NCBI GenBank assembly: GCA_964574595.1
Contig: CAZNOF010000007.1
Span: 11,703 to 75,702, forward strand
Reading direction: 5' to 3'
DNA length: 64,000 nucleotides
From: an uncultured Pseudomonadales bacterium
GTDB taxonomy: Bacteria; Patescibacteriota; Microgenomatia; UBA1400; PJMF01
Part shown: one piece after another, positions 1 to 64,000 of the stretch
How the letters are laid out: each line of letters starts with the position of its first letter
Position numbering within the stretch: position 1 is the first letter of the stretch
Notes under the pieces: model-generated
Seen by the model: the letters and a program-made list of their open reading frames with translations, nothing else
Databases searched by the model: none
What the model was told of the DNA's origin: nothing
Program-made: the position numbers and the translations under genes

Positions 1-1060
1 GTCGGGGTTTATGAACAACTGTCTCCGGCTCATCGTCGTCATCTGGTGGAGGCGCATCTTTTTCACCGCCCAGCTCAATTTCTTGTTTAGAAACTGGCAT
101 CAGATTGGACTCTTCATCTTCTTCAACTTCCACCGCTCGCTCAATTTTTTCAGGTTCAAGATGAGCTTTTTTCGCAACAACTGGCACAGCCGTAAAGTCA
201 TCAGCATGTGGCGAGACTGGTTTCACATCAGGGGTGGTTTCCAATGCATTTGGAACTAACAGAGAAGGTTCGTTTTCAGGTTGCGCTTTGACTTCTGGCA
301 GACTGGCTAACTTCAAGCCCTTACTCTCAGCCACTGCGCGGCCACCAGTTTGGATAATGATTTCCAAAACATGATCTGGGGCGAAGATATCAATGACTGG
401 TGGGTGCAAGAATGGATAATCACTTGGCCAATCGTGACCAAAAAGCGCTTGACGAATCTCTTCAAGCTCTGGTTCGGTTAAAACGGATGAGTAGAGTAAA
501 AATTTACTTGGGAACACTTTATCTTTAAAGTGCGCAAAGGCTTCAACCAGATCAGAGACAGTGTTACCTGAGCGACCCACTTTTTCTGTTTGCTGGAGAC
601 TACCCTGTTTGACTTGAGTAATGAAGAGTTGGCTGGCAGCCACTTCAATTAAGAACAAGCTTAATTGTGGAGACAAGGTTTGGGTAAAATGTTGGAGTAA
701 TGCTTCAGTGGTCACCACAAAGCCGATTGCCTCGAGTGATAACTCTTTAGTAATTTTCTGAAAGAGTGGTTTTTTGCCAGGCAAAATACCTTCTGGCGTC
801 ACCCATTCAGGACTTAAGGCAAACAAGGTTTCGGTGACGTGTTCTGATTCTTTACTGAGTTCTTGTAAGGTCTGGTCGATGGCGGCGACACAACTTTCAT
901 CGTCTGACCAACTCTTTTGACCAGAGCGGGAAACGACTTCAATCATGCCTTCATCAACCTTCCATAAGGCAGACTGGACGACTAAATCACTTAAATGGAT
1001 GGCAAAGAAGTAGACAGGTTTTGCCACAGCTGGTTTTTTGAAAAGGTGAGGCAGTTGCAT
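1..1060 (-). CDS. hypothetical protein, partial. The C-terminus runs off the window start. It has an acidic, Pro-rich tail (EEDEES...PPPDDDDEPE).
   Basis: Uninterrupted minus-strand frame from an ATG at 1058-1060 to position 1. An in-frame TAG 9 nt upstream fixes the start. The plus-strand ORF 11..259 is antisense to it and judged spurious. No recognisable family. Confidence 0.5.
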   Translation of the reverse strand, partial: MQLPHLFKKPAVAKPVYFFAIHLSDLVVQSALWKVDEGMIEVVSRSGQKSWSDDESCVAAIDQTLQELSKESEHVTETLFALSPEWVTPEGILPGKKPLFQKITKELSLEAIGFVVTTEALLQHFTQTLSPQLSLFLIEVAASQLFITQVKQGSLQQTEKVGRSGNTVSDLVEAFAHFKDKVFPSKFLLYSSVLTEPELEEIRQALFGHDWPSDYPFLHPPVIDIFAPDHVLEIIIQTGGRAVAESKGLKLASLPEVKAQPENEPSLLVPNALETTPDVKPVSPHADDFTAVPVVAKKAHLEPEKIERAVEVEEDEESNLMPVSKQEIELGGEKDAPPPDDDDEPETVVHKPR

Positions 1061-1121
1061 AAAATTCTACAACTACCATTAAAGCAAAGATCAGCGCGTT
1101 TGGGAAGTGATCAAGATTGAA

Positions 1122-3011
1122 TTAGGCCGTTCTCAAGCGAGCGTAAATTCGGCGGACACCGGCTGAAGCAGACTGTTCTTTGAAGAGCTCCACCGGACCA
1201 ATTTCAGCTGTGTTCTTGACGTGGGGACCACCACACAGCTCCTTGGAGATCCAATCTTTTTCAGGATCATTTCCAATCGTGTAAACGGTAACTTGGTCAG
1301 GATACTTTTCGGCAAAGAAAGCGATAGCACCTTGATCTAAAGCAGCTTGTTTTTGCTGGGTTTGCACCGTAACTGGCAATTTCTTGGCAATCCACTGATT
1401 CATTTGATCTTCAACTTGCTTCAGTTCTTCAGCAGAAATTGGCTGTGAGTGAGAAAAGTCGAATCGTAAGCGCTCGCCAGTAATGTTGGAGCCTTTTTGC
1501 TGGACGTGAGTCCCTAAGACTTTTCGTAACGCTGCTTGAAGTAAGTGGGTAGCAGTGTGGTACTTGGTCGTAATTTCCGTATGCTCAGCTAAGCCACCTT
1601 TGAACGTGCCAGCAGAGGCAGTTCGAGACAGAGCTTTATGCTTCTCAAACTCAGCGGCAAACATCTCTCGATCAATTTCTTGACCTTTTTGCTGGACAAT
1701 TTCGGCAGTTAACTCAAGTGGAAATCCATAACTCTGGTAAAGATCAAAGGCGATTTTGCCATCAACGTGCTCAGTTTTTTCCACAATTTTCAAACCAGCC
1801 GCTAGCGTTTTTTGGAACTTCTCTAATTCTTGGCGAATGGTACTTACCACTAGCTCTGTTTGAGCTTTGGCATCAATGTCATGAACCCCGTCATAAAGGG
1901 CTAAGACTTGGGTACTTAACTCAGGCAAAACATCGACAAAATTCACATCAAGCTGATGGACTTTCAAAGCTGCCCGGCGGAGTAAGCGTCGGAGTAAATA
2001 GCCTTGAGCTTTATTTGATGGGACGACTCCATCAATCACCAGCATAGTGGATGCTTTCAAGTGATCGGTAATCACCCGCATCTGGACTTCATTGCCTTGG
2101 TACGACTTGCCCGACATTTTTTCTAATTTTTCAATAATCGGCCAAAAAAGTGGCGTTTTAAAAACGTCTCTTTCATCAAGACTTGCCGCCAAAATACGTT
2201 CTAGACCGCCACCAAAGTCCACATTTTTTTGTGGTAACTCTTGGAATGAACCATCAGCTTGCTTCTGAAACTGCATAAAGACTGAGTTACCAATTTCCAT
2301 GAAGCGACCACAGTCACAGTTCACATGACAAACTTCATCTTTCCAAGCGGAATGTTCATGCAGATGGAGCTCTTCCCCAAAGTCGTAAAATACTTCACTA
2401 TCTGGACCACCTGGCTCACCGGCGGGCATTTTATCTGGTGTACCAGATCGAGACCACCAGTTTTTCTTTTCTGGGTAGTAGAAAATACGAGCACCTTCTT
2501 GCAAACCTAACTCTTCAGCGCGCTCCACAGCTCTGGCTTCAATGCCTTTTTCTTTAAACAGTTTTTGCCAAATCTCGACAGCCTCGGTGTCTTTTGGAAT
2601 GCCTAAAACATCATTGCCGGCAAAGACCGTAACAAATAACTTCTCGGCAGGTAAGCCAACGACTTCGGTAAAGAAGGTGAAAGCCCAAGTGAGTTGATCT
2701 TGTTTGAAGTAATCGCCAAGTGACCAATTTCCCAACATCTCAAAGAAAGTGGTGTGACGGTTATCGCCAACTTCTTCAATATCTTGAGAGCGGAAGGATT
2801 TTTGTGAATCGACCAGTCGTTTGCCTTCTGGATGAGGTTGGCCCAACAGATACGGCACGAGAGGCTGCATCCCAGAACTGGTGAATAAGGTGGATGGATC
2901 ATTTTCTGGCACCAAAGATGCTGACGGAATGATGGCGTGACCATGTGTAGCAAAAAAATCCAAATAGGCTTGGCGAAGTTGATTTGGGGTCAGGTTTTTG
3001 GACGAATTCAT
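1122..3011 (-). CDS. alaS: alanine--tRNA ligase, short form of 629 aa: catalytic, tRNA-recognition and editing domains, no C-Ala domain
   Basis: N-terminal class II AlaRS motifs (FTSSGMQP, FEMLGNWS). Editing-domain HxxxH (HTATHLL) and CxxxH (CGGPHV) motifs. The protein ends right after the GVRRIYA region where the C-Ala domain normally follows. TAA stop. Confidence 0.9.
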   Translation of the reverse strand: MNSSKNLTPNQLRQAYLDFFATHGHAIIPSASLVPENDPSTLFTSSGMQPLVPYLLGQPHPEGKRLVDSQKSFRSQDIEEVGDNRHTTFFEMLGNWSLGDYFKQDQLTWAFTFFTEVVGLPAEKLFVTVFAGNDVLGIPKDTEAVEIWQKLFKEKGIEARAVERAEELGLQEGARIFYYPEKKNWWSRSGTPDKMPAGEPGGPDSEVFYDFGEELHLHEHSAWKDEVCHVNCDCGRFMEIGNSVFMQFQKQADGSFQELPQKNVDFGGGLERILAASLDERDVFKTPLFWPIIEKLEKMSGKSYQGNEVQMRVITDHLKASTMLVIDGVVPSNKAQGYLLRRLLRRAALKVHQLDVNFVDVLPELSTQVLALYDGVHDIDAKAQTELVVSTIRQELEKFQKTLAAGLKIVEKTEHVDGKIAFDLYQSYGFPLELTAEIVQQKGQEIDREMFAAEFEKHKALSRTASAGTFKGGLAEHTEITTKYHTATHLLQAALRKVLGTHVQQKGSNITGERLRFDFSHSQPISAEELKQVEDQMNQWIAKKLPVTVQTQQKQAALDQGAIAFFAEKYPDQVTVYTIGNDPEKDWISKELCGGPHVKNTAEIGPVELFKEQSASAGVRRIYARLRTA

Positions 3012-3043
3012 GAGGTGAATTGTAACACTAAGTCACAGGATAC

Positions 3044-3071
3044 AAAAACCCCCCCGATGTACATCGGGGGG
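3044..3071 (-). terminator. Rho-independent terminator for the 3109..3489 gene: GC-rich perfect palindrome CCCCCCGATGTACATCGGGGGG followed by a T-run on the minus strand
   Basis: 22-bp perfect inverted repeat with an A-run at 3044-3048 on the plus strand, which is a U-tract on the minus-strand transcript. Lies immediately downstream of the minus-strand CDS ending at 3109. Confidence 0.55.
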
Positions 3072-3108
3072 ATTTCGACAGCGTAGCAGCTATTAGACTG
3101 CCGATGGA

Positions 3109-3489
3109 TTAGTCTTCGTCGCCTGCTTCTTGATTCGGCGGGCAGACGATCATCCAACCTTTTTCGGGATACAGGCCGGGCACCTCAGCAGCAACAGGTG
3201 GCACACCGTCAGCGAATGAGGCATACGCCACAAGGTACTCGACATCCTTGGTCAGCCAGCTGCCCTCAGGGATTTCTTCCCAGTCAATCACGGCGCCAAA
3301 ACTGTGAATGTCTGATTCCAGATCGCCCCACATGCACGGGACCACCAAAGCTTTCCCCTTCTCCAGCAAGCGCTTCGCGTGTTTGACCACAGAAGTTTGA
3401 GCAACATTGTTGAGGTGGGCAGTCGCTTCGTCGTGATACGCCTGCAACATTCGAGTCAGGACTACAGATTGAGCCATTTTTGATTCCAT
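3109..3489 (-). CDS. hypothetical protein (126 aa). Its GC content is clearly higher than the surrounding DNA.
   Basis: ORF with an AAAGGA ribosome-binding site about 8 nt upstream of the ATG (aaaggatggaatcaaaaATG on the minus strand). Own terminator downstream. Local GC estimated above 50% against about 40% nearby. No family recognised. Confidence 0.5.
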   Translation of the reverse strand: MESKMAQSVVLTRMLQAYHDEATAHLNNVAQTSVVKHAKRLLEKGKALVVPCMWGDLESDIHSFGAVIDWEEIPEGSWLTKDVEYLVAYASFADGVPPVAAEVPGLYPEKGWMIVCPPNQEAGDED

Positions 3490-3690
3490 CCTTTTGTTAA
3501 AGAAGACCGGTTTAAGGTTGTTTCATGCGCGCTTGTCAGCACACTTAGGAGAAACCTAGAGAAGGTCACTTTTCACAGCAGTGCGTGATAGGTGAACTCA
3601 TCTAAGAGTTCTAATGCTCAAAATAGAGCGAAACATGGGGATTATATGATAAATTCAAGAAAATCGCAATAAATATAGGCCTAAGAGCGA

Positions 3691-4056
3691 TTACACACCC
3701 TTAAACTTCTTAACATCTTTTTTAACTTTATTGACAGCTTCACGGGCTTTTTTGCGGCCAGCCTCTAGCTCTTCAGCCAGTACAACGTGTTGATAAGAAC
3801 GGTTTTTTGATGGTTCTGGATTAAAAGCTTTATGAAGGAGGTCAAAGAGAAACTCGCGGAGGGACAATCGATCATTTTCAATAACGCCATCGGCAATTAA
3901 CTGCTCCTTGGCACCTTCCCAATCGGCGACCAACTGCTTGCGCAGCTTGGCACCCTTGTCAGTAGCAAACAAGTAATATCCGGCGGCACCAACAAATAAG
4001 CCAACAGTGAATCCAGTTACAAATGAGTTGCCGTCGTCAGAAGATTGATTTTGCAT
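3691..4056 (-). CDS. YtxH-like general stress protein, with an N-terminal Gly/Ala-rich hydrophobic segment
   Basis: N-terminal FTVGLFVGAAGYYLFATDKGAKLRKQL resembles the YtxH family. Same order as the Bacillus ytxG-ytxH pair, with the DUF948 gene upstream. Confidence 0.6.
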   Translation of the reverse strand: MQNQSSDDGNSFVTGFTVGLFVGAAGYYLFATDKGAKLRKQLVADWEGAKEQLIADGVIENDRLSLREFLFDLLHKAFNPEPSKNRSYQHVVLAEELEAGRKKAREAVNKVKKDVKKFKGV

Positions 4057-4061
4057 ATGAT

Positions 4062-4367
4062 CTACCTGTCTTTACTTTTATTCATCCAGCCCACAAAAGA
4101 CTCAAAGACTTTTAAGCCACTTCCTAGGGAAGTTGCAATGCCGCTAATACTCTGCAGCGGGGCGGTTAAGTTGGAAATCTTATTTTCAGCCATGTCGATG
4201 GTGATGTTTAATCGATCGATTGTGTACTTCACTTTTTGAAGAACCTGAATAATGGTTACACCGACAGCGACTAACAAAATGGTCAAGATACTGAGAATAA
4301 CGACGATAAAAATGGAGAGGTATTGTTGCATAGGAGAACTATAACATATCTCTAGTTGGAGAAACAT
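4062..4367 (-). CDS. DUF948 (YtxG-like) membrane-anchored protein. The start is likely at the internal Met (MQQYLSIF) around 4331.
   Basis: Single N-terminal transmembrane segment followed by a coiled segment (IDRLNITIDMAENKISNLTAPLQSI), as in B. subtilis YtxG. Immediately precedes the YtxH-like gene. Confidence 0.55.
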   Translation of the reverse strand: MFLQLEICYSSPMQQYLSIFIVVILSILTILLVAVGVTIIQVLQKVKYTIDRLNITIDMAENKISNLTAPLQSISGIATSLGSGLKVFESFVGWMNKSKDR

Positions 4368-4385
4368 CAGAGGCTTGTAAGGAAT

Positions 4386-5033
4386 TTACTTCTGCCTGAC
4401 GTGAACGGATCTTTGAACCACATTCGTTTTGCCACGCCGATCAGTCGCGGTAATTGTCAGCGTGTAAATGCCGTCTCGGGGAATATAGACATCTGTTTGA
4501 AAGCTGCCATTTGGCAAAATCGAAATTGGTTTTTCGTTGACACTGACAATGGCATCGCCGACCGTCACCCCTTTGACTGTTATTTGTTGCGAAACAAAGG
4601 CATCATCTTGAGGCTCAAGCACATCAAGCCTTGGCGGTTTCTGGATGCTATACCATTGCAGACCCACATAACAAATTAAACTAAAAAAGACCACGCCCAG
4701 CGCAATGACGGCCAGCGTGACAGGCGTCCAAACTTGTCTTTTCTTCAGGACGGGTTTGATGAACTCTCGAGGGACGAGCTTGCCAGCCGCACTTTCTTTG
4801 AAGTCACGCCTCAGTAAAGCTAAAAGCGGTTGGTAATCGAACCCAAAAATCTTGGCGTAGGTCTTGATGTAACCTTTTACAAACGTGGCCGCTGGTAACT
4901 CAGCAAATTGATTTGCTTCAAGTGCCCGGAGGTACTCCACTTTGACTCGAGTTTGTTGGGCTAACTGTTCAATCGAAAGATGATGACGTTGTCGCTCTTC
5001 TTGTAGCAACTCGCCAATTGTTTTTGTTTTCAT
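4386..5033 (-). CDS. rodZ: RodZ-like cytoskeleton-associated protein: N-terminal XRE-type helix-turn-helix, one transmembrane segment, C-terminal extracytoplasmic domain
   Basis: HTH (IGELLQEERQRHHLSIEQLAQQTRVKVEYLRALE), central transmembrane segment (VTLAVIALGVVFFSLICYVGL), C-terminal beta-rich domain. This is the typical RodZ architecture. Confidence 0.6.
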   Translation of the reverse strand: MKTKTIGELLQEERQRHHLSIEQLAQQTRVKVEYLRALEANQFAELPAATFVKGYIKTYAKIFGFDYQPLLALLRRDFKESAAGKLVPREFIKPVLKKRQVWTPVTLAVIALGVVFFSLICYVGLQWYSIQKPPRLDVLEPQDDAFVSQQITVKGVTVGDAIVSVNEKPISILPNGSFQTDVYIPRDGIYTLTITATDRRGKTNVVQRSVHVRQK

Positions 5034-5047
5034 GGTCGAAAAATGTA

Positions 5048-5483
5048 TTACCCTAAAGCTTGTTTCACCATTGCCATCACACGGGAACCATCAGCTTTAC
5101 CTTGGACTTGAGCCATGACTGCTTTCATGACATTGCCAAAATCTTTTTTCTCTGCGGCGGCATAGACTGAAGTCACAATTTGCTGCAGTTCTTCATCACT
5201 CATTTGTTTTGGTAAATACACTTCCATCATGCCAATTTTCTCAGACTCTTGATCGACTAAATCTTGACGACCACCTTTTTCGAAATCAACGATTGAGTCT
5301 TTGACTTTTTTGATCTCACGAGCAATCACTTTTTCCACACCAGCGTCGTCTTGGACACCGTTGTCAATTTCAAAGTTTTTCAGCTCAGATAAAATAAATC
5401 GAATGACACCTAAACGGACACTATCGTGTGCGCGCATGGCTGTTTTCATATCTTCTACTAATTTGTCTTTAAGTTGGGACATA
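5048..5483 (-). CDS. GatB/YqeY domain-containing protein
   Basis: Sequence typical of the YqeY family (VRLGVIRFILSELKN...GKADGSRVMAMVKQAL). Start set at the Met preceded by an AGGAGAA ribosome-binding site at 5483. The longer ORF to 5515 has no such site. Confidence 0.7.
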
Positions 5484-5533
5484 GGTTCTCCTGCTTGATA
5501 TTCTAACATGCCCAAACATGCTATAGTGAAGAG

Positions 5534-6094
5534 ATGAAGAAGATCATTTTTTTAATCCTCGTCGCCGCAATTTGTTTCTGGGGTTGGCAACAGTATGCCA
5601 AGCGCCAAAGTGCTGGACTCACTGGCACTCCAGGCATCATGTTAAACACCAATTCCGAAACAGATAACATTGCTAATGTCAGTCAGCATTGTATGTCCGC
5701 CGGAGACGTAGAACAGATTACTGGAAAAAGTTATGTCTTACAAAATGAGGTCTACACTGCTCCCGTCAAACAACTTGACTGCGTGTATCAATACGGTGAA
5801 ACGGTTGGCAATGTCTTCCCAACTGTCCGCTACAAAAAAACTTTGACGAACGATGCCAATGGCATTTGGACTCGCAAAAAAACCAGCGTCAAGTCATCAG
5901 CCTCGTACCTAGACTCTGCAGACTATCCAAATAGCTTTACTGTACTCAACCCTGTTAAAGAGATTGACCAAGGCACCTTCTACGGCAAAAATGATCAAGC
6001 CTACTTTGAGTTGACCTATACGCCAGTTTCTGAAGGCGAAAATAATTTACTTGACCACGGCTTTAAACTCCTAGAAAAAGCCCTCAATAATTAA
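5534..6094 (+). CDS. hypothetical exported or membrane-anchored protein (186 aa)
   Basis: N-terminal signal/anchor (MKKIIFLILVAAICFWGW). GAAGAG ribosome-binding-like sequence upstream. TAA stop. No family recognised. Confidence 0.55.
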   Translation: MKKIIFLILVAAICFWGWQQYAKRQSAGLTGTPGIMLNTNSETDNIANVSQHCMSAGDVEQITGKSYVLQNEVYTAPVKQLDCVYQYGETVGNVFPTVRYKKTLTNDANGIWTRKKTSVKSSASYLDSADYPNSFTVLNPVKEIDQGTFYGKNDQAYFELTYTPVSEGENNLLDHGFKLLEKALNN

Positions 6095-6119
6095 AAAGTT
6101 TTTGTTATACTAAAGAAAT

Positions 6120-6269
6120 AATGGAAAAAACTCAGAACCAAACCCCTCCCTCGTTCCTGCTCATGTTGGCTGGGATCATTCTGGCACTGTTGACGTTCTT
6201 CGCCAGCGTGATTGGCTTTTTATCAATTAAACAGGCTCCAGCTAGCCCGCCACTCATTCAGACGAAATA
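6120..6269 (+). CDS. possible small membrane protein (49 aa, MEKTQNQTPPSFLLMLAGIILALLTFFASVIGFLSIKQ...)
   Basis: Short ORF below the track cut-off with one clear transmembrane segment. Weak ribosome-binding site. Supported only by hydrophobicity and position between genes. Confidence 0.25.
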
Positions 6270-6288
6270 ACTCGTCTCCACCTCTCCT

Positions 6289-6588
6289 ATGACTAAGTAC
6301 AAACAATACTTTCAACAAATGATGGACGCTAATCATGACCTCTTCACCTCTTTTAAAGAAGTGCATGATGGCTACAAAGAAGATCGCAAGAAATGGAGCA
6401 AGCAGTTTCACGCTCAAGGCAAGGAAGTGGTAGACATTATGCGTGAGTGGGAACAACGCCTTTGCTCGAGTATGGAGCGTGGACACAACGCTGTCTATTC
6501 ATCCAAGCTCGCCGAGAAGTTCTGGGCTGAGGTGAAACAAATGTACTCTCACATTGACCTGGTTGGGGTTAAGTCAAATCTAGATTGA
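6289..6588 (+). CDS. hypothetical hydrophilic protein (99 aa)
   Basis: Protein-like hydrophilic composition. It overlaps the opposite-strand ORF 6223..6486, which looks less coding-like. No family recognised. Confidence 0.4.
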   Translation: MTKYKQYFQQMMDANHDLFTSFKEVHDGYKEDRKKWSKQFHAQGKEVVDIMREWEQRLCSSMERGHNAVYSSKLAEKFWAEVKQMYSHIDLVGVKSNLD

Positions 6589-6633
6589 TCAATCAACCTT
6601 TTTCTCAAAATCATGAATTAGCAGTCAATTGTC

Positions 6634-8358
6634 TTAACTGCCAAAAGTAAAGGCATAGGCTTCGACGCCTGCCGGGAAGGTTATTTCCAACTCGTGACGT
6701 CCGTAATCATCCTTTAGATCAATCAAATCGTACTTCCTAGGATCCTTGATTAGAACAGCTCCAGTTTTGTCCATATCCCCCGTCAAGTATTTTTCTGGTA
6801 ATGCACTACCGTCCAGAGTGACGACAACTTTGCCAGACACGTTGTTGGGATTGGCCATGACAAGGTACACCTGCTGGGCTTTGAAGTTAATCTTTAACGT
6901 AGCACCATCTGTTTTAGCGAGAATTTGCTCTGACTTGACTTGCCAATCCCCACTCAAACCAACCGCATCATCTTCAAGTGATTTGTCGGTGTGGTAGGTT
7001 TGGGCACTGTCGCGTCGAATGTCATTTTGGTAGGTATAAGATTGACCACGAGTGTAACCTAAATAGGTCTCTGGGGTGGTACTTCGATACTGACTGGCAG
7101 GCTCGGATTTATTGACTGGCTGCTCGTCCAGCAGCGCCCGAACCGCATTCTCTGTTTCCACATAGTTCCCTTCGCCAAAGTGGGTGTATCGGATAAAGCC
7201 ATCTTTATCAATTAAGTAGTGAGCTGGCCAATACTGGTTGGTATAGGCTTGCCAAATCTTGAAATCATTATCTTGAACAACTGGATAGGTAATGCCTAGG
7301 TCTGTAACGGCTTTGGTAACATTTGCAGTGACCCGTTCAAACTCGAATTCCGGTGAGTGAACCCCAACCAACACAAATCCCTTGTCTTTGTAGTTTGCAT
7401 ACAGATCTTTGAGGTAAGGCAAAGTTCGTAAACAGTTGATGCAACTGTACGTCCAGAAATCCACGAGTACCACTTTGCCTTTCAGTTCTTTCTTCAAAGA
7501 GAGCGGTTGCGAGTTCAACCAATTTCCCCCGCCAGTGAAGTCAGGTGCCTGAACTTTCGGTTGTGAGAGCAAATCTGAATTGGAGCTTGGACTGATATTC
7601 TGTGAACCAGCACCTCTGAGTTGATCTAACTGCTTTTGCACCGACGCGTTATTCTCAATAGCGGTTAAGCCCGTTCCGTAGGCTGGAAATTTGACAAGCA
7701 CCCAAGTTTGAAATTGGCGATCAAGATTTAAATAAATAGCTAGTGCCGTCAGAATCATGACCACACCAAAGCCTTTTTGAATTTGGGCGGTGTACTTATG
7801 AAAGAAAGAAATTTCTTTGAGCAATTTTTGACTGCCATACGTAATTCCCAACATTGGTAAGGCTGAGCCCAATGAGTAGGCAAAGGTGATCAAGAATGAT
7901 TGGGCATTTACAGTTTGGGTGATGGCCAGAGTGATCACCGCCGCAAGAATCGGTCCCACGCAAGGCGTCCAAATCAGACCTAAGCTCAGTCCAACAATCA
8001 ATCCACCCCAATATCCGGTCGTATCACTTGTCCGAGGCGTGATTCCTGAAAGTTTGGTGGTGATTTTTTCGAGGATGGCTTGTGTTTGCGGCAGGAGTAA
8101 GGAAAAGCCGAAGAGGGCAATTACAGCCACGGCTACGATTCGCAGTGCATCTGAGGAGATGCCGGTCGCTTTAACTATGGCGGTCAACATCAAAGTAAAG
8201 AAGGTAAAGCTGACAACAAACCCGGTCACGATACCCAAAGGTCGGCGGCGACCGCTGGCTAGTGAGCCAGAAAGCACAATCGGCAGAACAGGCAGAATAC
8301 AGGGTGACAAAATTGTGACGATACCGGCTAGGAAAGCGAAAACGAGGAGAAGTAACAT
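6634..8358 (-). CDS. DipZ-like thiol:disulfide interchange protein: CcdA/DsbD-type transmembrane domain fused to a thioredoxin-like domain and a C-terminal beta domain
   Basis: N-terminal CcdA-like membrane domain with Cys in transmembrane segments (LSPCILPV, WTPCVGP). Central TlpA/ResA-like thioredoxin fold with WTYSCINC (CxxC). About 200 aa of C-terminal domain, as in mycobacterial DipZ (Rv2874). Confidence 0.8.
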   Translation of the reverse strand: MLLLLVFAFLAGIVTILSPCILPVLPIVLSGSLASGRRRPLGIVTGFVVSFTFFTLMLTAIVKATGISSDALRIVAVAVIALFGFSLLLPQTQAILEKITTKLSGITPRTSDTTGYWGGLIVGLSLGLIWTPCVGPILAAVITLAITQTVNAQSFLITFAYSLGSALPMLGITYGSQKLLKEISFFHKYTAQIQKGFGVVMILTALAIYLNLDRQFQTWVLVKFPAYGTGLTAIENNASVQKQLDQLRGAGSQNISPSSNSDLLSQPKVQAPDFTGGGNWLNSQPLSLKKELKGKVVLVDFWTYSCINCLRTLPYLKDLYANYKDKGFVLVGVHSPEFEFERVTANVTKAVTDLGITYPVVQDNDFKIWQAYTNQYWPAHYLIDKDGFIRYTHFGEGNYVETENAVRALLDEQPVNKSEPASQYRSTTPETYLGYTRGQSYTYQNDIRRDSAQTYHTDKSLEDDAVGLSGDWQVKSEQILAKTDGATLKINFKAQQVYLVMANPNNVSGKVVVTLDGSALPEKYLTGDMDKTGAVLIKDPRKYDLIDLKDDYGRHELEITFPAGVEAYAFTFGS

Positions 8359-8400
8359 GACTTAGTGTCCCATGTAATCCACATCGCGTCAAGAAAAATG

Positions 8401-9435
8401 TTACTTGGCTACAGCCAGCTTCTGTAGAATGTCTTCAGTAATAACTTTGCCAAAATCACGGAAAAATCGAATAAAACCTTCGTCATGCTGAAATTTGCCA
8501 ATTGCTCCACCAATATACAGACCCGGCTGTTTTTTAGACTGATGCGCTTTATCCAAAACCAGTAAAGGATCATGATCCTCATGACTTACGTCCACCATCT
8601 CTTTAATTGGTTCAATATTTGGCGAAAACCCGGTACAGACAATTGGCCGACTGTTGACTATCATTTTTTCACCCGATTCATTCTCCAGCACAAATTTCTT
8701 CTCATCTGGCAAGTCGTAAATACGTTTGACTCGAAAGTTTTCTGTAATCGTAACCAGACCTTGTTTCTCAAGCTCTTGAATAAAATGCATCTGCTCTTTC
8801 CAGAGGCAGTCGATCGGTTCTGGGACTTCATACGTGCGGGAGACTACTAAATTAACTTTCCTCCCTGGTTTAGCCAGTTCGAGCACCACACTACTCGCGC
8901 CATTGGCACTCCCGACCACCGTGAACTCATCTCCATCTAACTTCTCCAGGTACGGCATGTGGGCATAATGGACATAGGCACCAGCACAATCCAAATCTTC
9001 ATTGGGTGTGGAGTACATACCCGCTGCCCAAACTATAAAACTGGAGGTTAACCGCCGATCGTCACGTAGCGTCACCACAAACTCTTTCAAATCCGGATTG
9101 AACATGACAGCTACCACCTCGGCATTCTTCTCAATAGGCAGGTGTTTCTTGGTCACAACATGCTCTAAATATTTCTGATAGAGCAAATGGCTGGGATGAG
9201 GAATATTCGGGAAAACTTCAGAGGTCGGAATGCCGGCAATCATGTTCTCATCGTGATGACCAGGGCGCTCAGTGCTTTCAGACAGGAGGTGGGTATCAGT
9301 CGGATAAATATACCAGGACTGACCGATATCGCCCTTTTCTAACACTATCACATCAATCTCGGCAGCCAGTAAGTCAGCAGCAACTGCCAGTCCGCCTGGA
9401 CCAGCTCCGATGACGATAACTGTATGATTCGGCAT
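8401..9435 (-). CDS. FAD-dependent pyridine nucleotide-disulfide oxidoreductase family protein (YpdA/CzcO-like, lacks a CxxC)
   Basis: N-terminal dinucleotide-binding motif VIVIGAGPGGLAVA. A second Rossmann motif (FTVVGSANGASS). Size 344 aa. No redox-active CxxC, so not a canonical TrxB. Confidence 0.7.
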   Translation of the reverse strand: MPNHTVIVIGAGPGGLAVAADLLAAEIDVIVLEKGDIGQSWYIYPTDTHLLSESTERPGHHDENMIAGIPTSEVFPNIPHPSHLLYQKYLEHVVTKKHLPIEKNAEVVAVMFNPDLKEFVVTLRDDRRLTSSFIVWAAGMYSTPNEDLDCAGAYVHYAHMPYLEKLDGDEFTVVGSANGASSVVLELAKPGRKVNLVVSRTYEVPEPIDCLWKEQMHFIQELEKQGLVTITENFRVKRIYDLPDEKKFVLENESGEKMIVNSRPIVCTGFSPNIEPIKEMVDVSHEDHDPLLVLDKAHQSKKQPGLYIGGAIGKFQHDEGFIRFFRDFGKVITEDILQKLAVAK

Positions 9436-9437
9436 AC

Positions 9438-9992
9438 CTAAAAAATTTCTTCTGCTAACGGTGTTTTCTCTATTAAAGTTTGGATGAATTTTTGGGTTCT
9501 GGTTTCTTGAGGTTTTTTGTAAAGCAGGTAGGTGCCGATTACTTTTTTGATTTCTTCCTCGTCACTTTCCGTAATAATCAGTTTGCGGTATCTAGTTAGA
9601 GAAACGAGATCCCTATAGTAGAGAAAATGGGTTTTGCTGCGCACTTCAAACCAGAACTGACTTAACTGCGGCCAGTAGACATATTGGTCTTCAACCTTAA
9701 TTCCGAGGGTCGTTATTTTGCAGTTTAAGTAGGTCGGTTTTGAACGTAGGTGAACTAATAAAAGAACTGATCCAGACAAAAAGACGAGAAATAAAAGTGG
9801 ATCACCAAGCAATAACAGAATTAAACTCAGTAGGGCAATAAAGAGAACGAACTGAACAAACTCAGATCTTTTCCACTCTTTTTGCACTTTGCTAGGGGTT
9901 TTCCACTCAAAAAGCGTTTTTTCCTGAACCACATACCGATCGACCCCATATGGGTCAACGTAATACTGATCAGGAAATTTCTTTTCGGTCAC
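9438..9992 (-). CDS. hypothetical membrane protein (two transmembrane segments, charged C-terminal region)
   Basis: Hydrophobic hairpin FVLFIALLSLILLLLGDPLLFLVFLSGSVLLLV. Abuts the oxidoreductase gene by 2 nt, so likely the same operon. Confidence 0.5.
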   Translation of the reverse strand: MTEKKFPDQYYVDPYGVDRYVVQEKTLFEWKTPSKVQKEWKRSEFVQFVLFIALLSLILLLLGDPLLFLVFLSGSVLLLVHLRSKPTYLNCKITTLGIKVEDQYVYWPQLSQFWFEVRSKTHFLYYRDLVSLTRYRKLIITESDEEEIKKVIGTYLLYKKPQETRTQKFIQTLIEKTPLAEEIF

Positions 9993-10034
9993 AATCTTAT
10001 CTTAGAGCATTCTGAACAGAATGACAAACCCAGC

Positions 10035-10066
10035 AAAAAGCCGCCCATCAAGAGCGGCTTTTTTTA
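10035..10066. terminator. bidirectional-looking Rho-independent terminator (AAGCCGC-9 nt loop-GCGGCTT, flanked by an A-run and a T-run)
   Basis: 7-bp GC stem with a T-run on the plus side and an A-run on the other. Sits 10 nt downstream of the minus-strand micro-ORF 10076..10168. Confidence 0.5.
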
Positions 10067-10075
10067 TTTCAACAT

Positions 10076-10168
10076 CTATTCATCGAGAGGTTCATCGTCG
10101 CCTTCTTGCAGGCTATCATCTTGATCATCCTTAATGAAATAGACTTTTTCATTTGGTATGAACGTCAT
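10076..10168 (-). CDS. small acidic protein, 30 aa (MTFIPNEKVYFIKDDQDDSLQEGDDEPLDE)
   Basis: Consensus AAAGGAGG ribosome-binding site 4 nt upstream of the ATG. TAG stop followed 10 nt later by a terminator hairpin. Not on the ORF track (under 60 aa). Confidence 0.4.
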   Translation of the reverse strand: MTFIPNEKVYFIKDDQDDSLQEGDDEPLDE

Positions 10169-10219
10169 TTGACCTCCTTTTATAATACTGTTCGATAATA
10201 CGTTCCAAAGATAAATATT

Positions 10220-10249
10220 TGACGTTAGATCAGTAAGAAGAGTGTAATA
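10220..10249 (+). promoter_or_regulatory. putative sigma70-type promoter for the response-regulator gene (TTGACG, 18 bp spacer, TGTAAT)
   Basis: -35 TTGACG at 10220-10225 and a -10-like TGTAAT at 10244-10249, about 50 nt upstream of the ATG at 10300. Sequence inspection only. Confidence 0.3.
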
Positions 10250-10299
10250 AAGATCACAATTCGTTTGCTCTCACCAGATCTTCTTGGTACAATCGGCTC

Positions 10300-10971
10300 A
10301 TGATCTATTCTATTTTGATTGTTGAAGACGATCCAGGTGTTCAAAAGTTTCTCAAAGAATTACTTTTGGATAATGGCTTTTCTGTTCAACTCGCCAATGA
10401 TGGAATTGAAGCAATCGAGCATATTCAAAAGGCTCAACCTGATCTAGTGATCCTAGATTTAGGTCTTCCCAAGATTTCTGGCGAAGCCGTCGTCTCAGAA
10501 ATTCGCAAAAATTATCCAGAATTACGAGTCATTATTTTATCTGCTAAAGACACAATCAATGATGTGGTGCAAGGTTTGAGTTTAGGCGCAGACGACTACA
10601 TGACCAAACCATTTATGTCGGATGAGCTGTTAGCGAGAATTAAGGCTCGTTTAAAACGCATCAATGGCAACACCCAAGAAATCGTAGTTGGTGACTTGAC
10701 TCTTAACAGCCAATCCATGCAAGTAACTCGGGCCGGTCAAGAAATTCAGTTGACTCCCCAAGAATTTAAATTGCTCCAGTACTTAATGAATAATAAGGGA
10801 CAGATCTTAACCCGCGAAATGATTTTAAATAGAATTTGGATGTACTCCCCAGATATTGAAACCCGCGTAGTAGATGTCTATATGGGGTATTTACGCAAGA
10901 AAATTGATAAGAACTTTGACAAACCACTTCTCCATTATGTCCGCGGTTTTGGCTACGTGATTAAAGATTAA
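10300..10971 (+). CDS. OmpR-family response regulator (receiver plus winged-helix DNA-binding domain)
   Basis: Receiver motifs (LIVEDD, DLVILDLGLP, KDT) and a C-terminal trans_reg_C winged helix (LTPQEFKLLQYLMNN...YVRGFGY). Confidence 0.9.
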   Translation: MIYSILIVEDDPGVQKFLKELLLDNGFSVQLANDGIEAIEHIQKAQPDLVILDLGLPKISGEAVVSEIRKNYPELRVIILSAKDTINDVVQGLSLGADDYMTKPFMSDELLARIKARLKRINGNTQEIVVGDLTLNSQSMQVTRAGQEIQLTPQEFKLLQYLMNNKGQILTREMILNRIWMYSPDIETRVVDVYMGYLRKKIDKNFDKPLLHYVRGFGYVIKD

Positions 10972-12119
10972 TCTAGATCAGTTCGTCGCAAACGAATCGT
11001 CACTTTTGTACCTTTTTTTGAAGATGAGATGGCAATTCTGCCATGATGTTGATTGAGGATCATTTTGACTAGATACAAACCCAGACCCATTCCCTCAGCT
11101 GTATCCGTTGTGGTGCTTTTGTAGAACTCTTCAAATACGTGAGGTAAATCTTTCTTGGGAATCCCCACCCCTTTATCTATTATTTCAACATTGATGTATG
11201 GCTCTTCCGCATAAACATCAATTTGAATAGGGCTTAATCTTGGCGAAAATTTTCGAGCATTATCTAAGATATTGTCAAAAACTTGCTCCAACTTTTGAGC
11301 ATCCCCAATTACCACATCTTTTCCTGGTTCTAGGAGACTGGTAATTTTGACTGGTCGCAGAGCATCTGAAAAATGGAACGAAATTATTGAGCGCTCGAGA
11401 ACCTCCAAAACATGACATTCTTGCCATTTAAATTCCAACTTGCCTGACTTAATGTTATGCGTTTGCATCATGTCGTTAATTAAATTGTTCATTCGTTTGG
11501 TTTCGGTCAGTAAATTCTTCACCCAACCCGCTTCTTGGCTTTCATTTTTACCCAAACGCGTGTCCAGTAACTGAACATATCCGCTGACAGTAGTCAGTGG
11601 TGTCTTCAACTCATGTGCTGCCATCGACGTAAAAATATCCCTGATCTTCAACGACTTTTGGTTCTCTTCATAGAGCTGGGCTTTACGAATGGCCAACGTG
11701 GCCAGTGAGCCAAAGGCTTTCAATCCCTCAAGTTCTTGCTCTTCCAGAACGTGCGTGTTTTGGGTGTGAATGAGTAAAATTCCAAACGATTTCTTTTGGT
11801 AAAAAAGTGGCACCAACACAATAAAGTTCTTTGAATCAATTTCATGAATCAGGGCCATTTTATTTTTAAACGCCTGATACGTAAATTCGTCTTCAATATA
11901 CTCACCTGTGTCCTGAGAGTTGGTGGCGTAAGCTCGTTTCAGCTCGCCATTCTTATCAGCTAACAAAATAAAACCATCGGACCCATCGAGCAGGTCAAGT
12001 GCTTGATGGGCGATGGTTTCTAAAGTTTGAGATAAACTAATTGGTTCTAAAAATCTTAGTGCTGCCGAATTAATATGTTGTAGGGAAATTCCCATTGGCA
12101 TAATTCTCTCTTCATTCAT
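10968..12119 (-). CDS. cytoplasmic sensor histidine kinase with an N-terminal GAF domain (no transmembrane segment)
   Basis: HisKA H-box (MAAHELKTPLTTVSGYVQLL). HATPase_c N, G1 and G2 boxes (DNARKFSP, DKGVGIP, GMGLGL). GAF-like N-terminal 170 aa. Convergent with the response regulator, overlapping by 4 nt (TTAA). Confidence 0.85.
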   Translation of the reverse strand: MNEERIMPMGISLQHINSAALRFLEPISLSQTLETIAHQALDLLDGSDGFILLADKNGELKRAYATNSQDTGEYIEDEFTYQAFKNKMALIHEIDSKNFIVLVPLFYQKKSFGILLIHTQNTHVLEEQELEGLKAFGSLATLAIRKAQLYEENQKSLKIRDIFTSMAAHELKTPLTTVSGYVQLLDTRLGKNESQEAGWVKNLLTETKRMNNLINDMMQTHNIKSGKLEFKWQECHVLEVLERSIISFHFSDALRPVKITSLLEPGKDVVIGDAQKLEQVFDNILDNARKFSPRLSPIQIDVYAEEPYINVEIIDKGVGIPKKDLPHVFEEFYKSTTTDTAEGMGLGLYLVKMILNQHHGRIAISSSKKGTKVTIRLRRTDLD

Positions 12120-12209
12120 CTAAAATAGATGGAATACATTACTCAGCACCCAGATTAAGACCAGGAGGCCAAAGGGAACTCCCAGTAGCCAAGCTAAAAA
12201 GTATTTCAT
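12120..12209 (-). CDS. hydrophobic micro-ORF, 29 aa (MKYFLAWLLGVPFGLLVLIWVLSNVFHLF), translationally coupled to the GAF histidine kinase
   Basis: ATG preceded by a GAAGGG ribosome-binding site about 8 nt upstream. TAG stop directly abuts the ATG of the kinase (TAGATG). Single predicted transmembrane helix. Not on the ORF track (under 60 aa). Confidence 0.4.
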   Translation of the reverse strand: MKYFLAWLLGVPFGLLVLIWVLSNVFHLF

Positions 12210-12230
12210 AGGAAGCCCTTCACTTTCAAA

Positions 12231-12494
12231 CTATTTAATTTTTTTCTTTAACTCATCTGCTGCTTTTTCAGCTTTACCACTCATGTCGTCCACTTGAGAC
12301 TTCACATCATCCATTTTGTCTTCAGCTTCCGAGCGGAGTTTCTCTGCTTTATCACCAGCTTGGTTCAGAGTTTCCATTACTTTGTCACGATTTTTTTTAT
12401 CGCTTAAGGCAACTGCAACTGCTCCAACGGCTGCTCCAACTGCGCCAACAACGAGCGGATTCACACCGTTTCCTGTTTGTTTCTTGTCATTCAT
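12231..12494 (-). CDS. YtxH-like / general stress protein (Gly-Ala-rich hydrophobic N-terminus, coiled-coil C-terminus)
   Basis: PLVVGAVGAAVGAVAVALSDKKNRDKV followed by a charged coiled region (DKAEKLRSEAEDKMDDVKSQVDD), typical of small stress proteins of this family. Confidence 0.5.
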   Translation of the reverse strand: MNDKKQTGNGVNPLVVGAVGAAVGAVAVALSDKKNRDKVMETLNQAGDKAEKLRSEAEDKMDDVKSQVDDMSGKAEKAADELKKKIK

Positions 12495-12532
12495 AGTGTT
12501 CTTTCTGCTCTATTAGTAATTGAGCTCAAATA

Positions 12533-12787
12533 TTAAGCGGTTCGACGGAGTAATCTGCCGAGCCAAATCACAATTACGGCTCCAACTGTGGAGACGATCA
12601 AGCTGTAAATGTTAAAACCTGTCACACCGGCTTGGCCGAAAAAATTCATCACAAAGCCACCAACCACGGAACCCACAATTCCTAAGATGATGTCCATTAA
12701 TGTTCCTTGACTGGCATCCGTCTTCATAATCATTGATGCCAACCATCCAGCCACACCCCCTAAGATAATCCACAGTAGTATGTTCAT
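12533..12787 (-). CDS. GlsB/YeaQ/YmgE family transglycosylase-associated stress protein
   Basis: Characteristic Gly-rich transmembrane hairpins (ILGGVAGWLASMIM...ILGIVGSVVGGFVMNFFG...IVSTVGAVIVIWLGRLL). Confidence 0.75.
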   Translation of the reverse strand: MNILLWIILGGVAGWLASMIMKTDASQGTLMDIILGIVGSVVGGFVMNFFGQAGVTGFNIYSLIVSTVGAVIVIWLGRLLRRTA

Positions 12788-12900
12788 ATCTCACCAACCT
12801 TTCTGCTTTTTATCTAGCTATATATAATGTTGTGTTCATTGTGAAACAGTTCAGTGAAAAGTCGGACACAGGCAAGTAAGGAGAATGTAAGAAAGATGAG

Positions 12901-13494
12901 CTACACGACCGCTTTAGAGTCACCAACTTGCTCGATGTTGTCTAATAGATCTGGTGTAGACACCTTTGTCACATCAACTTTATTCATCACCCCAACCATT
13001 AATCCTTGAATGATTCGTCTCGCTTTTTGGGCTTCTGCTTTTGGTAAGTAGTTGACGACAAGAGGTGGTGCATTTGGAATTCGGGAGACAAAGCGAATTA
13101 ACCCAAAGAACATGCTTGATTCTGTTTCACACGAGGAAATATCAGAGATGAGTAAGCTCTGAATATCGCTCGATCCAAAAAACAGCGTGTTCTTAATATT
13201 CACTTTGGTCTTTTCGATAATAATCTCTGTTGGAAACAGTTTGAAAGGAAAAACGGTCTTGACTGACATCAACACTGGCTGTTCATCTTTCGCTAAATTC
13301 TGCAGCTGAGACACCGCAATCGCTTGCTCCTCTTGCTGTTTATTTTCTTGATCTGCAGAAATTGGCTGAGCCTCGCGGTTGCTTGGTAAGTCCTCAACAT
13401 CTTGAATAGTATTATTGACAAAGACAGTACCTTGTTTGGTCATAAGAACCTTTTCTAATAACATTGTATGCGCCTTGTGAACGAATAAGGTCAA
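12901..13494 (-). CDS. hypothetical protein (197 aa)
   Basis: Long ORF with TAG stop. No family recognised. The start may be at an internal Met (MLLEKV or MTKQG). Confidence 0.4.
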   Translation of the reverse strand: MTLFVHKAHTMLLEKVLMTKQGTVFVNNTIQDVEDLPSNREAQPISADQENKQQEEQAIAVSQLQNLAKDEQPVLMSVKTVFPFKLFPTEIIIEKTKVNIKNTLFFGSSDIQSLLISDISSCETESSMFFGLIRFVSRIPNAPPLVVNYLPKAEAQKARRIIQGLMVGVMNKVDVTKVSTPDLLDNIEQVGDSKAVV

Positions 13495-13521
13495 GGTTAT
13501 GTAAGAATTGGGTAAGCTCTG

Positions 13522-14676
13522 CTATGACTGGTCAGCTTTAGAAGCTGCTGTCTCAAGCGAATAGAAGAGATCAAGCGCATTTTTAAACGCCTGATCCATG
13601 TTGAAGTATTTGTAATTGGCTAATCTCCCCACGAAGTGAATGTTCTGTAACTTTTCAGCCTCTTGTTGATACTTTTCATAAATTTCTTGATTTCGCGGAT
13701 TCGGCACGGGATAGAATGGTTCACCTTGATCAGTACTGTATTCGCGGACAATTGTGGTTTTTGCCGACTTTTGTCCCGTGATTTGTTTGTACTCAACAAC
13801 TCTGGTGTAAGGAACTTCTAAACTTGGGTAATTAATGATTGGGTTGGACTGGTAAAACTCTTGATCAAGCGTCTCATGCTCAAAACGTAAAGATCGGTAC
13901 TCGAGTTTCTCTTTGAGACTGTGCTTAAAGTCAAAGTATTGATCAATCGGCCCAGTGTAGAAAAGTTTCTCAAATTTTTTTAGATCATTTCTGACATCGA
14001 AAAAATCGGTATTCAACCGGACAGTAATGTTATGGTGTGACAGCATTCTCTCAAAGATCTTGGTATACCCCAGTTTAGGCAAAGCTTGATACTTGTCTGT
14101 AAAATAACGATCTTCAAAATCCGTTCTGACAGGTATGCGGTTTAATACTTCAGGGCTTAACTCTTCAGGGAACTTATCCCACTGTTTTTTGGTGTAGTTT
14201 TTAAACATTTTTTCATACAGCACCCTCCCGACCCGAGCCTCTGCCGCCTCTTTCCCATTTTTAGGCTGAGACACATGCACCTGGTTTTCATCTAACCATC
14301 GTTTCATTTCTTGAGGAGTTTGAATATTCAGATGAAAGAGTGTGTTCACGGTGGTGATATTGACAGGCACCGGCACGATCTGACCATCAACAGAGGCAAC
14401 TGTCCTAATTTCAAACGGATACCACTCACCAAATTGCTGAACGTACTTCCAGACATCCTCAAAATTGGTATGAAACAAATGAGGACCATATTTAGAAACG
14501 AGTATCCCTGCCTCGTTTACAAAATCAAAACAGTTGCCCCCGATGTGATCTCGTTTCTCCAGGACTAATACTTTTTTGCCAATGGCAGCATAACGCTCTG
14601 CTAGCACAGCACCAGAGATACCGGCACCAATACAGATGACATCTGCTTGAAATGTAGTCTCATCATTCATAATCAA
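13522..14676 (-). CDS. glf: UDP-galactopyranose mutase
   Basis: N-terminal FAD-binding motif (VICIGAGISGAVLAERYA) and the conserved Glf segment (GGNCFDF...GPHLFHT). The ATG overlaps the TGA of the upstream glgP (ATGA). Confidence 0.85.
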   Translation of the reverse strand: MIMNDETTFQADVICIGAGISGAVLAERYAAIGKKVLVLEKRDHIGGNCFDFVNEAGILVSKYGPHLFHTNFEDVWKYVQQFGEWYPFEIRTVASVDGQIVPVPVNITTVNTLFHLNIQTPQEMKRWLDENQVHVSQPKNGKEAAEARVGRVLYEKMFKNYTKKQWDKFPEELSPEVLNRIPVRTDFEDRYFTDKYQALPKLGYTKIFERMLSHHNITVRLNTDFFDVRNDLKKFEKLFYTGPIDQYFDFKHSLKEKLEYRSLRFEHETLDQEFYQSNPIINYPSLEVPYTRVVEYKQITGQKSAKTTIVREYSTDQGEPFYPVPNPRNQEIYEKYQQEAEKLQNIHFVGRLANYKYFNMDQAFKNALDLFYSLETAASKADQS

Positions 14677-16364
14677 ACTTGCTCAGGTACGATGGCCATG
14701 CCCTTTTCTAAGTACTCATGCAAAGCTCGGGTCATGGAGAACTCATTCAAAATTAACTGTCGAGCGTTGGTCATCATCTCTACCCAGTTGACCGGAATAC
14801 CTTGCTCATTTCGCTGGTAGTAAATTGGCAGAATTTCTTTTTCTAATTTTTCCAAAATGTCTTCTGTGACATTGGCATCATCCAGTAACCAACCAATTTT
14901 AAAGAGATCAACTTCATCAAACCAGCCATCTTTGGTAGTGAGTGGTAATGCTCCATTCAAAGCAGCTTTCATGCCACTTGTCCCACAAGCCTCAAATCCA
15001 ACTACCGGCGTATTTACCCACATGTCGCAGCCAGCAGTTAAGATTTTCGCTAAGTCTTTATCGTAATTGGGTAGATACACTGCCAAACCTTTCAGGTCGT
15101 GAGAAAGTCTGTACTGCAGCTCTTCTAAAATAGTCGTGCCTTCTTCATCTGAGGGATGTGCTAAGCCAGTGTAGACCATTCTGATTGGCCGATCTGAGGT
15201 GGATGCCAATTCACAAAATCTCTTCAGTCGCTCGACTAATGCGAGCGGCCGCTTGTATTGAACAATGCGCCTCCCCCAACCAAGCAAGATAGTGTTTTCA
15301 TTCCAGACTTCTTTCGTCTCGGTTTCGATGAGCTTCAGTAATTCTCGTTTATTTTCTTGATGTTTAGTCCAAATCTGAGTGGTGTCGCAAACTTTATCCC
15401 AGGTTGGAATATGAATGCCATTGGTAATGGCCATCATTGGGTGGTCATGCCAGATTTCAGCTGCTTTTTTCTGATGAAGTTTACTGACGGCATTGATTTT
15501 GCCAGCACTACGCAAAGCTAACATGGTCATGGAGAACGAACTCGATTCTTGAACAAGTCCTAGCTCAACCAAGGTTTTAACTGGCACTTCCAACTCTTCA
15601 GCATACTTTTGAAACACTAATGAAACTAAGTCATCACTAAATATGTCATTACCTGCAGGCACCAGGGTATGATTGGAGAAAAGAATTCGTTCTTTCGCAA
15701 TCTCTTTTGCCTGATCAAAAGTTAATGATCGCTCTTTCATCTCGTGGTGAATCAACTCAAAGACCAAGAAACCACAGTGACCTTCGTTAAGGTGATAGGC
15801 GGAGGGATGAATTTTCAACGCTTCAAGTAACCTCAGTCCACCAACTCCCATCACAAACTCCTGTTTCAATCGAGTTTCCTTGACCATTGAATAGAGTTTC
15901 TCTGTAATCAGTCTGTCTGCCGAAGTGTTTTTGTCAACGTCGGTGTCGAGAAAATAAATTTTGGTACTCCCATTTTGCCAAACCCAAGCTTGGACAAAAA
16001 CATGGTGATCTTCAATTGGCAACGTTAAGAGTAATACTTCACCTTTCTCATCTTTGACGAGCTCAGCAACGGCGCTTTCTGGTGGGATAACATCATGTTT
16101 TTCAATAACTTGGCCTTCTTTGCTCAACTCAGTGCTCGTGAAACCTTCTTTATAGTAGAGACTGATACCAACCACCGGAATTTTTTGATCAGCAGCCTCA
16201 GCAATATAGTCCCCGGCGAGAATGCCTAAACCTCCGGCATATGTAGGCAAATGATCTTGCAGAGCAAACTCTGCACAGAAGTAAGCAATCGGTCGTTCTA
16301 CAAGATGAGTGAATTTTGGAGAAGTACGAAGTTGGTCAAACCAGGTGTTTTCGGTGTCTAGCAT
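14673..16364 (-). CDS. glgP: alpha-glucan (glycogen) phosphorylase, short GT35 form
   Basis: N-terminal GT35 motif (YFCAEFALQDHLPTYAGGLGILAGDY) and the PLP-lysine motif (EACGTSGMKAALNG, compare EASGTGNMK). Ends with TGA. Confidence 0.85.
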   Translation of the reverse strand: MLDTENTWFDQLRTSPKFTHLVERPIAYFCAEFALQDHLPTYAGGLGILAGDYIAEAADQKIPVVGISLYYKEGFTSTELSKEGQVIEKHDVIPPESAVAELVKDEKGEVLLLTLPIEDHHVFVQAWVWQNGSTKIYFLDTDVDKNTSADRLITEKLYSMVKETRLKQEFVMGVGGLRLLEALKIHPSAYHLNEGHCGFLVFELIHHEMKERSLTFDQAKEIAKERILFSNHTLVPAGNDIFSDDLVSLVFQKYAEELEVPVKTLVELGLVQESSSFSMTMLALRSAGKINAVSKLHQKKAAEIWHDHPMMAITNGIHIPTWDKVCDTTQIWTKHQENKRELLKLIETETKEVWNENTILLGWGRRIVQYKRPLALVERLKRFCELASTSDRPIRMVYTGLAHPSDEEGTTILEELQYRLSHDLKGLAVYLPNYDKDLAKILTAGCDMWVNTPVVGFEACGTSGMKAALNGALPLTTKDGWFDEVDLFKIGWLLDDANVTEDILEKLEKEILPIYYQRNEQGIPVNWVEMMTNARQLILNEFSMTRALHEYLEKGMAIVPEQV

Positions 16365-16454
16365 AGGACTTTAGTATGCCATACTTTGGGCGTTTTAGAA
16401 CAGAGAAGTCAACTTAGTGTTATAATCGGCATTAGAAAGCCCTGGCTCTTTGTA

Positions 16455-17612
16455 ATGAAATCGTTTGTCCTTGTTTTGCACTTCTATCAGCCACCGACTC
16501 AAAAACTGGCTATCACAAAAGCAATCCTCGAAAGTTGCTACCTACCACTACTTCGCATGTTGGCCCAAAAAGATGATATCGGAGTAACTTGTAATTTCAG
16601 TGGCAGTCTTTTGGAACAACTCGAACAACTACATGCTACAGAGTTCTTCGAGCTGGTGAAGTCACTTGTAGACTCCAAAAAAATCGAACTACTCAATAGC
16701 GCCATGTATCATTCGCTATTGCCAATTTCACCACCGGAAATATTTCAGCATCAAATTCAACTGGATCAAGCAATTTTAAGTCGTCTCTTTGGTGTTGGCA
16801 CTTTGTCTGGCTTCTTTCCCCCTGAGCTCGCCGTGGATGACAAACATGTTAGCCAGCTGAAAGCGCGATATGTGATAGTCAATCAATCTGCCACCAAAAA
16901 TAGAGAGGAAGCTATCGTCAAGTTTAAAGATAAGACCTTGCTTGTCGCAAACCAAGAACTGGTAGAAATATGTCGCTCATATCCCGGACTCTTACCAGTT
17001 AAACCGTTTGTGCAGTATGTGATTGATCAGTACCCAACACAACAACTCTTTATTTTACCGAGCGATGCTGAACTGTTTGGACACCACTACGCTGAGCGAC
17101 TGCAGTTCTTGAGTGATTTTTTAGACAATCCAGAAATCGAATTCTTGACCGGTACTCAAGCCGTAGCTAAGTTTGGTAGTAACGCTAAGTCAGTTCAATC
17201 AATTGAAGTCTCTTCCTGGCAAACAGGAGAAAAGCTTGATTTATGGCAACACAATCCCCTTCAAAAAAAGTATTTTCAGTTAGCACAACTGTGCGCACAG
17301 CTTGTAGTAGAACATTCTAACGCCGAAGCAATCCAGTTAGTCAATCAAGGATGGGCATCTTGTTATCAATATTGGCTCTCCAATACCCCGTGGTGGCATC
17401 CTGACTTAGTTGAAGGTGGGGCTCACAGTCTCGTCAAAAGTGTTCGCGCATCGTCATCCTCATTTGAAGAGAAAAAAGAAGCTGAAAGATTATATTTTTC
17501 ATTACTACTTGATATCTGGACATATCACTGGTCTGATCAAGTGAAAAAAGGATATGAAGAACACAATCGCGAGCGAGAGCTTCTCTTGGAGAATTTACCT
17601 AAATTATCATGA
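16455..17612 (+). CDS. glycoside hydrolase family 57-like protein (alpha-glucan processing). The start is uncertain: the track gives a TTG at 16386, I prefer the ATG at 16455.
   Basis: N-terminal HFYQP motif resembling the GH57 region-I HxHQP. Sits in a glycogen-metabolism context between glgP and glgA. Ends with TGA overlapping the next ATG (ATGA). Confidence 0.5.
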   Translation: MKSFVLVLHFYQPPTQKLAITKAILESCYLPLLRMLAQKDDIGVTCNFSGSLLEQLEQLHATEFFELVKSLVDSKKIELLNSAMYHSLLPISPPEIFQHQIQLDQAILSRLFGVGTLSGFFPPELAVDDKHVSQLKARYVIVNQSATKNREEAIVKFKDKTLLVANQELVEICRSYPGLLPVKPFVQYVIDQYPTQQLFILPSDAELFGHHYAERLQFLSDFLDNPEIEFLTGTQAVAKFGSNAKSVQSIEVSSWQTGEKLDLWQHNPLQKKYFQLAQLCAQLVVEHSNAEAIQLVNQGWASCYQYWLSNTPWWHPDLVEGGAHSLVKSVRASSSSFEEKKEAERLYFSLLLDIWTYHWSDQVKKGYEEHNRERELLLENLPKLS

Positions 17613-18391
17613 CCACCATCTCAGTTATCACACCTTGTTTCAATGCTGAAAAATTCATCATGGCGTGTATCAGCTCAGTGGCCCAATCAGTCACCTTGAA
17701 CAACTATCAAATTGAACATATCCTGATTGATGATCATTCCTCTGACCAGACGGCATCTCTCATTCATTCATTAAACTCAAATGCTCAGCTGATTGAACTG
17801 AAACAACATCAAGGAGTCGGTGCAGCCAGAAATATTGGCTTACAACGTGCAACTGGAAAGTACGTTTTCTTTTTAGATGCAGACGATGTGCTCTTCCAAA
17901 ATAGTTTGCGAACTTTGTATCAAATAGCAGAAAAAACAGGATCAAGTTGGATTACTGGCGATTTCATTCGAAGCGACGAACATCTTGCCTACCAAATTGG
18001 CAATGACTACTACGGCTGGCCATTTTCATCGGCTGCCGAATTGTTAACATCTATGTATACAGGGCAGCATTTTTTTCAACAGAATAACTTGTTTTTGAAA
18101 GCCTTGCTTGATGGGGTAAACGGGTTTCAGGAGCAGTTAACCATGGCCGAAGATTTTGATCTCTGCACCAGACTGGCTCTCCAGGGAGTTGTTCCACACT
18201 ATCTTGCCGGACCACTTTATATTCATAGGTTGCATGACCAGAATACTTCAAACATCCATCTTCATAATAAAAATCAACATAAATCAGATGTCAAAAAACT
18301 GTTTGAAAACTATCAAAATGAAATGAAAAAAGTACTGAGTGACATTCAGTTTGAAAAAGTCAAAACGTATCTTATGGATATAAAGGTCTAA
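17609..18391 (+). CDS. family 2 glycosyltransferase
   Basis: GT2 N-terminal fold (ISVITPCFNAEKFIMACISS...IDDHSSDQT) with a DAD (DxD-like) motif. 260 aa. Confidence 0.75.
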   Translation: MTTISVITPCFNAEKFIMACISSVAQSVTLNNYQIEHILIDDHSSDQTASLIHSLNSNAQLIELKQHQGVGAARNIGLQRATGKYVFFLDADDVLFQNSLRTLYQIAEKTGSSWITGDFIRSDEHLAYQIGNDYYGWPFSSAAELLTSMYTGQHFFQQNNLFLKALLDGVNGFQEQLTMAEDFDLCTRLALQGVVPHYLAGPLYIHRLHDQNTSNIHLHNKNQHKSDVKKLFENYQNEMKKVLSDIQFEKVKTYLMDIKV

Positions 18392-19919
18392 AAGCTGATG
18401 AGGGATTAATAGAGGTGGCCTCAGAGCGGTAGTCCTGGGCTGTTTGATATAACTTCAAATACTGTTCTGCCGACTTCTTCCAAGAAAAGTCCACACTCAT
18501 GGTTCGTTCCATAATCGTGCGCCATCGGGGCGGATTTTTAAAAGTCTCAATGGCTCGAACTACGGCTGTTAATAGACTCTCAGGTGTAAATTTTTTAAAC
18601 GTAAAACCATATCCAGTATTATTCTGTGGATCATAATTCACAACTGAGTCAGCTAATCCCCCTGTGGCACGTACAACCGGAATACAGCCATAGCGCATGG
18701 CTTCAATGGCAATGATGCCACCGGGCTCGTAGCGGCTAGGAATGAGAATCATGTCTGCTCCGGCAAAAACTTTTCTTGGCAAAATAAAATCACGCATTAA
18801 GTGGATTCCAACTTTGCCCGGATACTTTTTCTCTAACTCAGTAAATAGTTCGTGAAAAGCTTGATCACCTGAACCTACCACAATAAATTGCGCACCTAGT
18901 TCTTCGATAATAAATTCTAGCTGTCTGGCCAATAGCCACAAGCCTTTTTGCTCATCTAAACGACCAACAAAGGATAACAAAGGAATTTTTTCATTCACAT
19001 CCAAACCAAAATGACGTTGTAAATCTCGCTTATTTGCACTGCGCAAGTCTAAGGTTTTTTTGGAAAACTGCTGCTTAATTAATTTATCAGTGGTTGGATT
19101 GAAGTCACCGGTGTCTAATCCATTCAGCACACCATACAATTTACCTCGCAACTCACGGAAAAGATTTTCCAACCCAGCACCATACTCCGCGTCAAGTAAC
19201 TCATGAACATATGTTTCAGAAACAGTGTTCACGACGTCGGCGTACATAATTCCCCGCTTCAATGAGTTTTGTTTAACGAATCGATCAGAGTAAAAAGAAC
19301 CAAGTGGGCTCTTACCATCATCAAAATCCATTTCCCCAGCATTCATAAAATCGTACACACCTTGATAAATATTGTGAACAGAAAGGAGAGTGGCAATCTT
19401 TTTCAATTTTGCCACGTTTTTATAACGACTGTCATGTCTCAAATAATCAATTAAATACCCAGTATGCCAATCATTTGCATGAATAATGTCAGGAACAAAG
19501 TCACCCTCTTTGACAAATTCGAGCGATGCTTTGGAAAGCAATCCAAATCGGATGTGATCATCACTATAGTTGTAAACGTTCGATCGCTTTTGGTAGTACT
19601 CTTCATTGATTAAGAAATAAACGGGAACGGAATTTTTTGTAGGTTGATATAACTTTACTGAACACTCAATTTCAGAAGGATTATGACTAGTGGGAGAACT
19701 ATTTTCACCTGTCTGAATTTTTAATTTTTCAAAAACTGTTTTTGACGGATACTTCTCTGGGTCAACTGTGCCGTACATCGGGGTAAAAATTCTGACATCA
19801 ACACCTAAACTTTTCAATGCATTACAAAGAAAATAGGCGACCTGAGATAAACCACCAACAGAGGAAAAAGGGGCGACTTCCGCACAAACAAATAAAACCT
19901 TGAGATTTTGAGGAACCAT
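18372..19919 (-). CDS. glgA: glycogen/starch synthase-like glycosyltransferase
   Basis: N-terminal GlgA motif (KVLFVCAEVAPFSSVGGLSQV). GT-B C-terminal domain with the E-x7-E region (PSRYEPGGIIAIEAMRYG). Confidence 0.8.
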   Translation of the reverse strand: MVPQNLKVLFVCAEVAPFSSVGGLSQVAYFLCNALKSLGVDVRIFTPMYGTVDPEKYPSKTVFEKLKIQTGENSSPTSHNPSEIECSVKLYQPTKNSVPVYFLINEEYYQKRSNVYNYSDDHIRFGLLSKASLEFVKEGDFVPDIIHANDWHTGYLIDYLRHDSRYKNVAKLKKIATLLSVHNIYQGVYDFMNAGEMDFDDGKSPLGSFYSDRFVKQNSLKRGIMYADVVNTVSETYVHELLDAEYGAGLENLFRELRGKLYGVLNGLDTGDFNPTTDKLIKQQFSKKTLDLRSANKRDLQRHFGLDVNEKIPLLSFVGRLDEQKGLWLLARQLEFIIEELGAQFIVVGSGDQAFHELFTELEKKYPGKVGIHLMRDFILPRKVFAGADMILIPSRYEPGGIIAIEAMRYGCIPVVRATGGLADSVVNYDPQNNTGYGFTFKKFTPESLLTAVVRAIETFKNPPRWRTIMERTMSVDFSWKKSAEQYLKLYQTAQDYRSEATSINPSSAFRPLYP

Positions 19920-19956
19920 TTGTGCTGATTATACACTAAATCTTGAGCATTACTTG

Positions 19957-22900
19957 TTACGTCGCATCTTTGAGCTCTTCTTCATCGTGGAACCACGTGT
20001 AGTAAAGCACCGGAATGAACAGCAACATAATCGTACTTGAAACGAGTAATCCAGAAATAATTGCTCCCCCCAAACCTCTCCACAGTGGATCGCTAATGGT
20101 GATTGGTAACAATCCTAATACAGTACAGAGCTTGGTTAAAATAATTGGTTCTAAACGGCTAGCACCTGCATCAGCAATTGATTCTTTAAACTTCATTCCT
20201 TGTCTACGATTCAAGTTAATCTTATCCACAATAAACATTGAGTTTGTCACGACGATACCAAAGAGAGACAGAACGCCAATTAAGGCTGGGAATGACAATG
20301 GTGTGCCAGTCAGAGCAAAAGCTAAGAAAACACTAGAAACAGCCAAAGGAATGACAATTAGCACAATAATCGCTTGTCTAAAGGAACCGAACTGCACCAC
20401 CATCGTAATTAAAATCAGGACTGCGGCAATGATCATTGCCTGCAAAATAGATTGGACCGATTTTTGATTCTCTTCATTTGCACCACCCGTCTTCCAAGAA
20501 TATCCTTGTTCTAAGTTGAGGTTGTTTGTTGCAAGGTCTTCCAATTTCTTATTCTCGTCTGTCGTCACATAACCATTTTTCACAGAAGCAGAAACAGAAA
20601 TTGTTCTCTTACCACCCTCACGAGTGATCACTGTAGGATTTGACTTAGCGACGATTTGACCTAATGACAAAAGCGGATAACTAACGCCGGCTGGGTTAGT
20701 TAAACTCAGCTCACTCAAACCTTCAGGAGTTTTCTGAGCACCATTAATTCTGAAGACTACGTCTGTTTTTTCAGTCTTTGATTTATCAAAGTTGATTGAG
20801 TTTAAGGTATATCCACTTGCATAGACACGCAACCAGAAACCAATTGTATCAGGTGAGATATTTGCTTCAGCCAATTTTTGTTGATCAGGTACAAATGTTA
20901 ACTTGCTTGGACCAGACTTGATGGATTTATCAACGTTTGCCGCCCCAGGTTGTGACTTTAGATAATTCACTACTTTGTCTGCGTACTCCTCTACTTTACC
21001 TAGGTCATCGCCTGACAACATGATCTGTAAATCAGAACCAGCTGGAGGACCACCACTTTCTTGAGTGACTGTCACAGTTCCATCTGGGAAGTTAGCATAT
21101 TTCTTTTGCACTTCATCAGCCAAGGTAGTTGAAGAAATAGTGCGTTGAGCTTTTGGTTTCAGGTGAACTGTGAATAAAGTGGCATCAAGTGCGTCAGATG
21201 GGGTGCTGTTGTTTGTTGAGCTTCTACCCACTTCTTCAGTTACAAATTCGGCACTAGGAGTGTGTCGTAACTCATCTAATAGTTTATCGGAAACAGCTTT
21301 AGTTTGACCGAGTACAGTCCCTGAAGACATCTTCAGAGTTACATAAAATAAATCAGCATCTGTCTTTGGGAAGAACTCATTTTTCACTAAACCAAGTGGG
21401 AGCAGTGAGAAGCAGATGATGGAATATGCCACCACTGCAAACATGGCTTTACGACGAGCACTCGCGGAATCAAGCACTTTGGTAATACTCCTGAAATACC
21501 AATTACTAAATCCTTCCACATTGATCACACCATTGTTCGTATACTTTTCAATTTGTGGAGCCGCTTTTTTGTAAAATGAACTTTTCTTTAATAGAGTATT
21601 CCAGCGAGTTTTCAACTCTGGAAAAACCCTCAATAGCACATAGGTAAAGGCGATGTAAATCACGGCCACAATTGGCAGGACTGGTGATCCGCTTACTGCA
21701 GACAATAATGCAACCAGAGCTAACAAGAAAACAACCACCTTAGCTAAGGTGACCAATCGCTTTGGAATATTTGGTTTCAACAAAATAATCATTAATGGTA
21801 ATGTAATTAATACGGCGATGGCAGTTGATGAGATCATGGTAATCGTCACCACAATTGGAATTGGTTTAATAAATTCACCGATAATTCCGGTACTAATTAA
21901 TAGTGGCACGAAAGACCAAATCGTAGTGATGGTTGTGGACCAGATTGGAATAATGGTATCTTTCCAAACTAATAGCCCTGTCTCCATCGGCGTAAATTTA
22001 CCCGACTTGTAGTATGTTGTCATGGCAGAAACCACCACGATGGTGTCATCAACCAATAGTCCTAATGCGAGTAAGAAAGCAAAGAGTGATAAGAAGTTAA
22101 TTGACATACCAAAGAACTGCATGAAGAAGAAAGCAGATAGAAATGTCAAAGGAACTGTAATTGATGAGATGATGGCTTGTCGTAAACCTAAGAACAAGAA
22201 CAATGCTACAAAAACTAAAATAATGGTGGATCGGAACTCACCTAATAGATCAACGAACTGCTTGGAAATTTCTTCACTGGAGTTGACTAACGTTGTGATT
22301 TTGAATTTGTTTTGGTGTTCAGCCACAACTTCATCAACCACTTTTTTGACGCTGTCGCCGGCTTCATCAATATTTACTCCGCCAGATTTGTAAACATAGA
22401 AAGTCACAGCTCGTTGAGAGCTCATTTCCTTGGTGGCTAAGAAGGAAATTTGTTGATTTTCTTTGGATTTTTCAACTACTGAAGCCACATCGGATAAATG
22501 AAGTACTTTCCCTTGAACCGTAATTGGCATGGTTCGAATGTCATCTATGGTTAAAATACTTGGATCGATAGTCAATGAGTATTGATGATCGTTGGCAGTA
22601 ATTGAGCCTGCAGGATAGGAAGCTATTCCCTTTTGAATTGATTGTGAGAGTCCTAGGGGATTTAATCCAAACTCTTGAACTTTTTCTGGGCTAACTGTAA
22701 CCACAATTTCTTGTGTTTCAAAACCTGATGTCACTACACGATCAATTTTTGGTAAGTCATCAATTTTATTCTTCAGCTCGTCAGTAAAACTCATTAAGTC
22801 GGGAACTTGTTGATCGGTTGTCACTGCAAATGTCCAAATTGGCGTATCTTCAAAGTCCAACACTTTCACAACAGGCGTGGTGGCATTACTTGGAAGACCA

Positions 22901-23316
22901 GTCACGGAATCGATAGCAGTTTGGACATCAACTTTGGCTTTTTCACCATCAACAGTTGAGAAAAACTGAGCCGTAATATATGACACGTTATTTTGAGAGA
23001 ACGACGAAACAGTATCAACACCTTTAACACCCCGGACCTCATCTTCAAGCGGAATTGTGACGAGTGATTCAACGTCTTCTGGACCAGCACCTGGCAAAAT
23101 GGTTTGAACCGTCACAATTGGAATTTTGACTTCCGGATTGAGTCGTTTTGGCAAACTTAAGTAACTCATCACGCCTAGTAAACTAATAGTTACTGCGATC
23201 AAGATAACTAAACGAATATTTGAGATATATTTCGCCACAGCCGAACCCATCATTTGAGGATTAAATTTCAAACGCTCCATGTAAGACTGAGATTTTTCGG
23301 TTTTCTTATTTGGCAT
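19957..23316 (-). CDS. efflux RND transporter permease subunit (1119 aa, 12 transmembrane segments, two large extracytoplasmic loops)
   Basis: Length and topology typical of AcrB/MMPL-type RND pumps. Conserved transmembrane regions (VVSAMTTYYKSG..., IGVLSLFGIVVTNSMFIVDKIN). Immediately follows the adaptor gene. Confidence 0.85.
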   Translation of the reverse strand: MPNKKTEKSQSYMERLKFNPQMMGSAVAKYISNIRLVILIAVTISLLGVMSYLSLPKRLNPEVKIPIVTVQTILPGAGPEDVESLVTIPLEDEVRGVKGVDTVSSFSQNNVSYITAQFFSTVDGEKAKVDVQTAIDSVTGLPSNATTPVVKVLDFEDTPIWTFAVTTDQQVPDLMSFTDELKNKIDDLPKIDRVVTSGFETQEIVVTVSPEKVQEFGLNPLGLSQSIQKGIASYPAGSITANDHQYSLTIDPSILTIDDIRTMPITVQGKVLHLSDVASVVEKSKENQQISFLATKEMSSQRAVTFYVYKSGGVNIDEAGDSVKKVVDEVVAEHQNKFKITTLVNSSEEISKQFVDLLGEFRSTIILVFVALFLFLGLRQAIISSITVPLTFLSAFFFMQFFGMSINFLSLFAFLLALGLLVDDTIVVVSAMTTYYKSGKFTPMETGLLVWKDTIIPIWSTTITTIWSFVPLLISTGIIGEFIKPIPIVVTITMISSTAIAVLITLPLMIILLKPNIPKRLVTLAKVVVFLLALVALLSAVSGSPVLPIVAVIYIAFTYVLLRVFPELKTRWNTLLKKSSFYKKAAPQIEKYTNNGVINVEGFSNWYFRSITKVLDSASARRKAMFAVVAYSIICFSLLPLGLVKNEFFPKTDADLFYVTLKMSSGTVLGQTKAVSDKLLDELRHTPSAEFVTEEVGRSSTNNSTPSDALDATLFTVHLKPKAQRTISSTTLADEVQKKYANFPDGTVTVTQESGGPPAGSDLQIMLSGDDLGKVEEYADKVVNYLKSQPGAANVDKSIKSGPSKLTFVPDQQKLAEANISPDTIGFWLRVYASGYTLNSINFDKSKTEKTDVVFRINGAQKTPEGLSELSLTNPAGVSYPLLSLGQIVAKSNPTVITREGGKRTISVSASVKNGYVTTDENKKLEDLATNNLNLEQGYSWKTGGANEENQKSVQSILQAMIIAAVLILITMVVQFGSFRQAIIVLIVIPLAVSSVFLAFALTGTPLSFPALIGVLSLFGIVVTNSMFIVDKINLNRRQGMKFKESIADAGASRLEPIILTKLCTVLGLLPITISDPLWRGLGGAIISGLLVSSTIMLLFIPVLYYTWFHDEEELKDAT

Positions 23317-23319
23317 GAA

Positions 23320-24777
23320 TTACTTTGCTTGGACTAAGTCACCTTCTAAAACATTTCTATCAATGATGACTTGGTCAGTCTTTTCTAGACCACCCTTCAC
23401 TTCCACATATTGGCCAAACACTTGACCTAATGAGATTGGCTTAACCATTGCAGAGGCAGAGCCTTGCTGGTTTTTGCCAATTACATACACGTAAGACTGT
23501 TCTTGCGTCTGGTAAACACTATCCAGCGGAATTGAAGCTGAAATATGTGACGAGGCGGAAGTAATTGGGGCAGTGACAGCTACCCAACTATTATTTGCCA
23601 ACGCAGCAGAGTACTGAGCCGGAATGTGATAAATGACACTAAATAAGGTGCCCTCAGTGGGTTCCTGAGAAATATAGGTTGGTTTGATAGAGACTTTTTG
23701 GTCACCAATACTAAAGATACTTGGGTCCAATACCGAGACACTTTTGGCAACTTGCTGAGAGACCAGGGCCACTGCAGTTGCTTGGTTATCTTTTGCTTTA
23801 ATTGTAGCCAAGGTTGCACCTGGTTGAACTGATTGGCCCACTTTTACGTAGACCCGTTCCACAGTTCCCAACACAGGAGAAGCTGGATACATGAATGATT
23901 CAGTCACTTGGCTAATTTTTAAATTCAAACCAGCAATATCTCGGTTCAGTTCAAGCATCTTTTGCTGTAAATCGAGCTGCTGGACAGCCAAATCTCGTTG
24001 CGCATCAGATAAAGCAGCTGGTGTTTTATCATCTGCAGCCTGGTATTCCAAGGTTCTTTGACCTGATTGCAAATTTGCTAAACCAGATTGAACTCCGGAT
24101 TTAGCTTGTTGTAGTTGCAGAATAGCTGCATCATTACTGTGATCAGCATTATTGGCGCTCAACGTCACGAGTTGACTATTAATTGAGTTCAATAGATCTG
24201 TATTCAAATTAATTAAATCTTTGGTGGCATCTTGTGATTGTCGATTAATGGCTCTTAACTCACTAGCCTGAGTGCCGACCTTTTGAGCAATATCTCTTTG
24301 CTTGTTAATGACATTCGTTTGAGCATCAAAGTTATCTACTTGATACTGATAACTTTTCTGTGAAATGGCCCGACTAATTGAAGAGATGTTGGCACCTTGA
24401 TAATTACTTGATAAAGCAATAATCGTCGTACCTCTTTGAACTTGGTCACCTTCTTTTTTCTTAATTTGTTGGACAATACCACCACTTTGAGCTACTAAGG
24501 TAATAGTTCCTGACTTTTCAATCTTGGCCTGAATGCTAATACTTGGAGATCCAGAGAGTTGATAAGTCTCAACTGCTTTTGTTTGAGGGACTGTTGATTT
24601 AACACTTGCTGCTGGTGTTCTCATTTTATTACCCAGTGCAGCAATTCCAATTAAAAGAGCTAACAAAATGAAAAAAGTTGATAAAGGGTGTTTATCGATA
24701 AACCCAGTAACTGCATTTTTCACGTTAGAAAGGGCTTTTTTGGGTGACAAATTTGAAGGTTGTTTTGACATATGCAT
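23320..24777 (-). CDS. efflux RND periplasmic adaptor (membrane fusion protein, HlyD family)
   Basis: N-terminal membrane anchor, lipoyl/beta-barrel segments and a long Q-rich coiled coil. 4 nt upstream of the RND permease. Confidence 0.75.
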   Translation of the reverse strand: MHMSKQPSNLSPKKALSNVKNAVTGFIDKHPLSTFFILLALLIGIAALGNKMRTPAASVKSTVPQTKAVETYQLSGSPSISIQAKIEKSGTITLVAQSGGIVQQIKKKEGDQVQRGTTIIALSSNYQGANISSISRAISQKSYQYQVDNFDAQTNVINKQRDIAQKVGTQASELRAINRQSQDATKDLINLNTDLLNSINSQLVTLSANNADHSNDAAILQLQQAKSGVQSGLANLQSGQRTLEYQAADDKTPAALSDAQRDLAVQQLDLQQKMLELNRDIAGLNLKISQVTESFMYPASPVLGTVERVYVKVGQSVQPGATLATIKAKDNQATAVALVSQQVAKSVSVLDPSIFSIGDQKVSIKPTYISQEPTEGTLFSVIYHIPAQYSAALANNSWVAVTAPITSASSHISASIPLDSVYQTQEQSYVYVIGKNQQGSASAMVKPISLGQVFGQYVEVKGGLEKTDQVIIDRNVLEGDLVQAK

Positions 24778-24842
24778 CCATGTTTTTATGAAGGCATATT
24801 ATACCATAAAAGACCCGAAATTAGAAGTCTCGCCTTGAGTAA

Positions 24843-25385
24843 CTAGGCTTTGGGGGGCCGTAAATACTCTTGTAGCGAAAAAATCGCATTACTACTAAAT
24901 ACCTCTTGAATTTCGCCTCTTATCGCCATGGCAACTGCTTCTTGTAAGGGTACCACTTTAAAACCCACAACTTCCTCTTCTTGATCATGTGTTTCTAAGG
25001 TACCAAACTCATCTACTTGAGCAAAATACAAACGAACTTTTTCCGAGGCCGCACTACTCAGCGCAAAATACTCGGCTATAAAGACAACTTCGTCCACTTG
25101 TACTCCTGTCTCTTCAAAGAGCTCGCGTTTAACTGCCATGTCTGGGTCTTCATTATCATTGACTCCACCACCTGGTAGTTCCCAATCCTCAGCATCAACT
25201 GGAAATCGGTATTGGCGCATTAACAAAACTTCATTTCTTTTATTTCTCACCAAAATGACAGCGCCATTTTTTCTCTCCAAAACTGCGTAGGTACTTGGAC
25301 TGCCATCTGGCATCTCAATTTGGTACTCTCTGACTACTGTCCAAGGATTTTGATAGACCACTTTATTCGTTCGTCTTTTATACAT
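24843..25385 (-). CDS. NUDIX hydrolase (ADP-ribose pyrophosphatase-like)
   Basis: Nudix box GGGVNDNEDPDMAVKRELFEETG. The likely start ATG at 25385 overlaps the TAA of the upstream gene (TAATG). The track's longer GTG start is at 25394. Confidence 0.8.
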   Translation of the reverse strand: MYKRRTNKVVYQNPWTVVREYQIEMPDGSPSTYAVLERKNGAVILVRNKRNEVLLMRQYRFPVDAEDWELPGGGVNDNEDPDMAVKRELFEETGVQVDEVVFIAEYFALSSAASEKVRLYFAQVDEFGTLETHDQEEEVVGFKVVPLQEAVAMAIRGEIQEVFSSNAIFSLQEYLRPPKA

Positions 25386-26440
25386 TACAACCACTCTTCC
25401 TGATCGGCTGCTCTTGATAATCGATCCATAACAGCTCTTCCAACTCCGGTAGCTGGGATAGCTTGAGCAATAATGATGTCAACTGCTTGGAGTTCAAAGT
25501 TCCGGAAAGCATCAAATAAAATAGCAGCATACCTCGCTGGCGATTTGGCAGCCAACTGAATGGGCGTAACCTCCTCACCTAGTTCATCAAGAGATAAAAT
25601 TGCGGCTTTCTCGCTTTTTTGTTCAGCTGCTTTGACGAGTTCTTTTGCTTTTTGTTTGAACAGTTCCACCGATGTCGCATGAATCAAGATAACGGATGAT
25701 TTTGGGGTGTAATGTTGGTATTTTAAGCCAGGAGATCTGACTATTTGCGTTTCAGAGGTTGTTAGTTGAGACAGTAATTGGAGATCTGGAATAAGCTGCT
25801 GCAGTTCTTCAAACGTGACTTCGCCAGGTCTTAACAGCATTGGCGGTTGAACAACTACATCGAGCACAGTCGATTCCACTCCCACATTCGTAGGTCCCCC
25901 ATCAATGATCATATCTACTTTGCCATCAAGATCATTTAAAACATGTTGCGCCGTAGTCGGACTCGGCCGTCCTGAAGTATTTGCCGATGGTGCAGCAATC
26001 GGCACGCCGGCCAAGCGAATTAACTCCTGAGCAATGGGATGACTTGGTAAACGAAGGGTGACTGTTTGAGCACCTGCAGTTACTTCTTGAGGAATGTTGT
26101 CTGCTTTTTGTAAGACTAATGTGAGTGGACCTGGCCAAAACTGACGAGCTAAAACACGAGCCAACTGCGGAATGTCTTTAGCATAAACATCCATATCCGC
26201 TCGATCAGCAATGTGAACAATGACTGGATTATCAACTGGTCGATTTTTGGCAACGAAAATACTTTTGACCGCTTCAGGATTCAGGGCGTTGGCTCCCAAC
26301 CCATAGACTGTTTCTGTAGGAAATGCCACCAGACCGCCCTCACGAATAATCTTCGCGGCTTCTTGGAGTTGCTCAGTCAGGTTTTCAAGTGACTTGATTT
26401 TGAGATAGACAGTTTTTTTCACCTGTCTATTGTAACTCAC
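25385..26440 (-). CDS. tsaC: L-threonylcarbamoyladenylate synthase (Sua5/TsaC long form: YrdC domain plus Sua5 C-terminal domain). The 5' end is approximate: a GTG start near 26423-26441.
   Basis: YrdC motifs (GGLVAFPTETVYGLGANA, SANTSGRPSPTTAQHV) and a Sua5 C-terminal domain. The track's ORF extends to 26647 over the divergent ABC gene with no Met. That extension is rejected. Confidence 0.75.
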   Translation of the reverse strand: MSYNRQVKKTVYLKIKSLENLTEQLQEAAKIIREGGLVAFPTETVYGLGANALNPEAVKSIFVAKNRPVDNPVIVHIADRADMDVYAKDIPQLARVLARQFWPGPLTLVLQKADNIPQEVTAGAQTVTLRLPSHPIAQELIRLAGVPIAAPSANTSGRPSPTTAQHVLNDLDGKVDMIIDGGPTNVGVESTVLDVVVQPPMLLRPGEVTFEELQQLIPDLQLLSQLTTSETQIVRSPGLKYQHYTPKSSVILIHATSVELFKQKAKELVKAAEQKSEKAAILSLDELGEEVTPIQLAAKSPARYAAILFDAFRNFELQAVDIIIAQAIPATGVGRAVMDRLSRAADQEEWL

Positions 26441-26501
26441 CCTGCTATATCTATTACTGGATGGTTTTTTTGACAAACTTCCAGTAAACTTGACGATACT
26501 T

Positions 26502-27446
26502 ATGGCAGATGTAATCCAAGTTGAACATTTAATAAAAAAATATAAGACGGGCGAAAAACGAGCCGTTGATGACATTTCATTCTCCGTCAAAGCTGGGGAA
26601 TTTTTTACGTTGCTGGGTCCAAACGGTGCTGGGAAAACGACGACCATTTCTATTTTAAATACAACACTCTCAAAAACATCTGGCCTGCTAAAAGTGGCCG
26701 GCTATGACGTGGACACACAAGCGGCTGAAGTTCGTCAATCGATCGGCGTTATCTTTCAAAACCAAAGTTTAGATTTAAATTTAACTGCTGAAGAAAATAT
26801 TCGCTTTCACGCTGTGCTTTATGGCCTGTACCCATTTCGACCAACATATAGTTTGATGCCGAAAGCATATAAAGACAAAGTGCAGGAACTAGCGAAAATA
26901 TTAGAAATTGAAGACAAAATCTTTGATCAAATCAAAACGTTCTCCGGCGGCATGAAGCGAAAATTAGAAATTATTCGTGGCCTGATTCACAATCCCAAAG
27001 TACTTTTCCTTGATGAGCCGACAACCGGATTAGACCCACTCAGCCGTCAAAATCTTTGGGAGTACTTGAAGACTGTTCGCAAAGAACTGAACACAACAAT
27101 TTTTTTGACTACTCACTACTTAGAAGAGGCAGAAAATGCTGACCGTGTGTGTATCATTAATCATGGCAAGATTATTTCACTCGGTTCACCTGAGCAACTA
27201 AAGAAACAATTTGTGGAAGAGTACATTACGCTGGATAGTGATAATCGATCAGCTTTAGAAAAAGAATTAAAAAGTCACAAGTTGAGATTCGAAGGAGCTG
27301 GACCTTACACTGTTCACCTAGATAAAAAATCTGTACAAAAAGTTATTCAGCTCGTAAAAGTAGAGTTGAGCGTCGTCAAAGTGCACACACCATCATTAGA
27401 AGAAGCCTATGTTGAAGTCATCCGAGAGGATCAAAATCATTCATAA
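26502..27446 (+). CDS. ABC transporter ATP-binding protein (ABC-2 / DrrA-like exporter ATPase)
   Basis: Walker A (GPNGAGKTT), signature (FSGGMKRKL) and Walker B (LFLDEPTTGLD). Paired with the downstream ABC-2 permease. Confidence 0.85.
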   Translation: MADVIQVEHLIKKYKTGEKRAVDDISFSVKAGEFFTLLGPNGAGKTTTISILNTTLSKTSGLLKVAGYDVDTQAAEVRQSIGVIFQNQSLDLNLTAEENIRFHAVLYGLYPFRPTYSLMPKAYKDKVQELAKILEIEDKIFDQIKTFSGGMKRKLEIIRGLIHNPKVLFLDEPTTGLDPLSRQNLWEYLKTVRKELNTTIFLTTHYLEEAENADRVCIINHGKIISLGSPEQLKKQFVEEYITLDSDNRSALEKELKSHKLRFEGAGPYTVHLDKKSVQKVIQLVKVELSVVKVHTPSLEEAYVEVIREDQNHS

Positions 27447-27448
27447 CT

Positions 27449-28228
27449 ATGAAAACACTCAATGCTATTCTCACTATTGCCGCTCGTGATTTGATTAAGT
27501 TACTGCGAGATCGAACCAGACTCTTGGCATCACTCATTTTCCCGTTCATTTTTATTGGTGTATTAGGAACAAGTTTGGATGCCAATCTTTCTACAAATGT
27601 TGGTTACAACTTTTTAGTTTTTGTCTTTACCGGTGTAATTGGTCAAACACTTTTTCAATCGACCGCCTCAGGAATTATTTCTTTAATTGAGGATAGAGAA
27701 AATGACTTCTCACAAGAAATGTTTGTAGCGCCGGTTTCTAGATACGCCATTTTACTGGGCAAAATTATTGGAGAGTCCTTAGTTGCCATGGTGCAACTCA
27801 TCGGTGTTTTAGCGCTGGGAGTGGTATTGCGCATTCCCTTTTCACCGGCTCAACTCCTCTCCATTCTTCCAGCCGTCATCGTCTGTTGTTTGTTTGGCGG
27901 CGCTTTTGGCACGATCGTGATGGCCAATTTGAGCGATCAACGGAAAGCCAATCAAGTTTTCCCCTTCATCATCTTCCCCCAGTCTTTCTTAGCTGGCGTT
28001 TTCACCCCAATCAAAAACTTGCCTTTACCACTCTCCTGGCTGTCCAGAATTTCACCAATGACGTATGCAGTGGACTTGGTTCGCTCAGCCTATTTTTGGG
28101 GCACACCAGAGTACTCAAAAGTTGTTCTCTACTCACCGATCATTGATTTAACCGTGATTGGAATCTCATTTGTACTGATGCTGGGAATTGGAACTTGGTT
28201 GTTTGTGAGAAATGAACGAAACAAGTAA
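27449..28228 (+). CDS. ABC-2 family transporter permease
   Basis: Six-transmembrane ABC-2 topology, 259 aa, starting 3 nt after the ATPase gene. Confidence 0.75.
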   Translation: MKTLNAILTIAARDLIKLLRDRTRLLASLIFPFIFIGVLGTSLDANLSTNVGYNFLVFVFTGVIGQTLFQSTASGIISLIEDRENDFSQEMFVAPVSRYAILLGKIIGESLVAMVQLIGVLALGVVLRIPFSPAQLLSILPAVIVCCLFGGAFGTIVMANLSDQRKANQVFPFIIFPQSFLAGVFTPIKNLPLPLSWLSRISPMTYAVDLVRSAYFWGTPEYSKVVLYSPIIDLTVIGISFVLMLGIGTWLFVRNERNK

Positions 28229-28235
28229 CTACTTG

Positions 28236-29378
28236 TTACTTCACAGGTTGAGCGGAAGATGTTGCAGTTTGAGCTGAGGCTGAAGCCACCATCTGCTGCT
28301 TCAACCAATTTTGTAAATCACCCCACTGGCCAATACCTTCTTTTGCCACAATGATGCTCTGTTTATTCTCACTCGTTGTGATCTTCAAAACATTGTCTTG
28401 GGTGAGCGCTAAATTGACAATTTTATACTTACTTAGATCGTCCTTATACTTTATAAACTCTTGAATGTCTGCCAGCGTCACATCCATTGTTAAATCGTTT
28501 GCTAGGCTGGAAGTGAATGGAATAATTTTCGGAATAAAATCGATTGCCAAAACTTTCTCTTTGACGGCCACAAACAAATTTCGTTGGCGAGCACCACGAT
28601 TGAAGTCACCTCCATCTTGGGCAGAATGGCGTGAGCGAACATATTTAAGTGCAGTTGTCCCATCCATTAAGGTCTTTCCTGCATCAAAGTGTAAGTCTTC
28701 ATATCGACAGGTAAATTGCTGATCGAGCAAATCACCAGACATAGTGGCTGTAAGTGCGGTGACTTCTTCAGGAGTCTTGCCGCATGTGTCATCTTCTTTA
28801 CCTTCAATAGGATAGTGAAAATCGTCAAACGTTTTGTCAACTTTTACATTTACACCACCTAAAGTATCAATGGTCTTTTTAAATCCGTTGAAGTCTAAAG
28901 TGGCAAATCGATCAACAGGTAACCCAGTCACTTTGTTGACAACATACTTCGCTAACTCACCGCCACCAGCTTTGCCTGTAAACTGTGGCTTTTTAGAGGG
29001 ATAGCCTCTATCGTCAGCTCCAATTGCGTAGGCGGCGTTGATTTTCCAGTAACTTTCTTCATCACCTTTAATTGGCAGTGGCACCCATAGATCTCGAGGA
29101 ATGGAAATTAAGAAGACCTGTTTTTGTTGAGGTTGGACAGAAACCAGCATGATGGTGTCTGTCAGCTTGCCACCTTGATGCGTACCTCCACCATATCCCA
29201 TTAGCAAGACATTGAATGGTTCTAAACCGTTAAAGCCTTCTACTTTTGGCTTAGGCGTAGGTGTAGCACTATAGTTTGAATGAACTGTCACCTGGTTAAA
29301 AGAGCCGTAAAAGAAGACTGCTAATGCAACAGTCGCAGCAAGTAATAAGAGGCCAAGAATGATCAGTATTTTCTTCAT
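28236..29378 (-). CDS. LCP family protein (LytR-CpsA-Psr cell-envelope polymer transferase)
   Basis: N-terminal membrane anchor plus the LCP core (FNVLLMGYGGG...LTDTIMLVSVQP...ISIPRDLWVPLP). Confidence 0.8.
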   Translation of the reverse strand: MKKILIILGLLLLAATVALAVFFYGSFNQVTVHSNYSATPTPKPKVEGFNGLEPFNVLLMGYGGGTHQGGKLTDTIMLVSVQPQQKQVFLISIPRDLWVPLPIKGDEESYWKINAAYAIGADDRGYPSKKPQFTGKAGGGELAKYVVNKVTGLPVDRFATLDFNGFKKTIDTLGGVNVKVDKTFDDFHYPIEGKEDDTCGKTPEEVTALTATMSGDLLDQQFTCRYEDLHFDAGKTLMDGTTALKYVRSRHSAQDGGDFNRGARQRNLFVAVKEKVLAIDFIPKIIPFTSSLANDLTMDVTLADIQEFIKYKDDLSKYKIVNLALTQDNVLKITTSENKQSIIVAKEGIGQWGDLQNWLKQQMVASASAQTATSSAQPVK

Positions 29379-29473
29379 ATTTTGTGAAAAGTGAGCTTAC
29401 AGGATACCACTTCCCTCGAGTTTCGACTATCCATAAAATATCTCAGCACCTCAAATTTGTCATTTAAGGTACA

Positions 29474-29650
29474 ATGAGCGCAATGAAAAAACGTTACTGT
29501 TTCAATTGTGGTAAACCAAGAAACTCACTTCATCGCATTAAAATTGATGCTTCACAAAAGTGGTTGCTAGTTTGCGACAACTGTATTACTCAATTTGAAA
29601 AACTCCCACAATTCCAAGAAGGCACTAATTGGAGTAAAAAAGCTGATTAG
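29474..29650 (+). CDS. small zinc-ribbon protein, 58 aa (CFNCGK ... LVCDNC)
   Basis: Two CxxC pairs spaced about 30 residues apart. AGG ribosome-binding-like sequence 5 nt upstream. TAG stop. Below the track's size cut-off. Confidence 0.4.
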   Translation: MSAMKKRYCFNCGKPRNSLHRIKIDASQKWLLVCDNCITQFEKLPQFQEGTNWSKKAD

Positions 29651-29651
29651 C

Positions 29652-29879
29652 TTAGTATCCAAGTGATTGGTGATCTGTTCCTAATAATTTTTGTTCTCTG
29701 AAGTTTTGGTACTGACAAGTCCACTGCATTGTTCTTCGCGCGACTTTGACCCCAATCACAAATGTTAAAAGTGGCAGGGTGATAAAAAGAGCCAGGGCAA
29801 GTGTTTTAGAAAACGGAGTGACGGTCGTGAACGAGTGTTTCCAGGTTTTTGATGATTTTGTGGACGTTGTCTTTTTCAT
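29652..29879 (-). CDS. hypothetical small membrane protein (75 aa)
   Basis: ORF with a Ser/Thr/Lys-rich N-terminus and one transmembrane segment (LALALFITLPLLTFVIGV). Starts 2 nt downstream of the transketolase-half gene. Confidence 0.3.
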   Translation of the reverse strand: MKKTTSTKSSKTWKHSFTTVTPFSKTLALALFITLPLLTFVIGVKVARRTMQWTCQYQNFREQKLLGTDHQSLGY

Positions 29880-29880
29880 A

Positions 29881-30861
29881 CTATCCTTTCAGCTCAGCTT
29901 TTCTTTTCAAAACTTTTTTAACTGCTGCATGAATATCATTCGCTGTCAGATGGTACTTTTCTAAAAGCTGATCAGGCTGACCAGATTCTCCAAAAGAATC
30001 ATGCATACCCACCCGCTCAATTGGCACCGGCAAATGGCCACTCACCATTTCCGCAATCGCACTTCCCAGGCCACCCGCGATTTGATGTTCTTCTACTGTC
30101 ACAACCGCATGTGTTTTCACAATTGACTTCAAAAGAGTTTTTTCATCAAGAGGTTTAATCGTGTGGTTATTTATTACTTCAACGTGAATGTTTTCTTTTG
30201 CCAACTTTTCTGCTGCTTTGAGAGCTTCAGCCAGAATAGGCCCGCACCCAATTACAGTCACATCGCTGCCAACTTTCAGGACATTCGCTACTCCAATCTC
30301 AAAATCAGATTCAGCGACCGTAATCAGCGGACTCTTTTCTCTAGTCAGTCGTAAGTACGCTGGACCAACCAACTTTCCTAAAGCCAAGGTTGCCTTGTAA
30401 GCCTCAAAGTAATCGCATGGCACAACCACAGTTAAGTTTGGTAAGACACGAGTAATCGCGATGTCTTCTAAGGCTTGATGAGTAGCTCCATCTGGTCCAA
30501 CTGTTAATCCAGTATGTCCGCCAATAATTTTGACATTCGCTTTGGAGTAACAAACGCTGACGCGTAGTTGATCCCAATTTCTGCCAGGACTAAAAACGGC
30601 GTAACTGGCCACAAAAGGCACTTTCCCAGACAGCGCTAAGCCTGCCGCGACCCCCATCAGGTTTTGCTCGGCAACGCCAACTTCAAAAAAACGATCTGGA
30701 AATTCTTTCTCAAAGAGTTGTGCTCTGGTTGACTCACTCAGATCAGCAGATAACACTACTATCTGACGGTTCTTTTTACCTAGCTCAACTAAAGCCTTGC
30801 CAAACCCATCTCTAGTCGGCTTTTGCTCAGGAAGATTTGAAGAAAATAAATGCACCTTCAC
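29881..30861 (-). CDS. transketolase family protein, C-terminal (pyrimidine-binding) subunit only
   Basis: Characteristic motifs GVAEQNLMGVAAGLA and GPDGATHQALEDIA. 326 aa, matching the subunit-B half of split transketolases. No N-terminal TPP-binding half is adjacent. Confidence 0.8.
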   Translation of the reverse strand: MKVHLFSSNLPEQKPTRDGFGKALVELGKKNRQIVVLSADLSESTRAQLFEKEFPDRFFEVGVAEQNLMGVAAGLALSGKVPFVASYAVFSPGRNWDQLRVSVCYSKANVKIIGGHTGLTVGPDGATHQALEDIAITRVLPNLTVVVPCDYFEAYKATLALGKLVGPAYLRLTREKSPLITVAESDFEIGVANVLKVGSDVTVIGCGPILAEALKAAEKLAKENIHVEVINNHTIKPLDEKTLLKSIVKTHAVVTVEEHQIAGGLGSAIAEMVSGHLPVPIERVGMHDSFGESGQPDQLLEKYHLTANDIHAAVKKVLKRKAELKG

Positions 30862-30900
30862 ATCATAATCCGAAAGTCAGATACTAAGCAAAAGGAAATT

Positions 30901-31464
30901 ATGGCGAAACTTTTCATTCCAATAATTGTCGGTACAATTCGTCCCAAACGCGTCTCTATTTATGCGGCTGAGCTCGTTCATGAAGTTGCGGCAGCCTTCC
31001 CCGAAATTGAAACCCAGTTAATCGATCCGAATGATTTTCACCTGCCATTTGATGGAAATGATCCTGAATCAAAAGATCCCAGATATACCGAGATTACCGC
31101 GCGGGCTGACGGCTTTATCATTGTCTCACCTGAATATAATCACAGCTTTCCTGGCAGCTTAAAGAAAATGTTGGACAGTGAGCTGGCTAATTACAATCAC
31201 AAACCAGTCGCAATTGCTGGTGTTTCCAATGGCCCATGGGGCGGAGTCAGGGCAATCGAAGCACTCGTCTTAACCACCCGAGAAATGGGTCTCGTAGCCA
31301 CGGCAGTGGATATGCATTTCCCTTTTGATGAAAAGTTATTTGTGAACGGCAAGATTGTGGAAGATCAGCGCGAAAAATACGAAAACAGAATTAAAAAAAT
31401 GTACAAAGAGTTGATTTGGTTTGCGCAGATACTGAAACCTGCGAGGGAAAAAGAAGTTCAGTAA
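30901..31464 (+). CDS. NADPH-dependent FMN reductase family protein (flavodoxin-like fold)
   Basis: Motif FIIVSPEYNHSFPGSLKKMLD. AAAGGAAA ribosome-binding site immediately upstream of the ATG at 30901. The longer TTG/ATG extension from 30850 is rejected. Confidence 0.75.
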   Translation: MAKLFIPIIVGTIRPKRVSIYAAELVHEVAAAFPEIETQLIDPNDFHLPFDGNDPESKDPRYTEITARADGFIIVSPEYNHSFPGSLKKMLDSELANYNHKPVAIAGVSNGPWGGVRAIEALVLTTREMGLVATAVDMHFPFDEKLFVNGKIVEDQREKYENRIKKMYKELIWFAQILKPAREKEVQ

Positions 31465-31465
31465 C

Positions 31466-32275
31466 TTACTTTTGGTAGAAGTCTTTGAAGAGTTGTCTAC
31501 CTTGACCTTTGTCGATGTAGATTTTGATCTCTAAATATTTTTCAATCCCAGAACCCATGACTTTTTTCTTGAGCAGTTCATCCACCTGGAAAATGCCAGC
31601 CGTATGATTCATGGTAATCTCAACTTGAACCGGAGTCTTTACGCCAGTCTTGATTTCAACTTGATCAATTGCCATGGCTGAAACTGAATGAATGTCAATT
31701 TTCCCTTGCTGATATGGCAGACGTGTTCTCCCTTCAGACATGTCTAGCGCATCAGCTACTCGCACAATGCCTGCTTCAATAGTTAACGGTTTGCCATCAC
31801 TTCGGTGACTAATTATGGCGTGCAAGACTTCCGAAGTCAGAATCGTGCGCTCCGGGATTGGTAAGAAATTCAAAATTTCTCGTAGTAAAGTATTCACTAG
31901 CAACAGACTGTACTCTTCATGTCCTACTCGATGAATCGACATGCCTAAATCGTGGAGCAAGCTAGCGAGCAGCACCACCACTTCGGCGTGTTCATAGTCA
32001 TATTTATAGTCCTTCATGATCGAAAATTTGATGTCTTTTTTGTGAAGTGCCCGAGCGATCTTTAAGCTATTATTTGCCACAATATTGAAATGCAGAATTC
32101 CATGGTCTGTCATTGATAGACGATCAACAGCCGTGACATTTGTGATCTTCCACAAGGTCAGGATTTCTTCATTTGCATTAATAATATCGAGGATTTTGCT
32201 CATCAACGCATTTTTGTTGAGAGGAATTGTAATGTGTGTAGGAACCGCTTCCGTAGAGGGTTGGGTGTTGTTCAT
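31466..32275 (-). CDS. HD domain-containing phosphohydrolase
   Basis: HD motif (LASLLHDLGMSIHRVGHEEYS) with upstream His residues. Confidence 0.7.
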   Translation of the reverse strand: MNNTQPSTEAVPTHITIPLNKNALMSKILDIINANEEILTLWKITNVTAVDRLSMTDHGILHFNIVANNSLKIARALHKKDIKFSIMKDYKYDYEHAEVVVLLASLLHDLGMSIHRVGHEEYSLLLVNTLLREILNFLPIPERTILTSEVLHAIISHRSDGKPLTIEAGIVRVADALDMSEGRTRLPYQQGKIDIHSVSAMAIDQVEIKTGVKTPVQVEITMNHTAGIFQVDELLKKKVMGSGIEKYLEIKIYIDKGQGRQLFKDFYQK

Positions 32276-32300
32276 TACACCTGATATTAACTCATGTGTA

Positions 32301-32337
32301 AGAAAAGAAAAAGCACCAGGTTTTTAGGCGGGGTGCT
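32301..32337 (-). terminator. Rho-independent terminator downstream of the DEAD-box helicase gene (AGCACC ... GGTGCT stem, U-rich tail on the minus strand)
   Basis: Inverted repeat at 32312-32337, followed on the minus-strand transcript by TTTTCTTTTCT (plus-strand 32301-32311). Confidence 0.5.
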
Positions 32338-32361
32338 CTTCTTTTTAGTTTCGAATGAAAA

Positions 32362-33585
32362 TTAATCAACAAATGTTAAGGCAATGCCTTTTTTGTTGGC
32401 TCGGCCTGTTCTACCAATGCGGTGGATATAGGCTTCGTATGATTCTGGTAAGTCAAAGTTAATAACGTGAGTTACGTCATCAATATCTAAACCACGGGAT
32501 GCCACGTCAGTTGCTAAAAGCACGCGAACTCGATTACGTTTAAAGGCATCGATCGCTCTTTGGCGCTGGTTCTGTGATTTGTTGCCATGAATTGAAGCGA
32601 CCATCAGACCTCGTCGATCTAAGGTTTCAGCGAGTTTTTCAGTACCGCGTTTGGTTCTTAAAAAGACCAATACTTTACTGAACTCTTGCTGTTGCAGCAT
32701 TTCATGGAGGACATCAATTTTCAAGCGACCGGCAGTTTTCACAATATCCTGGTCTACGTTGGCTGATGTCTCACGAGATTTGACAGAAATTTTAGTTGGG
32801 TTATTCAAGAATTGTCGAGTTAATTGCTCTAATTCCATTGGCAAAGTTGCGGAGAAAAACAGTGTTTGTCTCGGTGATGGCAATTGAGAAACAATGTGTT
32901 TGACGTCTCGAATAAATCCCATGTCGACCATTTGGTCAACCTCATCTAAAACTAAGTTATTAAACAGACCTAAATTTAAAGCTCGTTGTTGCTCTAAATC
33001 TGCTAAGCGTCCTGGGGTACCAATCACGACCGCTGGATTCTGACGTAAACGTTGAATCTGTTGGTACATACTGGTTCCACCAATACATAAAGCTGAGAAT
33101 AATCTCATTCCTGTGGCAAACATCTTGAACTCTTGTTCGATTTGAACGGCAAGTTCGCGAGTTGGAGCAACGATTAAGACTCTTTGATTTTTATCTAAGG
33201 CGATTTTATTGATCAAAGGAATTAAAAAGGCGGCTGTTTTACCAGTACCAGTGTTGGCTAACCCGATGACATCGCGTCCTTCCATCAATGTAGGAATTGT
33301 TTCATCCTGAATTGAGGTTGGAGCGGTGTAACCATGGGAAGTAATATTCCTCAATAATTGCTCTGCTAAGCCAAAATCAGCAAACGTATGTTTTGCAACA
33401 TAGGCTGGAGGTTCAGCAATAGGCTGAGTTGGCGCTTTACTCACTAAGTGAGAAGGATCAAACGATTTTTGTCCTCTTCCTCCTGAGCGGCCACCACTAC
33501 CACCGCGACTTGAAAAGCCACGAGATGAGGATGATCGTCCACGAGAAGAAAAACTTCGGGATGGTCCACGAGAATTACTGTACAT
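32362..33585 (-). CDS. DEAD-box ATP-dependent RNA helicase with an N-terminal Arg/Gly/Ser-rich low-complexity extension
   Basis: Q-motif, Walker A (ANTGTGKT), DEVD (DEAD-box variant), SAT, and HRIGRTGR motifs. The first 40 residues or so are an RGG/RS-rich tract (SRGRSSSSRGFSSRGGSGGRSGGRG). Confidence 0.9.
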   Translation of the reverse strand: MYSNSRGPSRSFSSRGRSSSSRGFSSRGGSGGRSGGRGQKSFDPSHLVSKAPTQPIAEPPAYVAKHTFADFGLAEQLLRNITSHGYTAPTSIQDETIPTLMEGRDVIGLANTGTGKTAAFLIPLINKIALDKNQRVLIVAPTRELAVQIEQEFKMFATGMRLFSALCIGGTSMYQQIQRLRQNPAVVIGTPGRLADLEQQRALNLGLFNNLVLDEVDQMVDMGFIRDVKHIVSQLPSPRQTLFFSATLPMELEQLTRQFLNNPTKISVKSRETSANVDQDIVKTAGRLKIDVLHEMLQQQEFSKVLVFLRTKRGTEKLAETLDRRGLMVASIHGNKSQNQRQRAIDAFKRNRVRVLLATDVASRGLDIDDVTHVINFDLPESYEAYIHRIGRTGRANKKGIALTFVD

Positions 33586-33780
33586 AAGTACCTTTATCTA
33601 CAGCTCCTATAGAGGGCTGTGTGAGAAAAAAGATACTATAGTTTTTATTGAAAATCTTTTCTTTAAGGAGAAAAAAACAAACGAAGAATCTTATTTCTGT
33701 TAATAAGTTAGTGAAGTATACACCATTCATTCTAAAATAGCAAATGTTATAGGATTGTATTATATGTTACTATTAACTAT

Positions 33781-34170
33781 ATGAAACTCAATAAACTCAC
33801 ACCAGAGGAAGCCCACGTCATCATTGATAAAGGAAAAGAATTCCCTGGAACAGGAGAATACGACGACTTTTATGAAGATGGTATCTATATTTGCCGTCAG
33901 TGTAATACTCCACTGTATAAATCTGACGATAAGTTCAATGCCAACTGTGGTTGGCCAGCATTTGATAAAGAAATTCCAGGTGCAGTGAAACGCATTCCCG
34001 ATGCGGACGGCATCCGGGTAGAAATTCAGTGCAATACATGTGGAGCACACTTAGGACATGTTTTTACAGGTGAGCACTTTACTGAGACTAACGATCGACA
34101 CTGCGTCAACTCTCTGTCTATGAAGTTCATTCCGGCTGGTCAGAAAATTCCGAAAGTAGGTGAAAAATGA
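33781..34170 (+). CDS. msrB: peptide-methionine (R)-S-oxide reductase
   Basis: SelR/MsrB zinc motifs CRQC ... CNTC and the catalytic region (GWPAF...HLGHVF). Confidence 0.9.
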   Translation: MKLNKLTPEEAHVIIDKGKEFPGTGEYDDFYEDGIYICRQCNTPLYKSDDKFNANCGWPAFDKEIPGAVKRIPDADGIRVEIQCNTCGAHLGHVFTGEHFTETNDRHCVNSLSMKFIPAGQKIPKVGEK

Positions 34171-34709
34171 GTACAACAACACTTCAAACTGCTGTCTTTG
34201 GCGGAGGTTGTTTTTGGTGTACCGAAGCTGTTTTCTCCAAGTTAAAGGGCGTGGAATCAGTTACATCAGGATATGCGGGCGGTAAAATCGCAAATCCAAG
34301 CTACTTTCAAGTGAGCGAAGAGCTGACTGGGCATGCTGAGGTAGTTAAAATTGAGTTTGATCCAACAATCATCACTTACAATCAATTGCTGGATATTTTT
34401 TGGCACGTCCATGATCCTACGACTTTGAATCAGCAAGGTGCTGATGTTGGAACCCAATATCGATCAATCATTCTCTATACTTCAGCTGAGCAACAAAAAC
34501 AGGCGGAGGCGATGCTAGCAAAATTAAAAGAAACGAATGAGTTCAGAGCACCTATCGTGACTGAAATCAAACAACTAGACACTTTTTATACTGCAGAAGA
34601 GTATCACCAAAAGTACTACGAAAATAATGAAAGCCAACCATATTGTGAGGTCGTCATTAATCCAAAAATTCAAAAATTCTTGAAAAAGTATGCTGATTTA
34701 GTGAAGTGA
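34167..34709 (+). CDS. msrA: peptide-methionine (S)-S-oxide reductase
   Basis: The GCFWC active-site motif (FGGGCFWCTEAVF). Overlaps msrB by 4 nt. Confidence 0.9.
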   Translation: MSTTTLQTAVFGGGCFWCTEAVFSKLKGVESVTSGYAGGKIANPSYFQVSEELTGHAEVVKIEFDPTIITYNQLLDIFWHVHDPTTLNQQGADVGTQYRSIILYTSAEQQKQAEAMLAKLKETNEFRAPIVTEIKQLDTFYTAEEYHQKYYENNESQPYCEVVINPKIQKFLKKYADLVK

Positions 34710-34710
34710 A

Positions 34711-34998
34711 CTATTTTTTGGATGACTTTTTGACAATCTTGGCTGGTTTAACTACTGCGACCGTTTCCGAGACTGTCACACTCTGTTTTTGGAAAAATGC
34801 TAAGTAAATAATTGGCAAGATACCCATCGTGCTCAGCATGAAGAGAAATCAAAACCAGACCGCTTGGCCGTTGCGATCAGCTCTCCACACTGCATACCCT
34901 TTCAAGGCAATTTCCAGGACAATCAACGGAATCAAGAAGAAAAATAATGAGCTAGAAAATACTGCTGGCCAAAATGGATTGCGGTAACTGTTATACAT
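34711..34998 (-). pseudogene. DUF5652-like small two-transmembrane membrane protein gene interrupted by an in-frame TGA at codon 50 (34849..34851)
   Basis: GGAGG ribosome-binding site 4 nt upstream of the ATG. The frame reads MYNSYRNPFWPAVFSSSLFFFLIPLIVLEIALKGYAVWRADRNGQAVWF-TGA-FLFMLSTMGILPIIYLAFFQ... to a TAG at 34711. Both halves resemble the conserved KGxALW...WF...LNTxGILPIIYL pattern of a Patescibacteria-associated small protein family (from memory). Confidence 0.4.
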
Positions 34999-35013
34999 AC
35001 ATCCTCCTACCCC

Positions 35014-35196
35014 TTAATTTTTGATCAATTTATAGGTAATTACAAGCCCAATTGCTCCACCCAAACTACTCGTTAACACACCAGCTACAGAAAAGAGCGT
35101 GCCACCCCAAAGTGATGGCAAGTATCCACCAATGATTGAGCCAATGGTCACACCAAGATACATCAGCGTTTTTGAAGACATAGTTGAGTCTAGCAT
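35014..35196 (-). CDS. small Gly-rich membrane protein (60 aa, two transmembrane segments)
   Basis: The ATG overlaps the TAA of the upstream PRTase gene (TAATG). Hydrophobic Gly-rich helices (LGVTIGSIIGGYLPSLWGG...LGGAIGLVITY). Confidence 0.4.
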   Translation of the reverse strand: MLDSTMSSKTLMYLGVTIGSIIGGYLPSLWGGTLFSVAGVLTSSLGGAIGLVITYKLIKN

Positions 35197-35813
35197 TATT
35201 TGAGTAGTTGAACTTGATCGTTTCGGTCAATTCGTTTGACCCTGATGCAGGAGAAGGTTTTTACGCCCATTTGTTCGACTCGCTCAATTCCTCCCTGCCA
35301 AACTTTATCAAAAAGCACAGCAAAACCGACAACGACGACGCCTCTTTTTTGGAGTGCCTCAATAATGACATGCGCTGTATCGCCTTTCGCGCAAACATCA
35401 TCTACCAGTAAAACGCGATCCCCTTTTCTGACAAACGAAAAGTTCAGGCCAGAAAAAACATCCACTCCACCTAAGCTCCCCGTAAATGACCTAACTTCCT
35501 GCCGCATGATCTCTTTCCAAGTTGCCGGGACAAATTGATCTTTTCTTGAACTATGTAAATGGACTGGATTTTTTAAGGCTAAAGAGACAGCAGTAGCAAA
35601 GTAAGTTCCAGAGTGCGGAATACCGTGCACAATCTGAATTTTCTCATCATCAAAATGGGCAGCCACAAGTCTTGCAGCTGCTTGGAGCACGCGAGAATCA
35701 ATCCGTAGATTAAAACTTGGTACAGACAAGTAGCCTCGGGCAGCATCAAATACTTTGGCATCTTGCAAAAATTGTTCTTTAAGGAAGGTCTGATCACCCA
35801 ATTGTTCATGCAT
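35196..35813 (-). CDS. type I phosphoribosyltransferase family protein (purine/pyrimidine salvage-type)
   Basis: PRPP-binding motif VLLVDDVCAKGDT. 205 aa. Adjacent to purine genes. Confidence 0.7.
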   Translation of the reverse strand: MHEQLGDQTFLKEQFLQDAKVFDAARGYLSVPSFNLRIDSRVLQAAARLVAAHFDDEKIQIVHGIPHSGTYFATAVSLALKNPVHLHSSRKDQFVPATWKEIMRQEVRSFTGSLGGVDVFSGLNFSFVRKGDRVLLVDDVCAKGDTAHVIIEALQKRGVVVVGFAVLFDKVWQGGIERVEQMGVKTFSCIRVKRIDRNDQVQLLK

Positions 35814-35814
35814 A

Positions 35815-36909
35815 CTAGGTCGTTATTTTTTCTAGGGCATCGGCATCTATGGCATCTTGTATTTCCATGGCAACTCTCTTTCCTACAGAGATGGCATCGC
35901 CAAATAAGTACTTACTATACGGTGTAGCGGCAATTCCGGGAGAACCTGGCATTCTTGGAGAAACATCGATTACCACAATCTCCTTTTTCTTTGCCCCTGC
36001 AGTCACAATTGATTGCAAAGCAAACGGGCCAATAATTCCGGGCGAATAGATTTCTTGAGAGGCTTTCACAAAACGCTCGGCCATAGCAAACGCCGGTTCT
36101 AATAATGATTCTAAAACCGTGACCGCTATATGCCCGGCCTCCTCATAGGAAATCGCGACCTTCTCTTGAACAGCTATTTGGTGTGCTGCTGGGAGCCGAA
36201 GCATGCCATCTAAATTAGTCTGCCGCCGCGTATCTGTCCCGAGCAACTCAAGCCGCTGATGGATGGGCGAGTAAAAAAAGTTAAAGTTCACTTGAGTTCC
36301 CAACACAAACTCTTCAATCACTGCCGTATCTAAAATCTGCTGCGTCATTTTTCCAGATTTGATCATCTCCCGACCCATTTTTTGAAACTCGTCAAAATCT
36401 TTGGCCAAGAAAAAAGCACGTTCAAATGAGCGTTCTTTTTCATTTGCTTTGACTAAACAAAGTCGGTCAATTTGCTTGGGATCAGAAAAATGTTTTGGAT
36501 ACGGGATACTGGCTTTATCAAGCAGATCATATTGATTTGGCTTAGCGCTCCGCTCTTCAATTTTCAGCAAATACTTATTGCCAAAAAAAGGAATTGGGAA
36601 CTGGTTCTCGATAGCCTGATAATTAAAATGGAGATACGCTTCAAATGAGCGGTTTGGAATCCAAATTGGATTGGATTTTTGTAACTGACTTATAACTGCA
36701 GGATGCAGCAACTCATCAAATCTATCTAAAAGCATGGAATCATCCACGCAGCCTACATTGCCGACTGTTTTGTAATACTTTGTGTACGTCTGTTCCCGAC
36801 CCTTCTCGGTCACTACCAACGTCTTAAAGCCAAGATCCTTGGCTCCTCGGCAAACGTCTAATGCCGAATGACTTCCCAAAGTAGCAATCGTAATTGGTGA
36901 GTCAGACAT
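35815..36909 (-). CDS. purP: PurP-like 5-formaminoimidazole-4-carboxamide ribonucleotide (FAICAR) synthetase, archaeal-type ATP-grasp, paralog 1
   Basis: The N-terminus ITIATLGSHSALDVCRGAKDLGF matches the remembered M. jannaschii PurP N-terminus (ITIATLGSHTSLHILKGAKLEGF). Conserved FFYSP and PG(I/M)IGPF(A/C)LQS segments. Size 364 aa. Confidence 0.7.
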   Translation of the reverse strand: MSDSPITIATLGSHSALDVCRGAKDLGFKTLVVTEKGREQTYTKYYKTVGNVGCVDDSMLLDRFDELLHPAVISQLQKSNPIWIPNRSFEAYLHFNYQAIENQFPIPFFGNKYLLKIEERSAKPNQYDLLDKASIPYPKHFSDPKQIDRLCLVKANEKERSFERAFFLAKDFDEFQKMGREMIKSGKMTQQILDTAVIEEFVLGTQVNFNFFYSPIHQRLELLGTDTRRQTNLDGMLRLPAAHQIAVQEKVAISYEEAGHIAVTVLESLLEPAFAMAERFVKASQEIYSPGIIGPFALQSIVTAGAKKKEIVVIDVSPRMPGSPGIAATPYSKYLFGDAISVGKRVAMEIQDAIDADALEKITT

Positions 36910-37920
36910 TTAGTTGAGTACCTCCGCCAAACGATCTTGAGCAATTGCTAGTTTAATCTCCCGGGCAATTCTTCTGCCGGTACTCATCGGCTCGTCATAG
37001 ATAAGTGAAGCATATGGAGAGCTATCAATGAACAAATTTGTTCCAGCCACAATTCTGCAAGATACTTCGACAGCGTAAAATTTCTGATCCTGAGTAATGA
37101 TCGTTTCTAAACAGAACGGTCCAAAGAGACCTTTTTTATCAATCAGCCTTTTACCACTTTCTATCAACCGATCAGCCATTGCATAGGCTTCAGGCATCAA
37201 CGACTCGCGGATAACTAAGGGACTATTACCGACCACTACAAAGGAAGGCACGATATCAATTTGCTCTTGGTGTTTAAGTGGTAATCTTCCTAATGAATCA
37301 ACATTTGACTCGTAGCGGCGGTCAATACTTAACAACTCATTCTGGCCAGTAAGTGGTGAGTAGAAAAAGTGCAAATACATTGGAACACCAATGATATATT
37401 CTTGAACAATAAAGTCCTTTGATGTAAACTTTTTTAATTTTTCCTGGAAGTCGGTTTGATTGTGTGCGATGAAGTAACCCACTCCTCCAGCCGCTCCATA
37501 TGACTTCACAATAACTGGTCGATCAATTACGTCTTTTTCTGTAAAAATTCGTGGAACATTAATGTGGGCATCTTTCAACCATTCATTCTGTTTTTCCCGA
37601 TCAGCTTCTAAGTCAAGCACTTTTTTGTTGCCAAAATATGGCGTGGTAATTTTTTTGTTTCCTTCAATACCGAGATATGCCACAAAGGAACCATGAGGCA
37701 CGAGAATCGAGTTGTATTTTTTTAACTCTGTTTCTGCCTGCTCAAATTGAGCAAATGAATCAATCACAATTTGGTGATCGATAAAAGGAAATCGTTTGTA
37801 AAAACCAGCACGACTCGGGGTTGTCACCACCACAGTTTCAAAACCTTCATCTCTGGCTCCCTTCAGAATTTGCAATGATGAGTGACTGCCAAGAGTGGCG
37901 ATAGAGTAGGGTTTTTTCAT
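36910..37920 (-). CDS. purP: PurP-like FAICAR synthetase, paralog 2. Start chosen at the ATG at 37920; the track's TTG at 37953 would overlap purF.
   Basis: YSIATLGSHSSLQILKGARDEGF, YFGNKK, HFFYSPL, LFGPFCLETI and GRRIAREIKLA closely parallel archaeal PurP. Tandem with paralog 1. Confidence 0.7.
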   Translation of the reverse strand: MKKPYSIATLGSHSSLQILKGARDEGFETVVVTTPSRAGFYKRFPFIDHQIVIDSFAQFEQAETELKKYNSILVPHGSFVAYLGIEGNKKITTPYFGNKKVLDLEADREKQNEWLKDAHINVPRIFTEKDVIDRPVIVKSYGAAGGVGYFIAHNQTDFQEKLKKFTSKDFIVQEYIIGVPMYLHFFYSPLTGQNELLSIDRRYESNVDSLGRLPLKHQEQIDIVPSFVVVGNSPLVIRESLMPEAYAMADRLIESGKRLIDKKGLFGPFCLETIITQDQKFYAVEVSCRIVAGTNLFIDSSPYASLIYDEPMSTGRRIAREIKLAIAQDRLAEVLN

Positions 37921-37936
37921 ATATGAAAGAGAGTGC

Positions 37937-39474
37937 TTATGACTGTACCACAACTGAATTTTTTTGCTCTAAGTGAATATTGCCAACTCGATCAATTGGG
38001 TATCTTTTACCCAACATACAGCCCATACAAAATCCTTTTGCTTGAGCATTACCTGTTAATGCCTCCAGTAAACCTTCAGCAGATAAGTAGGCTAACGAGT
38101 CAGCGCCAATTTCTGCCCTGACGCCTTCTAAATCGCCCTGATGCTGATAAACAATTAACTCCTGCTGTTTGCGCGTATTCACGCCTAAATGACAGGTTTT
38201 ATCAATTGGCGGACAAAGTATTCGAATATGAACGGCTTTGACTTGATACTTTTCTTTCAGTAGTCGGACCAGGCCAGTTGTTACATTGCCACGCACCAAC
38301 GAGTCATCTACCAATACCACTTTTTTACCTCGTAGCATCTCCACATCAAAATCGAAATGTGTCAGCACTTTTTGTAGGATAGAGTCAATTTGGGCGGACA
38401 TAAAAGTGCGCTTTTCCTCAGTAGGCGAATTGATATCAGTAATGGCTTGAGAGTAATCCAAGCCTAGTTCTTGAGCAAAGGCTTCACCACCTGGTATACC
38501 AGTTCCCGGAACCCCAACCACCAAATCCACATCTGCTTTAGTGAGTGGTGCTTCTCTAGCCAAGATACTGCCGCAACGGGCCCGAACTTCCGTTACTTTG
38601 AATGATTCATTCCCCTCTTCAGGAGTGATTCGCGGGTAATGAGCTCGGCTATTTCCGTCTTGAATGTAGACTGTTTCAAAAACACAAGTGGCCGTGCCCA
38701 TAGCTCGCTGTTGAAAAATCAGTTTAGCTCCATCCTCATCGATTCTTAAGATACTTCCTGGCATAACTTCCAAAAAATTCTCAACACCCATCTCCACTAA
38801 CGCACCTGTCTCAGATGCAGCCAACCAAATTCGCTGTTTCGTTTTTAAATCTGTCTTGTATCCATACCAAAGTGGCCGAACACCTAAAGGATCTCTCGCT
38901 AGGTAAAGGAAATTCTGGGTTCCAATAATTAAACTCCAAGCACCTTTTTTTTGAGGAATGGCGTGAATCAATCGTTGTTCCATCGTTGGGAAAAGAGAGT
39001 TCTTTAGCTCATCAACAAATTCTGCCGTATCACTTTTATTAGCCACGGAGTCAGTCATGATTTGAATAAACTGGCCATTGTGGGCAAGCACGAAGGGGGC
39101 GGGATCAATAACATTTCGAGCGACGAATGGTTGCACATTATCTGAAGAGTAACTTCCTGAAGTACCATATCGTGTTTGAAAGACCCAAGTTTTGGCTTTT
39201 TTACTCTTTAGCTTTTTGATTACTTCAATCGCAAAAACCTCATTTATCATCCCTTCACCTTTGTGTGTCAAAACTTTGCCTTGCGAAGTGATTGCACAGC
39301 AACCTGCTCCGTCATAGCCACGAGTCTGTAAATTTTGTAAACCAACCAGTCCGGTTTGGGAAAGTGCCGAATCCCTAGGAGCAAAAATCCCGACCACACC
39401 GCACTTATCTTGCAACGCCCCACGTTCTTCGGCCTGCAATCTGTTAAATGTACGTTTACGGTGAGTGGACTCCA
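37937..39474 (-). CDS. purF: amidophosphoribosyltransferase (class II glutamine amidotransferase plus PRTase domain)
   Basis: Catalytic Cys following a propeptide (..DKCGVVGIF). PRTase motif (VVLVDDSLVRGNVT). TAGGAAA ribosome-binding site upstream of the MESTHRK start at 39474. The longer ORF to 39568 is rejected. Confidence 0.9.
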
Positions 39475-39493
39475 TAGTGTTTCCTAGATCAAA

Positions 39494-39523
39494 TAAAAAA
39501 GAGGGTACAAAAATGGACCCTCT
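39494..39523 (-). terminator. Rho-independent terminator between pyrF and purF (AGAGGGT-10 nt loop-ACCCTCT, then a U-run on the minus strand)
   Basis: 7-bp stem at 39500-39506 and 39517-39523. Plus-strand A-run at 39494-39499 gives a U-tract on the minus-strand transcript downstream of pyrF. Confidence 0.55.
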
Positions 39524-39589
39524 CTGAGTCCTGAAGTACACTGTACGGAATGTCACAGGTCTTTTCAAGCAGGAAACAAATGCTTGAGC

Positions 39590-40390
39590 TTAACGAAACT
39601 GATTAATTTCATCTCGCAATTTCTTGGCTTCCATCGCTGGGTTTTCGGCAAAAATAATACCTCGGGCTGAGTTAATGATCATGCCCTGCTTGGAAGTGTT
39701 TAAACCGGCTGTACAAGCGTCTTCGACGCTTCCACCTTGCGCGCCAACTCCTGGTACGAGAAAGGTCATCTCGCCGGCCAATTTTCTGATGGCAGCCATT
39801 TCTTTAGGATACGTCGCCCCAACTACCAACATACAGTTTTGATTTTTGTTCCAATTCTTCACAATTGCTTCCGTGACTCTTTGCCAAAGCGGTTGTCCTT
39901 CAACGAGCAAATCTTGGAACTCGCCAGAGCCCGGGTTTGAAGTCCGACATAAGAAAATACAGACTTTATCAGTGCGATCCAAAAAAGGCTGCATGGCTTC
40001 TTGTCCCAGATACGAATGCAACGTCACCGAGTCAAAGCCATACCAATCAAATGCTGAGCGAACATAGGCGGTGTTGGTCGAACCAATATCTCCACGCTTG
40101 GCATCCAAAATCGTAAAAATATCCGGGTGATTCTCTTGTAAGTACTCCATCGTCATCTTCAACTCTTTGATACCTTGCTCACCTCTCATCTCGTAGTAGG
40201 CTGAGTTGGGTTTGTAGGATGAAACAAACTCGTGGGTCTGTTCAATGATCCACTTGTTGAACTCAAACTGAGGAAATTTTTCAGCTTGGAATTTTGCCGG
40301 CAACTTGCTGAGTTCTGAGTCGAGCCCGACACTTAGTAATGAGTTCACTTTTTCTTCTCTAGCATTGAGTTTTAGTTCGGCTGGTGACAT
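39590..40390 (-). CDS. pyrF: orotidine 5'-phosphate decarboxylase (type 2)
   Basis: OMPdecase long-form features (ILDAKRGDIGST, FLCRTSNPGS). 266 aa. Lies in the pyr operon. Confidence 0.85.
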   Translation of the reverse strand: MSPAELKLNAREEKVNSLLSVGLDSELSKLPAKFQAEKFPQFEFNKWIIEQTHEFVSSYKPNSAYYEMRGEQGIKELKMTMEYLQENHPDIFTILDAKRGDIGSTNTAYVRSAFDWYGFDSVTLHSYLGQEAMQPFLDRTDKVCIFLCRTSNPGSGEFQDLLVEGQPLWQRVTEAIVKNWNKNQNCMLVVGATYPKEMAAIRKLAGEMTFLVPGVGAQGGSVEDACTAGLNTSKQGMIINSARGIIFAENPAMEAKKLRDEINQFR

Positions 40391-40391
40391 A

Positions 40392-41021
40392 TTATTTTCC
40401 CCAACTGTATGGATCTTTCATCCAGTCTTGTATTGTCGCAATTTGCGACTGAGTGATTTTTTGTGCCTTCACTGCCTCTTCCAAGATCACTTTGAAAGTA
40501 GTTGCCATATGTAACTTTACATTGGCTTTTTCAAAAGCTGTAAAGACTTCTTGAAACTCGTAATTCGTAATACATAAACAATCGGTGACAATGGCACCTT
40601 CAGCTCTAAGAGATGCCACTCCAGCTAAACTAGAGCCACCGGTTGTGACGTGATCTTCAATTAGAAGGACCTTTTTACCTTTGACACTTCCTCCCTCAAC
40701 CATTTTCTTGGTGCCATGATCCTTGGCTTGTTTTCTGACGAACACAGATGGCTTCTTCAGGATAAATCCTAATGCTGCACTATGTGGAATCCCAGCAGTT
40801 TCAATTCCAGCAACCACATCAAAATCAATTTTATCTTTGCGAATTAAATAAGCTAATCCCTCGAGTACAGTATCCCAATTTTCCGGGTAAAAGGGCAACT
40901 TTCTGTTATCCACATAGACGGGCGAAATAATTCCTGATTTAAACGTAATTGGCTTTTCAAGAGAAAAACCAACGGCATTGATTTCAAGTAATGCTTGGGC
41001 CACTGATTGTTTGATATCCAT
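40392..41021 (-). CDS. pyrE: orotate phosphoribosyltransferase
   Basis: PRTase motif (KVLLIEDHVTTGGSS). OPRTase N-terminal region (FKSGIISPVYVDNR). Confidence 0.85.
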   Translation of the reverse strand: MDIKQSVAQALLEINAVGFSLEKPITFKSGIISPVYVDNRKLPFYPENWDTVLEGLAYLIRKDKIDFDVVAGIETAGIPHSAALGFILKKPSVFVRKQAKDHGTKKMVEGGSVKGKKVLLIEDHVTTGGSSLAGVASLRAEGAIVTDCLCITNYEFQEVFTAFEKANVKLHMATTFKVILEEAVKAQKITQSQIATIQDWMKDPYSWGK

Positions 41022-41040
41022 AGTAACCTTCCTTTTCTAT

Positions 41041-42108
41041 TTATAAATTTGCTTGATATATTTCTTCACCTAATTCAGGATTCCACATGGCTCCAGTGGC
41101 GCTCATGACTGCGTCAGCACCCACTTGGCGGTACTCCGCGAAGTCAGCAGCACTTAAGACACCACCAACACCGATAATTTCGTACTTCATATTTAGTTCT
41201 GTTCGTAAACGAGCCAATCGAGTTACCATGTCTAATCCTGCCCATTTGATTCCAGCTCCGCAGACCCCGCTTCTTGCTCGGCCAGCGCCAGGTAATGCCT
41301 GATTGCCATCTTTATCAACAATCGTAGCAGCAATGGTATTGATTGCTGAAAATGCCTGGACAACATTTCCCAGTTCACCCACAAATTGCTTGAGTCTCTG
41401 ATCATCCATAAAGGCAATTTTTAAGATTAATGGAATATCACCAATCTCGTCTTTGACTTTTTGAGCAATCACTTTTGTCCTTTGAATGTCAAAACACAGC
41501 AAATCTGCTTTGCCTTCATTTGGACAACTCAGATTCGCTTCCATGACTTTGACACCAGTCTCCTTCAGGAGCTTGGCGGTCAAAACAAAGTCGGCCACGT
41601 ACTTGTCAAAGTCGCCACTCCCATCACCAGTACCTTGAAAACTGCCAATTAATAACTGACCTTCGCCTGCTTCTTGGAGAGCTTTTCTGATATCTGCTTG
41701 CCAGATAGCTGGCGTTTTTGATGGCACCCCAAACGAGTTCGTAATGGAAAGTGGCTCGGTGTACTCCGTATTGGCGAAGACCTCATGACTGGCTTTTTCT
41801 AATGTTAAATCGCCATCAAAATGAGCTGCCAGAACATTTGGCCAGGGATGACAGGCATGTTCGTGAGAACGAACTGTTTTGTAGACACAGATATCAAATC
41901 CTTTTTTAAAGGCTGCCGTCGTAAAATTACTATTGAGTAATGGTCCAGCGGGAATGCCAAATGGCGTATAGACTGTTTGACCTAAGAACTTCGCCGATGG
42001 TTTCTTGACTCGTTTTACTTCTTTTGGCGCAACAAACGCACCAAATGGACCCTGATCATAATTCTCTTCGTATGACTTGGATGGATCGTAAAATGGGGTT
42101 TTTAACAT
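41041..42108 (-). CDS. pyrD: dihydroorotate dehydrogenase
   Basis: TIM-barrel DHODH motifs (EANLSCPN, IIGVGGV). Position in the pyr operon. Confidence 0.8.
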   Translation of the reverse strand: MLKTPFYDPSKSYEENYDQGPFGAFVAPKEVKRVKKPSAKFLGQTVYTPFGIPAGPLLNSNFTTAAFKKGFDICVYKTVRSHEHACHPWPNVLAAHFDGDLTLEKASHEVFANTEYTEPLSITNSFGVPSKTPAIWQADIRKALQEAGEGQLLIGSFQGTGDGSGDFDKYVADFVLTAKLLKETGVKVMEANLSCPNEGKADLLCFDIQRTKVIAQKVKDEIGDIPLILKIAFMDDQRLKQFVGELGNVVQAFSAINTIAATIVDKDGNQALPGAGRARSGVCGAGIKWAGLDMVTRLARLRTELNMKYEIIGVGGVLSAADFAEYRQVGADAVMSATGAMWNPELGEEIYQANL

Positions 42109-42122
42109 AGCTTCCTTGTGTA

Positions 42123-43160
42123 TTAAATAACCAGGTTTCCATTTTCAACTAAAACTGTTCCTCGCAGAACAACTGTCTCAACCACCCCGTACAATTCCCA
42201 GCCCTCAAAGGGTGACCAGCCGCATTTTGACTCATAGCCGTACTCACCAACTCTCCACATTTTATCTGGATCAATTTCAATGTAGGTTTTTTCTTGGACA
42301 GGAGTATTAAAAATACGCTGAGCATTATCATGCAAAACGGCTTGTATTTTTTCTAGAGGAAATTTGCCATCGTGAACAGCTTTAAACATCAGTCCTACTG
42401 CAGTTTCCAATCCCGGAACTCCGTACGGAGCGGGCTCTTTTTTCTTCTCTTCAATCGTATGAGGAGCATGGTCCGTTTCCACTAGATCGATCGTGCCATT
42501 TTTCAATCCCTCCCACAGAGCATCTTGATCAGCTTGAGTTCCTAAAGGCGGTTTCATCATTGCTAACCCACCTAGCTTCTGACGATCTTCTCCTGTCATA
42601 AATAAGTGATGTGGGCAGACTCCAGCCGTAATTTTTTGACCACCCTGCTTCGCTTCTGCCACCATTGCCACTTCCGAAGCTTGGGTAATATGACAGACGT
42701 GTAAACGTTGTCCATGTTCCGCTGCCTTAGAAATAGCCATTCTTAGCTGCTCACCTTCTGCGTGAACGAGAATTGGCTTGCCAACTGGCCAAGTCGCAAA
42801 AACTTTTTCCACTAAAACTGGGTTCTCCAGTAACATTTCCCCAGTCGTGTGATTACAGTACAGCTTGAGTCCATAGACTCGTGGGTTTGCTGCTGCATCA
42901 ACAAAGCTATCAGTATTGAGACCATTTGTTCCGTAATGAAATGAAATATCGCAGGCAGCCTTCTGAGCCAACGCGATCTTCTCTTCCAATCTCTCCAAGC
43001 TTATCGTGGGGGTAGGGTTATTCGGCATATCAATAATAAAAGTAAATCCACCTTTGACTGCCGCTCTGCTGCCCGTCAAGAAATCCTCTTTATGTGTCGC
43101 CCCCGGTTCTCGTAAGTGGACGTGTGGATCAATAAAGCCTGGCAATTTGAGAAGAGACAT
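42123..43160 (-). CDS. pyrC: dihydroorotase (amidohydrolase family, short form)
   Basis: Metal-binding DPHVHLREPG motif and later conserved His/Asp residues (LVETDHAPH). Operon context. Confidence 0.8.
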   Translation of the reverse strand: MSLLKLPGFIDPHVHLREPGATHKEDFLTGSRAAVKGGFTFIIDMPNNPTPTISLERLEEKIALAQKAACDISFHYGTNGLNTDSFVDAAANPRVYGLKLYCNHTTGEMLLENPVLVEKVFATWPVGKPILVHAEGEQLRMAISKAAEHGQRLHVCHITQASEVAMVAEAKQGGQKITAGVCPHHLFMTGEDRQKLGGLAMMKPPLGTQADQDALWEGLKNGTIDLVETDHAPHTIEEKKKEPAPYGVPGLETAVGLMFKAVHDGKFPLEKIQAVLHDNAQRIFNTPVQEKTYIEIDPDKMWRVGEYGYESKCGWSPFEGWELYGVVETVVLRGTVLVENGNLVI

Positions 43161-43165
43161 ATCAG

Positions 43166-44113
43166 CTATATTCCTTCCTTCAATAGAACGAGTGATAAGA
43201 GAGCCATTCTGACGTACATACCGTTTCGCATTTGTTCAGTAATGTAGACTGCTCGTTTGTCCAAATCGACATCCATGGTGATCTCACCAACGCGTGGTAA
43301 TGGATGCATAATAATGGCTGTTTTCTTCAATTTTTTAATGAGTGTCGGAGTAATAATATAATGATGTTTCAATTTCTCATATAAATCAAGATCGGTAAAT
43401 CGTTCTTTTTGTACTCTAGTCACGTACAAGACATCGGTGTCTTTGAGAACATCATCTAGCGTCTCACTTTCATGAATCGTGACGCCTCTAGAACGAAGTT
43501 TTTCTTGTAAGCCACTTGGTAAACGCAAAATGTCTGGCGAGACGTAGTTAATTTTGATCGATTTATATTGAGACAGGAGTTTTGATAACGAGTGGATGGT
43601 TCTACCATTCAAGAGATCTCCCACCATGGTTATCGTTAAACCTTCTGGCGAACTGAAATGATCACTGATCGTAAAAAAGTCTAACAGAGCTTGAGATGGA
43701 TGCTCCCCCACACCATCTCCAGCATTAATAACTGGCTTTTCTGAAAAGTCGGCGGCAATTCGAGCTGATCCTAAATCTGGATGACGGATGACAACTACAT
43801 CAGAATAACAGGCAAAAGTTCTGACAGTATCAGGCAAGGTTTCGCCTTTACTGACTGATGAGTAACTTACACCTTGCAAGGGAATAAAGCTGCCCCCTAA
43901 GCGCTGCATGGCAGCCACAAAGGAACCAAACGTTCTACTTGATGGCTCGTAAAAAAGGGCCGTCATCAGTTTCCCTTTTAAAATGTCTGTCGAGCCTTTT
44001 GACTCCACCAACTTTCTCATCTTCTTGCCATACTCTCTGACAAGCTGAAGATCTTCATGCGTGAACTGATCCGCAGTTAAAATGTCCTGTTGGAAAAAAT
44101 TATTTTTGAGCAT
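43166..44113 (-). CDS. pyrB: aspartate carbamoyltransferase catalytic subunit
   Basis: Carbamoyl-phosphate binding SSRT motif (FYEPSSRTFGSF) and an HPLP motif (IMHPLPR). Confidence 0.9.
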   Translation of the reverse strand: MLKNNFFQQDILTADQFTHEDLQLVREYGKKMRKLVESKGSTDILKGKLMTALFYEPSSRTFGSFVAAMQRLGGSFIPLQGVSYSSVSKGETLPDTVRTFACYSDVVVIRHPDLGSARIAADFSEKPVINAGDGVGEHPSQALLDFFTISDHFSSPEGLTITMVGDLLNGRTIHSLSKLLSQYKSIKINYVSPDILRLPSGLQEKLRSRGVTIHESETLDDVLKDTDVLYVTRVQKERFTDLDLYEKLKHHYIITPTLIKKLKKTAIIMHPLPRVGEITMDVDLDKRAVYITEQMRNGMYVRMALLSLVLLKEGI

Positions 44114-47100
44114 ACGCTCCTTTATTAATTGATAATTGTTCTACATACTCTCGCCAGGATTTAATTGCCAAATCAGGCAAACTATAACGGGTTACGGCCT
44201 CGACAAAATAGGCGGCATTGTCTGTTGAAGCAAAAATTGGAATCCCGAAATCCACTGCCATTCTTCTCATCATGTAGCCATCAGTATTACCATTTTTATT
44301 CTTCTTGGGAGTTGAATCTTTGTGGGATCGAGGCACCACGACTGCAAAGTCAATTTCGCGCTTGGTCATTAAGTCTACTGCATCTGGATGCTTCCCCTCC
44401 TGAATTTTACTTATCTCCGTGGCGGTGACTCTGTTTTCTTTTAAGAAAAGATATGTGCCTGAGGTAGCGTAAATTCGATAGCCTTCGTTCATTAATTTGC
44501 GGCAACTCTCTACAAAATTTAATTTATTTCTGGCACCACCTAAACTAACTAACACAGCCTTTTTTTGAGGGAGTTTAATATTTGTGGCTAATAACCCTTT
44601 TAAGTAGGCCTCATGAATATCTTTTCCAAATGCTGCTACTTCTCCTGTAGAACCCATCTCGACACGTAAAATAGGATCACTGCCACGTAGCTTCAGAAAT
44701 GAAAATTGTGGAACTTTAATCGCTTGGTACGGTATCTCTGTAATAATGTTTGGAGAAACCTTTTTCCCAAGAGCAATTTCCGTGGCTGCTTCAATAAAAT
44801 TTTGATTAAGTACTTTACTAACAAACGGCATGCTTCGAGAGGCTCGTAAATTACATTCGATAACAAACGCGGTGTCATCTTCAATTAAAAATTGAATGTT
44901 AAACGGACCTTGGACGTGCAACGCATCAACAATATCTTCGACAGATTTTTGAATTCGCTGCTTTATGCTGTCTGAAAGAGTGATTGATGGTAGAGATAAA
45001 GTAGAATCGCCAGAATGAACGCCCCCTGCTTCTAGATGTTCTGAAAGGGCGGATCTGACAACTTTGCCATTTTGAGCCACGCCATCGTAATCACATTCAC
45101 GGGCGTTATTCAGGAAGTAACTCATCACCAGGGGATGTTCTTTGAGATCTAACTCATTTCTGTCCATGTAACGTTCCAAGTCTTGCTCTGATTTGAGAAC
45201 GCTCATTGCTTTCCCTGACAGCACAAAGGATGGTCTAACGAGAATTGGATAGCCAATTTCTTTGGCCAGCGCTAAGGCTTTTTTGGTATTGTTTGCTTCA
45301 CACCAAGCAGGCTGAAATATTTTCAATCGATCAAGCAAAGCGCTGAACAGTTGTCTGTCCTCAGCACGCTGAATATCTTCAGCAGAAGTACCTAGAATTG
45401 GTACGTGATGGTCATACAATTTTTGAGCTAAATTATTGGGAATTTGGCCGCCGACGGACAAGATGAAAGGAGACTGTTCGATATCGTAAATATCCAAAAC
45501 TTGTTCCAAGCAGAGTGCCTCAAAATACAGATAATCCGAGTTGTCATAATCTGTGGAAACGGTTTCTGGATTACAGTTCACCATGATCGATTTGTAGCCA
45601 TTTTTCTTCAACGTTTGAATTGTATTCACTGCACACCAGTCGAATTCCACAGATGTACCAATAGAGTATGGCCCACCACCAATCACGATCACTTTTTTTT
45701 CTTTCGGATCAGCAACGTGATCAGATTCTGTGGCGGCATAAGTAAAGTATAGGTAATTGGTTTGGGCTGGGAACTCGCCTGCCATCGTGTCAATTCTTTT
45801 CACCACAGGCAAGATGCCTAATTTTTTACGCTTCACTCTCATTTGCTCTTCTGACTTTTCCATCAGATCAGCAATTTGTTTATCAGAGAAACCATTTCGC
45901 TTCGCAACTCTGAACAGTTCCGGAGACAAGTTTTTCGTTTTCTCAATTTCCTTATAAATCGAGATGATGTGCTGCAATTTTTCTAAGAACCAAGTATCTA
46001 TCTTGGTAATCTTTGCCACCGTTTTCACAGAAATACCAGCTCTCAGTGCTGAACAAATTGTCATTAAACGCATCGTGTTTGGAACTGATAACTTTTTTAA
46101 TAGAACGGCTTTGGTTTCTCGATTAAAATTTTTATCGATGACGCCTTGGTACCCATCATTTAACATTCGCGTGCCTTTTTGAATGGCTTCTTCGAAGGTT
46201 CGGCCGATAGCCATAACCTCGCCAACACTTTTCATCTCACTACCGATTTCTGTGACAGCGTGTGAGTATTTATCTAAGTCCCAGCGCGGAATCTTGACAA
46301 CCACATAATCTAAGGCTGGCTCAAAGAAAGCAGAGGTTTTTTGGGTAATAGAGTTTTTGAGTTCAGGTAATGTTTTCCCAAGTGCTAACTTGGCAGCCAC
46401 ATAGGCTAAAGGATAGCCAGTAGCTTTTGAGGCCAAGGCAGACGATCGGGATAAACGAGCATTTACTTCAATAATGCGGTAGTCACTAGTTTCCGGGTTC
46501 AAGGCGTACTGAATGTTGCACTCACCCACAATTTTAAGTTCACGGATTGTGTCCATGGCAACTTGGCGAAGTAAAAAATACTCATGGTTGTTCAACGTCT
46601 GAGACGGTGCGATCACAATTGATTCACCAGTGTGAATACCAACTGGGTCAAAGTTTTCCATATTACAGACGGTAATACAGTTATCAGCTTGGTCTCGAAC
46701 CACTTCGTACTCAATCTCTTTCCAACCCGCTAATGATTCTTCGACAATTACTTGGGGTGCTGTGGCGAATGCTTTCTTCAGCAACGCGCTTAGGATAGCC
46801 TCTGAGGAAGCCACACCTGACCCTGCACCTCCCAAGGCAAAACCTGTCCTCAACATGACCGGATAGTGAAGTTCTCTGGCATATGCCAACCCATCCTCAA
46901 GCGAAGTGACAATCCTCCCCCTTGCTGTTTTCAACCCAATCTTCCCGAGTCTTTCAGCAAATCGTTCTCTGTCCTCCGTATCGACGATTGCCTGTACTGG
47001 CGTACCTAATACTTGTACGTGATACTTTGCTAAAATTCCGGAATGATACAAATCCATGCCACAGTTCAATGCAGTCTGCCCCCCAAATGACAACAGAATG

Positions 47101-47360
47101 CCTTGGGGTTTTTCTTTCTGAATAACTTTCTCTACAAAGTACGGTGAGACAGGCAAGAAATAAATCTCATCTGCCAAACCTTGTGAAGTTTGAATCGTGG
47201 CCACATTTGGATTGATTAGGATAATGCGTTTTCCTTCTTCTTTCAGCGCTTTGATGGCTTGCGTCCCTGAGTAGTCAAACTCGCCTGCCTCTCCAATTTT
47301 CAGTGCTCCTGATCCAAGGAGTAAAACGGTGTGAATGGTGTTTGGCATGTGATCTTTCAT
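44100..47360 (-). CDS. carB: carbamoyl-phosphate synthase large subunit
   Basis: 1086 aa with duplicated ATP-grasp halves, an oligomerisation domain and a C-terminal MGS-like domain. Overlaps carA by 4 nt and pyrB by 14 nt. Confidence 0.95.
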   Translation of the reverse strand: MKDHMPNTIHTVLLLGSGALKIGEAGEFDYSGTQAIKALKEEGKRIILINPNVATIQTSQGLADEIYFLPVSPYFVEKVIQKEKPQGILLSFGGQTALNCGMDLYHSGILAKYHVQVLGTPVQAIVDTEDRERFAERLGKIGLKTARGRIVTSLEDGLAYARELHYPVMLRTGFALGGAGSGVASSEAILSALLKKAFATAPQVIVEESLAGWKEIEYEVVRDQADNCITVCNMENFDPVGIHTGESIVIAPSQTLNNHEYFLLRQVAMDTIRELKIVGECNIQYALNPETSDYRIIEVNARLSRSSALASKATGYPLAYVAAKLALGKTLPELKNSITQKTSAFFEPALDYVVVKIPRWDLDKYSHAVTEIGSEMKSVGEVMAIGRTFEEAIQKGTRMLNDGYQGVIDKNFNRETKAVLLKKLSVPNTMRLMTICSALRAGISVKTVAKITKIDTWFLEKLQHIISIYKEIEKTKNLSPELFRVAKRNGFSDKQIADLMEKSEEQMRVKRKKLGILPVVKRIDTMAGEFPAQTNYLYFTYAATESDHVADPKEKKVIVIGGGPYSIGTSVEFDWCAVNTIQTLKKNGYKSIMVNCNPETVSTDYDNSDYLYFEALCLEQVLDIYDIEQSPFILSVGGQIPNNLAQKLYDHHVPILGTSAEDIQRAEDRQLFSALLDRLKIFQPAWCEANNTKKALALAKEIGYPILVRPSFVLSGKAMSVLKSEQDLERYMDRNELDLKEHPLVMSYFLNNARECDYDGVAQNGKVVRSALSEHLEAGGVHSGDSTLSLPSITLSDSIKQRIQKSVEDIVDALHVQGPFNIQFLIEDDTAFVIECNLRASRSMPFVSKVLNQNFIEAATEIALGKKVSPNIITEIPYQAIKVPQFSFLKLRGSDPILRVEMGSTGEVAAFGKDIHEAYLKGLLATNIKLPQKKAVLVSLGGARNKLNFVESCRKLMNEGYRIYATSGTYLFLKENRVTATEISKIQEGKHPDAVDLMTKREIDFAVVVPRSHKDSTPKKNKNGNTDGYMMRRMAVDFGIPIFASTDNAAYFVEAVTRYSLPDLAIKSWREYVEQLSINKGAYAQK

Positions 47361-48427
47361 GTTAATACCTCAAAAATCCAATCAGTATCAAATGGGCCTG
47401 GCTCCCCTTCCGGATGGAACTGAACACTCCAGGCTTTTTGTTGGGTACTTTGTACCCCTTCATTCGTATTGTCATTTAAGTTTACAAACCACTCTTTTAC
47501 TGTTGAGGGCAAGGATTCTCTCTTGACGGCATACCCGTGATTTTGTGAGGTTAAATAGGCTTTTTTCGTCGAAAGGTCTTGGCATGGCTGATTAAGCCCT
47601 CGGTGCCCGTATGGCAATTTATATGTATCTCCACCAACAGCCAAGGCGAATAATTGATGACCCAAGCAAATGCCTAAGAAAGGAATTCCTTTAGCCAATA
47701 CTTCCTTAATGTGTCTCACGGTAATAAGGCAATCTTTTGGATCACCAGGACCATTGGAACACAGGACGCAATCAAATTTTTCCTTCAATTCAAATGGGCT
47801 CATGTCCCAGGGAATTCGGATAATGGTGAAACCTTTATTAAGCAGCGCTCTCAAAATACCGTGCTTAACGCCGCAATCTATCACCACTACTGTTTTGCCA
47901 TTTGCCAGCTTCTTTTCTGGAGTGTAATGCAACACTTTTGGATAACTGACTCGCTGAACTTGGTTAACGGATTGCGCTTTTTTCCAGACGGGTGATTTTT
48001 TCTTAAAGGAGATTACTCCTCTCATACTTCCAAATTGGCGTAGTTTCTGGGTCAAAGCCCGAGTGTCTATTCCTGTAATTCCTGGAACTTTATTTTTCCG
48101 TAACCACTGGGAAAATGATTGAGTAGACGCGTGGTGAGACTCTTCCACAGTCAGATCACCCACTATCACGGCTTGTGTCCAAACTTTTTCAGATTCAAAA
48201 TTTTCTGATAGGTGTGGGGCTCGAGCAATAGATTTAGGAACTCCATAATTTCCGATTAAAGGAAATGTGAAAACTAAAATCTGACCGGCAAAGGATGGAT
48301 CAGAGAGACTTTGACAGTACCCAGTCATCCCAGTTGAAAAGACGACTTCACCGGCAACTTCAAGTTCTGCTCCAAAATGATCACCTTCAAATACGCTACC
48401 GTCTTCTAAATGTAAGTATGCTTTCAT
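47357..48427 (-). CDS. carA: carbamoyl-phosphate synthase small (glutaminase) subunit
   Basis: CPSase small-chain N-domain plus class I glutamine amidotransferase with the catalytic Cys (GICLGHQ). 356 aa. Confidence 0.9.
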   Translation of the reverse strand: MKAYLHLEDGSVFEGDHFGAELEVAGEVVFSTGMTGYCQSLSDPSFAGQILVFTFPLIGNYGVPKSIARAPHLSENFESEKVWTQAVIVGDLTVEESHHASTQSFSQWLRKNKVPGITGIDTRALTQKLRQFGSMRGVISFKKKSPVWKKAQSVNQVQRVSYPKVLHYTPEKKLANGKTVVVIDCGVKHGILRALLNKGFTIIRIPWDMSPFELKEKFDCVLCSNGPGDPKDCLITVRHIKEVLAKGIPFLGICLGHQLFALAVGGDTYKLPYGHRGLNQPCQDLSTKKAYLTSQNHGYAVKRESLPSTVKEWFVNLNDNTNEGVQSTQQKAWSVQFHPEGEPGPFDTDWIFEVLT

Positions 48428-48465
48428 AAGGTACTCGGTGTTCCGGCAACAAAGCCTCTAGATGC

Positions 48466-48490
48466 AAAAAAAATCCCGACTGAATCGGGA
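48466..48490 (-). promoter_or_regulatory. terminator-like attenuator in the carA-pyr leader (TCCCGA-ttcag-TCGGGA followed by U8), about 45 nt upstream of the carA ATG
   Basis: On the minus-strand transcript the 6-bp hairpin is followed by TTTTTTTT. No minus-strand gene lies upstream; the neighbouring gene is divergent. So this is a 5'-leader element, not the 3' end of another gene. Confidence 0.4.
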
Positions 48491-48681
48491 TGAAACACAA
48501 ATTTAAGACAATCTTTGTCATTATGACAAAGAATTACGAATGAATTAGGCAAAAAAAAACTAGTGTCTGGCACTAGAGAGTACATTCTAGTTATGTATTT
48601 CCATAAATGCAAGTTCGGATTTTCCCGTCGAGTAGCAGCGGATTTTCAGCTTCTTTTCAGATAAAAGCGTATAATAACGAT

Positions 48682-49356
48682 ATGAGAATTTTAGTTGTCG
48701 AGGATGAACATAGAATTGCCAATACGGTAAAAAAGGGACTTGAACAAGAACGTTACGCCGTAGATGTTGCCTATAGTGGGAGTGATGGTTTTGACCTCGC
48801 CCTCACAGAAGATTATGATCTTATCATTCTTGACTTAATGTTGCCTGAAATGGATGGCTTAACCATCTGCAAAGAGCTTAGAGCAAAACACATTCACACC
48901 CCGATTTTAATTCTGACTGCTAAAGGTCAACTCCATGACAAAGTCACTGGACTTGATACTGGCGCTGATGACTACTTAACCAAACCGTTTTCCTTTGAAG
49001 AACTTTTAGCCAGAATTCGCGCCCTATCACGTCGACCTAAAACCGTCATTGACTCGGTCTTAAATATTGGCGACTTGAAACTAGACCCTCAACAGTACGT
49101 GGCTGAAAGATCTGGCCAGAGCATTCAGCTTTCAAGCAAAGAGTTTTCATTATTAGAATACTTGATGCGGCACCCCAGGAAAATCTTAACAAAAAAGCAA
49201 ATTATCAGTCACGTTTGGGACTATGAAGCAGATGTTTTGCCTAACACTGTGGAAGTCTACATTCGTAACCTCCGAAATAAGATTGACCAACCTTTCAAGG
49301 ATAAAAAAGCTTTAATTCAGACTGTTCGCGGCTTTGGGTATAAGATAGGAGAGTGA
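48682..49356 (+). CDS. OmpR-family response regulator. Start at the MRILVVEDE Met; the track's longer 48607 start is rejected.
   Basis: Receiver (ILVVEDE, LIILDLMLPEMDG, KPF) and winged-helix output domain (LSSKEFSLLEYLMRHP ... VRGFGYKI). A TATAAT hexamer lies 6 nt upstream of the ATG. Confidence 0.9.
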   Translation: MRILVVEDEHRIANTVKKGLEQERYAVDVAYSGSDGFDLALTEDYDLIILDLMLPEMDGLTICKELRAKHIHTPILILTAKGQLHDKVTGLDTGADDYLTKPFSFEELLARIRALSRRPKTVIDSVLNIGDLKLDPQQYVAERSGQSIQLSSKEFSLLEYLMRHPRKILTKKQIISHVWDYEADVLPNTVEVYIRNLRNKIDQPFKDKKALIQTVRGFGYKIGE

Positions 49357-50420
49357 CAATGTTCCGCTCCGCCCGCTTGAAATTAACTCTCTGGTATTTA
49401 CTGATTATCATGTTCATTAGTTTGGCGTTTAGTTTTTTTATCTATAACGTCTTAATTACTGAAGTCCAAAGATTTGCTGACATGCAGCAGGCTCGAATTG
49501 AACATCAGGTAATGGAGAGTCAGTTATTTTATCAAGGATTTATTGATCCCAATCAGTCTGTCCCCGACTTTAGCAAACAACTTGTTGAGGAAACACAACG
49601 ACGACTCATTTTCATTTTATTTATTATCAATGGCAGTATCCTGATTCTAGCCGGTGGCATCGGATACTTCTTGGCCGGGAGAACACTGCGACCAATTCAA
49701 GAAATGCTGAGCGAGCAAAATCGCTTCATTTCTGATTCATCCCACGAACTGAGAACACCACTCACCTCATTGAAAACAGCCATGGAAGTCAGTCTCAGGG
49801 ATAAAAACTTAAAACTAGCGGAAGCCAAAACCATCCTGAACGAAAGCATTGATGAGGTAAATAAACTTCAGGCACTTTCTGATGGTTTGTTGCAATTAGC
49901 GCAGTATCAAAAACCAAATAACTCCATTCCATTCAGTACCATTTCACTTAAGGCCGTGGTGGAAAAATCGATTAAGCATGTCTCACCGATGGCTCAGAAA
50001 AAATCGATAACCATCCATGACCAAACTGCGGATATTACATTTGAGGGCAATGCTTTTGGCATGACTGATTTGCTGGTCATCTTATTAGATAATGCCATTA
50101 AGTACACTGCAAACGAAAAGAATATTTTCCTTTTCTCGAAGCAGAAAGATGGCTTTTTACAGATTCTTGTTCAAGATCAAGGTATAGGCGTCAATGAAAA
50201 GGATATTCCCCATTTATTTGATCGCTTTTATCGAGCAGATGAAGCGCGATCGAAAGAATCCATTGGTGGCTACGGGCTCGGACTATCCATTGCTAAGAAA
50301 ATCGTGGAATCCCATAAAGGCACTATCCAAGCTAAAAAGAACGTAGAAGACGGGAGCACATTTGTGGTTCTTATCCCTCTTAAACAATCCTTTATAAGAA
50401 GACCTCACCTTTTCAGTTAG
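49353..50420 (+). CDS. membrane sensor histidine kinase (two transmembrane segments, about 60-aa extracytoplasmic loop)
   Basis: H-box (SSHELRTPLTSL). N, G1 and G2 boxes (LDNAIKYT, DQGIGV, GYGLGLSIA). Overlaps the regulator by 4 nt. Confidence 0.85.
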   Translation: MTMFRSARLKLTLWYLLIIMFISLAFSFFIYNVLITEVQRFADMQQARIEHQVMESQLFYQGFIDPNQSVPDFSKQLVEETQRRLIFILFIINGSILILAGGIGYFLAGRTLRPIQEMLSEQNRFISDSSHELRTPLTSLKTAMEVSLRDKNLKLAEAKTILNESIDEVNKLQALSDGLLQLAQYQKPNNSIPFSTISLKAVVEKSIKHVSPMAQKKSITIHDQTADITFEGNAFGMTDLLVILLDNAIKYTANEKNIFLFSKQKDGFLQILVQDQGIGVNEKDIPHLFDRFYRADEARSKESIGGYGLGLSIAKKIVESHKGTIQAKKNVEDGSTFVVLIPLKQSFIRRPHLFS

Positions 50421-50474
50421 ATTTCAGAGAACGAGACTAAACTACTACTTATTAGTAGAAAAGACTTACGTATC

Positions 50475-51761
50475 ATGCAAAAAATCAATTCAATTAAAAA
50501 ATGGCTAATAAACAGCCCACTCATCGTGAAAGCTGGCCTACTGTTAATGATCTTGGCGATAGGCTGGTTTGCTTACTCTAAAGTAGGAGCCACGTCATCT
50601 TCTCAGCAGGCTCAGTATCAAACTGCTCAAGTTGGAAAAGGGACTATTGTGGTCACAGTGACTTCATCAGGTTCTGTTTCTAGCGCTAATAGTGGCTCAG
50701 TCACTACACAAGCTTCTGGGGTGGTAACCAAGATTTTAGTCAAAAACGGCCAACAGGTAAAAACAGGACAAGAAATTGCCACTTTTGACTTGGACCAAAC
50801 TTCAAAACAAAAATATGCGGCTGCGCTAGCATCTTACCAGAGCGCCAAGAACAACCTAGCCAGTGCACAGGCCAAACTGTATTCGCTCCAAGCTGCTGAG
50901 TTTAAAGCCAATCAACAGTTTATGAATGGCAAAGGAACTTCTACCACACCAGATACTTCTGACCCTAATTACATTCAAGAAAATGCAACTTGGCTACAAG
51001 CAGAAGCTGACTATAAAAACCAAGCTTCCGTCATTTCCCAAGCTCAGACACAACTCAATTCAGCATCTCTGGCATTACTCCAAGTCTCTCCGACCGTGAC
51101 TTCTCCAATTTCTGGAACCGTCACAGGATTATCACTCCAGGTGGGCTCAGTCTTAGGATCAGCTTCAGATTCAAGTGGCAACCAAACTGCTCAAAAAATC
51201 GCCAGTATACAAACAACTGCTCAACCAACAATCACCGTAAACTTAACCCAAGTAGATATTCCAAAGATTAAAGTTGGCAACAAGGCAACCTTAACCTTTG
51301 ATGCCTTTTCAGATAAGACGTTCACCGGTGAAGTGGTTAGTATCGATACAATCGGCTCAGTTAGTTCTGGGGTCACCACATACCCAGCGGTCATTAAATT
51401 AGATACCAGCTCAGCTGACATCTTCTCAAATATGACAGCTACCGCCAACATTATCACCGACAGTAAATCGGACGTCCTGATTGTACCTTCCAGTGCCCTA
51501 GTGAGCTCAAATGGCGAAACCTTCGCCAGAGTTCTCAAAAATAATCAGGAAACCCAAGTGGCTGTCACGACAGGGCTCGCGTCTAGTACGCAGGTGGAAA
51601 TTACTTCAGGCTTAAGCGAGGGAGATATGGTCATTACTGGTACAACTTCCTCTGCAGCTGCCACCACCTCAACTACTAGTACAACGTCTGTTTTCAGTAC
51701 CTTGGGTGGCGCTAGAGGCGGTGCTGCTGGCGTAAATGTCGTCAGAGTTAGAGGTAACTAA
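50475..51761 (+). CDS. MacA/HlyD-family periplasmic adaptor with a Thr/Ser/Ala-rich low-complexity C-terminal tail
   Basis: N-terminal anchor, lipoyl and beta-barrel segments and a long Q/A-rich coiled coil. C-terminus TTSSAAATTSTTSTTSVFSTLGGARGGAAG. Upstream of the MacB-like ATPase and permease. Confidence 0.75.
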   Translation: MQKINSIKKWLINSPLIVKAGLLLMILAIGWFAYSKVGATSSSQQAQYQTAQVGKGTIVVTVTSSGSVSSANSGSVTTQASGVVTKILVKNGQQVKTGQEIATFDLDQTSKQKYAAALASYQSAKNNLASAQAKLYSLQAAEFKANQQFMNGKGTSTTPDTSDPNYIQENATWLQAEADYKNQASVISQAQTQLNSASLALLQVSPTVTSPISGTVTGLSLQVGSVLGSASDSSGNQTAQKIASIQTTAQPTITVNLTQVDIPKIKVGNKATLTFDAFSDKTFTGEVVSIDTIGSVSSGVTTYPAVIKLDTSSADIFSNMTATANIITDSKSDVLIVPSSALVSSNGETFARVLKNNQETQVAVTTGLASSTQVEITSGLSEGDMVITGTTSSAAATTSTTSTTSVFSTLGGARGGAAGVNVVRVRGN

Positions 51762-51762
51762 T

Positions 51763-52506
51763 ATGGCTAATTCTGTGCCGGCAATTAAAGTCTCTCATAT
51801 CTCCAAAATTTATAAGATGGAAGGTGGTTTGGAGACTGTAGCTTTGTCTGATATTACCTTTGAAGTTAAAAAAGGCGAGTTTGTAGCAATCATGGGACCC
51901 TCCGGTTCTGGCAAATCCACCTTGATGCACATTTTGGGTGCTCTGGATAAACCAACCAGTGGTGAGTATATTCTTGATGGTGAAAATGTTTCGCAACTTG
52001 ATGATGATGATTTAGCAGATATTAGAAATCGCAAAATTGGCTTTATTTTTCAGGCATTTAACCTTCTCCCAAGAACAACAACTATGAAAAATGTGATGCT
52101 ACCAATGGCGTACGCTGGCTTGCCAAAAGACGAGCAACTCAGAACTGCTCAGAAGTACTTAGAAATGGTTGGCTTAGGTCACCGGCTCCAGCACACTTCG
52201 AATCAACTTTCTGGTGGACAACAACAAAGAGTCGCCATTGCTCGATCGCTCGTATTAAACCCGGCAATTTTATTAGCTGATGAACCAACAGGAAATATTG
52301 CTACCTCGCAAGCTGCTGAGATTATGTCCATCTTTCAACAGTTAAACGATGAAGGACACACCATCGTCATGATTACCCATGAACCAGATATTGCTGAGCA
52401 CGCAAAAAGAGTCATTCACATCCGTGACGGTAAAATTTCAGCAGATACGACTCAACATCAGCAACGTAGAGCAAAAAGAAATACAAAAATCGTAGAAGAT
52501 CAATAA
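51763..52506 (+). CDS. ABC transporter ATP-binding protein (MacB/LolD-like ATPase)
   Basis: Walker A (GPSGSGKST), Q-loop, signature (LSGGQQQRVAIARSL), Walker B (LLADEPTGNI), H-loop. Start at the Met 1 nt after the adaptor gene's stop. Confidence 0.9.
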   Translation: MANSVPAIKVSHISKIYKMEGGLETVALSDITFEVKKGEFVAIMGPSGSGKSTLMHILGALDKPTSGEYILDGENVSQLDDDDLADIRNRKIGFIFQAFNLLPRTTTMKNVMLPMAYAGLPKDEQLRTAQKYLEMVGLGHRLQHTSNQLSGGQQQRVAIARSLVLNPAILLADEPTGNIATSQAAEIMSIFQQLNDEGHTIVMITHEPDIAEHAKRVIHIRDGKISADTTQHQQRRAKRNTKIVEDQ

Positions 52507-52509
52507 CAT

Positions 52510-53730
52510 ATGAATTTACTCGATCTATTTTTTGAAGGACTGAATACTTTGAACGTCAACAAGATGAGAACCGGCTTGGCAATCTTAGGAATTGTGATTG
52601 GTATTGGCAGCGTGATCGCCCTGGTCTCACTTGGCCAGGCAAGTCAGCAGGCTGTTCAATCTCAGATTCAGTCACTCGGCGCTAACCTGATTACCGTGAG
52701 TCCGGGTTCTCAGCAGAGTGGGCTGGTGCGTGGAGCGGAGGGTGGTGGAACCACCTTAACCAATGACGATGCTAAAGCCATTAAAACTTCTTCTTCTGTT
52801 ACAACTATCGCCAACGTTTCTCCAGAATATTCTGGTCGAAGTCAGGTGACTACCGGTTCAACGAATGCCAATACCCAAGTGATTGGCGTTGAACCTATCT
52901 ACACCTCTGTTCATAAGATTTCCATTTCTTCAGGCAACTTTATTACTCAACGGGATGTCGACACCATGGCTAAAGTCGCAGTTATTGGCCCAACAGTAGT
53001 TACTAATTTATTTAATGGAGCTGATCCAATTGGTCAAACCATCCGAGTAGGAACACAAACTTTAACGGTTGTGGGTGTGACTGTTTCTAAAGGTGGCACG
53101 GGATTTCAAAACCAAGACGACATTATCTATGTTCCCTTGTCGACTGCTCAAAAACAAATTTATGGGAAAAATTACTTGAGTTCAATCGCTCTTGAAGCTA
53201 AAAGTTCTGAGGTAATGGTCCAGGCTCAAGATGAGGTGGGGTACTTGCTCTTATCCAGGCACAAGTTGACCGATCCAGCTAAGGCTGACTTTTCAATATT
53301 TTCGCAACAGGACATTTTAAATACTGTTTCTGCCACCACAGGCACATTCACTACGCTTCTGTCAGGAGTTGCCGCCATTTCACTGCTCGTTGGAGGTATT
53401 GGCATTATGAACATCATGCTGGTGACGGTAACTGAACGAACAAGAGAAATCGGCTTACGAAAAGCATTGGGAGCCAAGAAAAAAGTCATTACCACGCAGT
53501 TTTTAATCGAATCAATCTTGTTAACATTTACTGGTGGAATCATTGGCGTATTCTTCGGCATTGCCGCTTCATTTGCCATTGCTCAATTTACCAGTTCTCC
53601 ATTCGTCATTTCTCCTCCTTCAATTCTGCTGGCTTGTGCGGTCTCAGCAGTGATTGGCATTCTGTTTGGCTGGTACCCAGCTCAACGAGCTGCCAATTTG
53701 CAGCCTATCGAAGCATTGAGATATGAATAA
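52510..53730 (+). CDS. ABC transporter permease (FtsX-like / MacB permease domain)
   Basis: N-terminal transmembrane segment, a large extracytoplasmic domain, then three C-terminal transmembrane segments with the FtsX motif region (TERTREIGLRKALGA). Confidence 0.85.
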   Translation: MNLLDLFFEGLNTLNVNKMRTGLAILGIVIGIGSVIALVSLGQASQQAVQSQIQSLGANLITVSPGSQQSGLVRGAEGGGTTLTNDDAKAIKTSSSVTTIANVSPEYSGRSQVTTGSTNANTQVIGVEPIYTSVHKISISSGNFITQRDVDTMAKVAVIGPTVVTNLFNGADPIGQTIRVGTQTLTVVGVTVSKGGTGFQNQDDIIYVPLSTAQKQIYGKNYLSSIALEAKSSEVMVQAQDEVGYLLLSRHKLTDPAKADFSIFSQQDILNTVSATTGTFTTLLSGVAAISLLVGGIGIMNIMLVTVTERTREIGLRKALGAKKKVITTQFLIESILLTFTGGIIGVFFGIAASFAIAQFTSSPFVISPPSILLACAVSAVIGILFGWYPAQRAANLQPIEALRYE

Positions 53731-53750
53731 ATAATAAAAAAGGAGTCTTT

Positions 53751-54245
53751 ATGAAAGACATGAAAAATCAATCTATGCTCATTACGGTGGTCGCCGTGGT
53801 AATTGTGGGAGCCGCTGCATTCTTTGGAGGTATGAAATATCAACAAAGTAAACAATTTGCTGGCTTTCGGATGGGTGCTGCGGGAATGATGGGTCAGCAA
53901 GGAAACAGACAATTTGTGGCGGGTCAAAATGGTCGTACCGGGACAGCAAATAGTATGAGACCAGTTGTAGGTGAGATTCTGAGTATGGACGACAAATCAA
54001 TTACGGTAAAACTCCAAGACGGTAGCAGCAAAATTGTGTTACTTCCAGATACAGCAACCTACAGCAAAACTGACACCGGTTCAAAAGCTGATTTAAAGGT
54101 TGGTGGCAAAGTGGGTGTTTTTGGCACCACGAATAGTGACGGCAGTGTGACTGCTCAAACAGTTCAAGAGAATCCGGCTTTTGGAATTGCTGGCCCGGGC
54201 ATGATGCGTGAAGTAATTACTTCCCCTTCTCCTGCCACAAAATAA
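53751..54245 (+). CDS. hypothetical exported protein (164 aa, Gly/Gln-rich linker plus beta-rich C-terminal domain)
   Basis: AGGAG ribosome-binding site 5 nt upstream. N-terminal transmembrane/signal segment (MLITVVAVVIVGAAAFFGG). Followed by a terminator. Confidence 0.5.
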   Translation: MKDMKNQSMLITVVAVVIVGAAAFFGGMKYQQSKQFAGFRMGAAGMMGQQGNRQFVAGQNGRTGTANSMRPVVGEILSMDDKSITVKLQDGSSKIVLLPDTATYSKTDTGSKADLKVGGKVGVFGTTNSDGSVTAQTVQENPAFGIAGPGMMREVITSPSPATK

Positions 54246-54263
54246 TTTTCTTTAGCCTGGTAA

Positions 54264-54294
54264 CCCCTGCACGAACGTGTAGGGGTTTTTGTTT
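54264..54294 (+). terminator. Rho-independent terminator after the efflux operon (CCCCTGCACG ... CGTGTAGGGG followed by TTTTTGTTT)
   Basis: About 10-bp GC-rich inverted repeat immediately followed by a T-run, 19 nt after the stop at 54245. Confidence 0.55.
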
Positions 54295-54376
54295 CACTGT
54301 TGACCTTTGCTTGAAACCATATTAGTTTACAGAGAGCTATAAGCAAGCTACAGTAAGCTAACAATAATTTCAAAGA

Positions 54377-54934
54377 ATGGTCATCATGAAAAAGCCAGCA
54401 TTCCCATTAATTCCCCAAGCAAAGAGTTCTTACTTCATACAGGAATACAAACCATCCGTACAAATTGAAGGTGTGAAGTTAATAGATTTGCCACATATTA
54501 ATAATGAAGAAGGTGACTTTTCCGAAATTCTCAGAATTAACGAGGAGGGTTGCCTTGAGCGCTTTCCGAACTTTAAATTACGCCAAATCAATCGAACTGA
54601 GCTTTTTCCTCAGTCCATCAAAGCTTGGCACTTCCATTTTAAACAAGATGAAATTTGGTACACAGGTCCAGCAAACCACATTGTAGTAGGATTATGGGAT
54701 CTGAGAGCTGACTCAAAAACGAGTGGTCAATCAACAAAAATCATCTTAGGTAATGGCAACCGCAACATGCTGTATATTCCAACTGGAGTGGCACATGGCT
54801 CGATTAACACCTCATCAAAATCTATTAACTTATTCTACTTTGTGAACCAACAGTTCAATCTCCAAGATCCTGATGAGCAAAGAATTCATTGGGATGCGCT
54901 AGGCGCAGACTTTTGGAAGCCAGAGCGAGACTAA
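54377..54934 (+). CDS. RmlC-like cupin (dTDP-4-dehydrorhamnose 3,5-epimerase family) sugar-nucleotide epimerase/isomerase
   Basis: Conserved HFHFKQDEIWY region (compare RmlC RGLHFQ) and a downstream YIPTGVAHG cupin motif. 185 aa. Confidence 0.6.
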   Translation: MVIMKKPAFPLIPQAKSSYFIQEYKPSVQIEGVKLIDLPHINNEEGDFSEILRINEEGCLERFPNFKLRQINRTELFPQSIKAWHFHFKQDEIWYTGPANHIVVGLWDLRADSKTSGQSTKIILGNGNRNMLYIPTGVAHGSINTSSKSINLFYFVNQQFNLQDPDEQRIHWDALGADFWKPERD

Positions 54935-54984
54935 TAAGGTGACATACGCTTAAAAATGAGTTTAGGAAAAAATTTGCGGTAACA

Positions 54985-56139
54985 GTGAGCATTTTGCTTC
55001 TTTGGAAGATCTTTCTTCTTTTGGTTGCAGTCTTAGCAACTAAGCTACTGACATTTATTCCTACGTTTACCCCGTTTGTGAGTGAGTACGCACGTAAGTA
55101 TCCTTATTTAGTAGGTATTTGGGGTAACTTTGATGGCATGCATTACTTAAGTATTGCTCGTCACGGATATGAGCCATTGAAGCAGGCGTTTTTCCCCCTT
55201 TACCCACTTCTCATTTGGACTGTTCATAGGATTGCAGGAATCTCATATCTTTACTCTGCATTGTTTGTGTCCCATTTTTTCTTTATTTGCACAGTTCCAG
55301 TACTTTATTTCTTAACCAAAAGAGATGGACAGTTTAATTGGTACTTTTTCCTCGCGATTCTATTGTTGTATCCAACTTCTTTCTTTTATGGTGCCGTATA
55401 CAACGACGCCTTATTTTTCTTTCTTGCCACGCACTCAATATTCTTTGCTAGGAAGCAAAATTGGTTAGTTGCAAGTCTTTTTGCTGGACTAGCCTCAATT
55501 GCCCGTTTAAATGGCTTAGCATTAGGGGTCTATATTGGTCTGGAGTACATCTTGGCTCAGGCAACATTGAAGGAAAGTTGGGATGTCAAATATATTGTCA
55601 AAAGTATTAAACGGAAGCTGCAGCTCTCTGAAATTTGGAAGAGTAAAATCCTGGCTGTTTTACTCGTTCCATTTGCCTTTGGTTCATACCTTTACTACCT
55701 CCAAGTAACTTTTGGGGACTGGAGAACACTTTTTAGATCCATGGAGATTTGGAAACAAAGTCACTTCACCTTTCCGCCAATTGTCGTTTGGCATTATGTA
55801 AAAATCCTGCTGACTTACTCCCCTAATCAACCAAACTACTGGATCGCAGTCTTAGAATTCTTTACTGTACTCTTTTACTGTCACGTATTGCTTTTATCAA
55901 TCAAGAAAATTCGCTTGTCTTACTGGATATTTATTGCCGTTTGTATTCTTATTCCATGGACAACAGGTACTTTTCAGGGCATGCCCAGGTACGCACTCCA
56001 TCTTTATCCCTTTTTCCTGGCTTGGAGTATTTTGTTAGCTGAGCAAAGTAAAGTAACCAAAGTTTTCTACTTTTTTGTTTCTGTTCTGGCACTCATTTTT
56101 ATTCTTACACTCTTTACTCGTGGCTACTTTGTTACATAA
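54985..56139 (+). CDS. polytopic membrane protein, probable GT-C-fold glycosyltransferase (PMT_2/DUF2029-like)
   Basis: About 10 predicted transmembrane helices. An acidic/aromatic motif in the first extracytoplasmic loop (NFDGMHYLSIARHGYEP). GTG start. Followed by a polyprenyl-phosphate-sugar synthase-like GT2. Confidence 0.45.
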   Translation: MSILLLWKIFLLLVAVLATKLLTFIPTFTPFVSEYARKYPYLVGIWGNFDGMHYLSIARHGYEPLKQAFFPLYPLLIWTVHRIAGISYLYSALFVSHFFFICTVPVLYFLTKRDGQFNWYFFLAILLLYPTSFFYGAVYNDALFFFLATHSIFFARKQNWLVASLFAGLASIARLNGLALGVYIGLEYILAQATLKESWDVKYIVKSIKRKLQLSEIWKSKILAVLLVPFAFGSYLYYLQVTFGDWRTLFRSMEIWKQSHFTFPPIVVWHYVKILLTYSPNQPNYWIAVLEFFTVLFYCHVLLLSIKKIRLSYWIFIAVCILIPWTTGTFQGMPRYALHLYPFFLAWSILLAEQSKVTKVFYFFVSVLALIFILTLFTRGYFVT

Positions 56140-56144
56140 TTTTT

Positions 56145-56879
56145 ATGAGAAAACTCCCTAGCTTAAGCATTTTCTTTCCATTTTTTAATGATGGGGGTAC
56201 GGTTCAAAAGGCTGTGGATTTAGCCTTCTCACTTGGAACACAACTGACAGATGATTTAGAAGTGATTGCGATTCATGGTGGAGACTCCACCGACGACACC
56301 CTTCACCAAATCAAACTCGCCAAAAGAGCTCATCCTACTTTAAGGGTTATCGATCAAACAGCAAATAAAATTGGCTATGCCGTGATTAAGTACGGTTTTG
56401 AGACAGCAAGAAAGGACTGGGTCTTTTACACAGATGGTGATCTGCAATATGACGTAGCTGAACTTAAACATTTAGTACTAAAGCAACTCTCTACAGGTGT
56501 GGACGTAGTAAATGGCTACAAGGTTAACAGAGGTGACAACTCTGCCAGAATCTTGCTCGGGCGACTCTATCAGCAGTTAGCTCATTCCCTCTTCAAATTA
56601 CCAATCCGAGACATTGACTGTGACTTCAGACTAATTAGGAGAAACTGCCTTAAAAAAACCCACTTAACAACCACACATGCCTCTATTCTCCCTGAGTTAA
56701 TTTGCCAGTTGGCGGCGCAAAAATGTTCCTTTGCAGAAGTCCCAGTTTCTCACTTCGCCAGGAGCTACGGGAAATCAAATTACACTTGGTGGAAACTGAG
56801 TTGGGAGAAACTGACAGGTGACACGAAACTCCTCTTCAAAATCTGGTCTAAACAAATCCTGGGAAGAAATCGATCATAA
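56145..56879 (+). CDS. GT2 polyprenyl-phosphate sugar synthase-like glycosyltransferase (Dpm1/ArnC-like)
   Basis: LSIFFPFFNDGGTV, DLEVIAIHGGDSTDDT, YTDGDLQYD (DxD). Size 244 aa, typical of Dpm1-like enzymes. Confidence 0.75.
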   Translation: MRKLPSLSIFFPFFNDGGTVQKAVDLAFSLGTQLTDDLEVIAIHGGDSTDDTLHQIKLAKRAHPTLRVIDQTANKIGYAVIKYGFETARKDWVFYTDGDLQYDVAELKHLVLKQLSTGVDVVNGYKVNRGDNSARILLGRLYQQLAHSLFKLPIRDIDCDFRLIRRNCLKKTHLTTTHASILPELICQLAAQKCSFAEVPVSHFARSYGKSNYTWWKLSWEKLTGDTKLLFKIWSKQILGRNRS

Positions 56880-58377
56880 TCTTTTCCTGCTTAATTCCCA
56901 TTGATGCAAGAACAGCTGCGTACGCTGTCACCATGGCATGAGGTCCCGAAAGATAGTACATTCTGTCAACAAAATCAGGAACTTCTTTTTTGATCAGCTC
57001 TGCATCAATTCTGCCGACATATCCATCCCAATTTTTCGGAATCATCCCATCACTACTCAATGTATAGACTGTTCTCATTCCAAAGGCTGTCTGAGCTTTT
57101 TGAAAAGTGTCTTGGTAAATAATGTCATCAGCATTTTTATTGGCAAAGAAAAGAACGATATCTCGTGGTTCCTTTTTATCGATAACATACTGAATCATAC
57201 TTCTAAACGGAGTAATACCTATTCCACCCCCAATAAAGACAATCTTTTGTGAGTGATCTTTTGGCAAGACAAAGTCTCCAGAAAGTTGATCAACCATAAT
57301 TTTCTCACCTGCGTTCATGAGGAGTAATTTCTTCTTAAAGCTGCTTGAGTCGGAAAACACTTTGATCGACAAACGGATATCATTTTCTGTAGGTGACGAT
57401 GCGATTGTAAAATATCGCCGATTCCCACGGCTATCGGGATGAGCATGACCCAGCGTCCACTCTAAATATTGGCCAGCCGTGAAAGGTAGCTTTTTCTCTG
57501 TTTCAAAAATAAATTCGTACAAATCTGAAGACAACTTGTTCTTTTTCTTTAAGCGCAGAGCCTGCTTAATTTTGGGTGTTACGATGTAGGAGAAGAGGTT
57601 TCCCAAAACCAATGCTACTTCAGGCGTTGAGTAGACCGGTCCAATGTGAAACTGAGCGCCAAAAAGAATTCCCACTAATACTCCATACATCACCCTTAAC
57701 TGTAAAGTTGGTGGAGTCGTCAAAGGTTCAGTTAACATGATTGTGCCAAAAAATAAAATTGGCCAAGAAGTAACAATTTGCGTTAAGACATCTACTAAGT
57801 TTAAGTGCGCTAGTACACCCATTAACAGAATCATTGAAATAGCTGGAATGATGAATGCAAAAAACAGATGGAAACGACGAATTTTTCTAACAATCAGCAG
57901 CCCAATAATTGCAGTAGTGGGGATCATCACAGAACTACCGACCCACCAAGTCGCCCCGCCAAGAGTCGTCAGTCCTAAAATCACAGCCGCAACTGCTGCG
58001 GGATTGAAAAGATGCTTTTTTTGTAACGCAAGCAAGTACTTTGAACTCATACTGATTACACCCGCCAAAACGAGTAATGGAATTCCGGAAACTTTCGTAA
58101 AAGGTGAGAACAGAAAGAATAAAATAAGTGCGGTAATTGTGGCTGACTCCACATTTATGGAAACCTGCAGGAGCCTTCCCCAAACTTGGTTCGTCACATA
58201 ACAACTTGCAAATAGAATGAATAATGACGCCACCATAAACACGGGATTAAATGACAAAAGACCAACGGCACTGAATACAACTGCTTGAATCACGAGAAAC
58301 AATAATCCATAAAGGACTAACCGGTACATCGTGATCGTGTTTAAGAGTGAGTCAATTTTGTTGATGACAACTGTCAT
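56848..58377 (-). CDS. membrane-integral oxidoreductase: about 280-aa polytopic N-terminal domain fused to a C-terminal ferredoxin-NADP reductase-type FAD/NAD(P)-binding domain
   Basis: C-terminal FNR motifs RRYFTIAS (RxYS), GGGIGITPF (NAD-binding) and YLSGP. The N-terminal region has 7-8 hydrophobic helices carrying four His. No CxxC or Fe-S motifs. Last gene of the ApbE operon. Confidence 0.7.
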   Translation of the reverse strand: MTVVINKIDSLLNTITMYRLVLYGLLFLVIQAVVFSAVGLLSFNPVFMVASLFILFASCYVTNQVWGRLLQVSINVESATITALILFFLFSPFTKVSGIPLLVLAGVISMSSKYLLALQKKHLFNPAAVAAVILGLTTLGGATWWVGSSVMIPTTAIIGLLIVRKIRRFHLFFAFIIPAISMILLMGVLAHLNLVDVLTQIVTSWPILFFGTIMLTEPLTTPPTLQLRVMYGVLVGILFGAQFHIGPVYSTPEVALVLGNLFSYIVTPKIKQALRLKKKNKLSSDLYEFIFETEKKLPFTAGQYLEWTLGHAHPDSRGNRRYFTIASSPTENDIRLSIKVFSDSSSFKKKLLLMNAGEKIMVDQLSGDFVLPKDHSQKIVFIGGGIGITPFRSMIQYVIDKKEPRDIVLFFANKNADDIIYQDTFQKAQTAFGMRTVYTLSSDGMIPKNWDGYVGRIDAELIKKEVPDFVDRMYYLSGPHAMVTAYAAVLASMGIKQEKIMIDFFPGFV

Positions 58378-58380
58378 AGA

Positions 58381-59265
58381 TTACCTTTCAAAAAACAGCT
58401 CTCCTGGAAAGTGATTTGAAACGTCGGTCGTCCCATCAGAAAATAAAACTACATACTCGAATTCATACGTAGCTTGTAGTTTTTGAGCTGATGTGAAGAA
58501 CAAGGCAGTAGCTAATGCATCTGCTGTCAAAGTATCATTGGCAATCACCCAAGTGGCTAGTATGTGGGTGGGAGAAGTTAAAGTGTGTGGACTGATTAGG
58601 TGGTGAAACTCTCCCCACTTTCTTCTGTTTCCCGCTGAACCGCAAATACTTTTATTTTTCACTTCAGCAACACCAATGACTTTAGTGATATCAGATGGAT
58701 TCTCCAACCCAATTCTCATTGGGGCAGAATTATCATTTTCAGCAGAACTACACAGAATATCACCACCGGCATCGATACAAAATGAGTAAATACCTTGCTG
58801 ATTTAAAACATCTCCCACAAGATCGATTAAATACCCTTTGCCTCCTGCGCCAAAATCAAGCAAAATCGGCTTCTTAATCGTTAAACTAGTCTTTGTAAAA
58901 GAGAGATAATCTTCCCATAATCCTGGCTTTTTAAGTGGCTTTGAAATAAGGGAGTATCTTGCGTCATAACCAGCATCTGACATCACTTGTCCAATTAATG
59001 GTGTAAAAGCGCCTTCGGTTAACCGATAAAGATCATGGTACAAGGACAGTAATTTTTCCCCATCAGCTGGCAATCTGTACTCACCCGAATTTCTAGACAT
59101 CTCGAAGATAGTCGAGTCCTCACGAAAGCGTGAGTAGTACTTATCAAAAGCATCTATTCTTTTTTGAATAAGCGTATAGACATCTCTTAGCTTTGCGGAA
59201 TTTACTTCATCAAAAAGATCAATTTGCCATTTGGTGCCAATTGCTTCAAAGTCAAATTGATTCAT
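58381..59265 (-). CDS. apbE: FAD:protein FMN transferase (ApbE family)
   Basis: ApbE-family length (294 aa) and conserved segments (DLYRLTEGAFTP, LLDFGAGGKGYLID, ENPSD...IGVAE). Lies between the FMN-binding lipoprotein and the membrane oxidoreductase. Confidence 0.8.
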   Translation of the reverse strand: MNQFDFEAIGTKWQIDLFDEVNSAKLRDVYTLIQKRIDAFDKYYSRFREDSTIFEMSRNSGEYRLPADGEKLLSLYHDLYRLTEGAFTPLIGQVMSDAGYDARYSLISKPLKKPGLWEDYLSFTKTSLTIKKPILLDFGAGGKGYLIDLVGDVLNQQGIYSFCIDAGGDILCSSAENDNSAPMRIGLENPSDITKVIGVAEVKNKSICGSAGNRRKWGEFHHLISPHTLTSPTHILATWVIANDTLTADALATALFFTSAQKLQATYEFEYVVLFSDGTTDVSNHFPGELFFER

Positions 59266-59279
59266 GAAAAACGACGATC

Positions 59280-59720
59280 TTAAACTTTTGCCTCAGTCTT
59301 AATTTTTGTGATAGCATCGTTAAAACCTTGTGGGGTTAATGATGAGCCAGAGACTTTAGAAAGGTTTACTTCATTAATATTTTTACCAATTACTTGAGCT
59401 TTATAATTTTCAATGAATGTTTGTTGGAATTGCTTGGACATTGGTCGCTCTGCTTTAGCGGTTACCTCGGCATCTGAAATCACGTTATCTTTTAAAGTCA
59501 CTTTGACTTCAATTTGTTCAGGACCACCTGGAGAAACATAATCACCCACAACATCATATTGACCATCTTTGTACTTTGCTGTCGATGTGTCAGAAGTTGG
59601 TGAGGCTTCTACTTTAGCAGCTGGGGTGGGTGTTTCGGCGGGAACTGTAGAACTGGCTGCACAACCAGAAAGTGAAATAACTGCGATGACGACAAGGCCT
59701 ACGAGAAGATGTTTTTTCAT
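59280..59720 (-). CDS. FMN-binding domain lipoprotein (NqrC/RnfG/PplA-like), a probable ApbE substrate
   Basis: Signal peptide with lipobox (VISLSGC). FMN_bind-like domain with a candidate flavinylation site SKVSGSSLT, which aligns to the D-x-x-S-G-A-T motif. Confidence 0.65.
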   Translation of the reverse strand: MKKHLLVGLVVIAVISLSGCAASSTVPAETPTPAAKVEASPTSDTSTAKYKDGQYDVVGDYVSPGGPEQIEVKVTLKDNVISDAEVTAKAERPMSKQFQQTFIENYKAQVIGKNINEVNLSKVSGSSLTPQGFNDAITKIKTEAKV

Positions 59721-59783
59721 ATGATTTAGCCTAACAAAGCAAACTGAAAATTTGCTGAATTTAAAGACTCCTTATATTTACTA

Positions 59784-61553
59784 TTAACTCTGTCTCTTAT
59801 CATGAAGCAACATGTTGACGGCATTGTCCAATGAACCAGCTTTCGTGATCTTGCCACCATTGACGAAGAAGATTTCGTCAGCATTCTCAATCGTATTTAA
59901 CCTATGGGCGATGATCACAATTGTGGTAGATTTTGGCAGCTGCTGAATGATCTCGTCTAACTGTTTTTCTGTGACGGTATCGATGTTCGCAGTTGCCTCG
60001 TCTAAAATTAAGAGTTCCGGATGTCTTAGCACGGCACGAATAAAGGCAATGAGCTGCTTCTGTCCTAAGCTCATTGTGTCTCCACTGCTGGTGACCTTTG
60101 TTTCCAACCCTTTATCAAATCGCTTTAGGATTTCATCTAAGTGAGACTCCTCTAAGACTCGGGCTAACTCTTCAGCTGAGTATTTCTCGTAAAGCAGATT
60201 GCCGTAAACAATGTTATCTCTGACCGTACCATTGAAGAGAAACGGTTCTTGCAAAATAAAGCCGATTTTTTGCGTTCTTTCAGTAGGCGTCCAACTTGAT
60301 ATGTTTCTACCGTCTAATAGAATTTCACCAGACGTTGGATCGTATAATCGAGCCATGAGAGATGCTGTTGTTGTCTTACCCCCACCAGTCGGGCCAACCA
60401 ATGCATACGTCTTTCCTTTTTTCAGGGTGAAGTTGATATCACTTAGCACTTCCTTACCGTCGGGGTAACCAAATGCCACATTTTTAAACTCAAGCAGGTT
60501 ATTTGTTTTTTCTATTGACGTTTCCTTTGTTGTTACAACCGCTAGATTATTCTCTAAACTTAAAATTTCTGATATTCGATCCCAGCCTGCCAACGCTTGT
60601 TGGAAGGAAGCCCACAAACTAGCAATCTGTCTCAGTGGGTCATAAAAGCGTGACATGTACGTTAAGAAACTGATGAGTAAACCAACAGACAAGTCTCCAA
60701 TCGTTATCAGATAGATACCATAGGTCAGAATAATGATTTGAGCCACATTAGAAGAAAAGTCGTAGATTGGAGTAAATATGCCATTAGCAATTCCTGCTTT
60801 TACAGCACTCACAAAGTTTAGTTGATTGGCTTGTTGAAATTTCTCTCTGAAGTAGTCCCTTCTGTTGAAAGCAACAATTACTTTAAAGTTGTTCAAGCTC
60901 TCTTGGATTTCCGCACTTAAATTGCCAGTACTCTGTAAGTTTTTTGTATTTTGCTTCTTCACCCAAACAGATAGTAAGCGAGTGATTATGAACAATCCAA
61001 CAGCAGGCAGTAATGCAGCAATTCCCAATTTAAAATTAATAAATAAAACGAAAATTCCAGCACCCACCATGATAAAAACGTTTCCAACAAATCGCATCAG
61101 CGTCTCAGAAAAAAATTGATTCAATTTATCGGTGTCATTGTTAATTCGGGAGATTAAATCACCGGCTTTATTTTGATTAAAAAAGGCAACTGGCAATTCT
61201 TGTAATTTGTTAAAAATCACATTCCGCAGTTTGAAAAGCACCCGCTGACCTACTCTACCCATCACTCTGAGTTGGATGTAACTAGCCACAAATGCACACA
61301 GATAAATTGTCAGTAGTATGCCACTGAATACAAGAACGCCATGAAACTGTTTGGCTTGGATATAGGTGTCAATTGTATGACCAACTAAAAAGGGAGCGGC
61401 TAATGTGAGCGAGGAGTTGATTAAAATTGCTAAAAATGCGATCACTAAATTTTTCTTCTCATCAGCGATTAATGGAAAGAACTGCTTCAGGGGAGCAGTT
61501 AACGGGCGTTTAGTCGCCTTAGAAGTAGCGTCGTTATTCAGCGTGTAGTTCAT
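59784..61553 (-). CDS. ABC transporter ATP-binding/permease protein (type I exporter half-transporter)
   Basis: Six-transmembrane domain plus NBD (Walker A GPTGGGKTT, signature LSLGQKQLIAFIRA, Walker B LILDEATANID). Start moved to an internal Met to avoid a 59-nt overlap with the partner gene. Confidence 0.85.
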   Translation of the reverse strand: MNYTLNNDATSKATKRPLTAPLKQFFPLIADEKKNLVIAFLAILINSSLTLAAPFLVGHTIDTYIQAKQFHGVLVFSGILLTIYLCAFVASYIQLRVMGRVGQRVLFKLRNVIFNKLQELPVAFFNQNKAGDLISRINNDTDKLNQFFSETLMRFVGNVFIMVGAGIFVLFINFKLGIAALLPAVGLFIITRLLSVWVKKQNTKNLQSTGNLSAEIQESLNNFKVIVAFNRRDYFREKFQQANQLNFVSAVKAGIANGIFTPIYDFSSNVAQIIILTYGIYLITIGDLSVGLLISFLTYMSRFYDPLRQIASLWASFQQALAGWDRISEILSLENNLAVVTTKETSIEKTNNLLEFKNVAFGYPDGKEVLSDINFTLKKGKTYALVGPTGGGKTTTASLMARLYDPTSGEILLDGRNISSWTPTERTQKIGFILQEPFLFNGTVRDNIVYGNLLYEKYSAEELARVLEESHLDEILKRFDKGLETKVTSSGDTMSLGQKQLIAFIRAVLRHPELLILDEATANIDTVTEKQLDEIIQQLPKSTTIVIIAHRLNTIENADEIFFVNGGKITKAGSLDNAVNMLLHDKRQS

Positions 61554-63267
61554 AATGATTGGTGCTCTTTTGAGAATTAAAGATCTGAACATACTCTGGC
61601 GAACTCTTCATCAGTTGTTTGTGCGTTCCCTTAGCCAGAATCTCACCTTCCATGAGCAGAATGATTTCTTCGTAGTTTTCAACTGAGGCAATCTTTTGCG
61701 TTACAGAAAGTAAAGTCAAATCTGGGTAATTTTCAGAGATATTGGCAACTATTTTTTGCTCTGTTTTAGTATCAATTCGAGCCGTGAAGTCATCGAGTAA
61801 AAGAATCTTTGGATTCACTGCCAATGCTCTTGCTAACATGATTCGTTGTTTCTGACCGCCAGACAAACTGGTTCCTCTTTCCGAGACTACCGTGTCTAAC
61901 TTTTCTGGTAATGAGTTAATGAAGTCATCAAGCTCTGCAGTTTTGATTGCCTTCTCTAAATCGTGATCCGTGACAGATGTACTAAAAGCAATGTTTTCTC
62001 TCAAACTCATATTAAAAATAATACTGTCTTGAAAAACAAAGCCAATCTGCTGATACACCGACTGTTGATCATAATTCTCTAATGTTTTTCCATCAAACAA
62101 AATTTGGCCGGTAGTGGGTCGAGTTAAACCAGTTAATAAATAGAGCAGTTGCGTTTTACCCGCCGCCGTTGGGCCGATCACCGCCACTTTCGTTCGCGGC
62201 TTCACAGAAAATGAGATGTTTTTTAGAGTGGGTTTGTCACCAAAATTAATTGTCACATCTTTTACTTCAATTTTTCCCGTCAGATTGGCTACTTCTTCTC
62301 CACTTGGTTTCTGCTCCGGTACATCCAAGACCTCGGAAACCCGTTTGTAAGAAGCGGCAGCTCTACCGATGACACTGCTCATAAACCCAATCAGAATGAT
62401 TGGAAAAATTAAAATGGATAGATAACTTAAGAAGGCTGTGAAGTCACCTAAACTCATCGTGCCATCAATCACAAATTTGCCACCCAAAGCTAATATTGAA
62501 AGAGACGCCATGTTCCCAACAAAAGTAATAATCGGAATTAAACTAGCAAACAGTTGCAGAATACTAAAGCCAATATTTTTCGCCTCCATATTGGCTGCCA
62601 AGAATTTTTGATACTCAGGTTGTTGAGAGTTCAAGATTCTGATCAGGGCTGATCCCAAAATGCTTTCATTAATAACTTTATTTAACCAGTCAATCGCTTC
62701 TTGGCCTCGTTTAAATAAAATTCCCATTTTTGAAAAGAGAAAAATAAATGTACCGGCAATAATTGGCAAGATCATTAAGACAACTAGAGCAAGCCGCCAG
62801 TTAATCATCAGTAATAATGTGCTGGCACCGATGATCAAAAAAAGTGAAGAGACTATCGAAGCAATCGCCTGCGAGACAAAGAGCTTGACTGAGTCAATAT
62901 CTGAGGTCAAGTTTGTGAGTAATCTAGAAGGAGAAGCTGATTGAATATATGCATAATCCTGACGAGAAATTTTGGCTGCCACTTGCTCACGTAAGTCCTT
63001 GGCAACTCTCTCAGAAGCGTACGTTTGAACAATACTTTGTAAGTACAACAAGACAAGAATCGCTACCGAAGCAACTGAAAACTGAAGCATTAAATTTGTA
63101 AGCTGGAATTGGCCCTGATTAAATGAATCTATTGCTGAACCAGTAATTTTGGGCAACAGTAAATTCAGTCCATTAGCAGCAAACGCTAAGAGGATGAGCA
63201 AAATAATATATCCAGTATATGGTTTCAGCAGCCCAAGCAAACTTGGACCAGAACTTTTATTTTTCAT
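61534..63267 (-). CDS. ABC transporter ATP-binding/permease protein (type I exporter half-transporter, heterodimer partner)
   Basis: Six-transmembrane domain plus NBD (Walker A GPTAAGKTQ, signature LSGGQKQRIMLARAL, Walker B LLLDDFTARID). Confidence 0.85.
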   Translation of the reverse strand: MKNKSSGPSLLGLLKPYTGYIILLILLAFAANGLNLLLPKITGSAIDSFNQGQFQLTNLMLQFSVASVAILVLLYLQSIVQTYASERVAKDLREQVAAKISRQDYAYIQSASPSRLLTNLTSDIDSVKLFVSQAIASIVSSLFLIIGASTLLLMINWRLALVVLMILPIIAGTFIFLFSKMGILFKRGQEAIDWLNKVINESILGSALIRILNSQQPEYQKFLAANMEAKNIGFSILQLFASLIPIITFVGNMASLSILALGGKFVIDGTMSLGDFTAFLSYLSILIFPIILIGFMSSVIGRAAASYKRVSEVLDVPEQKPSGEEVANLTGKIEVKDVTINFGDKPTLKNISFSVKPRTKVAVIGPTAAGKTQLLYLLTGLTRPTTGQILFDGKTLENYDQQSVYQQIGFVFQDSIIFNMSLRENIAFSTSVTDHDLEKAIKTAELDDFINSLPEKLDTVVSERGTSLSGGQKQRIMLARALAVNPKILLLDDFTARIDTKTEQKIVANISENYPDLTLLSVTQKIASVENYEEIILLMEGEILAKGTHKQLMKSSPEYVQIFNSQKSTNHYELHAE

Positions 63268-63317
63268 GAAAAACTTTCGGACGCCATCATACCAAATAAA
63301 TGAGGTACGATATAGCT

Positions 63318-63968
63318 ATGAAACGATTGGAGTTCTTTTTTTCAGTGCTCGTGCTTGGTCTTTTTGGGGTGTTTACCATCTTGGTTAGACAACACCTCTT
63401 TGATCAACTTGATTTAGATCTCACAGTCAAATTACAAGATCACATTTCTCACTTTTTTGACACTGGCTTCTCTTTTTTTAGTATTTTGGGAGCCGCTGAA
63501 ATTATCAGTTTCTTTTTGCTCGTTCCGCTATTTCTCTACTATAAATCAAGAGGTATTCTCATATTTTTGGCCTACGGTTTTGGACTCTTTATAGAAGTTG
63601 TGGGAAAAACATTCCTAACTCACTCTGGCCCACCGCACCTCTTTTTTCGCAATGACATCAATTTTCACTTTCCTAGCTCATACATTGAAACGTTGCATTC
63701 GTACCCATCGGGTCACTCTTATCGCACAGTCTTTATTGCTTATGTCTGGTTTGTCTATCTGTTTGAACGATATCCCTCACGAGTTACTCGCAGCATTGTC
63801 TTCCTCATAATTGCAAGTTTATGTGCTATCATGCTGATCTCGAGAGTCTCTCTGGGCGAACACTGGACAACGGACGTTGTTGGTGGAAGTCTGCTCGGTC
63901 TTGGGTTAGCAATGGCTAGCTGCGCCTTGAGAAAACCTGTCATAAAGAAACAAAAGCACCACTCATGA
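63318..63968 (+). CDS. PAP2 family phosphatase (undecaprenyl-diphosphatase / lipid phosphatase-like)
   Basis: PAP2 motifs (KxxxxxxRP-like, PSGHS, SRVSLGEHWTTDV). Start chosen at the Met preceded by GAGGT. The track's start at 63300 lacks a ribosome-binding site. Confidence 0.75.
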   Translation: MKRLEFFFSVLVLGLFGVFTILVRQHLFDQLDLDLTVKLQDHISHFFDTGFSFFSILGAAEIISFFLLVPLFLYYKSRGILIFLAYGFGLFIEVVGKTFLTHSGPPHLFFRNDINFHFPSSYIETLHSYPSGHSYRTVFIAYVWFVYLFERYPSRVTRSIVFLIIASLCAIMLISRVSLGEHWTTDVVGGSLLGLGLAMASCALRKPVIKKQKHHS

Positions 63969-64000
63969 AGTTTGATCGACCAATCCCAAAGATTCCACCC

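Follow-up and report, generated by a model that had tools for sequence, protein, structure and literature searches.

A 29-residue hydrophobic peptide encoded upstream of a GAF histidine kinase belongs to a widespread and apparently undescribed family that accompanies general-stress genes

The micro-ORF that precedes a GAF histidine kinase gene in the window (the whole 64-kb stretch of DNA that was analysed) is, judging from its pattern of conservation, a genuine protein-coding gene under strong purifying selection, far beyond what chance would produce. Its product belongs to a family of very short hydrophobic peptides with the signature AWLLGVP, and this family, which is unmodelled and mostly unannotated, appears to be new to description. 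The family travels with general-stress genes, not with kinases, and the adjacency of peptide and kinase in the window looks like a local operon layout, with no evidence of anchoring. With moderate confidence, we favor the view that the product is a stress-associated membrane peptide of an undescribed family and that it serves here as an output of the neighboring two-component system, not as an anchor for its kinase.

The gene and its presumed translation signal are located as follows.

12120-12209, minus strand: micro-ORF of 29 aa, MKYFLAWLLGVPFGLLVLIWVLSNVFHLF, with the TAG stop at 12122-12120 and the motif Y-x-x-AWLLGVP (from the ORF list and the sequence)
12221-12216, minus strand: Shine-Dalgarno-like GAAGGG, six nt before the ATG of the micro-ORF (read from the sequence)

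The first-pass annotation of this DNA had described a hydrophobic ORF of 29 aa with a GAAGGG ribosome-binding site and a TAGATG junction to the kinase, and these sequence-level statements were confirmed, with a caveat as to which ATG starts the kinase. The peptide is almost wholly hydrophobic. It is predicted to form a single hydrophobic helix, with just 2 to 7 residues outside the hydrophobic core, and its peak 19-residue Kyte-Doolittle mean is 2.47. An exact look-up of the 29-aa sequence in the protein collection returned no record, which means that the sequence has been left uncalled by any gene caller. An Rfam scan of the window found no RNA family.

The peptide ORF lies between a YtxH-like gene and a GAF kinase gene in five Patescibacteria loci, namely, the window, L001, L004, L005, and L144, and gene callers have left it uncalled in the latter four. 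The four orthologs, each of 29 codons and each between the YtxH-like gene and the kinase gene, have the following sequences.

L001: MKYFLAWLLGVPFGLLVLIWILSHVLHLF
L004: MKYFIAWLLGVPFSLLVLIWVLSHVFHLF
L005: MKYFLAWLLGVPFGLLVLIWVVSRVFHIF
L144: MKYFLGWLIGVPFGLLVLIWVLSNVFHLF

The relatives' copies are preceded at the Shine-Dalgarno position by AAAGGA, GGAG, or AAGGAG. Among the window, L001, L004, and L005, the peptides are 83 to 90% identical in all pairs, and the kinases and YtxH-like proteins of the same loci are 50 to 70% and 45 to 59% identical, respectively. Each pair of these four orthologs differs by 9 to 16 synonymous and 3 to 5 non-synonymous codons, giving dN values of 0.07 to 0.11 and dS values that are at least 1.4 or saturated, a pattern of protein-level purifying selection on the peptide. 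The first-pass annotation had let the standing of the ORF depend on its conservation in related genomes and on the upkeep of its frame. The micro-ORF was found upstream of orthologous GAF kinases in related genomes, and its reading frame is maintained, with a strong synonymous excess. Its retention in five related loci, together with the strong purifying selection on it, marks the micro-ORF as a real gene.

The peptide is not confined to this lineage. The family motif is M(G)KY-x-x-AWLLGVP, the length is 23 to 30 residues, and the columns Y3, A6, W7, L9, G10, V11, and P12 are invariant among 61 diverse members. The window peptide fits the family definition of a free-standing ORF of 23 to 31 codons that starts 1 to 3 codons before Y-x-x-AWLLGVP and encodes one hydrophobic helix. 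A profile of the window peptide and three orthologs retrieved 349 short "hypothetical" proteins, one of them from Burkholderia dolosa; the alignment used in the protein-database profile search was headed by a 52-aa extended ORF from L005. With a 26-member profile that included the window peptide, 855 cluster representatives were found at E ≤ 1e-3 among 1.84 billion representatives. The best 150 of these 855 are all at most 116 aa long, and in nearly every one the matched segment is either the entire protein or its C-terminal end. At the DNA level, a degenerate pattern for Y-x-x-AWLLGVP-x-x-L, searched in one genome per species, matched at least 120 loci, and the 120 that were listed are an arbitrary sample of the pattern matches. 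The motif falls within an open reading frame in 120/120 listed loci, and 108 of them carry stand-alone ORFs of 23 to 30 aa starting 1 to 3 codons before the motif; most of the remaining listed loci have an N-terminal extension of 10 to 25 residues. At one locus from Bacteriovoracaceae (L057), the motif forms the C-terminal end of a 156-aa protein.

The family is spread over about nine phyla. The listed carriers include Burkholderia, Methylophilaceae, Nitrosomonas, and Thiobacillus; Dyella, Rudaea, Dokdonella, Coxiellaceae, and Ectothiorhodospiraceae; and Acidobacteriota, Planctomycetota, Verrucomicrobia, Bdellovibrionota, Myxococcota, Rokubacteria, and Nitrospirota, and further carriers are Legionella, Xanthomonadales, and Patescibacteria. 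Neither Pfam nor NCBIfam has a model that matches the window peptide or nine diverse relatives. The gene is left uncalled by PGAP and is unannotated in RefSeq records of Legionella and Burkholderia, and a tblastn search of annotated plasmids found five copies, 0/5 of which were annotated. In metagenomes, the strict pattern MKYF.AWLLGVPF gave no match, and a looser pattern gave 12 loci, with a kinase adjacent in 0/12. No relative was found among solved structures, where the sole match was a chance run of eight residues in a cathepsin signal peptide, and the literature search returned nothing relevant on the motif or on CsbD/BON small proteins. A widespread family has thus been missed by standard annotation despite seven positions that are invariant across phyla. 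Since it is present in culturable hosts, its function can be tested there.

To characterize the surroundings of the family, genes were called with our own simple gene caller, which uses codon-position GC scoring against shadow ORFs, and the 114 nearest same-strand genes were compared with Pfam. CsbD genes account for 18 of the 114 adjacent same-strand genes, BON for 9, PRC-barrel for 4, DUF3309 for 3, and HisKA/HATPase for 2; these counts are phylogenetically non-independent, as Burkholderia and Xanthomonadales contribute many of the CsbD and BON cases, and the pattern recurs in several orders. A BON-CsbD-peptide operon is common to Burkholderia and Xanthomonadales. Genes for DUF3309, DUF1328, CsbD, and PRC-barrel proteins are found nearby in Legionella, Coxiellaceae, and metagenome loci. 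A membrane protein of 190 to 350 aa without a Pfam match also recurs beside the peptide, in Legionellales, Coxiellaceae, and metagenome loci and at many low-GC loci. The genes downstream of the peptide vary widely across the 120 listed loci. A kinase lies within 3.5 kb at 15/120 listed non-Patescibacteria loci and is rarely adjacent, a frequency that is near chance by our own rough estimate.

This kind of gene, which encodes a very small hydrophobic protein among stress genes, is already familiar, and no new principle is involved. The closest analogies are DUF3309 (PF11752), DUF1328/YtjA, the Transgly_assoc family of GlsB/YeaQ/YmgE (PF04226), and the lmo0937 family, which are likewise very short, almost all hydrophobic, and of unknown function. 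In the stress loci of many phyla, both these mini-proteins and the peptide have CsbD, BON, and PRC-barrel genes as neighbors, and the genes for DUF3309, DUF1328, and Transgly_assoc proteins share loci with the peptide, so that genomic context is what they have in common, and only that. There is no sequence similarity between them and the peptide, and their Pfam and NCBIfam models do not match it. The peptide is also shorter than these proteins (23 to 30 aa and one helix), has its own invariant Y-x-x-AWLLGVP, and is usually uncalled. It is a clearly delimited addition to the little-understood group of tiny hydrophobic proteins that lie beside CsbD/BON stress genes.

The genes around the micro-ORF in the window fit this general picture. 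They are located as follows.

12231-12494, minus strand: YtxH-like protein of 87 aa, 21 nt upstream of the micro-ORF (Pfam YtxH, E = 1.3e-5, 26 bits, below the gathering score)
12533-12787, minus strand: Transgly_assoc (GlsB/YeaQ/YmgE) membrane protein of 84 aa (Pfam, 54 bits; NCBIfam PRK10457)
12901-13494, minus strand: conserved gene of 180 to 197 aa with no assigned function, upstream of the operon and kept in four loci
10300-10971, plus strand: OmpR/PhoB-type response regulator of 223 aa (Pfam Response_reg and Trans_reg_C)

The stress-cluster setting described earlier holds, as Pfam confirms the upstream Transgly_assoc/GlsB-YeaQ-YmgE gene and, weakly, the YtxH-like gene. The Transgly_assoc gene is probably the first of the operon, and no terminator-like site was found between the operon genes. 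It is syntenic in the relatives, and the YtxH-like gene is syntenic in L001, L004, L005, and L144. The gene at 12901-13494 has no Pfam match. The response regulator, which is 88 to 95% identical among the relatives, had been reported as convergent with the kinase with a 4-nt 3' overlap; this arrangement is correct, and the tail-to-tail layout is kept in the relatives, with an overlap of 0 to 11 nt.

A candidate site for this regulator was obtained by aligning, over four loci, the intergenic region that precedes Transgly_assoc and the one that separates the regulator gene from its divergent neighbor. Both aligned regions share a conserved TTACA-N5-CTTAC direct repeat, which occurs in the window as follows.

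12876-12890, minus strand: direct-repeat box TTACATTCTCCTTAC, TTAC at 11-bp spacing, upstream of the Transgly_assoc-YtxH-peptide-kinase operon; putative regulator site
10233-10247, minus strand: second copy of the box, TTACACTCTTCTTAC, in the stretch that separates the regulator gene from its divergent neighbor, the acidic small ORF / 184-aa gene

Exact matches to the box in the 64-kb window number two, one at each of the two promoters, against an expectation of 0.14, and two matches were reached in 0/100 shuffles. The box is present at the two equivalent positions in L001, L004, and L005. At L143, copies lie before the cluster that contains Transgly_assoc, before the operon that contains the kinase, and at the divergent promoter of the regulator. 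A copy with one mismatch is found at 13501-13515, just upstream of the 12901-13494 gene. A TTAC direct repeat at 11-bp spacing is the geometry of OmpR/PhoB-family sites. Considering the conservation of the box, its position, and its repeat geometry, binding by the regulator is putatively assigned to it, and this suggests that the two-component system drives the operon via the TTACA-N5-CTTAC box.

The favored reading of the peptide as a stress-associated output can be laid out on this basis. The peptide would insert into the membrane with Lys2 at the cytoplasmic face, and its helix may be kinked at the invariant Gly-Val-Pro. It would act within the bilayer during stress, probably through a single, specific partner that is itself conserved (a protein or a lipid), because the N-terminal motif is invariant; in most lineages this partner would be no histidine kinase. 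The operon in the Microgenomates lineage would run in the order Transgly_assoc, YtxH-like, peptide, and GAF kinase. Most likely, the soluble GAF kinase and the OmpR-type regulator switch on a small stress regulon that includes the peptide and the kinase gene itself, so that the peptide would be an output of the two-component system rather than an anchor. To our knowledge, almost no regulation has been described in bacteria of the Candidate Phyla Radiation, and the soluble GAF kinase, the OmpR-type regulator, and the direct-repeat box together make up a compact candidate regulon in such a bacterium.

The relation between the peptide and the kinase depends in part on where translation of the kinase begins. 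The features concerned are as follows.

10968-12101, minus strand: GAF-HisKA-HATPase_c kinase of 377 aa, with the ATG at 12101-12099 (Pfam; aligned start codons)
12102-12119, minus strand: probable spacer of 18 nt from the micro-ORF stop to the kinase start, with the purine-rich GAAGAGAGA at 12113-12105

The longest kinase ORF (10968-12119, 383 aa) opens at the ATG at 12119-12117, directly after the TAG at 12122-12120, and the two genes had been called translationally coupled for this reason. The TAG does abut an ATG, but the use of that ATG as the kinase start is doubtful, as the conserved start is at 12101. The 383-aa form is absent from a collection of 15 billion proteins; the NCBI entry for the source genome has the shorter form of 377 aa, which begins with the ATG at 12101-12099. 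When the window DNA is aligned with that of three syntenic relatives, this ATG coincides with the start codons of the relatives' kinases. Because the 377-aa form is on record and the start codons align at 12101, the TAGATG junction is probably unused; the true kinase start is probably the ATG at 12101, 18 nt downstream of the junction, and the apparent coupling is likely an artefact of choosing the longest ORF. The spacer between the peptide stop and the kinase start is 21 to 29 nt in the relatives, and the kinase start is preceded by a weak Shine-Dalgarno-like sequence. More generally, a stop/start abutment drawn from the longest ORF can mislead on translational coupling.

The first-pass annotation also proposed that the peptide may tether the kinase or regulate it, and this part of its reading is not supported. 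The kinase was correctly described as having no transmembrane segment: Pfam finds GAF, HisKA, and HATPase_c domains only, and hydropathy gives no convincing membrane span, the peak 19-residue Kyte-Doolittle mean being 1.58 and lying within the GAF domain. Its nearest homologs are from Patescibacteria with Microgenomates-type names, such as Daviesbacteria and Levybacteria, and the kinases of L001, L004, L005, and L144 are 51 to 66% identical to it. In all five loci that have a kinase of at least 51% identity together with the YtxH-like gene, the peptide is directly upstream of the kinase. However, the entire block from the glycogen phosphorylase gene to the DsbD-like gene is syntenic in the loci that retain the YtxH-like gene, and the adjacency of peptide and kinase therefore carries little information. 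The linkage is also flexible within the lineage. At L143, where the kinase is 46% identical, the peptide (MKYVIAWLLGVPAGLLFLIWIATHLLPK) lies 1.2 kb upstream of the kinase and is separated from it by two genes, a 65-aa ORF and a short-chain dehydrogenase gene; at L003, where the kinase is 55% identical, no family member occurs within 4 kb. In L004 and L005, the peptide start is about 1 nt from, or overlaps, the YtxH-like stop, a tighter link than that to the kinase. The tether idea is thus weakened by the non-kinase context of the family elsewhere, by the flexible linkage in this lineage, and by the pairing of a soluble kinase with a peptide that has almost no soluble surface, as well as by the probable disuse of the TAGATG junction.

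In a lineage-specific version of the proposal, the peptide recruits the soluble GAF kinase to the membrane or modulates it, in a feedback resembling that of MgrB or SafA on PhoQ, while being co-transcribed with it under the regulator. Its position immediately upstream of the kinase in the five loci, across kinases that have diverged as far as they have, fits such a role, as do the putative regulator box upstream of the operon, which would provide feedback wiring, and some paralogous kinases, such as P0040, which have their own N-terminal transmembrane helix and so indicate that membrane association occurs in this kinase family. The helix of P0040 lacks the family motif, however, and its locus has no family member; it was therefore rejected as a Rosetta-stone fusion. 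MgrB and SafA are likewise small membrane peptides, and the probable transcription of the peptide here together with its kinase under the cognate regulator would be wiring of the feedback style. MgrB and SafA exert their effect on a transmembrane kinase by contacting it in the membrane or the periplasm. The kinase here has no transmembrane or periplasmic part to offer as a target domain, and the intramembrane contact of MgrB and SafA has no counterpart. Furthermore, the peptide has no sequence similarity to them, the window peptide and nine other members are without a Pfam or NCBIfam match, and the family is not linked to kinases elsewhere. Given also the block-wide synteny, the separation at L143, the absence of the peptide within 4 kb at L003, and the few residues that the peptide has outside its hydrophobic core, we consider kinase modulation rather unlikely.

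It is also conceivable, though improbable, that the peptide is a subunit of a membrane complex, as CydX, KdpF, and AcrZ are. The partner would be the Transgly_assoc or YtxH protein in this lineage and, in Legionellales and Coxiellaceae, the recurrent membrane protein of 190 to 350 aa. The Y, A, W, L, G, V, and P residues that are invariant across phyla imply a specific contact, one recurring type of membrane protein is encoded directly beside the peptide at many low-GC loci, in L004 and L005 the peptide gene either is spaced 1 nt from the YtxH-like stop or overlaps it, and the Bacteriovoracaceae protein ends in a fused copy of the module. Against this, no single partner family is common to all lineages, and solved structures offer no relative. 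CydX/YbgT_YccB (PF08173), the small subunit of cytochrome bd oxidase, resembles the peptide in having an aromatic-A-W-[IL]-L-G at the N-terminal start of a single helix of similar size, but the relationship was rejected: Pfam gave 10.6 bits, where the gathering threshold is 26.2, and even this score was seen in just 1 to 2 of 10 members, and hhalign aligned nine columns at 23% probability. Genes of the cydAB type are found neither among the 25 families listed for most of the 114 adjacent genes nor among the annotated window genes at 8401-13494.

Two further explanations place the meaning of the micro-ORF in its position before the kinase. One is that peptide and kinase, being in frame, occasionally yield a membrane-anchored kinase by readthrough or are the relic of a split ancestral fusion. 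The frame is shared in 4/5 loci (the window, L004, L005, and L144), for which the chance is about 0.045, and only one stop intervenes in three of them. Yet in L001 the two ORFs are in different frames, and in L005 two in-frame stops lie between them. The stop codons (TAG or TAA) share no sequence context, members of the family in all other phyla are free-standing, and the motif is at the N-terminus of no kinase homolog. Readthrough or fusion as a conserved mechanism was rejected on account of L001 and L005, the in-frame pattern is best treated as a curiosity, and the explanation as a whole is very unlikely. The other is that the micro-ORF is a cis-acting uORF whose translation loads ribosomes onto the kinase start, the peptide itself having no function. 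The short gap to the kinase start (18 to 29 nt) and the weak Shine-Dalgarno-like sequence before it could be read in this way, but the amino acid sequence, which in a leader would be free to vary ahead of a fixed downstream gene, is under strong purifying selection, and it is conserved across phyla at loci without a kinase. We regard a functionless uORF as hardly credible. A more far-reaching speculation combines several of these ideas: the AWLLGVP peptide would be a universal, overlooked membrane component of the general-stress responses of bacteria, with one specific partner that is conserved, and in this lineage it would also report the state of the membrane to the GAF kinase, by recruitment or rare readthrough. 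This is a long shot; if it were true, a genome-reduced organism would possess a membrane sensor built from a 29-residue peptide.

KdpF deserves separate mention, as it is also a single-helix peptide of about 29 aa that heads a gene set ending in a two-component system. Pfam holds a KdpF model, and the peptide matches no Pfam family at E ≤ 0.1; there is no kdpABC nearby, and Transgly_assoc, YtxH-like, and GAF kinase genes are found instead. Unlike KdpD, the kinase here lacks the KdpD sensor part, and the NCBIfam KdpD model matches it over the GAF and catalytic regions only, with 109 bits against a cut-off of 1123.

The arrangement in which the GAF kinase gene and the gene for its OmpR-type regulator converge is conserved. 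In every ortholog locus examined, the 3′ ends of the two genes overlap or abut (0 to 11 nt), a layout that is uncommon among two-component pairs. The junctions lie as follows.

Window 10968-10971, kinase/regulator 3′ junction
L004 (related Patescibacteria locus) 2263-2273, the same junction
L005 (related Patescibacteria locus) 5133-5143, the same junction
L143 (ortholog locus with the peptide gene 1.2 kb from the kinase) 4175-4185, the same junction

Because the coding ends meet in this way, the two transcripts must either overlap each other or each terminate within the coding end of the partner. On the upstream side of the kinase, the number of spacer nucleotides separating its start codon from the peptide stop is divisible by three in four of the five loci compared (window 12102-12209, L004, L005, L144 and L001), which places both ORFs in the same frame there (chance p ~0.045).

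A direct repeat, TTACA-N5-CTTAC, is also conserved, and its positions in L001, L004 and L005 match those in the window:

12876-12890, minus strand, box in the stress operon promoter
10233-10247, minus strand, box in the promoter of the regulator's divergent neighbour
13501-13515, minus strand, imperfect box (one mismatch) ahead of the 197-aa gene

Further copies were found in L143, in L003 (where no member of the peptide family lies within 4 kb) and in L006. The OmpR-type regulator is a candidate for the protein that binds this repeat. L006 encodes a 40% identical paralogous GAF kinase, P0040 (L006 4001-5254), which has its own N-terminal transmembrane helix, MTFFLHISYILLIIFLLAIAIIFILIMM, without relation to the AWLLGVP peptide family. 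The P0040 locus also carries two boxes and another GAF kinase.

Directly downstream of the second box lies an ORF for an acidic 30-aa peptide, MTFIPNEKVYFIKDDQDDSLQEGDDEPLDE, which is a second conserved mini-gene in the window:

10076-10168, minus strand, acidic ORF preceded by the ribosome-binding site GGAGG

The orthologs in L001, L004 and L005 (34-50 aa) have the N-terminal motif M-S-x-x-P/S-N/H-T-K/N-V-Y-F-I-K/R in common. Upstream of the stress operon, in four of four syntenic loci, is a further conserved gene:

12901-13494, minus strand, 180-197-aa protein with no match in Pfam or NCBIfam

The TTG start listed for this gene is probably too far upstream, because its relatives start near MIKSGTVFVN.

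One type of membrane protein, 190-350 aa long and with the motif ...SW.AI.AGA...G..FLLN.F..AIGL..., recurs as the immediate neighbour of the peptide gene in loci from Legionellales, Coxiellaceae and others:

L014 3555-4235
L034 2867-3439
L071 928-1587
L092 1358-2011
L093 4562-5131
L128 2630-3247
L131 3068-3712
L142 4852-5496
L132 2535-3518, longer form
L133 2703-3596, longer form
L134 6800-7864, longer form

With at least five copies scanned, it was not among the 25 Pfam families listed for peptide-adjacent genes; it is a possible partner of the AWLLGVP peptide.

The AWLLGVP module also occurs in longer proteins. In one Bacteriovoracaceae genome a protein of 156 aa (L057 6707-7177) ends with it, and several other Bdellovibrionota loci (L060, L064, L075, L098 and L106) have a hydrophilic N-terminal extension of ~20 residues that ends in G-x-I/V-G-Y.

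Follow-up and report, generated by a model that had tools for sequence, protein, structure and literature searches.

A DUF5652 membrane-protein gene interrupted by an in-frame TGA at codon 50 in a Patescibacteria-like contig, probably a young nonsense allele

The window (the whole 64,000-nucleotide stretch analysed here) encodes on its minus strand a small membrane protein of the DUF5652 family, the reading frame of which contains a TGA at codon 50 (Table 1). The initial annotation had described this interrupted frame with the strand unstated; when the reverse complement of positions 35030-34690 was read, the GGAGG sequence, its 4-nt distance to the ATG and the TGA at codon 50 were all recovered as described. 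The sense strand at the start of the gene reads ...AAGGGGTAGGAGGATGT-ATG-TAT-AAC..., and an AGGAGG or AAGGAG sequence at the same 4-nt spacing is also kept at five orthologous loci (L001-L005, see below). The 49 sense codons before the TGA (MYNSYRNPFWPAVFSSSLFFFLIPLIVLEIALKGYAVWRADRNGQAVWF) encode helix 1 and the conserved loop W-[RK]-A-x-R-N-x-Q-x-x-W-F; the NCBI source record lists this half as a gene of 49 aa (P0124). The 45 sense codons past the TGA, in an unchanged frame (FLFMLSTMGILPIIYLAFFQKQSVTVSETVAVVKPAKIVKKSSKK), encode helix 2, with the motif N/S-T-x-G-I-L-P-I-I-Y-L-A-F-F-Q, followed by a Lys-rich tail, and their number equals that of the orthologue. Both peptides quoted earlier, IALKGYAVWRADRNGQAVWF and LSTMGILPIIYL, were found in the translation. 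The second half does have an ATG of its own, as had been proposed, but at codon 54 and not at about position 34834; this Met54 codon is specific to the lineage, with ATT at L001-L004 and GTT at L005.

Table 1. Coordinates of the features at the interrupted DUF5652 locus (window positions).
Feature	Position	Strand	Remarks
MsrA gene	34167..34709	+	convergent neighbour; TGA stop at 34707-34709
Stop TAG of the full-length frame	34711..34713	-	same codon position as the TAA of the 85% identical orthologue
DUF5652 C-half, codons 51-95	34714..34848	-	PF18893 profile 45-67; E=9.5e-5 alone
ATG (Met54)	34837..34839	-	9 nt 3' of the TGA; without Shine-Dalgarno upstream
In-frame TGA, codon 50	34849..34851	-	Pfam profile position 44
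DUF5652 N-half, ATG and codons 1-49	34852..34998	-	translation; PF18893 profile 7-43, E=2.1e-7 alone
DUF5652 start ATG	34998-34996	-	read directly
Shine-Dalgarno GGAGG	35003..35007	-	read directly; spacer ATGT (4 nt) before the ATG
60-aa membrane-protein gene	35014..35196	-	co-directional ORF, 15 nt upstream of the DUF5652 start

The conceptual 95-aa read-through product matched the Pfam family PF18893 (DUF5652) with 64.1 bits (E=9.7e-18, cutoff 23.4), a score that places the match far beyond chance, and its residues 14-73 aligned to positions 8-67 of the 71-position profile with no insertion or deletion across the TGA. Scored alone, the N-half reached 31.0 bits and the C-half 22.5 bits, the latter slightly below the cutoff; as the first covers profile positions 7-43 and the second positions 45-67, the TGA sits exactly at profile position 44. 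The gapless match upheld the earlier proposal that both halves belong to one gene, and the family named for it was the correct one. At all of the 87 family loci that were taken from genome and metagenome collections the gene is continuous across the junction, so that the two halves are not normally separate genes. No model for this family was found in NCBIfam, and a second DUF5652 paralogue was not found in the 64-kb window. In the literature, no experimental work on DUF5652 function was found, and the single paper naming DUF5652 concerns nidoviruses.

PF18893 comprises small two-helix membrane proteins of Patescibacteria/CPR bacteria and DPANN archaea, with which the window copy shares the profile match, the conserved residues and the gene order of its orthologues. 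All the residues that are invariant in the family (W38, Q45, W48-F49, T57, G59, L61, I63, Y65 and F69-Q70) are present. The copy differs from the family in the stop at the start of helix 2, by which two helices that are both encoded are split instead of forming one chain, and in three residues (V37, D41 and M54) seen in none of the 87 relatives, where the corresponding columns hold mainly Leu (L80/M6), Gly or Ala (G52/A32) and a hydrophobic residue (I61/L13/V12/F1), respectively. The AlphaFold model of the 85% identical orthologue P0001 is a helix-loop-helix of moderate confidence (mean pLDDT 64.7, from a shallow alignment), and residue 50 lies inside its second helix (residues 46-57).

The 60-aa protein encoded directly upstream is glycine-rich and weakly similar to Transgly_assoc (GlsB-YeaQ-YmgE; E=0.015). 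Its gene stands at the same place at L001-L005 and at the more distant locus L088, and it forms with the DUF5652 gene a conserved pair of small membrane-protein genes. On the other side, the TGA of MsrA and the TAG of the DUF5652 frame are 1 nt apart, a tight layout found likewise at L001 and L005; with a gap of this size there is no room for a terminator, and an overlap of both transcripts at the 3' ends must follow. Further upstream on the minus strand lie two tandem archaeal-type PurP ATP-grasp paralogues (DUF1246+DUF1297; 35815-36909 and 36910-37953), in a bacterial contig, and then a 543-aa protein with a phosphoribosyltransferase domain; at L005 there is one PurP gene, preceded by an 845-aa protein without a Pfam domain.

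Among the other genes of the window are those for alanyl-tRNA synthetase, OmpR/histidine-kinase pairs, RND and MacB-type efflux systems and LytR-CpsA-Psr, besides glycogen and pyrimidine genes, and this content is that of a bacterium. The homologues of its MsrA carry the names Patescibacteria group, Daviesbacteria and Woesebacteria, which suggests that the organism is Patescibacteria-like. The glycogen/alpha-glucan cluster (13522-19919) includes a phosphorylase-like gene, GH57, GT2 and a starch-synthase-type glycogen synthase, together with UDP-galactopyranose mutase, and a complete operon for de novo pyrimidine synthesis is located at 39590-48427; with these two, the metabolism is unusually rich for a Patescibacteria-like genome. 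As listed, the Sua5/TsaC ORF (25385-26647, minus strand) begins 98 residues ahead of its Pfam domain and shares about 160 nt with the 5' end of the divergent ABC-transporter gene (26490-27446, plus strand); a true start further downstream is probable.

A search of 5.8 billion protein clusters yielded three relatives of the DUF5652 protein: P0001 (95 aa, 85% identical), encoded on four short contigs from two JGI metagenomes and two SRA runs (L001-L004); P0002 (94 aa, 58% identical), encoded on a 584-kb contig of GCA_040384245.1 (L005); and P0003 (80 aa, 45% identical). The gene order at L001-L005 is that of the window, with a PurP-like ATP-grasp gene, a phosphoribosyltransferase, a membrane protein of 55-60 aa, DUF5652, and the convergent MsrA and MsrB. 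The next relative (L088/L089, from GCA_965610435.1), a 106-aa DUF5652 protein, was found through its adjacent MsrA, which is 84% identical to that of the window. A scan of genome contigs returned 80 DUF5652 loci, none of them more than 63% identical to the window copy, and one of metagenome contigs returned two distant loci.

When the DNA sequences were aligned, the TGA of the window stood against a cysteine codon at each of the five closest loci (TGC at L001-L004 and TGT at L005), from which it is separated by one third-position change. The protein of the next relative, L088/L089, has Ile at this position, and the column over the 87 loci consists of Ile (n = 47), Val (n = 31), Leu (n = 4) and Cys (n = 5), the last being confined to L001-L005; Cys also occurs in the neighbouring column, at 17 of the 87 loci. 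From this composition, and from the location of residue 50 inside the second helix of the P0001 model, codon 50 is a generic hydrophobic helix position, and its Cys is a clade-specific filler that is neither conserved nor redox-active. Since 82 of the 87 loci have Ile, Val or Leu and Cys is found only at the five closest, nothing demands a special residue there. The initial annotation had suggested checking whether the TGA aligns with a conserved Trp, Gly or Leu; the column is Ile, Val or Leu family-wide, with Cys in the nearest clade.

A reassignment of UGA throughout the genome, to Trp (code 4) or to Gly (code 25), is one way in which the full frame could be read. The DUF5652 family does occur in lineages with code 25, as homologues from other MAGs (L065 among them) have in-frame TGA codons at Gly positions. 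In the window, however, TGA closes the MsrA gene (...KKYADLVK-TGA) at the place where its 91% identical orthologue at L001 ends in TAG (...KKYADLLK-TAG) and the orthologue at L005 in TAA, the TAA of the 84% identical orthologue standing one residue further on; MsrB terminates in TGA both in the window and at L001, and TGA likewise closes several other well-delimited genes. The window is densely covered by table-11 ORFs, of which those of at least 100 aa end in TAA (n = 43), TAG (n = 14) or TGA (n = 12); no internal TGA was found in any other real gene of the 64-kb window, and the TGA at codon 50 is aligned to Ile, Val, Leu and Cys, which are neither Gly nor Trp. TGA is therefore a genuine stop in the source genome, which uses the standard code 11, and global recoding, refuted by the homology of the MsrA and MsrB stops and by the ORF tiling, has a negligible probability. 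Codes 4 and 25 had already been judged unlikely, on the strength of two ATGA overlaps; the MsrA stop is the stronger argument and excludes them. Of the two overlaps, the one at 17609-17612 is real, but positions 14676-14673 read TTGA, and the following ATG lies 2 nt beyond; there, on the minus strand, TGA closes the phosphorylase-like gene, and the start codon of UDP-galactopyranose mutase is either the overlapping TTG or this ATG.

The code-25 lineages (Gracilibacteria and Absconditabacteria) also hold DUF5652 genes with an internal TGA, but the source genome differs from them in using TGA as a terminator and in having the TGA of codon 50 off the Gly position. In-frame TGA codons were observed in DUF5652 homologues of MAGs labelled 'uncultured Candidatus Peribacteria' (L065:8358-8360, L022:10019-10021, L081:9953-9955 and L085:331-333). 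That of L065 falls in the family Gly/Ala column (G52/A32 of 87), which fits UGA read as Gly (code 25), suggesting that these 'Peribacteria' MAGs are of the Gracilibacteria/Absconditabacteria type, or mislabelled.

By the classic first criterion, a selenoprotein gene has a UGA that aligns to Cys and is conserved on both sides, and the window copy, with its in-frame UGA, its conserved flanks and Cys in the two closest orthologues, has this much in common with bacterial selenoprotein genes. If the UGA were read as selenocysteine, forming a Sec/Cys pair with the orthologues, the residue would lie within a membrane helix, with no canonical SECIS, in a Patescibacteria-like host, a combination that we regard as very improbable. 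The Cys is neither conserved nor redox-active, the column holding I47/V31/L4 elsewhere and Ile in the next relative, it is frequent as a helix filler at the adjacent column too, and neither a partner Cys nor a CxxC-type motif accompanies it. The redox enzymes encoded nearby use Cys (GCFWC in MsrA, RHCVNS in MsrB, and a DsbD-thioredoxin fusion).

The RNA and the gene content of the window speak against selenocysteine as well. There were no Rfam matches at the gathering thresholds, and in 34600-35100 no SECIS or other RNA family appeared even at E<=10. From the UGA on, 62 nt fold with a minimum free energy of -11.1 kcal/mol (z=-1.2), which was equalled or surpassed by 28 of 200 shuffled sequences and, among 840 random in-frame coding windows from the same contig, by 36%, that is, no better than chance. 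The best downstream structure has the apical loop UCU and so lacks the G that bacterial SECIS apical loops typically carry. Four of the seven differences between the window and L001 fall in an 8-bp stem 3' of the TGA, as would be the case for a compensatory hairpin, but this candidate was set aside, since the structure comes from the window sequence itself and its stability is no better than chance. A tRNA scan of the 64-kb window returned no tRNA of any kind, hence no tRNA-Sec, and Pfam searches found no SelA, SelB or SelD domain among its approximately 58 ORFs. A literature search for selenocysteine in CPR/Patescibacteria gave nothing relevant. The selenocysteine-like event that the initial annotation had listed among its options thus agrees with the Cys of the two closest orthologues and failed the RNA and conservation tests and, within the 64-kb window, those for tRNA-Sec and sel genes; selenocysteine decoding itself, which lacks here the SECIS-like structure, the Sec machinery in the window, the conserved Cys and the redox motif of known bacterial selenoprotein genes, is a very poor candidate.

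The age of the lesion was approached through the comparison with L001. In the four neighbouring genes the synonymous divergence between the two is dS 0.5-1.4, with an omega of about 0.03, and the N-half of the DUF5652 gene has an omega of 0.094. In the conserved core past the TGA (codons 51-71) six synonymous changes and one non-synonymous change were counted (omega 0.026, dS about 0.77), and the frame, the length and the position of the stop past the TGA are unchanged. Had the C-half gone untranslated along the whole branch, with about 0.4 substitutions per site and 50 non-synonymous sites, about 20 replacements should have accumulated. The single one observed means that the TGA is recent, or is an error, or that the C-half is still translated, and a Poisson bound would limit any neutral period to about one quarter of the window branch at most.

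With L005 as the outgroup, six changes in the DUF5652 protein were specific to the window (L13V, L37V, A41D, S46A, C50stop and T73S) and none to L001, while the four neighbouring genes pooled gave nine each. This asymmetry is borderline (Fisher p=0.052, or p=0.12 without the stop itself) and, together with V37, D41 and M54, gives a hint that constraint may have been relaxed across the whole gene in the source lineage.

We consider it probable that the gene is an evolutionarily young nonsense allele, that is, a nascent pseudogene or a strain-level knock-out. In the source clade, the first hydrophobic position of helix 2 would have become Cys (TGC or TGT), and a single third-position change to A would then have produced the TGA. 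Read as a stop, it would end translation from the intact Shine-Dalgarno sequence and ATG after 49 residues, giving a product that would keep helix 1 and the loop and lose helix 2 with most of the family-invariant residues, and the gene would thereby be inactivated. Very recent pseudogenization or a strain-level knock-out is the most likely form of such an inactivation; the truncated product is presumably non-functional, and the change is taken to be biological and not an assembly error. Under this account, the TGA must be recent, as the frame and length past it are intact and synonymous changes exceed non-synonymous ones by 6:1.

The copy resembles other young single-lesion bacterial pseudogenes in that one base change separates it from intact orthologues, in its retained RBS, start, frame and stop, and in the hint of a raised rate of amino-acid substitution in the affected lineage; it differs from them in that its downstream half has so far not decayed and that the lesion is known from one assembly. 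The disabling lesion stands at a syntenic locus where the orthologues are intact. A recent nonsense mutation or pseudogene had headed the options of the initial annotation, which did not commit itself to any; it is the best supported of them. The purifying pattern past the TGA by itself agrees as well with an error or with continued translation as with a recent knock-out, and these two have to be weighed.

An error in sequencing, assembly or consensus would mean that the organism truly has TGC or TGT (Cys) at codon 50 and an intact gene. A single base separates the TGA from the Cys codons of the orthologues; the RBS, start, frame and length are intact, the downstream half is conserved (omega 0.026), and the lineage is known from one metagenome-derived contig. 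MsrA (P0004, 100% identical), MsrB, the 60-aa neighbour and P0124 each come from one 85,931-bp NCBI contig only, and no MsrA between 91% and 100% identity was found in the protein collection, from which the source lineage is a singleton. About 60 other genes of the 64-kb window, on the other hand, are free of frameshifts and internal stops. No broken gene was found elsewhere in it: the ORF-poor stretches turned out to hold genes for small membrane proteins, and the initial 1.1 kb, free of ORFs, belong to a minus-strand gene that runs past the left end. As no other gene in the window is interrupted, a general assembly error has a low probability. A single miscall would also leave unexplained V37, D41 and M54 and the 6:0 asymmetry in the same copy, which weakly favour a real lesion. 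On balance an error is unlikely.

The 49-aa ORF was briefly considered as a lead through its 90% cluster, which contains 811-aa ENA proteins, and this lead was dropped as a clustering artefact, there being no sequence similarity. The representative of the 90%-identity cluster of P0124 is an unrelated, phage-tail-fibre-like ENA protein of 811 aa (P0125/P0126), by which the ORF is hidden from representative-based searches.

The gene could also still be functional, either through re-initiation at the AUG of Met54, giving two one-helix peptides, or through read-through to 95 aa by some of the ribosomes with a near-cognate tRNA (Trp or Cys). The downstream core has kept its frame and stop position and shows six synonymous changes to one non-synonymous, a pattern that is equally expected from a very recent mutation. 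Its sole non-synonymous change, ATT to ATG at Met54, 9 nt past the TGA, creates a start codon where no member of the family (0/87) has Met, and might be a compensatory restart codon instead of drift. This second ATG, however, has no Shine-Dalgarno sequence, a restart there would drop the first four residues of helix 2, and all of the 87 family loci encode both helices as one chain. The stop is followed by U, and in E. coli termination at UGA is most efficient in the context UGA-U, a rule that may not transfer to this phylum. Continued function therefore appears rather unlikely, and the young nonsense allele remains the reading that we prefer.

For annotation, what the source record lists as a 49-aa ORF is the N-terminal fragment of a DUF5652 gene, and a pseudogene flag or a check of the reads is called for. 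The locus is also a cautionary case, as a UGA/Cys pair between conserved flanks arises trivially here, TGY being one step from TGA and the Cys a mere hydrophobic filler. Wider interest would follow only if the selenocysteine or the restart reading were shown to be true. As it stands, the finding is genuine but ordinary, and represents one more disrupted copy of a widespread family of small membrane proteins.

Follow-up and report, generated by a model that had tools for sequence, protein, structure and literature searches.

The window, i.e., the whole stretch of 64,000 nucleotides that was analysed, carries two adjacent purP-like genes on its minus strand. ORF A (36910..37920, 336 aa) encodes an N-type PurP that is PurP II-like (cluster Ib), and ORF B (35815..36909, 364 aa) encodes an H-type PurP that is PurP III-like (cluster II). 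A sequence-only reading of this DNA had described two adjacent paralogous ORFs of 364 and about 336 aa, and both were recovered on the minus strand at exactly these positions, together with the motifs it had quoted (IATLGSHS(S/A)L, FFYSP and GPFCLETI or GPFALQSI). For A, the ATG at 37920 is favoured as the start because homologs have 336 aa; an alternative TTG at 37953 would give 347 aa and overlap purF. The ATG of B follows the stop codon of A directly, without any spacer (TAAATG), and 1 nt lies between the stop of B and the ATG of the final operon gene, which encodes a divergent type I phosphoribosyltransferase (PRTase), distantly XPRT/APRT-like (35196..35813, minus strand). This PRTase matched Pfam Pribosyltran with 51 bits and the XPRT models with 71 and 68 bits, far under the cut-offs of the latter, and its top PDB match was B. 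subtilis XPRT (44 bits). Among the related loci compared, L001, the closest relative, was the one other locus with such a gene beside the pair. On the other side, 16 nt upstream of A, purF (37937..39475, minus strand) encodes a Bacillus-type [4Fe-4S] glutamine-PRPP amidotransferase. In its product, about 24 propeptide residues precede the Cys nucleophile (CGVVGIF). The protein scored 220 bits against TIGR01134, under the cut-off of 350, and 187 bits against B. subtilis PurF (1AO0), in an alignment that matches Cys1 and all four cysteines of the cluster. The start of purF was inferred at the ATG at 39475, the frame being open up to a TTG at 39568. In related loci, purF orthologs stand first in the pur operons.

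Further upstream, Pfam and NCBIfam profiles identified carA (47357-48427), carB (44100-47360), pyrB (43166-44113), pyrC (42123-43160), pyrD (41041-42108), pyrE (40392-41021) and pyrF (39590-40390), all on the minus strand, and thereby confirmed the neighbours that had been named earlier, purF and the phosphoribosyltransferase included. This block (39590..48427) lies on one strand with gaps of at most 22 nt or overlaps, and its genes, carA to pyrF, belong by prediction to the same transcription unit as A and B. A terminator-like hairpin with a T-run (35094..35120, minus strand), found by consensus scan only, lies about 76 nt past the PRTase stop and is probably the end of the operon. In the 5' leader of carA (48428..48606, minus strand), three terminator-like hairpins were found where 0.2 such sites were expected by chance, and two of them are followed by runs of 7-9 T. 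The leader also has a promoter-like site. No Rfam family matched it at threshold; possibly it serves as an attenuator for all 12 genes of the operon, A and B among them. Within the 64-kb window no pur genes were found besides purF, A and B. In agreement with the earlier claim that purH is missing here, the non-overlapping ORFs of at least 150 aa gave no match to PurH (AICARFT_IMPCHas and MGS) or PurO (IMP_cyclohyd). On the plus strand, an MsrA gene converges on the operon end. An exact look-up of B in public assemblies gave no match, and the gene context discussed below was drawn from relatives.

Profile searches placed both proteins in the PurP family. DUF1246 was followed by DUF1297 in each, with 141 and 218 bits for A and 129 and 208 bits for B, far above the gathering cut-offs of 25 and 23.8. 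The resemblance to Methanocaldococcus PurP that had been noted earlier was borne out by scores against MJ0136 (2R7K) of 299 bits for A and 217 bits for B. Neither protein was a PurK/PurT or another ATP-grasp enzyme: the PurK model TIGR01161 gave 19.9 bits with A (cut-off 318) and no match with B, and the true PurK genes in related operons were ORFs separate from the PurP pair. From its full-length match to 2R84, A is predicted to have the three-domain ATP-grasp fold of PurP. The sequence-only reading had gone further and taken both proteins for FAICAR synthetases. Its family assignment stood, but its functional assignment went too far, as this activity has been demonstrated only for PurP I (MJ0136) (Brown 2011; Cruz 2019) and the best scores against the NCBIfam PurP equivalogs (PurP I, PRK13278; cut-offs 556-603), 368 bits for A (cut-off 580) and 264 bits for B (cut-off 556), did not reach their cut-offs.

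A aligned over its full length with PF1517 (2R84) at 327 bits and about 50% identity. It has the class residues Asn232 (Asn258 of MJ0136), Glu204 (Glu230 of MJ0136), Glu285 and Arg289. Its loop, GAAGGVGYF, is glycine-rich and fills a 17-residue window as in MJ0136 and PF1517 (MJ positions 161-165), with Ala and Val where the (K/R)GG(K/R)G consensus has K/R. Gln199/Tyr208/Glu297/Ala317 are common to A and PF1517, not to MJ0136. Class-conserved residues were kept at 74 of 77 positions, and dN relative to L001 was 0.044 with saturated synonymous sites. By these signatures A can be assigned to cluster Ib (PurP II). An apparent purF-A fusion in L001 (a single gene of 845-873 aa) was an artefact of a 10-N scaffold gap, which the DNA alignment located at the junction.

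B has His260 at the position of Asn258 of MJ0136, and this His was invariant in 80/80 H-type locus sequences and in all full-length H-class representatives. Its loop, KANEKERSFERAFF, is charged, contains no glycine and has 19 residues versus 17 in the same alignment window; Glu163 and Arg164 of this loop are invariant in the H class. Gln230, Gln299, Asp315 and a GSPG motif were also found. Whether one paralog has lost ATP-grasp catalytic residues had been raised as a question; B has lost the glycine-rich loop but retains Lys154, the Glu199/Glu200 hinge and Arg319; together with Asp315, we take these residues to correspond to the generic ATP-grasp motifs. The residues that contact the phosphate and formyl groups of AICAR are kept as well (His14, Ser88, Ser268 and Arg319), with His14 and Arg319 (the formyl contacts His27 and Arg314) invariant in the H class. 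The active-site changes E230Q, E297Q and E310D and the extra Arg87, Arg120, Arg160 and Arg164 would make the pocket more basic. The residue roles used here are those summarised by Brown 2011 and Cruz 2019. An AF2 model of B (pLDDT 84) had TM scores of 0.79-0.81 to 2R7K/L/M and about 0.5 to other ATP-grasp enzymes, so B is predicted to have the PurP fold; no H-type structure was found in the PDB. H-type genes of named archaeal MAGs, among them Methanosarcinales, Thermoplasmatota and Micrarchaeota, fall in its class, and the predicted membership of B in cluster II (PurP III) was set by signatures and these named archaeal loci. That B is a dead paralog was ruled out by its residue conservation (99/101 class-conserved residues kept) and its low dN (0.126 relative to L001, with dS saturated and far above it). 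The substitution patterns indicate that A and B are both functional genes under strong purifying selection. This, and their membership in the operon, supported the earlier view that the pair is native and not a stray fragment.

The two proteins are only 32% identical to each other. Among family-wide representatives the N and H classes separated without exception, and A stood next to PF1517 in the family tree, a neighbor-joining tree without support values. B shows all the cluster II diagnostics of Brown 2011 and A shows none of them. The split between A (cluster Ib) and B (cluster II) appears, from these comparisons, to be the deepest in the PurP family and common to archaea. Accordingly placed, A and B, which come from a Patescibacteria genome of Microgenomates type, are the bacterial orthologs of the ancient archaeal PurP II/PurP III pair; they extend a system known from archaea to a bacterium and are not a new type of system.

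In most detail, PurP has been surveyed by Cruz 2019, which among the sources found described it as restricted to Archaea, and no mention of PurP in CPR or other bacteria was found in the literature searched. Our results revealed H-type PurP in both bacteria and archaea, with at least 600 species genomes that carry it. Microgenomates commonly have the PurP pair, and further cases come from Saccharibacteria, Gracilibacteria, Peribacteria, Dependentiae and Chloroflexota; the sequence-only reading had called PurP uncommon in bacteria, which is right for cultivated ones only. We compared 80 loci from a genome scan with a narrow alignment (A2), a sample biased to relatives of B. In 45/45 assessable bacterial loci and 27/35 archaeal loci, the H-type gene had an N-type gene on its own strand at a distance of no more than 3 kb, and the two genes often overlap by 4 nt. 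The distance matrices of N and H were correlated (r = 0.78; maximum of 0.12 over 1000 permutations), and both trees had identical cross-domain placements. Since the trees are congruent, the pair moves as a unit: it is inherited and horizontally transferred together, including between domains. Such congruence and adjacency are evidence of co-inheritance and co-expression, not of physical contact.

In the bacterial loci the pair is usually part of a full pur operon. In Microgenomates the order is purF-purN-purD-purL-purQ-[N-H]-purB-(purK)-purE-purC-purM. No purH was present within 10 kb in 17/23 large pair operons; three loci had all nine other core pur genes with purH missing, and CPR pair operons can hold every other step with neither purH nor an unassigned ORF. 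Furthermore, pair-bearing contigs of up to 1.22 Mb were not among the CPR-type PurH matches, although this matching was indirect and is suggestive only. However, canonical bifunctional purH was found in the same operon as the pair in 9 loci, and in two of them (L013 and L024) it separates one PurP gene from the other. Replacement of PurH is hence not what the pair is needed for in every case, and the pair is not a simple substitute for this enzyme. This patchy presence of purH beside the pair across Microgenomates looks like non-orthologous displacement in progress. The recurring ORFs of about 505-520 aa near the pair were at one time all candidates for PurH; clustering and Pfam assigned most of them to GuaA, and one cluster of 9 was PurH. 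Other recurring ORFs, of about 425 aa and beside the pair, were PurA. The pair coexists with purK in 9 loci and with purN in at least 8, and purK is missing from many pair operons. Because purN is present in many pair operons, a lack of folate is not an obvious driver.

What the two proteins do has to be judged against work on archaeal PurP. The PurP II and PurP III of P. furiosus were each inactive in vitro (Brown 2011; Cruz 2019), and PF1517 binds ATP and AICAR but is inactive alone (Cruz 2019). As no paired PurP has been active so far, even the substrate is something we infer. PurP II and III always co-occur in archaea, and a heterohexamer has been proposed for them (Cruz 2019); the heteromeric enzyme suggested by the sequence-only reading is thus also a published speculation for the archaeal pair. 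We give about even odds (roughly 0.5) to the reading that A and B are a bacterial PurP II/III pair acting jointly, with A catalytic and B its obligate, co-evolved partner. Their place would be the last part of de novo purine synthesis, AICAR-to-FAICAR(-to-IMP), where they would use formate and ATP in place of 10-formyl-tetrahydrofolate. A would be a canonical ATP-grasp catalytic subunit that makes formyl phosphate and then formylates the 5-amino group of AICAR, and alone it would be inactive, like PF1517 in vitro. B, whose active site is remodelled yet strictly conserved, would most likely form a hetero-oligomer with A, in which trimers of each may be stacked as a hexamer. However, B keeps the ATP-grasp Lys, the Glu-Glu hinge, an acidic side chain where MJ0136 has E310 and the catalytic Arg, and it has further invariant residues (Arg, His, Gln and Asn) that are peculiar to it. 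These conserved residues exceed what a scaffold needs, and an independent enzyme would fit them equally well. In a tentative extension, B may be either the missing IMP cyclohydrolase of Crenarchaeota, many Thermococcales and PurH-less Patescibacteria or an obligate subunit of the N-type protein, so that A and B together might constitute a complete, folate-independent replacement of PurH.

An independent role for B could take several forms. It is conceivable, if rather doubtful, that the two are sequential enzymes, with A a stand-alone formate-dependent FAICAR synthetase and B an IMP cyclohydrolase that holds FAICAR in a PurP-type nucleotide pocket, where His260 replaces the carboxamide-contacting Asn258 and acts as general base. 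B keeps the AICAR phosphate and formyl contacts, has an invariant His at the carboxamide contact and has lost the glycine-rich ATP loop, all of which suit such a step. The archaeal genomes point the same way: PurP I is nearly always accompanied by PurO (24/25 genomes), a known cyclohydrolase is missing in 37/61 genomes with PurP II/III (Table 1 of Cruz 2019), and none is known in Crenarchaeota. The CPR operons described above, which lack only purH and leave no ORF unassigned, would also be explained, and, according to Brown 2011, nearly every nucleotide monophosphate-binding enzyme is a possible cyclohydrolase. However, the inactivity of N-type PF1517 alone is unexpected for a stand-alone synthetase, and the ATP-grasp Lys, Glu-Glu hinge and acidic/Arg pair of B would be needless in a cofactor-free cyclohydrolase. 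The pair also occurs with PurH, PurO or PurJ in 24/61 archaeal genomes (Cruz 2019), as it does with purH in the 9 bacterial loci. We consider it unlikely that B is instead an ATP-dependent ligase for another purine-pathway substrate or formyl donor (PurK- or PurT-like), linked to A by the pathway only. Its own invariant polar active-site set and more basic pocket would be consistent with this, as would the absence of purK from many pair operons; Zhang 2008, as cited in Cruz 2019, suggested that the activity of PurP III is a distinct one and that PurP II takes the formyl group from an alternative source. Replacement of PurK or of PurN/PurT by B was nevertheless rejected, since purK and purN coexist with the pair and B is then no general substitute for them. 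The AICAR phosphate and formyl contacts are conserved in B, and the strict one-to-one pairing with the N-type gene exceeds ordinary pathway linkage.

The two remaining explanations concern the organism and the origin of the genes. The PRTase might make AICAR from AICA and PRPP, or AICAR might come from elsewhere, and A and B would convert it to IMP in a salvage route such as that proposed for Korarchaeum. In the window and in L001 the pair does lie beside a divergent purine-type PRTase, without further late pur genes over 64 kb, and K. cryptofilum has only the two purP-like genes (Brown 2011). However, a bona fide purF, which encodes the committed de novo step, lies immediately upstream in the same operon, implying that the rest of the de novo pathway is elsewhere in the genome, and the scores of the PRTase against the XPRT models (71 and 68 bits) and B. 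subtilis XPRT (44 bits) are too low to assign it a substrate. Salvage is quite improbable. That an archaeal purP arrived by horizontal transfer and was duplicated locally in tandem, with subsequent sub-functionalisation or decay, is hardly credible. Tandem duplicates had been proposed for two genes that are adjacent, on the same strand and of the same family, and the loss of the glycine-rich loop in B could be seen as decay. Yet A is nearer to the archaeal PF1517 (about 50%) than to B (32%), so they are not local tandem duplicates; their split is the deepest of the family and common to archaea, and the two classes accompany each other in bacteria as well as in archaea, their trees being congruent. 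Decay of B is contradicted by its 99/101 kept residues and by a dN far below the saturated dS.

Joint action of A and B, the reading that we prefer, bears on the role of the PurP II/III pair and on the missing archaeal IMP cyclohydrolase, questions that date from 2008-2011. The pair is common in Patescibacteria, occurs also in Dependentiae and Chloroflexota, and crosses domains as a unit. In classical bacterial pur operons it is located exactly at the purH position of sister lineages, and this position gives independent comparative support for a role of both paralogs at the last steps of purine synthesis. Class-specific residue sets are now supplied for mutation. For work in E. coli, mesophilic bacterial genes should be far easier to handle than the proteins from hyperthermophiles, which were inactive in vitro, and if A and B do replace PurH, the compact bacterial operons make the question testable by complementation of an E. 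coli purH mutant. Metabolic reconstructions of CPR bacteria may score purine synthesis as incomplete where purH is missing.

Compared with known systems, A is closest to PurP II (PF1517; PDB 2R84-2R87), with which it shares the residue at Asn258, the 17-residue GAxGGxG loop and Glu230. It is in the Gln199/Glu297/Ala317 state of the paired N-type proteins, which always have an H-type partner. Unlike PurP II, its host is bacterial (Patescibacteria) and presumably mesophilic, and unlike in PF1517, the K/R positions of the loop are occupied by Ala and Val. The gene order is N to H here, whereas it is H to N in most archaea. B resembles PurP III (P. furiosus PF0421 and relatives) in the His at position 258, the charged, glycine-poor loop with two additional residues, His27 and Arg314, and in being linked one-to-one with an N-type gene; it differs in its bacterial host. 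Both proteins have the fold and domains of PurP I (MJ0136; EC 6.3.4.23; PDB 2R7K-N), and its contacts His27 and Arg314 (formyl) and Ser94 and Ser266 (phosphate) are conserved in A and B. However, PurP I is a single-copy, stand-alone and active enzyme found with PurO, whereas A and B are paired. PurP I has Glu199/Gln297/Gly317 as in the H-type, in contrast to the state of A. With PurH, finally, the pair shares the position in the pur operon, and the two pathway steps in question are the same, but PurH has an unrelated fold and chemistry, depends on folate and uses no ATP. Given the 9 shared loci, the relationship between the pair and PurH is partly one of redundancy, and their co-existence resembles that of PurN and PurT in E. 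coli.

Two adjoining minus-strand open reading frames, at 35815-36909 (paralog B, called as 364 aa) and 36910-37920 (paralog A, 336 aa from its ATG, with the frame open up to a TTG at 37953), matched exactly the coordinates of the tandem archaeal-type PurP genes proposed in the sequence-only reading, and all the motifs quoted there were found in the two proteins. Their PurP-family identity was likewise borne out: a Pfam search detected DUF1246 and DUF1297 in both (E-values 1e-38 to 1e-65), and against solved PurP structures A scored 327 bits with P. furiosus PF1517 and 299 bits with M. jannaschii MJ0136, and B 217 bits with MJ0136. No other ATP-grasp family fitted better, the top non-PurP match being PurK with 20 bits, where the cut-off is 318. 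The NCBIfam PurP equivalog cut-offs (556-603 bits) were reached by neither A (368 bits) nor B (264 bits), indicating that, on profile scores, they belong to the family yet are not close to a characterised enzyme.

Archaeal PurP has been divided into four groups, I to IV. PurP I (MJ0136) is the sole group with demonstrated FAICAR synthetase activity; PurP II, or cluster Ib (PF1517), bound ATP and AICAR without showing activity in vitro, PurP III, or cluster II (PF0421), was likewise inactive in vitro, and PurP IV (e.g., TK0431) is uncharacterised. In archaea PurP II and III are always found together. In cluster II, the AICAR carboxamide contact Asn258 (MJ0136 numbering throughout unless marked A or B) is always replaced by His, and the (K/R)GG(K/R)G loop gives way to a charged, glycine-poor loop two residues longer, while His27 and Arg314 are kept (Brown et al., 2011). 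The family proved small, B having 562 matches among 1.84 billion representative proteins, and all full-length representatives fell into one of two classes. The N-class (Asn258, Glu230, 17-residue GAxGGxG loop) includes MJ0136, PF1517 and A; the H-class (His258, a 19-21-residue ...ERAFF loop, usually Gln230) includes B. In neighbour-joining trees, built without support values, the N/H division was the deepest split in the family and A stood beside PF1517. Because A is nearer to PF1517 (about 50% identity) than to B (32%) and the N/H split is so deep, the sequences argue that A and B are an ancient PurP II/III pair, with B placed by the published signatures. The tandem duplication first supposed thus had to be given up, and a recent origin of one gene from the other is effectively excluded. 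An H-class subgroup (P0130, P0131, P0148, P0186, P0223) combined Glu230 and the N-class GGTN motif with the long loop and His258, and may be intermediate between the classes in evolutionary terms.

Comparison of 70 N-type with 80 H-type sequences from paired loci revealed changes invariant in the H-type: G93R and an inserted Arg (B120); G159E, G162R and an inserted Glu (B163) beside invariant Arg164; Y166F, Q199E, Y208N and H210N; E230Q, N258H, E297Q and E310D; and AGTN317-320 to GSPG. Beyond the published diagnostics, this residue set is new in this analysis. Both classes shared His27, Glu122, Lys156, Asp226, Arg228, Asn232, Glu265, Ser266, Arg314 and Arg342. With residue roles drawn from secondary sources, we take Lys156, the hinge Glu-Glu, the acidic residue at 310 and Arg314 to be the nucleotide, Mg and acyl-phosphate machinery of ATP-grasp enzymes. 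Loss of such residues in one paralog had been raised as a point to check, and B was found to retain the machinery in modified form, far from degenerate. Class-conserved residues were kept at 74 of 77 positions in A and 99 of 101 in B, and dN against the 83% identical relative was 0.044 and 0.126, respectively, with synonymous sites saturated; both genes are under purifying selection. The AlphaFold model of B (pLDDT 84, pTM 0.82) had the PurP fold, with TM scores of 0.79-0.81 to 2R7K/L/M vs about 0.5 to other ATP-grasp enzymes; the PDB held no H-type structure. Confidence was low solely in segments 229-231 (RQT), 253-263 (the His260 region) and 323-328 (GSPG), encoded at about 35925-36225, which are the H-type-specific motifs and may, judging from the model, be mobile active-site loops that order on ligand or partner binding. 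Stand-alone PurP I and the H-type had Glu199/Gln297/Gly317, while the paired N-type (A, PF1517) had Gln199/Glu297/Ala317 (A residues 173/272/292; B residues 199/299/322). The pattern resembles a reciprocal exchange, and may represent compensatory or interface-related change.

Relatives of B were overwhelmingly Patescibacteria, mainly Woese-, Roizman-, Shapiro-, Davies- and Gottesmanbacteria, and the top match (83% identical) came from a 584 kb contig whose local gene order was the same. On this basis the source of the window is a CPR bacterium of Microgenomates type. In a scan of one genome per species the H-type gene was present in at least 600 genomes, the best 80 of which were examined, a set skewed to relatives of B. 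Its bacteria were Microgenomates, followed by Dependentiae, Chloroflexota, Saccharibacteria, Gracilibacteria and Peribacteria, and its archaea Micrarchaeota, Woesearchaeota, Altiarchaeota, Methanosarcinales/ANME, Thermoplasmatota and others. With the window included there were 47 bacterial loci (45 assessable) and 35 archaeal loci (all assessable). N-type and H-type genes lay on one strand in 45/45 assessable bacterial and 27/35 archaeal loci. They were directly adjacent, often with a 4-nt overlap, in 35 bacterial (33 N then H, 2 H then N) and 24 archaeal loci (21 H then N, 3 N then H), and separated in 10 bacterial loci, by purA and/or purH only, and in 3 archaeal ones; an H-type gene alone occurred in 8 archaeal loci and in none of the bacterial, two of which were not assessable. 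The N and H distance matrices over 69 loci correlated at r = 0.78 (maximum of 1000 label permutations, 0.12). Both neighbour-joining trees placed Woesearchaeota with Saccharibacteria and two Micrarchaeota with Microgenomates, and these DPANN loci had the bacterial gene order too. The correlation and the common odd placements indicate that the two genes pass on together, both by descent and in transfer between domains, the evidence being of co-inheritance and co-expression and not of physical contact.

In four Thermoplasmatales MAG loci (L071, L077, L080, L083) the H-type gene had no N-type neighbour; it lay between thrS and a convergent 5-formyltetrahydrofolate cyclo-ligase gene, which may tie it to one-carbon donor metabolism. 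Contigs titled 'uncultured Gammaproteobacteria ... binchicken' (L005, L006, L008, L015 and others), 'Methylomirabilota' (L024) and 'Desulfobacteria' (L047) grouped with Microgenomates or Methanosarcinales in both PurP trees, with gene order to match, and are probably mislabelled or mis-binned. A purF-PurP fusion of 845-873 aa called in L001, the closest relative, was rejected as an artefact of a 10-N scaffold gap (at about 8960-8990) read through as codons.

In the window, A and B lie at the end of a compact 12-gene unit on the minus strand, in the order carA, carB, pyrB, pyrC, pyrD, pyrE, pyrF, purF, A, B and a phosphoribosyltransferase (PRTase) gene, and the unit thus holds all the neighbours first named. 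The purF is Bacillus-type, with propeptide, Cys1 nucleophile and all four Fe-S cysteines. The stop of A abuts the start of B (TAAATG), 1 nt separates the stop of B from the PRTase start, and a terminator-like hairpin lies 3' of the PRTase gene. The reported lack of PurH in the window held in a domain scan of the ORFs of 150 aa or more in the 64 kb, which also returned no PurO and no purine gene beyond the unit. The PRTase (35196-35813, minus strand) is a divergent type I enzyme whose best models, XPRT and APRT, scored far under cut-offs; it adjoins the pair only here and in the closest relative (L001 11097-11711), and might form AICAR from AICA or serve in purine-base salvage. The carA 5' leader (48428-48606, minus strand) carries a promoter-like site and three terminator-like hairpins (0.2 expected by chance), two followed by T runs of 7-9. 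It looks like an attenuator-type transcription control of the whole pyr/pur operon, and matched no Rfam family at threshold. A DEAD-box helicase (32362-33585, minus strand) carries an Arg-, Gly- and Ser-rich N-terminal tail of ~40 residues (SRGRSSSSRGFSSRGGSGGRSGGRG), unusual in a bacterial helicase and kept in length in L001. The region 14673-24777 encodes an AcrB-type RND transporter (1119 aa) with an HlyD-like partner and a glycogen gene set (phosphorylase, GH57 enzyme, glycogen synthase), carried here by a small-genome CPR bacterium.

On a 1.22 Mb Gottesmanbacteria contig the operon reads purF-purN-purD-purL-purQ-[N-H]-purB-purE-purC-purM, and it recurs across Microgenomates, in places with purK, purA, guaA, prs, ham1 or a HAD hydrolase gene. 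Recurring neighbours of ~510 aa, considered as PurH, were mostly GuaA; one cluster of nine was canonical bifunctional PurH with AICARFT_IMPCHas and MGS domains (L013, L015, L018, L019, L024, L028, L030, L067, L082). In the Levyibacteria-type loci L013 (6169-11074) and L024 (7422-11092), canonical purH (and purA) separates the N-type from the H-type gene, and in Curtissbacteria loci purA alone does so (intervening genes are cited from L013 and L024, and from L014, L016, L017, L021, L023 and L026). Sister loci no longer carry purH, and their two PurP genes are contiguous; at Microgenomates pair loci purH looks to have been displaced in situ. Where five or more of the nine other core pur genes surrounded the pair (23 bacterial loci), purH was present in 6 loci and missing from 17, and L004, L006 and L009 had all nine others and no purH. 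In a PurH homolog search, our indirect genome-level test, the CPR-type PurH clade was exhausted inside the 120 matches listed; these included only one large pair-bearing contig (420,971 bp), and none of those of 1,222,826, 1,028,424, 823,511, 771,642, 584,023 or 547,396 bp, which is suggestive of genomes without PurH. Since purN occurred in many operons without purH, a folate-free lifestyle is not the obvious reason for PurP use.

Class and family membership, pairing, co-inheritance and purine-operon context are established, and from these we infer that the pair acts at AICAR to FAICAR (and on to IMP). The reading we favour, at roughly even odds (about 0.5), is a hetero-oligomer in which A would be the catalytic ATP-grasp subunit and B its obligate partner, because N-type PF1517 binds substrates yet is inactive alone, its trimer-trimer contact is weak, and the one-to-one, often translationally coupled pairing exceeds ordinary pathway linkage. 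The main rival, considered less likely, would make B the missing IMP cyclohydrolase: PurP I occurs with PurO in 24 of 25 archaeal genomes, 37 of 61 with PurP II/III have no known cyclohydrolase, some of the bacterial operons are complete but for purH, and Asn is replaced by His at the carboxamide contact. However, B retains its ATP machinery and purH can be co-resident with the pair. The two models are not mutually exclusive. That B is instead a ligase of different function seems unlikely, and a salvage role of the pair in this organism, to which the adjoining PRTase would lend itself, is less likely still.

The pair as such is a known, unsolved archaeal feature. Database annotations already show it in bacteria ('DUF1297 domain-containing protein [Candidatus Woesebacteria]'), with no mention in the literature searched. 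Its bacterial presence contradicts the published statement that PurP is confined to Archaea, and provides comparative evidence and an experimentally tractable system for a long-standing question.

Follow-up and report, generated by a model that had tools for sequence, protein, structure and literature searches.

Three adjacent minus-strand genes in the DNA analysed here (a stretch of 64,000 nucleotides, hereafter the window) probably encode an NQR/RNF-like system. Sequence comparison points to a two-subunit transmembrane electron conduit, predicted to work independently of quinone, haem and Fe-S clusters, together with a dedicated flavin transferase. The electron-export module itself is already known, and the present locus brings nothing new to its model. 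What it does show is that Pfam-based definitions miss divergent members of the family, and that an export signal is uniformly missing from the family's ApbE, which calls for explanation.

An initial annotation of this DNA had described three co-directional genes, and re-reading the ORF coordinates in the window placed them exactly there, at 59280-59720, 58381-59265 and 56848-58377. They encode an FMN_bind lipoprotein (146 aa), an ApbE (294 aa) and a membrane-FNR fusion (509 aa), separated by gaps of 14 nt and then 3 nt. The ApbE and FMN_bind genes lie directly upstream of the fusion gene on the same strand. The features were as follows:

59280..59720, minus strand: RnfG/NqrC-like FMN_bind lipoprotein, 146 aa, predicted extracytosolic covalent-FMN carrier (PF04205, family HMM, alignments)
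59661..59672, minus strand: lipobox L-S-G-C, aa 17-20 of the FMN_bind lipoprotein (read off the sequence)
59340..59360, minus strand: S-K-V-S-G-S-S at aa 121-127, predicted to be the flavinylation motif and to accept FMN at Ser127 (alignment)
58381..59265, minus strand: ApbE-type FAD:protein FMN transferase, 294 aa, without signal peptide or lipobox (PF02424, 6nxi alignment)
57568..58377, minus strand: fusion aa 1-270, predicted N-terminal RnfD/NqrB-like polytopic membrane domain (homologues' PF03116, profiles, fold)
56848..57567, minus strand: fusion aa 271-509 and stop codon, C-terminal FNR-type FAD/NAD(P)H-binding domain, predicted cytoplasmic (PF00175, PF00970)

The domain calls made earlier were right for all three proteins. 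FMN_bind (PF04205) matched the lipoprotein at 24.4 bits against a 22-bit cutoff, PF02424 matched the ApbE at E 1.1e-41, and NAD_binding_1 (PF00175) matched aa 381-486 of the fusion at E 2.2e-18 (67.3 bits, 22-bit cutoff). An HMM from the FMN_bind proteins of cluster partners scored 119.9 bits on the window lipoprotein, which aligned with E. coli RsxG and with relatives carrying the canonical motif; no PDB chain matched it by sequence. The LSGC lipobox reported before was present and ended at Cys20; in front of it lie the N-region MKKH and a hydrophobic core. Of 73 relatives, 64 had a TM helix or signal at the N-terminus, and on average the net charge in the relatives was +1.9 ahead of the hydrophobic segment and -0.2 behind it. 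Because of the lipobox and the positive-inside rule, the FMN_bind protein is predicted to be exported and to lie on the outer side of the membrane, as originally proposed.

The sequence SKVSGSSLT had been read as a flavinylation motif. In alignments its predicted acceptor, Ser127, shares a column with the flavinylated Thr, which belongs to VSGAT in subtype-a relatives and to FTGAT in E. coli RsxG. The match to the consensus D-x-x-[ST]-G-A-[ST], however, was only partial, with Asp and Ala both replaced and Ser as acceptor. The form xVSG[SA]SL[TS] was conserved in FMN_bind proteins of the window's subtype, and the FMN_bind sequences inspected kept a Ser or Thr as acceptor at the corresponding site. 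According to a review, the D-to-A change in this motif has a minor effect, and Ser acceptors work but are flavinylated less efficiently.

In the C-terminal part of the fusion, FAD_binding_6 (PF00970) matched aa 274-343 at E 9.7e-4, just under the cutoff, and NCBIfam models showed resemblance to the reductase modules of flavohaemoprotein, Fre and NqrF. When 30 sequences were aligned, the FNR motifs quoted in the initial annotation coincided with invariant positions (R320, R321, T324, S327, G384-G387, T389, P390, S477, G478). K/R-rich segments were found at 164-168 (RKIRR) and at 268-280 (KIKQALRLKKKNK), the second being a linker that follows the last TM helix; the last four helices are flanked by K/R-rich cytoplasmic segments. 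Because of these two segments the FNR domain is predicted to be cytoplasmic, in agreement with the earlier placement.

The membrane domain had been left without a family. Sequence profiles and a structure model now identify fusion aa 1-270 (~270 aa) as a predicted divergent RnfD/NqrB domain. Pfam gave no match for this region, and PF03116 was not matched even at E<=1, so that the assignment rests on transitive homology and fold, with four independent lines in agreement: PF03116 was matched by 17 of 20 fusion homologues (44-63% identity), with a best E of 1.3e-12. A family profile searched against PDB found the RnfD chain 8ahx_D (E 0.0036), and hhalign against E. coli RsxD gave E 1.8e-5. When the AF2 model of the domain (pLDDT 85.5) was compared with PDB using Foldseek, the best 15 matches were all RnfD or NqrB chains, with E down to 6e-6 and query-normalised TM-scores of 0.57-0.68. 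The next-best structural relatives were urea and Rh/ammonium channels.

The membrane domain aligned end to end with E. coli RsxD, save for a ~79-residue deletion, and shared with it the motifs FNPA, WxW, K..R and LT[ED]PxT. The deleted part corresponds to RsxD ~137-215 and includes GISQAT, the loop bearing RnfD's flavinylated Thr; the canonical covalent FMN on the RnfD/NqrB Thr was thereby ruled out. Thr143 in 'GGATWW' of the fusion was not conserved in the 30-sequence alignment. The fusion contained no conserved flavinylation-like motif, and its invariant Ser and Thr were residues of standard FNR or RnfD motifs.

The NQR/RNF-like flavinylation system was defined by Meheust et al. 2021, eLife (PMC8238504), and a model of it was given by Huang et al. 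2024, mSystems (PMC11334425); Actinobacteria and the candidate phyla radiation are the main groups in which it was reported. The 2021 definition asks for PF03116 at the N-terminus and PF00175 at the C-terminus of one protein in a flavinylation-associated cluster, that is, with ApbE and/or FMN_bind within five genes and at least one of them carrying a signal peptide or lipidation site (PMC8238504). Since fusion, FMN_bind and ApbE together correspond to this operational definition, we class the trio as an NQR/RNF-like system. PF00175 and the flavinylation cluster, with the LSGC lipobox on FMN_bind, were found directly, and the NqrB/RnfD domain was recognised through homologues, profiles and fold, not by a direct Pfam match. 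For want of that match, the papers' definition would miss the window fusion. The flavinylated NqrB/RnfD Thr was absent from the membrane domain, as Huang 2024 reports for NQR/RNF-like proteins (PMC11334425). The trio resembles the published systems in its fusion of an NqrB/RnfD-like with an NqrF-like PF00175 domain, its adjacent FMN_bind (RnfG/NqrC-like) and apbE genes, its candidate-phyla-radiation/Actinobacteria occurrence and its proposed one-way NAD(P)H-to-outside path. It differs in the divergence that leaves the fusion without its own PF03116 match, and in its S-x-x-S-G-S-S variant and ~290 aa ApbE subtype. The fusion had been put forward as a less-described family; both papers already cover it as NQR/RNF-like. 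The initial annotation had itself named an RnfD/NqrB domain as the finding that would make this a described system, and with that domain its claim to novelty falls.

The trio shares with RnfD-RnfG-RnfC of RNF and NqrB-NqrC of NQR the RnfD/NqrB fold with FNPA and LT[DE]PxT motifs, an N-terminally anchored RnfG/NqrC-like partner with a C-terminal [ST]G[AS][ST] site, and an NAD(P)-linked module on the predicted cytoplasmic side. Unlike these complexes, it has no RnfA/E, RnfB or RnfC/NqrA subunits and no Fe-S clusters, its covalent-FMN loop is deleted, its NAD(P)H module, in place of RnfC, is a cis-fused FNR domain, and its predicted electron flow is one-way, not semicircular. Searches of the window ORFs with E. 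coli RsxA, B, C, D and G by phmmer gave no match at E<=10, single E. coli sequences being weak queries for very divergent genomes. A canonical six-subunit RNF or Na+-NQR was rejected, as RnfA/E, RnfB/NqrF and RnfC/NqrA were not found among the window ORFs or among the conserved neighbours in 80 related genome loci.

A gene-neighbourhood survey, which the initial annotation had recommended, found FMN_bind, ApbE and fusion contiguous, co-directional and in this order in 63 of the 80 loci. The contiguous trio spanned five phyla (Patescibacteria, Chloroflexota, Alphaproteobacteria, Actinobacteria and Spirochaetota). The RnfA/E, RnfB and RnfC/NqrA families were absent from the conserved neighbours in the 80 loci, and no acceptor-related gene was conserved beside the trio there. 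The membrane domain alone retrieved 739 representatives of 50%-identity clusters in phmmer at E<=1e-10, most of them ~500 aa long, the length of the fusion architecture. In Patescibacteria, a group without conventional respiratory chains, the module is frequent, which makes it a candidate for regenerating NAD+, reducing metals or carrying out redox repair in the envelope of these organisms.

By homology at every step, NAD(P)H would reduce the FAD of the cytoplasmic FNR domain, and the electron would then pass to a non-covalent flavin in the RnfD/NqrB-like domain, at the RnfD/NqrB riboflavin site near the cytoplasmic face. From there it would move to FMN covalently bound at Ser127 of the RnfG/NqrC-like lipoprotein. 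The Ser127-FMN would dock on the outer face, where RnfD's own covalent FMN would sit on the loop deleted here, and the last step would be transfer to an extracytosolic acceptor. The path would amount to the G-to-D-to-C half of RNF run backwards, with the FNR module replacing RnfC. In RnfD/NqrB the two flavins are ~8 A apart, riboflavin towards the cytoplasm and FMN towards the periplasm (PMC12174285). The route first suggested for this locus, from NAD(P)H through FNR and membrane domain to a flavinylated lipoprotein, coincides with the model in PMC8238504 and PMC11334425; the latter envisages a tight two-subunit complex with the FMN_bind flavinylation site beside the flavin pocket of the membrane domain. 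The literature searched contained no experiments on any member of the NQR/RNF-like family. If the published model is right, the trio would be among the simplest NAD(P)H-to-outside electron routes, with two proteins and flavins only.

Other readings of the membrane protein were weighed. A haem-based transmembrane reductase of the NOX, ferric-reductase or MsrQ type fused to FNR would have a similar logic of polytopic domain and C-terminal FNR, and NAD_binding_6 (ferric reductase NAD-binding) gave a weak match to the fusion (E 0.0039, below cutoff). All four intramembrane His noted earlier (His122, His170, His191, His244) were present, but only His122 was invariant in the 30-sequence alignment, and the absence of a bis-haem His pattern was borne out. 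PF01794 was also unmatched, the predicted fold is that of RnfD/NqrB, and there was no haem-binding reductase among the 50 Foldseek matches listed, so that this identity is extremely improbable and we regard it as refuted. The MsrQ-/NOX-like haem b reductases with PF00175 described in PMC8238504 follow the logic of the trio, with an NAD(P)H module in the cytosol, a conduit in the membrane, a flavinylated extracytosolic protein and the accessory genes ApbE and FMN_bind. Their conduit, however, has bis-haem His ligands and a PF01794 fold, whereas that of the window is RnfD-like with no conserved His pair. Alternatively, the same parts could act as an energy-conserving pump in which the passage of electrons through the RnfD/NqrB-like domain, from NAD(P)H to an acceptor outside, is coupled to Na+ or H+ translocation; if true, a fermentative cell of the candidate phyla radiation would thereby gain a minimal site resembling respiration. 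The RnfD/NqrB fold, with channels as its next-best relatives, is consistent with a pump, as are the proposal of RnfD/NqrB as the ion path in NQR and C. tetanomorphum RNF (PMC12174285) and an invariant acidic residue, Glu217, in the LTEPLT half-helix (LTDPVT in RsxD). Several proposed RNF/NQR coupling schemes, however, need an RnfA/E (NqrD/E) conformational switch with RnfG/NqrC shuttling between A/E and D (PMC12174285), and neither the window nor the conserved neighbours yielded an A/E homologue. We consider the pump improbable.

Residues 8-272 of the window's ApbE aligned to residues 14-292 of V. cholerae ApbE (PDB chain 6nxi), with the catalytic His at His222, the position mutated in 6nxj, and with TADALAT and GKGY of the window paired with TADGLAT and AKGW. 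The protein thus keeps an intact catalytic His along with intact Mg and FAD motifs, and is a predicted transferase. No signal peptide or lipobox was found in it: the ORF starts with MNQFDFEAIG, is already the longest possible and begins right at the catalytic domain. A hydrophobic N-terminus was absent in 68 of 68 cluster ApbEs, with a maximum 15-residue hydropathy before the domain below 1.5. An N-terminal lipoprotein signal is typical of the ApbE family, not defining. The passages searched in PMC8238504 and PMC11334425 carry no comment on the missing signal peptide, and the initial annotation had missed it as well.

The subtype of ApbE co-varied almost perfectly with the motif subtype of FMN_bind; in the window the S-x-x-S-G-S-S variant is paired with the longer (~290 aa) ApbE. 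The ApbE is predicted to be the matched transferase for the lipoprotein, acting before or after its export. The earlier tacit assumption that it works outside the cell is contradicted by the missing export signal, and because ApbE is predicted to be cytosolic and its presumed substrate exported, the standard extracytosolic flavinylation route cannot apply unchanged. According to the literature ApbE needs no more than a 7-residue motif, which makes it conceivable that the substrate is modified unfolded, ahead of its export. We tentatively suggest, while considering it doubtful, that in this family, where the ApbE is predicted to be cytosolic and the co-evolving substrate to be a Sec-type exported lipoprotein or a membrane-anchored protein, the cytoplasm may be the site of flavinylation. 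The C-terminal motif would be modified while still unfolded, ahead of export or in its course, and a polypeptide with phospho-linked FMN already in place would be threaded through the translocon. If true, extracytosolic flavoproteins would have a new route of biogenesis. FAD export would not be needed, which would be attractive for minimal candidate-phyla-radiation cells, and ApbE surveys that filter by signal peptide could undercount flavinylation in such lineages.

Because the ApbE is predicted to be cytosolic, it might instead serve a cytoplasmic target, act as FAD pyrophosphatase or donate FMN to the membrane domain, in which case flavin binding by the lipoprotein would be non-covalent or absent. 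The uniform lack of a hydrophobic N-terminus and the departure of the window motif from the consensus argue for another role, as do an early study in which cytosolically expressed ApbE failed to complement an ApbE knockout and the existence of cytosolic ApbEs with cytosolic substrates, such as K. pneumoniae fumarate reductase (PMC12052999). We nevertheless think such a role unlikely, given the subtype co-variation, the retained acceptor Ser or Thr, the fusion's lack of a conserved flavinylation-like motif and the conceivable modification of an unfolded substrate. In Listeria monocytogenes (Ndh2, EetA/B, PplA, FmnB) an ApbE-family transferase likewise serves a flavinylated surface lipoprotein that is the last protein-bound carrier. 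That system uses NDH-2 and a demethylmenaquinone pool, whereas no quinone step is predicted for the trio, and FmnB is extracytosolic and needs ECF-type FAD export (PMC9973259, abstract), unlike an ApbE without an export signal. The cytoplasmic ApbE of Klebsiella pneumoniae, which flavinylates soluble fumarate reductase, also has no signal peptide (PMC12052999). Its substrate, however, is cytoplasmic, whereas in the present system a lipoprotein signal or a TM anchor is found on the only candidate substrate.

ORF listing placed three co-directional genes on the minus strand, exactly where the initial annotation had put them, with intergenic gaps of 14 nt and 3 nt:

59280-59720, minus strand, FMN_bind lipoprotein (146 aa; ORF listing and Pfam)
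58381-59265, minus strand, ApbE (294 aa; ORF listing and Pfam)
56848-58377, minus strand, membrane-FNR fusion (509 aa; ORF listing and Pfam)

The domain calls of that annotation were borne out by Pfam. FMN_bind scored 24.4 bits in the 146-aa protein (cutoff 22), the ApbE domain reached E 1.1e-41 in the 294-aa protein, and NAD_binding_1 matched aa 381-486 of the 509-aa fusion (E 2.2e-18), with FAD_binding_6 at aa 274-343 slightly below its own cutoff. The C-terminal half of the fusion resembled the reductase modules of flavohaemoprotein, Fre and NqrF in NCBIfam, at scores below cutoff only. The lipobox LSGC (Cys20) and the SKVSGSS sequence (aa 121-127) of the lipoprotein were also located as described. 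The Pfam scan gave no match for aa 1-270 of the fusion, and PF01794 (ferric reductase) was absent. Predicted promoter and terminator sites were no more numerous in 56000-64000 than in shuffled sequence, and no tRNA genes were found within the 64-kb window.

The membrane domain of the fusion had been left unassigned, and the fused architecture had been suggested as a possible less-described family. A database search with the fusion yielded over 7,700 proteins at E<=1e-5. Those ranked highest were ~505 aa long, covered the full length and were labelled mostly Patescibacteria, and about half carried a precomputed PF03116 (NQR2_RnfD_RnfE) match beside PF00175. When 1.84 billion cluster representatives were searched by phmmer with the membrane domain, 1,285 matched at E<=1e-3, of which 739 also passed E<=1e-10; most were 490-510 aa long. 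Scanned singly, 17 of the 20 N-terminal membrane domains in our alignment (A2) matched PF03116, the strongest at E 1.3e-12; that of the window gave no match even at E<=1. As a profile, A2 had one match only in the PDB, RnfD of Azotobacter vinelandii (8ahx_D, E 0.0036), and hhalign paired it with E. coli RsxD at E 1.8e-5. When an AlphaFold2 model of the membrane domain (pLDDT 85.5, pTM 0.84) was compared with the PDB by Foldseek, RnfD and NqrB chains took all of the first 15 places, with E values from 6e-6 to 3e-3 and query-normalised TM-scores of 0.57-0.68. Ranked below these were urea and Rh channels (E>0.07), known distant relatives of RnfD/NqrB (review PMC12174285).

Direct alignment showed the window domain to be collinear with RsxD along its whole length, with the motifs FNPA, WxW, K..R and LT[DE]PxT in common; the K..R motif reads QKAIRWH in RsxD and VRKIRRFH in the window. 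The window protein and its relatives have a gap opposite RsxD ~137-215, the stretch that holds the GISQAT flavinylation site. Thr143 of the window GGATWW was not conserved in the homologue alignment, and His122 was the only invariant residue among the four membrane-domain His. Together, the gap, the variable Thr and the single invariant His mark the domain as a shortened form of RnfD/NqrB that has neither the covalent-FMN loop nor haem ligands. The sequence LGGATWW (aa 140-146) was also considered as an RnfD-type flavinylation site and was rejected because its Thr varies and the true RnfD loop is deleted.

Meheust et al. 2021 (PMC8238504) define the NQR/RNF-like system by a PF03116+PF00175 fusion within a flavinylation gene cluster and report 127 such clusters, chiefly in Actinobacteria and the candidate phyla radiation. 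The window trio shows all the defining features that could be tested. The supposed less-described family is this published system, and the trio thus belongs to an already known kind. It is a divergent representative of a published but uncharacterised system, for which a literature search found no experimental study. Huang et al. 2024 (PMC11334425) present an AlphaFold-Multimer model of the Ktedonobacter complex, note that the NqrB/RnfD flavinylation Thr is absent from the NQR/RNF-like membrane domain, and suggest that this domain's flavin site is reached by the flavin bound covalently to the partner.

With one genome scanned for each species, 80 related loci (L numbers below) were obtained, spanning Patescibacteria, Chloroflexota (Dictyobacter, Ktedonospora), Alphaproteobacteria (Mesorhizobium, Kaistia), Actinobacteria (Agreia, Herbiconiux, Arthrobacter) and Spirochaetota. 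The gene neighbourhood of the window recurred widely: FMN_bind, ApbE and fusion genes were contiguous in this order and co-directional in 63 of the 80 loci. In several non-contiguous loci contig ends interrupt the cluster, ApbE is undetectable, or the fusion gene occurs alone. FMN_bind adjoined the fusion with no detectable ApbE between them in L002 (5946-8506), L028 (6496-8530) and L060 (1455-3494), and L002 holds two tandem FMN_bind genes. Sequence was available on both sides of the fusion in L029, L036, L042, L064 and L068, and FMN_bind and ApbE were absent from these flanks.

Alignment of the lipoprotein to cluster partners that have the canonical motif, and to E. coli RsxG, placed Ser127 at the flavinylated Thr of VSGAT/FTGAT. 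Its motif departs from D-x-x-[ST]-G-A-[ST] at both Asp and Ala; according to the ApbE review, the motif Asp is dispensable and a Ser acceptor is tolerated at lower efficiency (PMC12052999). A PDB sequence search with the FMN_bind protein gave no match at E<=1. Among the FMN_bind partners at related loci, 64 of 73 had an N-terminal TM helix or signal. Mean net charge was +1.9 before this hydrophobic segment and -0.2 after it, so that the predicted orientation is N-in, C-out. Export of an already folded flavoprotein by the Tat route was rejected on inspection of the listed N-termini: the window signal has no twin-arginine, and RR-like motifs occurred in only 1-2 relatives.

Residues 8-272 of the window ApbE aligned with V. 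cholerae ApbE (a chain of PDB entry 6nxi). The window protein contains the TADALAT and GKGY motifs, and its His222 corresponds to the position mutated in entry 6nxj. The protein starts straight at the catalytic domain, with neither signal peptide nor lipobox, and a hydrophobic N-terminus was absent from all cluster ApbE genes (68/68), even when the longest possible ORF was considered. Two subtypes were seen. A short ApbE (~247 aa) co-occurs with the substrate motif D-x-[VI]-[ST]-G-A-[TS], and a long ApbE (~290 aa, F-E-A-I-G-T start) with x-V-S-G-[SA]-S-L-[TS]; the window trio is of the second subtype. The passages searched in Meheust 2021 (PMC8238504) and Huang 2024 (PMC11334425) hold no comment on a signal-less ApbE, and cytosolic ApbEs are known to the ApbE review only with cytosolic substrates (PMC12052999). 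The remaining interest is one of topology: the ApbE lacks an export signal throughout, although the substrate with which it is paired and co-evolves is exported.

In the best-supported electron path, NAD(P)H would reduce the FAD of a cytoplasmic FNR domain, and the electron would pass to a flavin held non-covalently by the RnfD-like domain, then at the outer face to FMN bound covalently to Ser127 of the lipoprotein, and from there to some further acceptor. We infer every step from homology. The FNR domain is predicted to be cytoplasmic from two K/R-rich segments, aa 164-168 and aa 268-280. The putative cofactor geometry is borrowed by analogy from RnfD/NqrB, in which riboflavin near the cytoplasmic side and FMN near the periplasmic side lie ~8 A apart (PMC12174285).

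The same parts could instead carry out ion-coupled pumping, a rival to simple electron transfer. Another rival keeps ApbE in the cytosol in a non-flavinylating role. A haem-based reductase was excluded because PF01794 is absent, a lone His is invariant, and the best Foldseek matches are of RnfD/NqrB fold.

The genes surrounding the trio in the window were as follows:

48607-49356, plus strand, OmpR-type response regulator (best NCBIfam match heavy-metal regulator TIGR01387, below cutoff)
49353-50420, plus strand, histidine kinase
50475-51761, plus strand, MacA-like adaptor
51736-52506, plus strand, MacB ATPase
52510-53730, plus strand, MacB permease
53751-54245, plus strand, small membrane-anchored DUF5666 protein
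54377-54934, dTDP-sugar epimerase-like gene
54985-56139, PIG-V/GT-C-like membrane protein
56145-56879, plus strand, family-2 glycosyltransferase, convergent with the fusion gene
59784-63267, minus strand, two MsbA/CydDC-like ABC half-transporter genes (602 and 577 aa)
63300-63968, plus strand, PAP2-family phosphatase (PF01569, E 1.2e-16), divergent from the ABC pair

The two-component/MacAB block (48607-54245, plus strand) is oriented towards the flavin trio at a distance of ~2.6 kb. The same block adjoins the trio in several candidate-phyla-radiation loci, upstream in L003, L005, L006, L035 and L074 and downstream in L004, L019 and L022. A two-component system lay <=200 bp from the trio in 14 of 80 loci, Mesorhizobium and Spirochaetota among them, and within its flanks in 23 of 80, a count in which histidine kinases group easily via their catalytic domains and grouping does not equal orthology. 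These adjoining systems suggest that the trio may be regulated by a stress or metal signal. Loci L001, L003, L029, L031, L037, L056 and L078 are titled 'uncultured Gammaproteobacteria bacterium' (MAG TPA_asm) and are among the closest, with trios 46-50% identical to the window's. L003 shares its MacAB block with the candidate-phyla-radiation loci, and the taxonomy assigned to these bins may not be reliable.

Between the MacAB block and the trio, the epimerase-like, PIG-V/GT-C-like and glycosyltransferase genes make up a small insert for envelope glycosylation, and the 3' ends of the glycosyltransferase and fusion genes overlap by 32 nt (56848-56879). Immediately upstream of the FMN_bind gene, in the same orientation and across a 63-nt gap, are the two ABC half-transporter ORFs, which share 59 nt and may be co-transcribed with the trio in the window genome. 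A role for this MsbA-like pair as FAD/cofactor exporter of the trio system was rejected because it is not a conserved neighbour of the trio across the 80 loci. The PAP2-family phosphatase is a further envelope-related gene near the trio.
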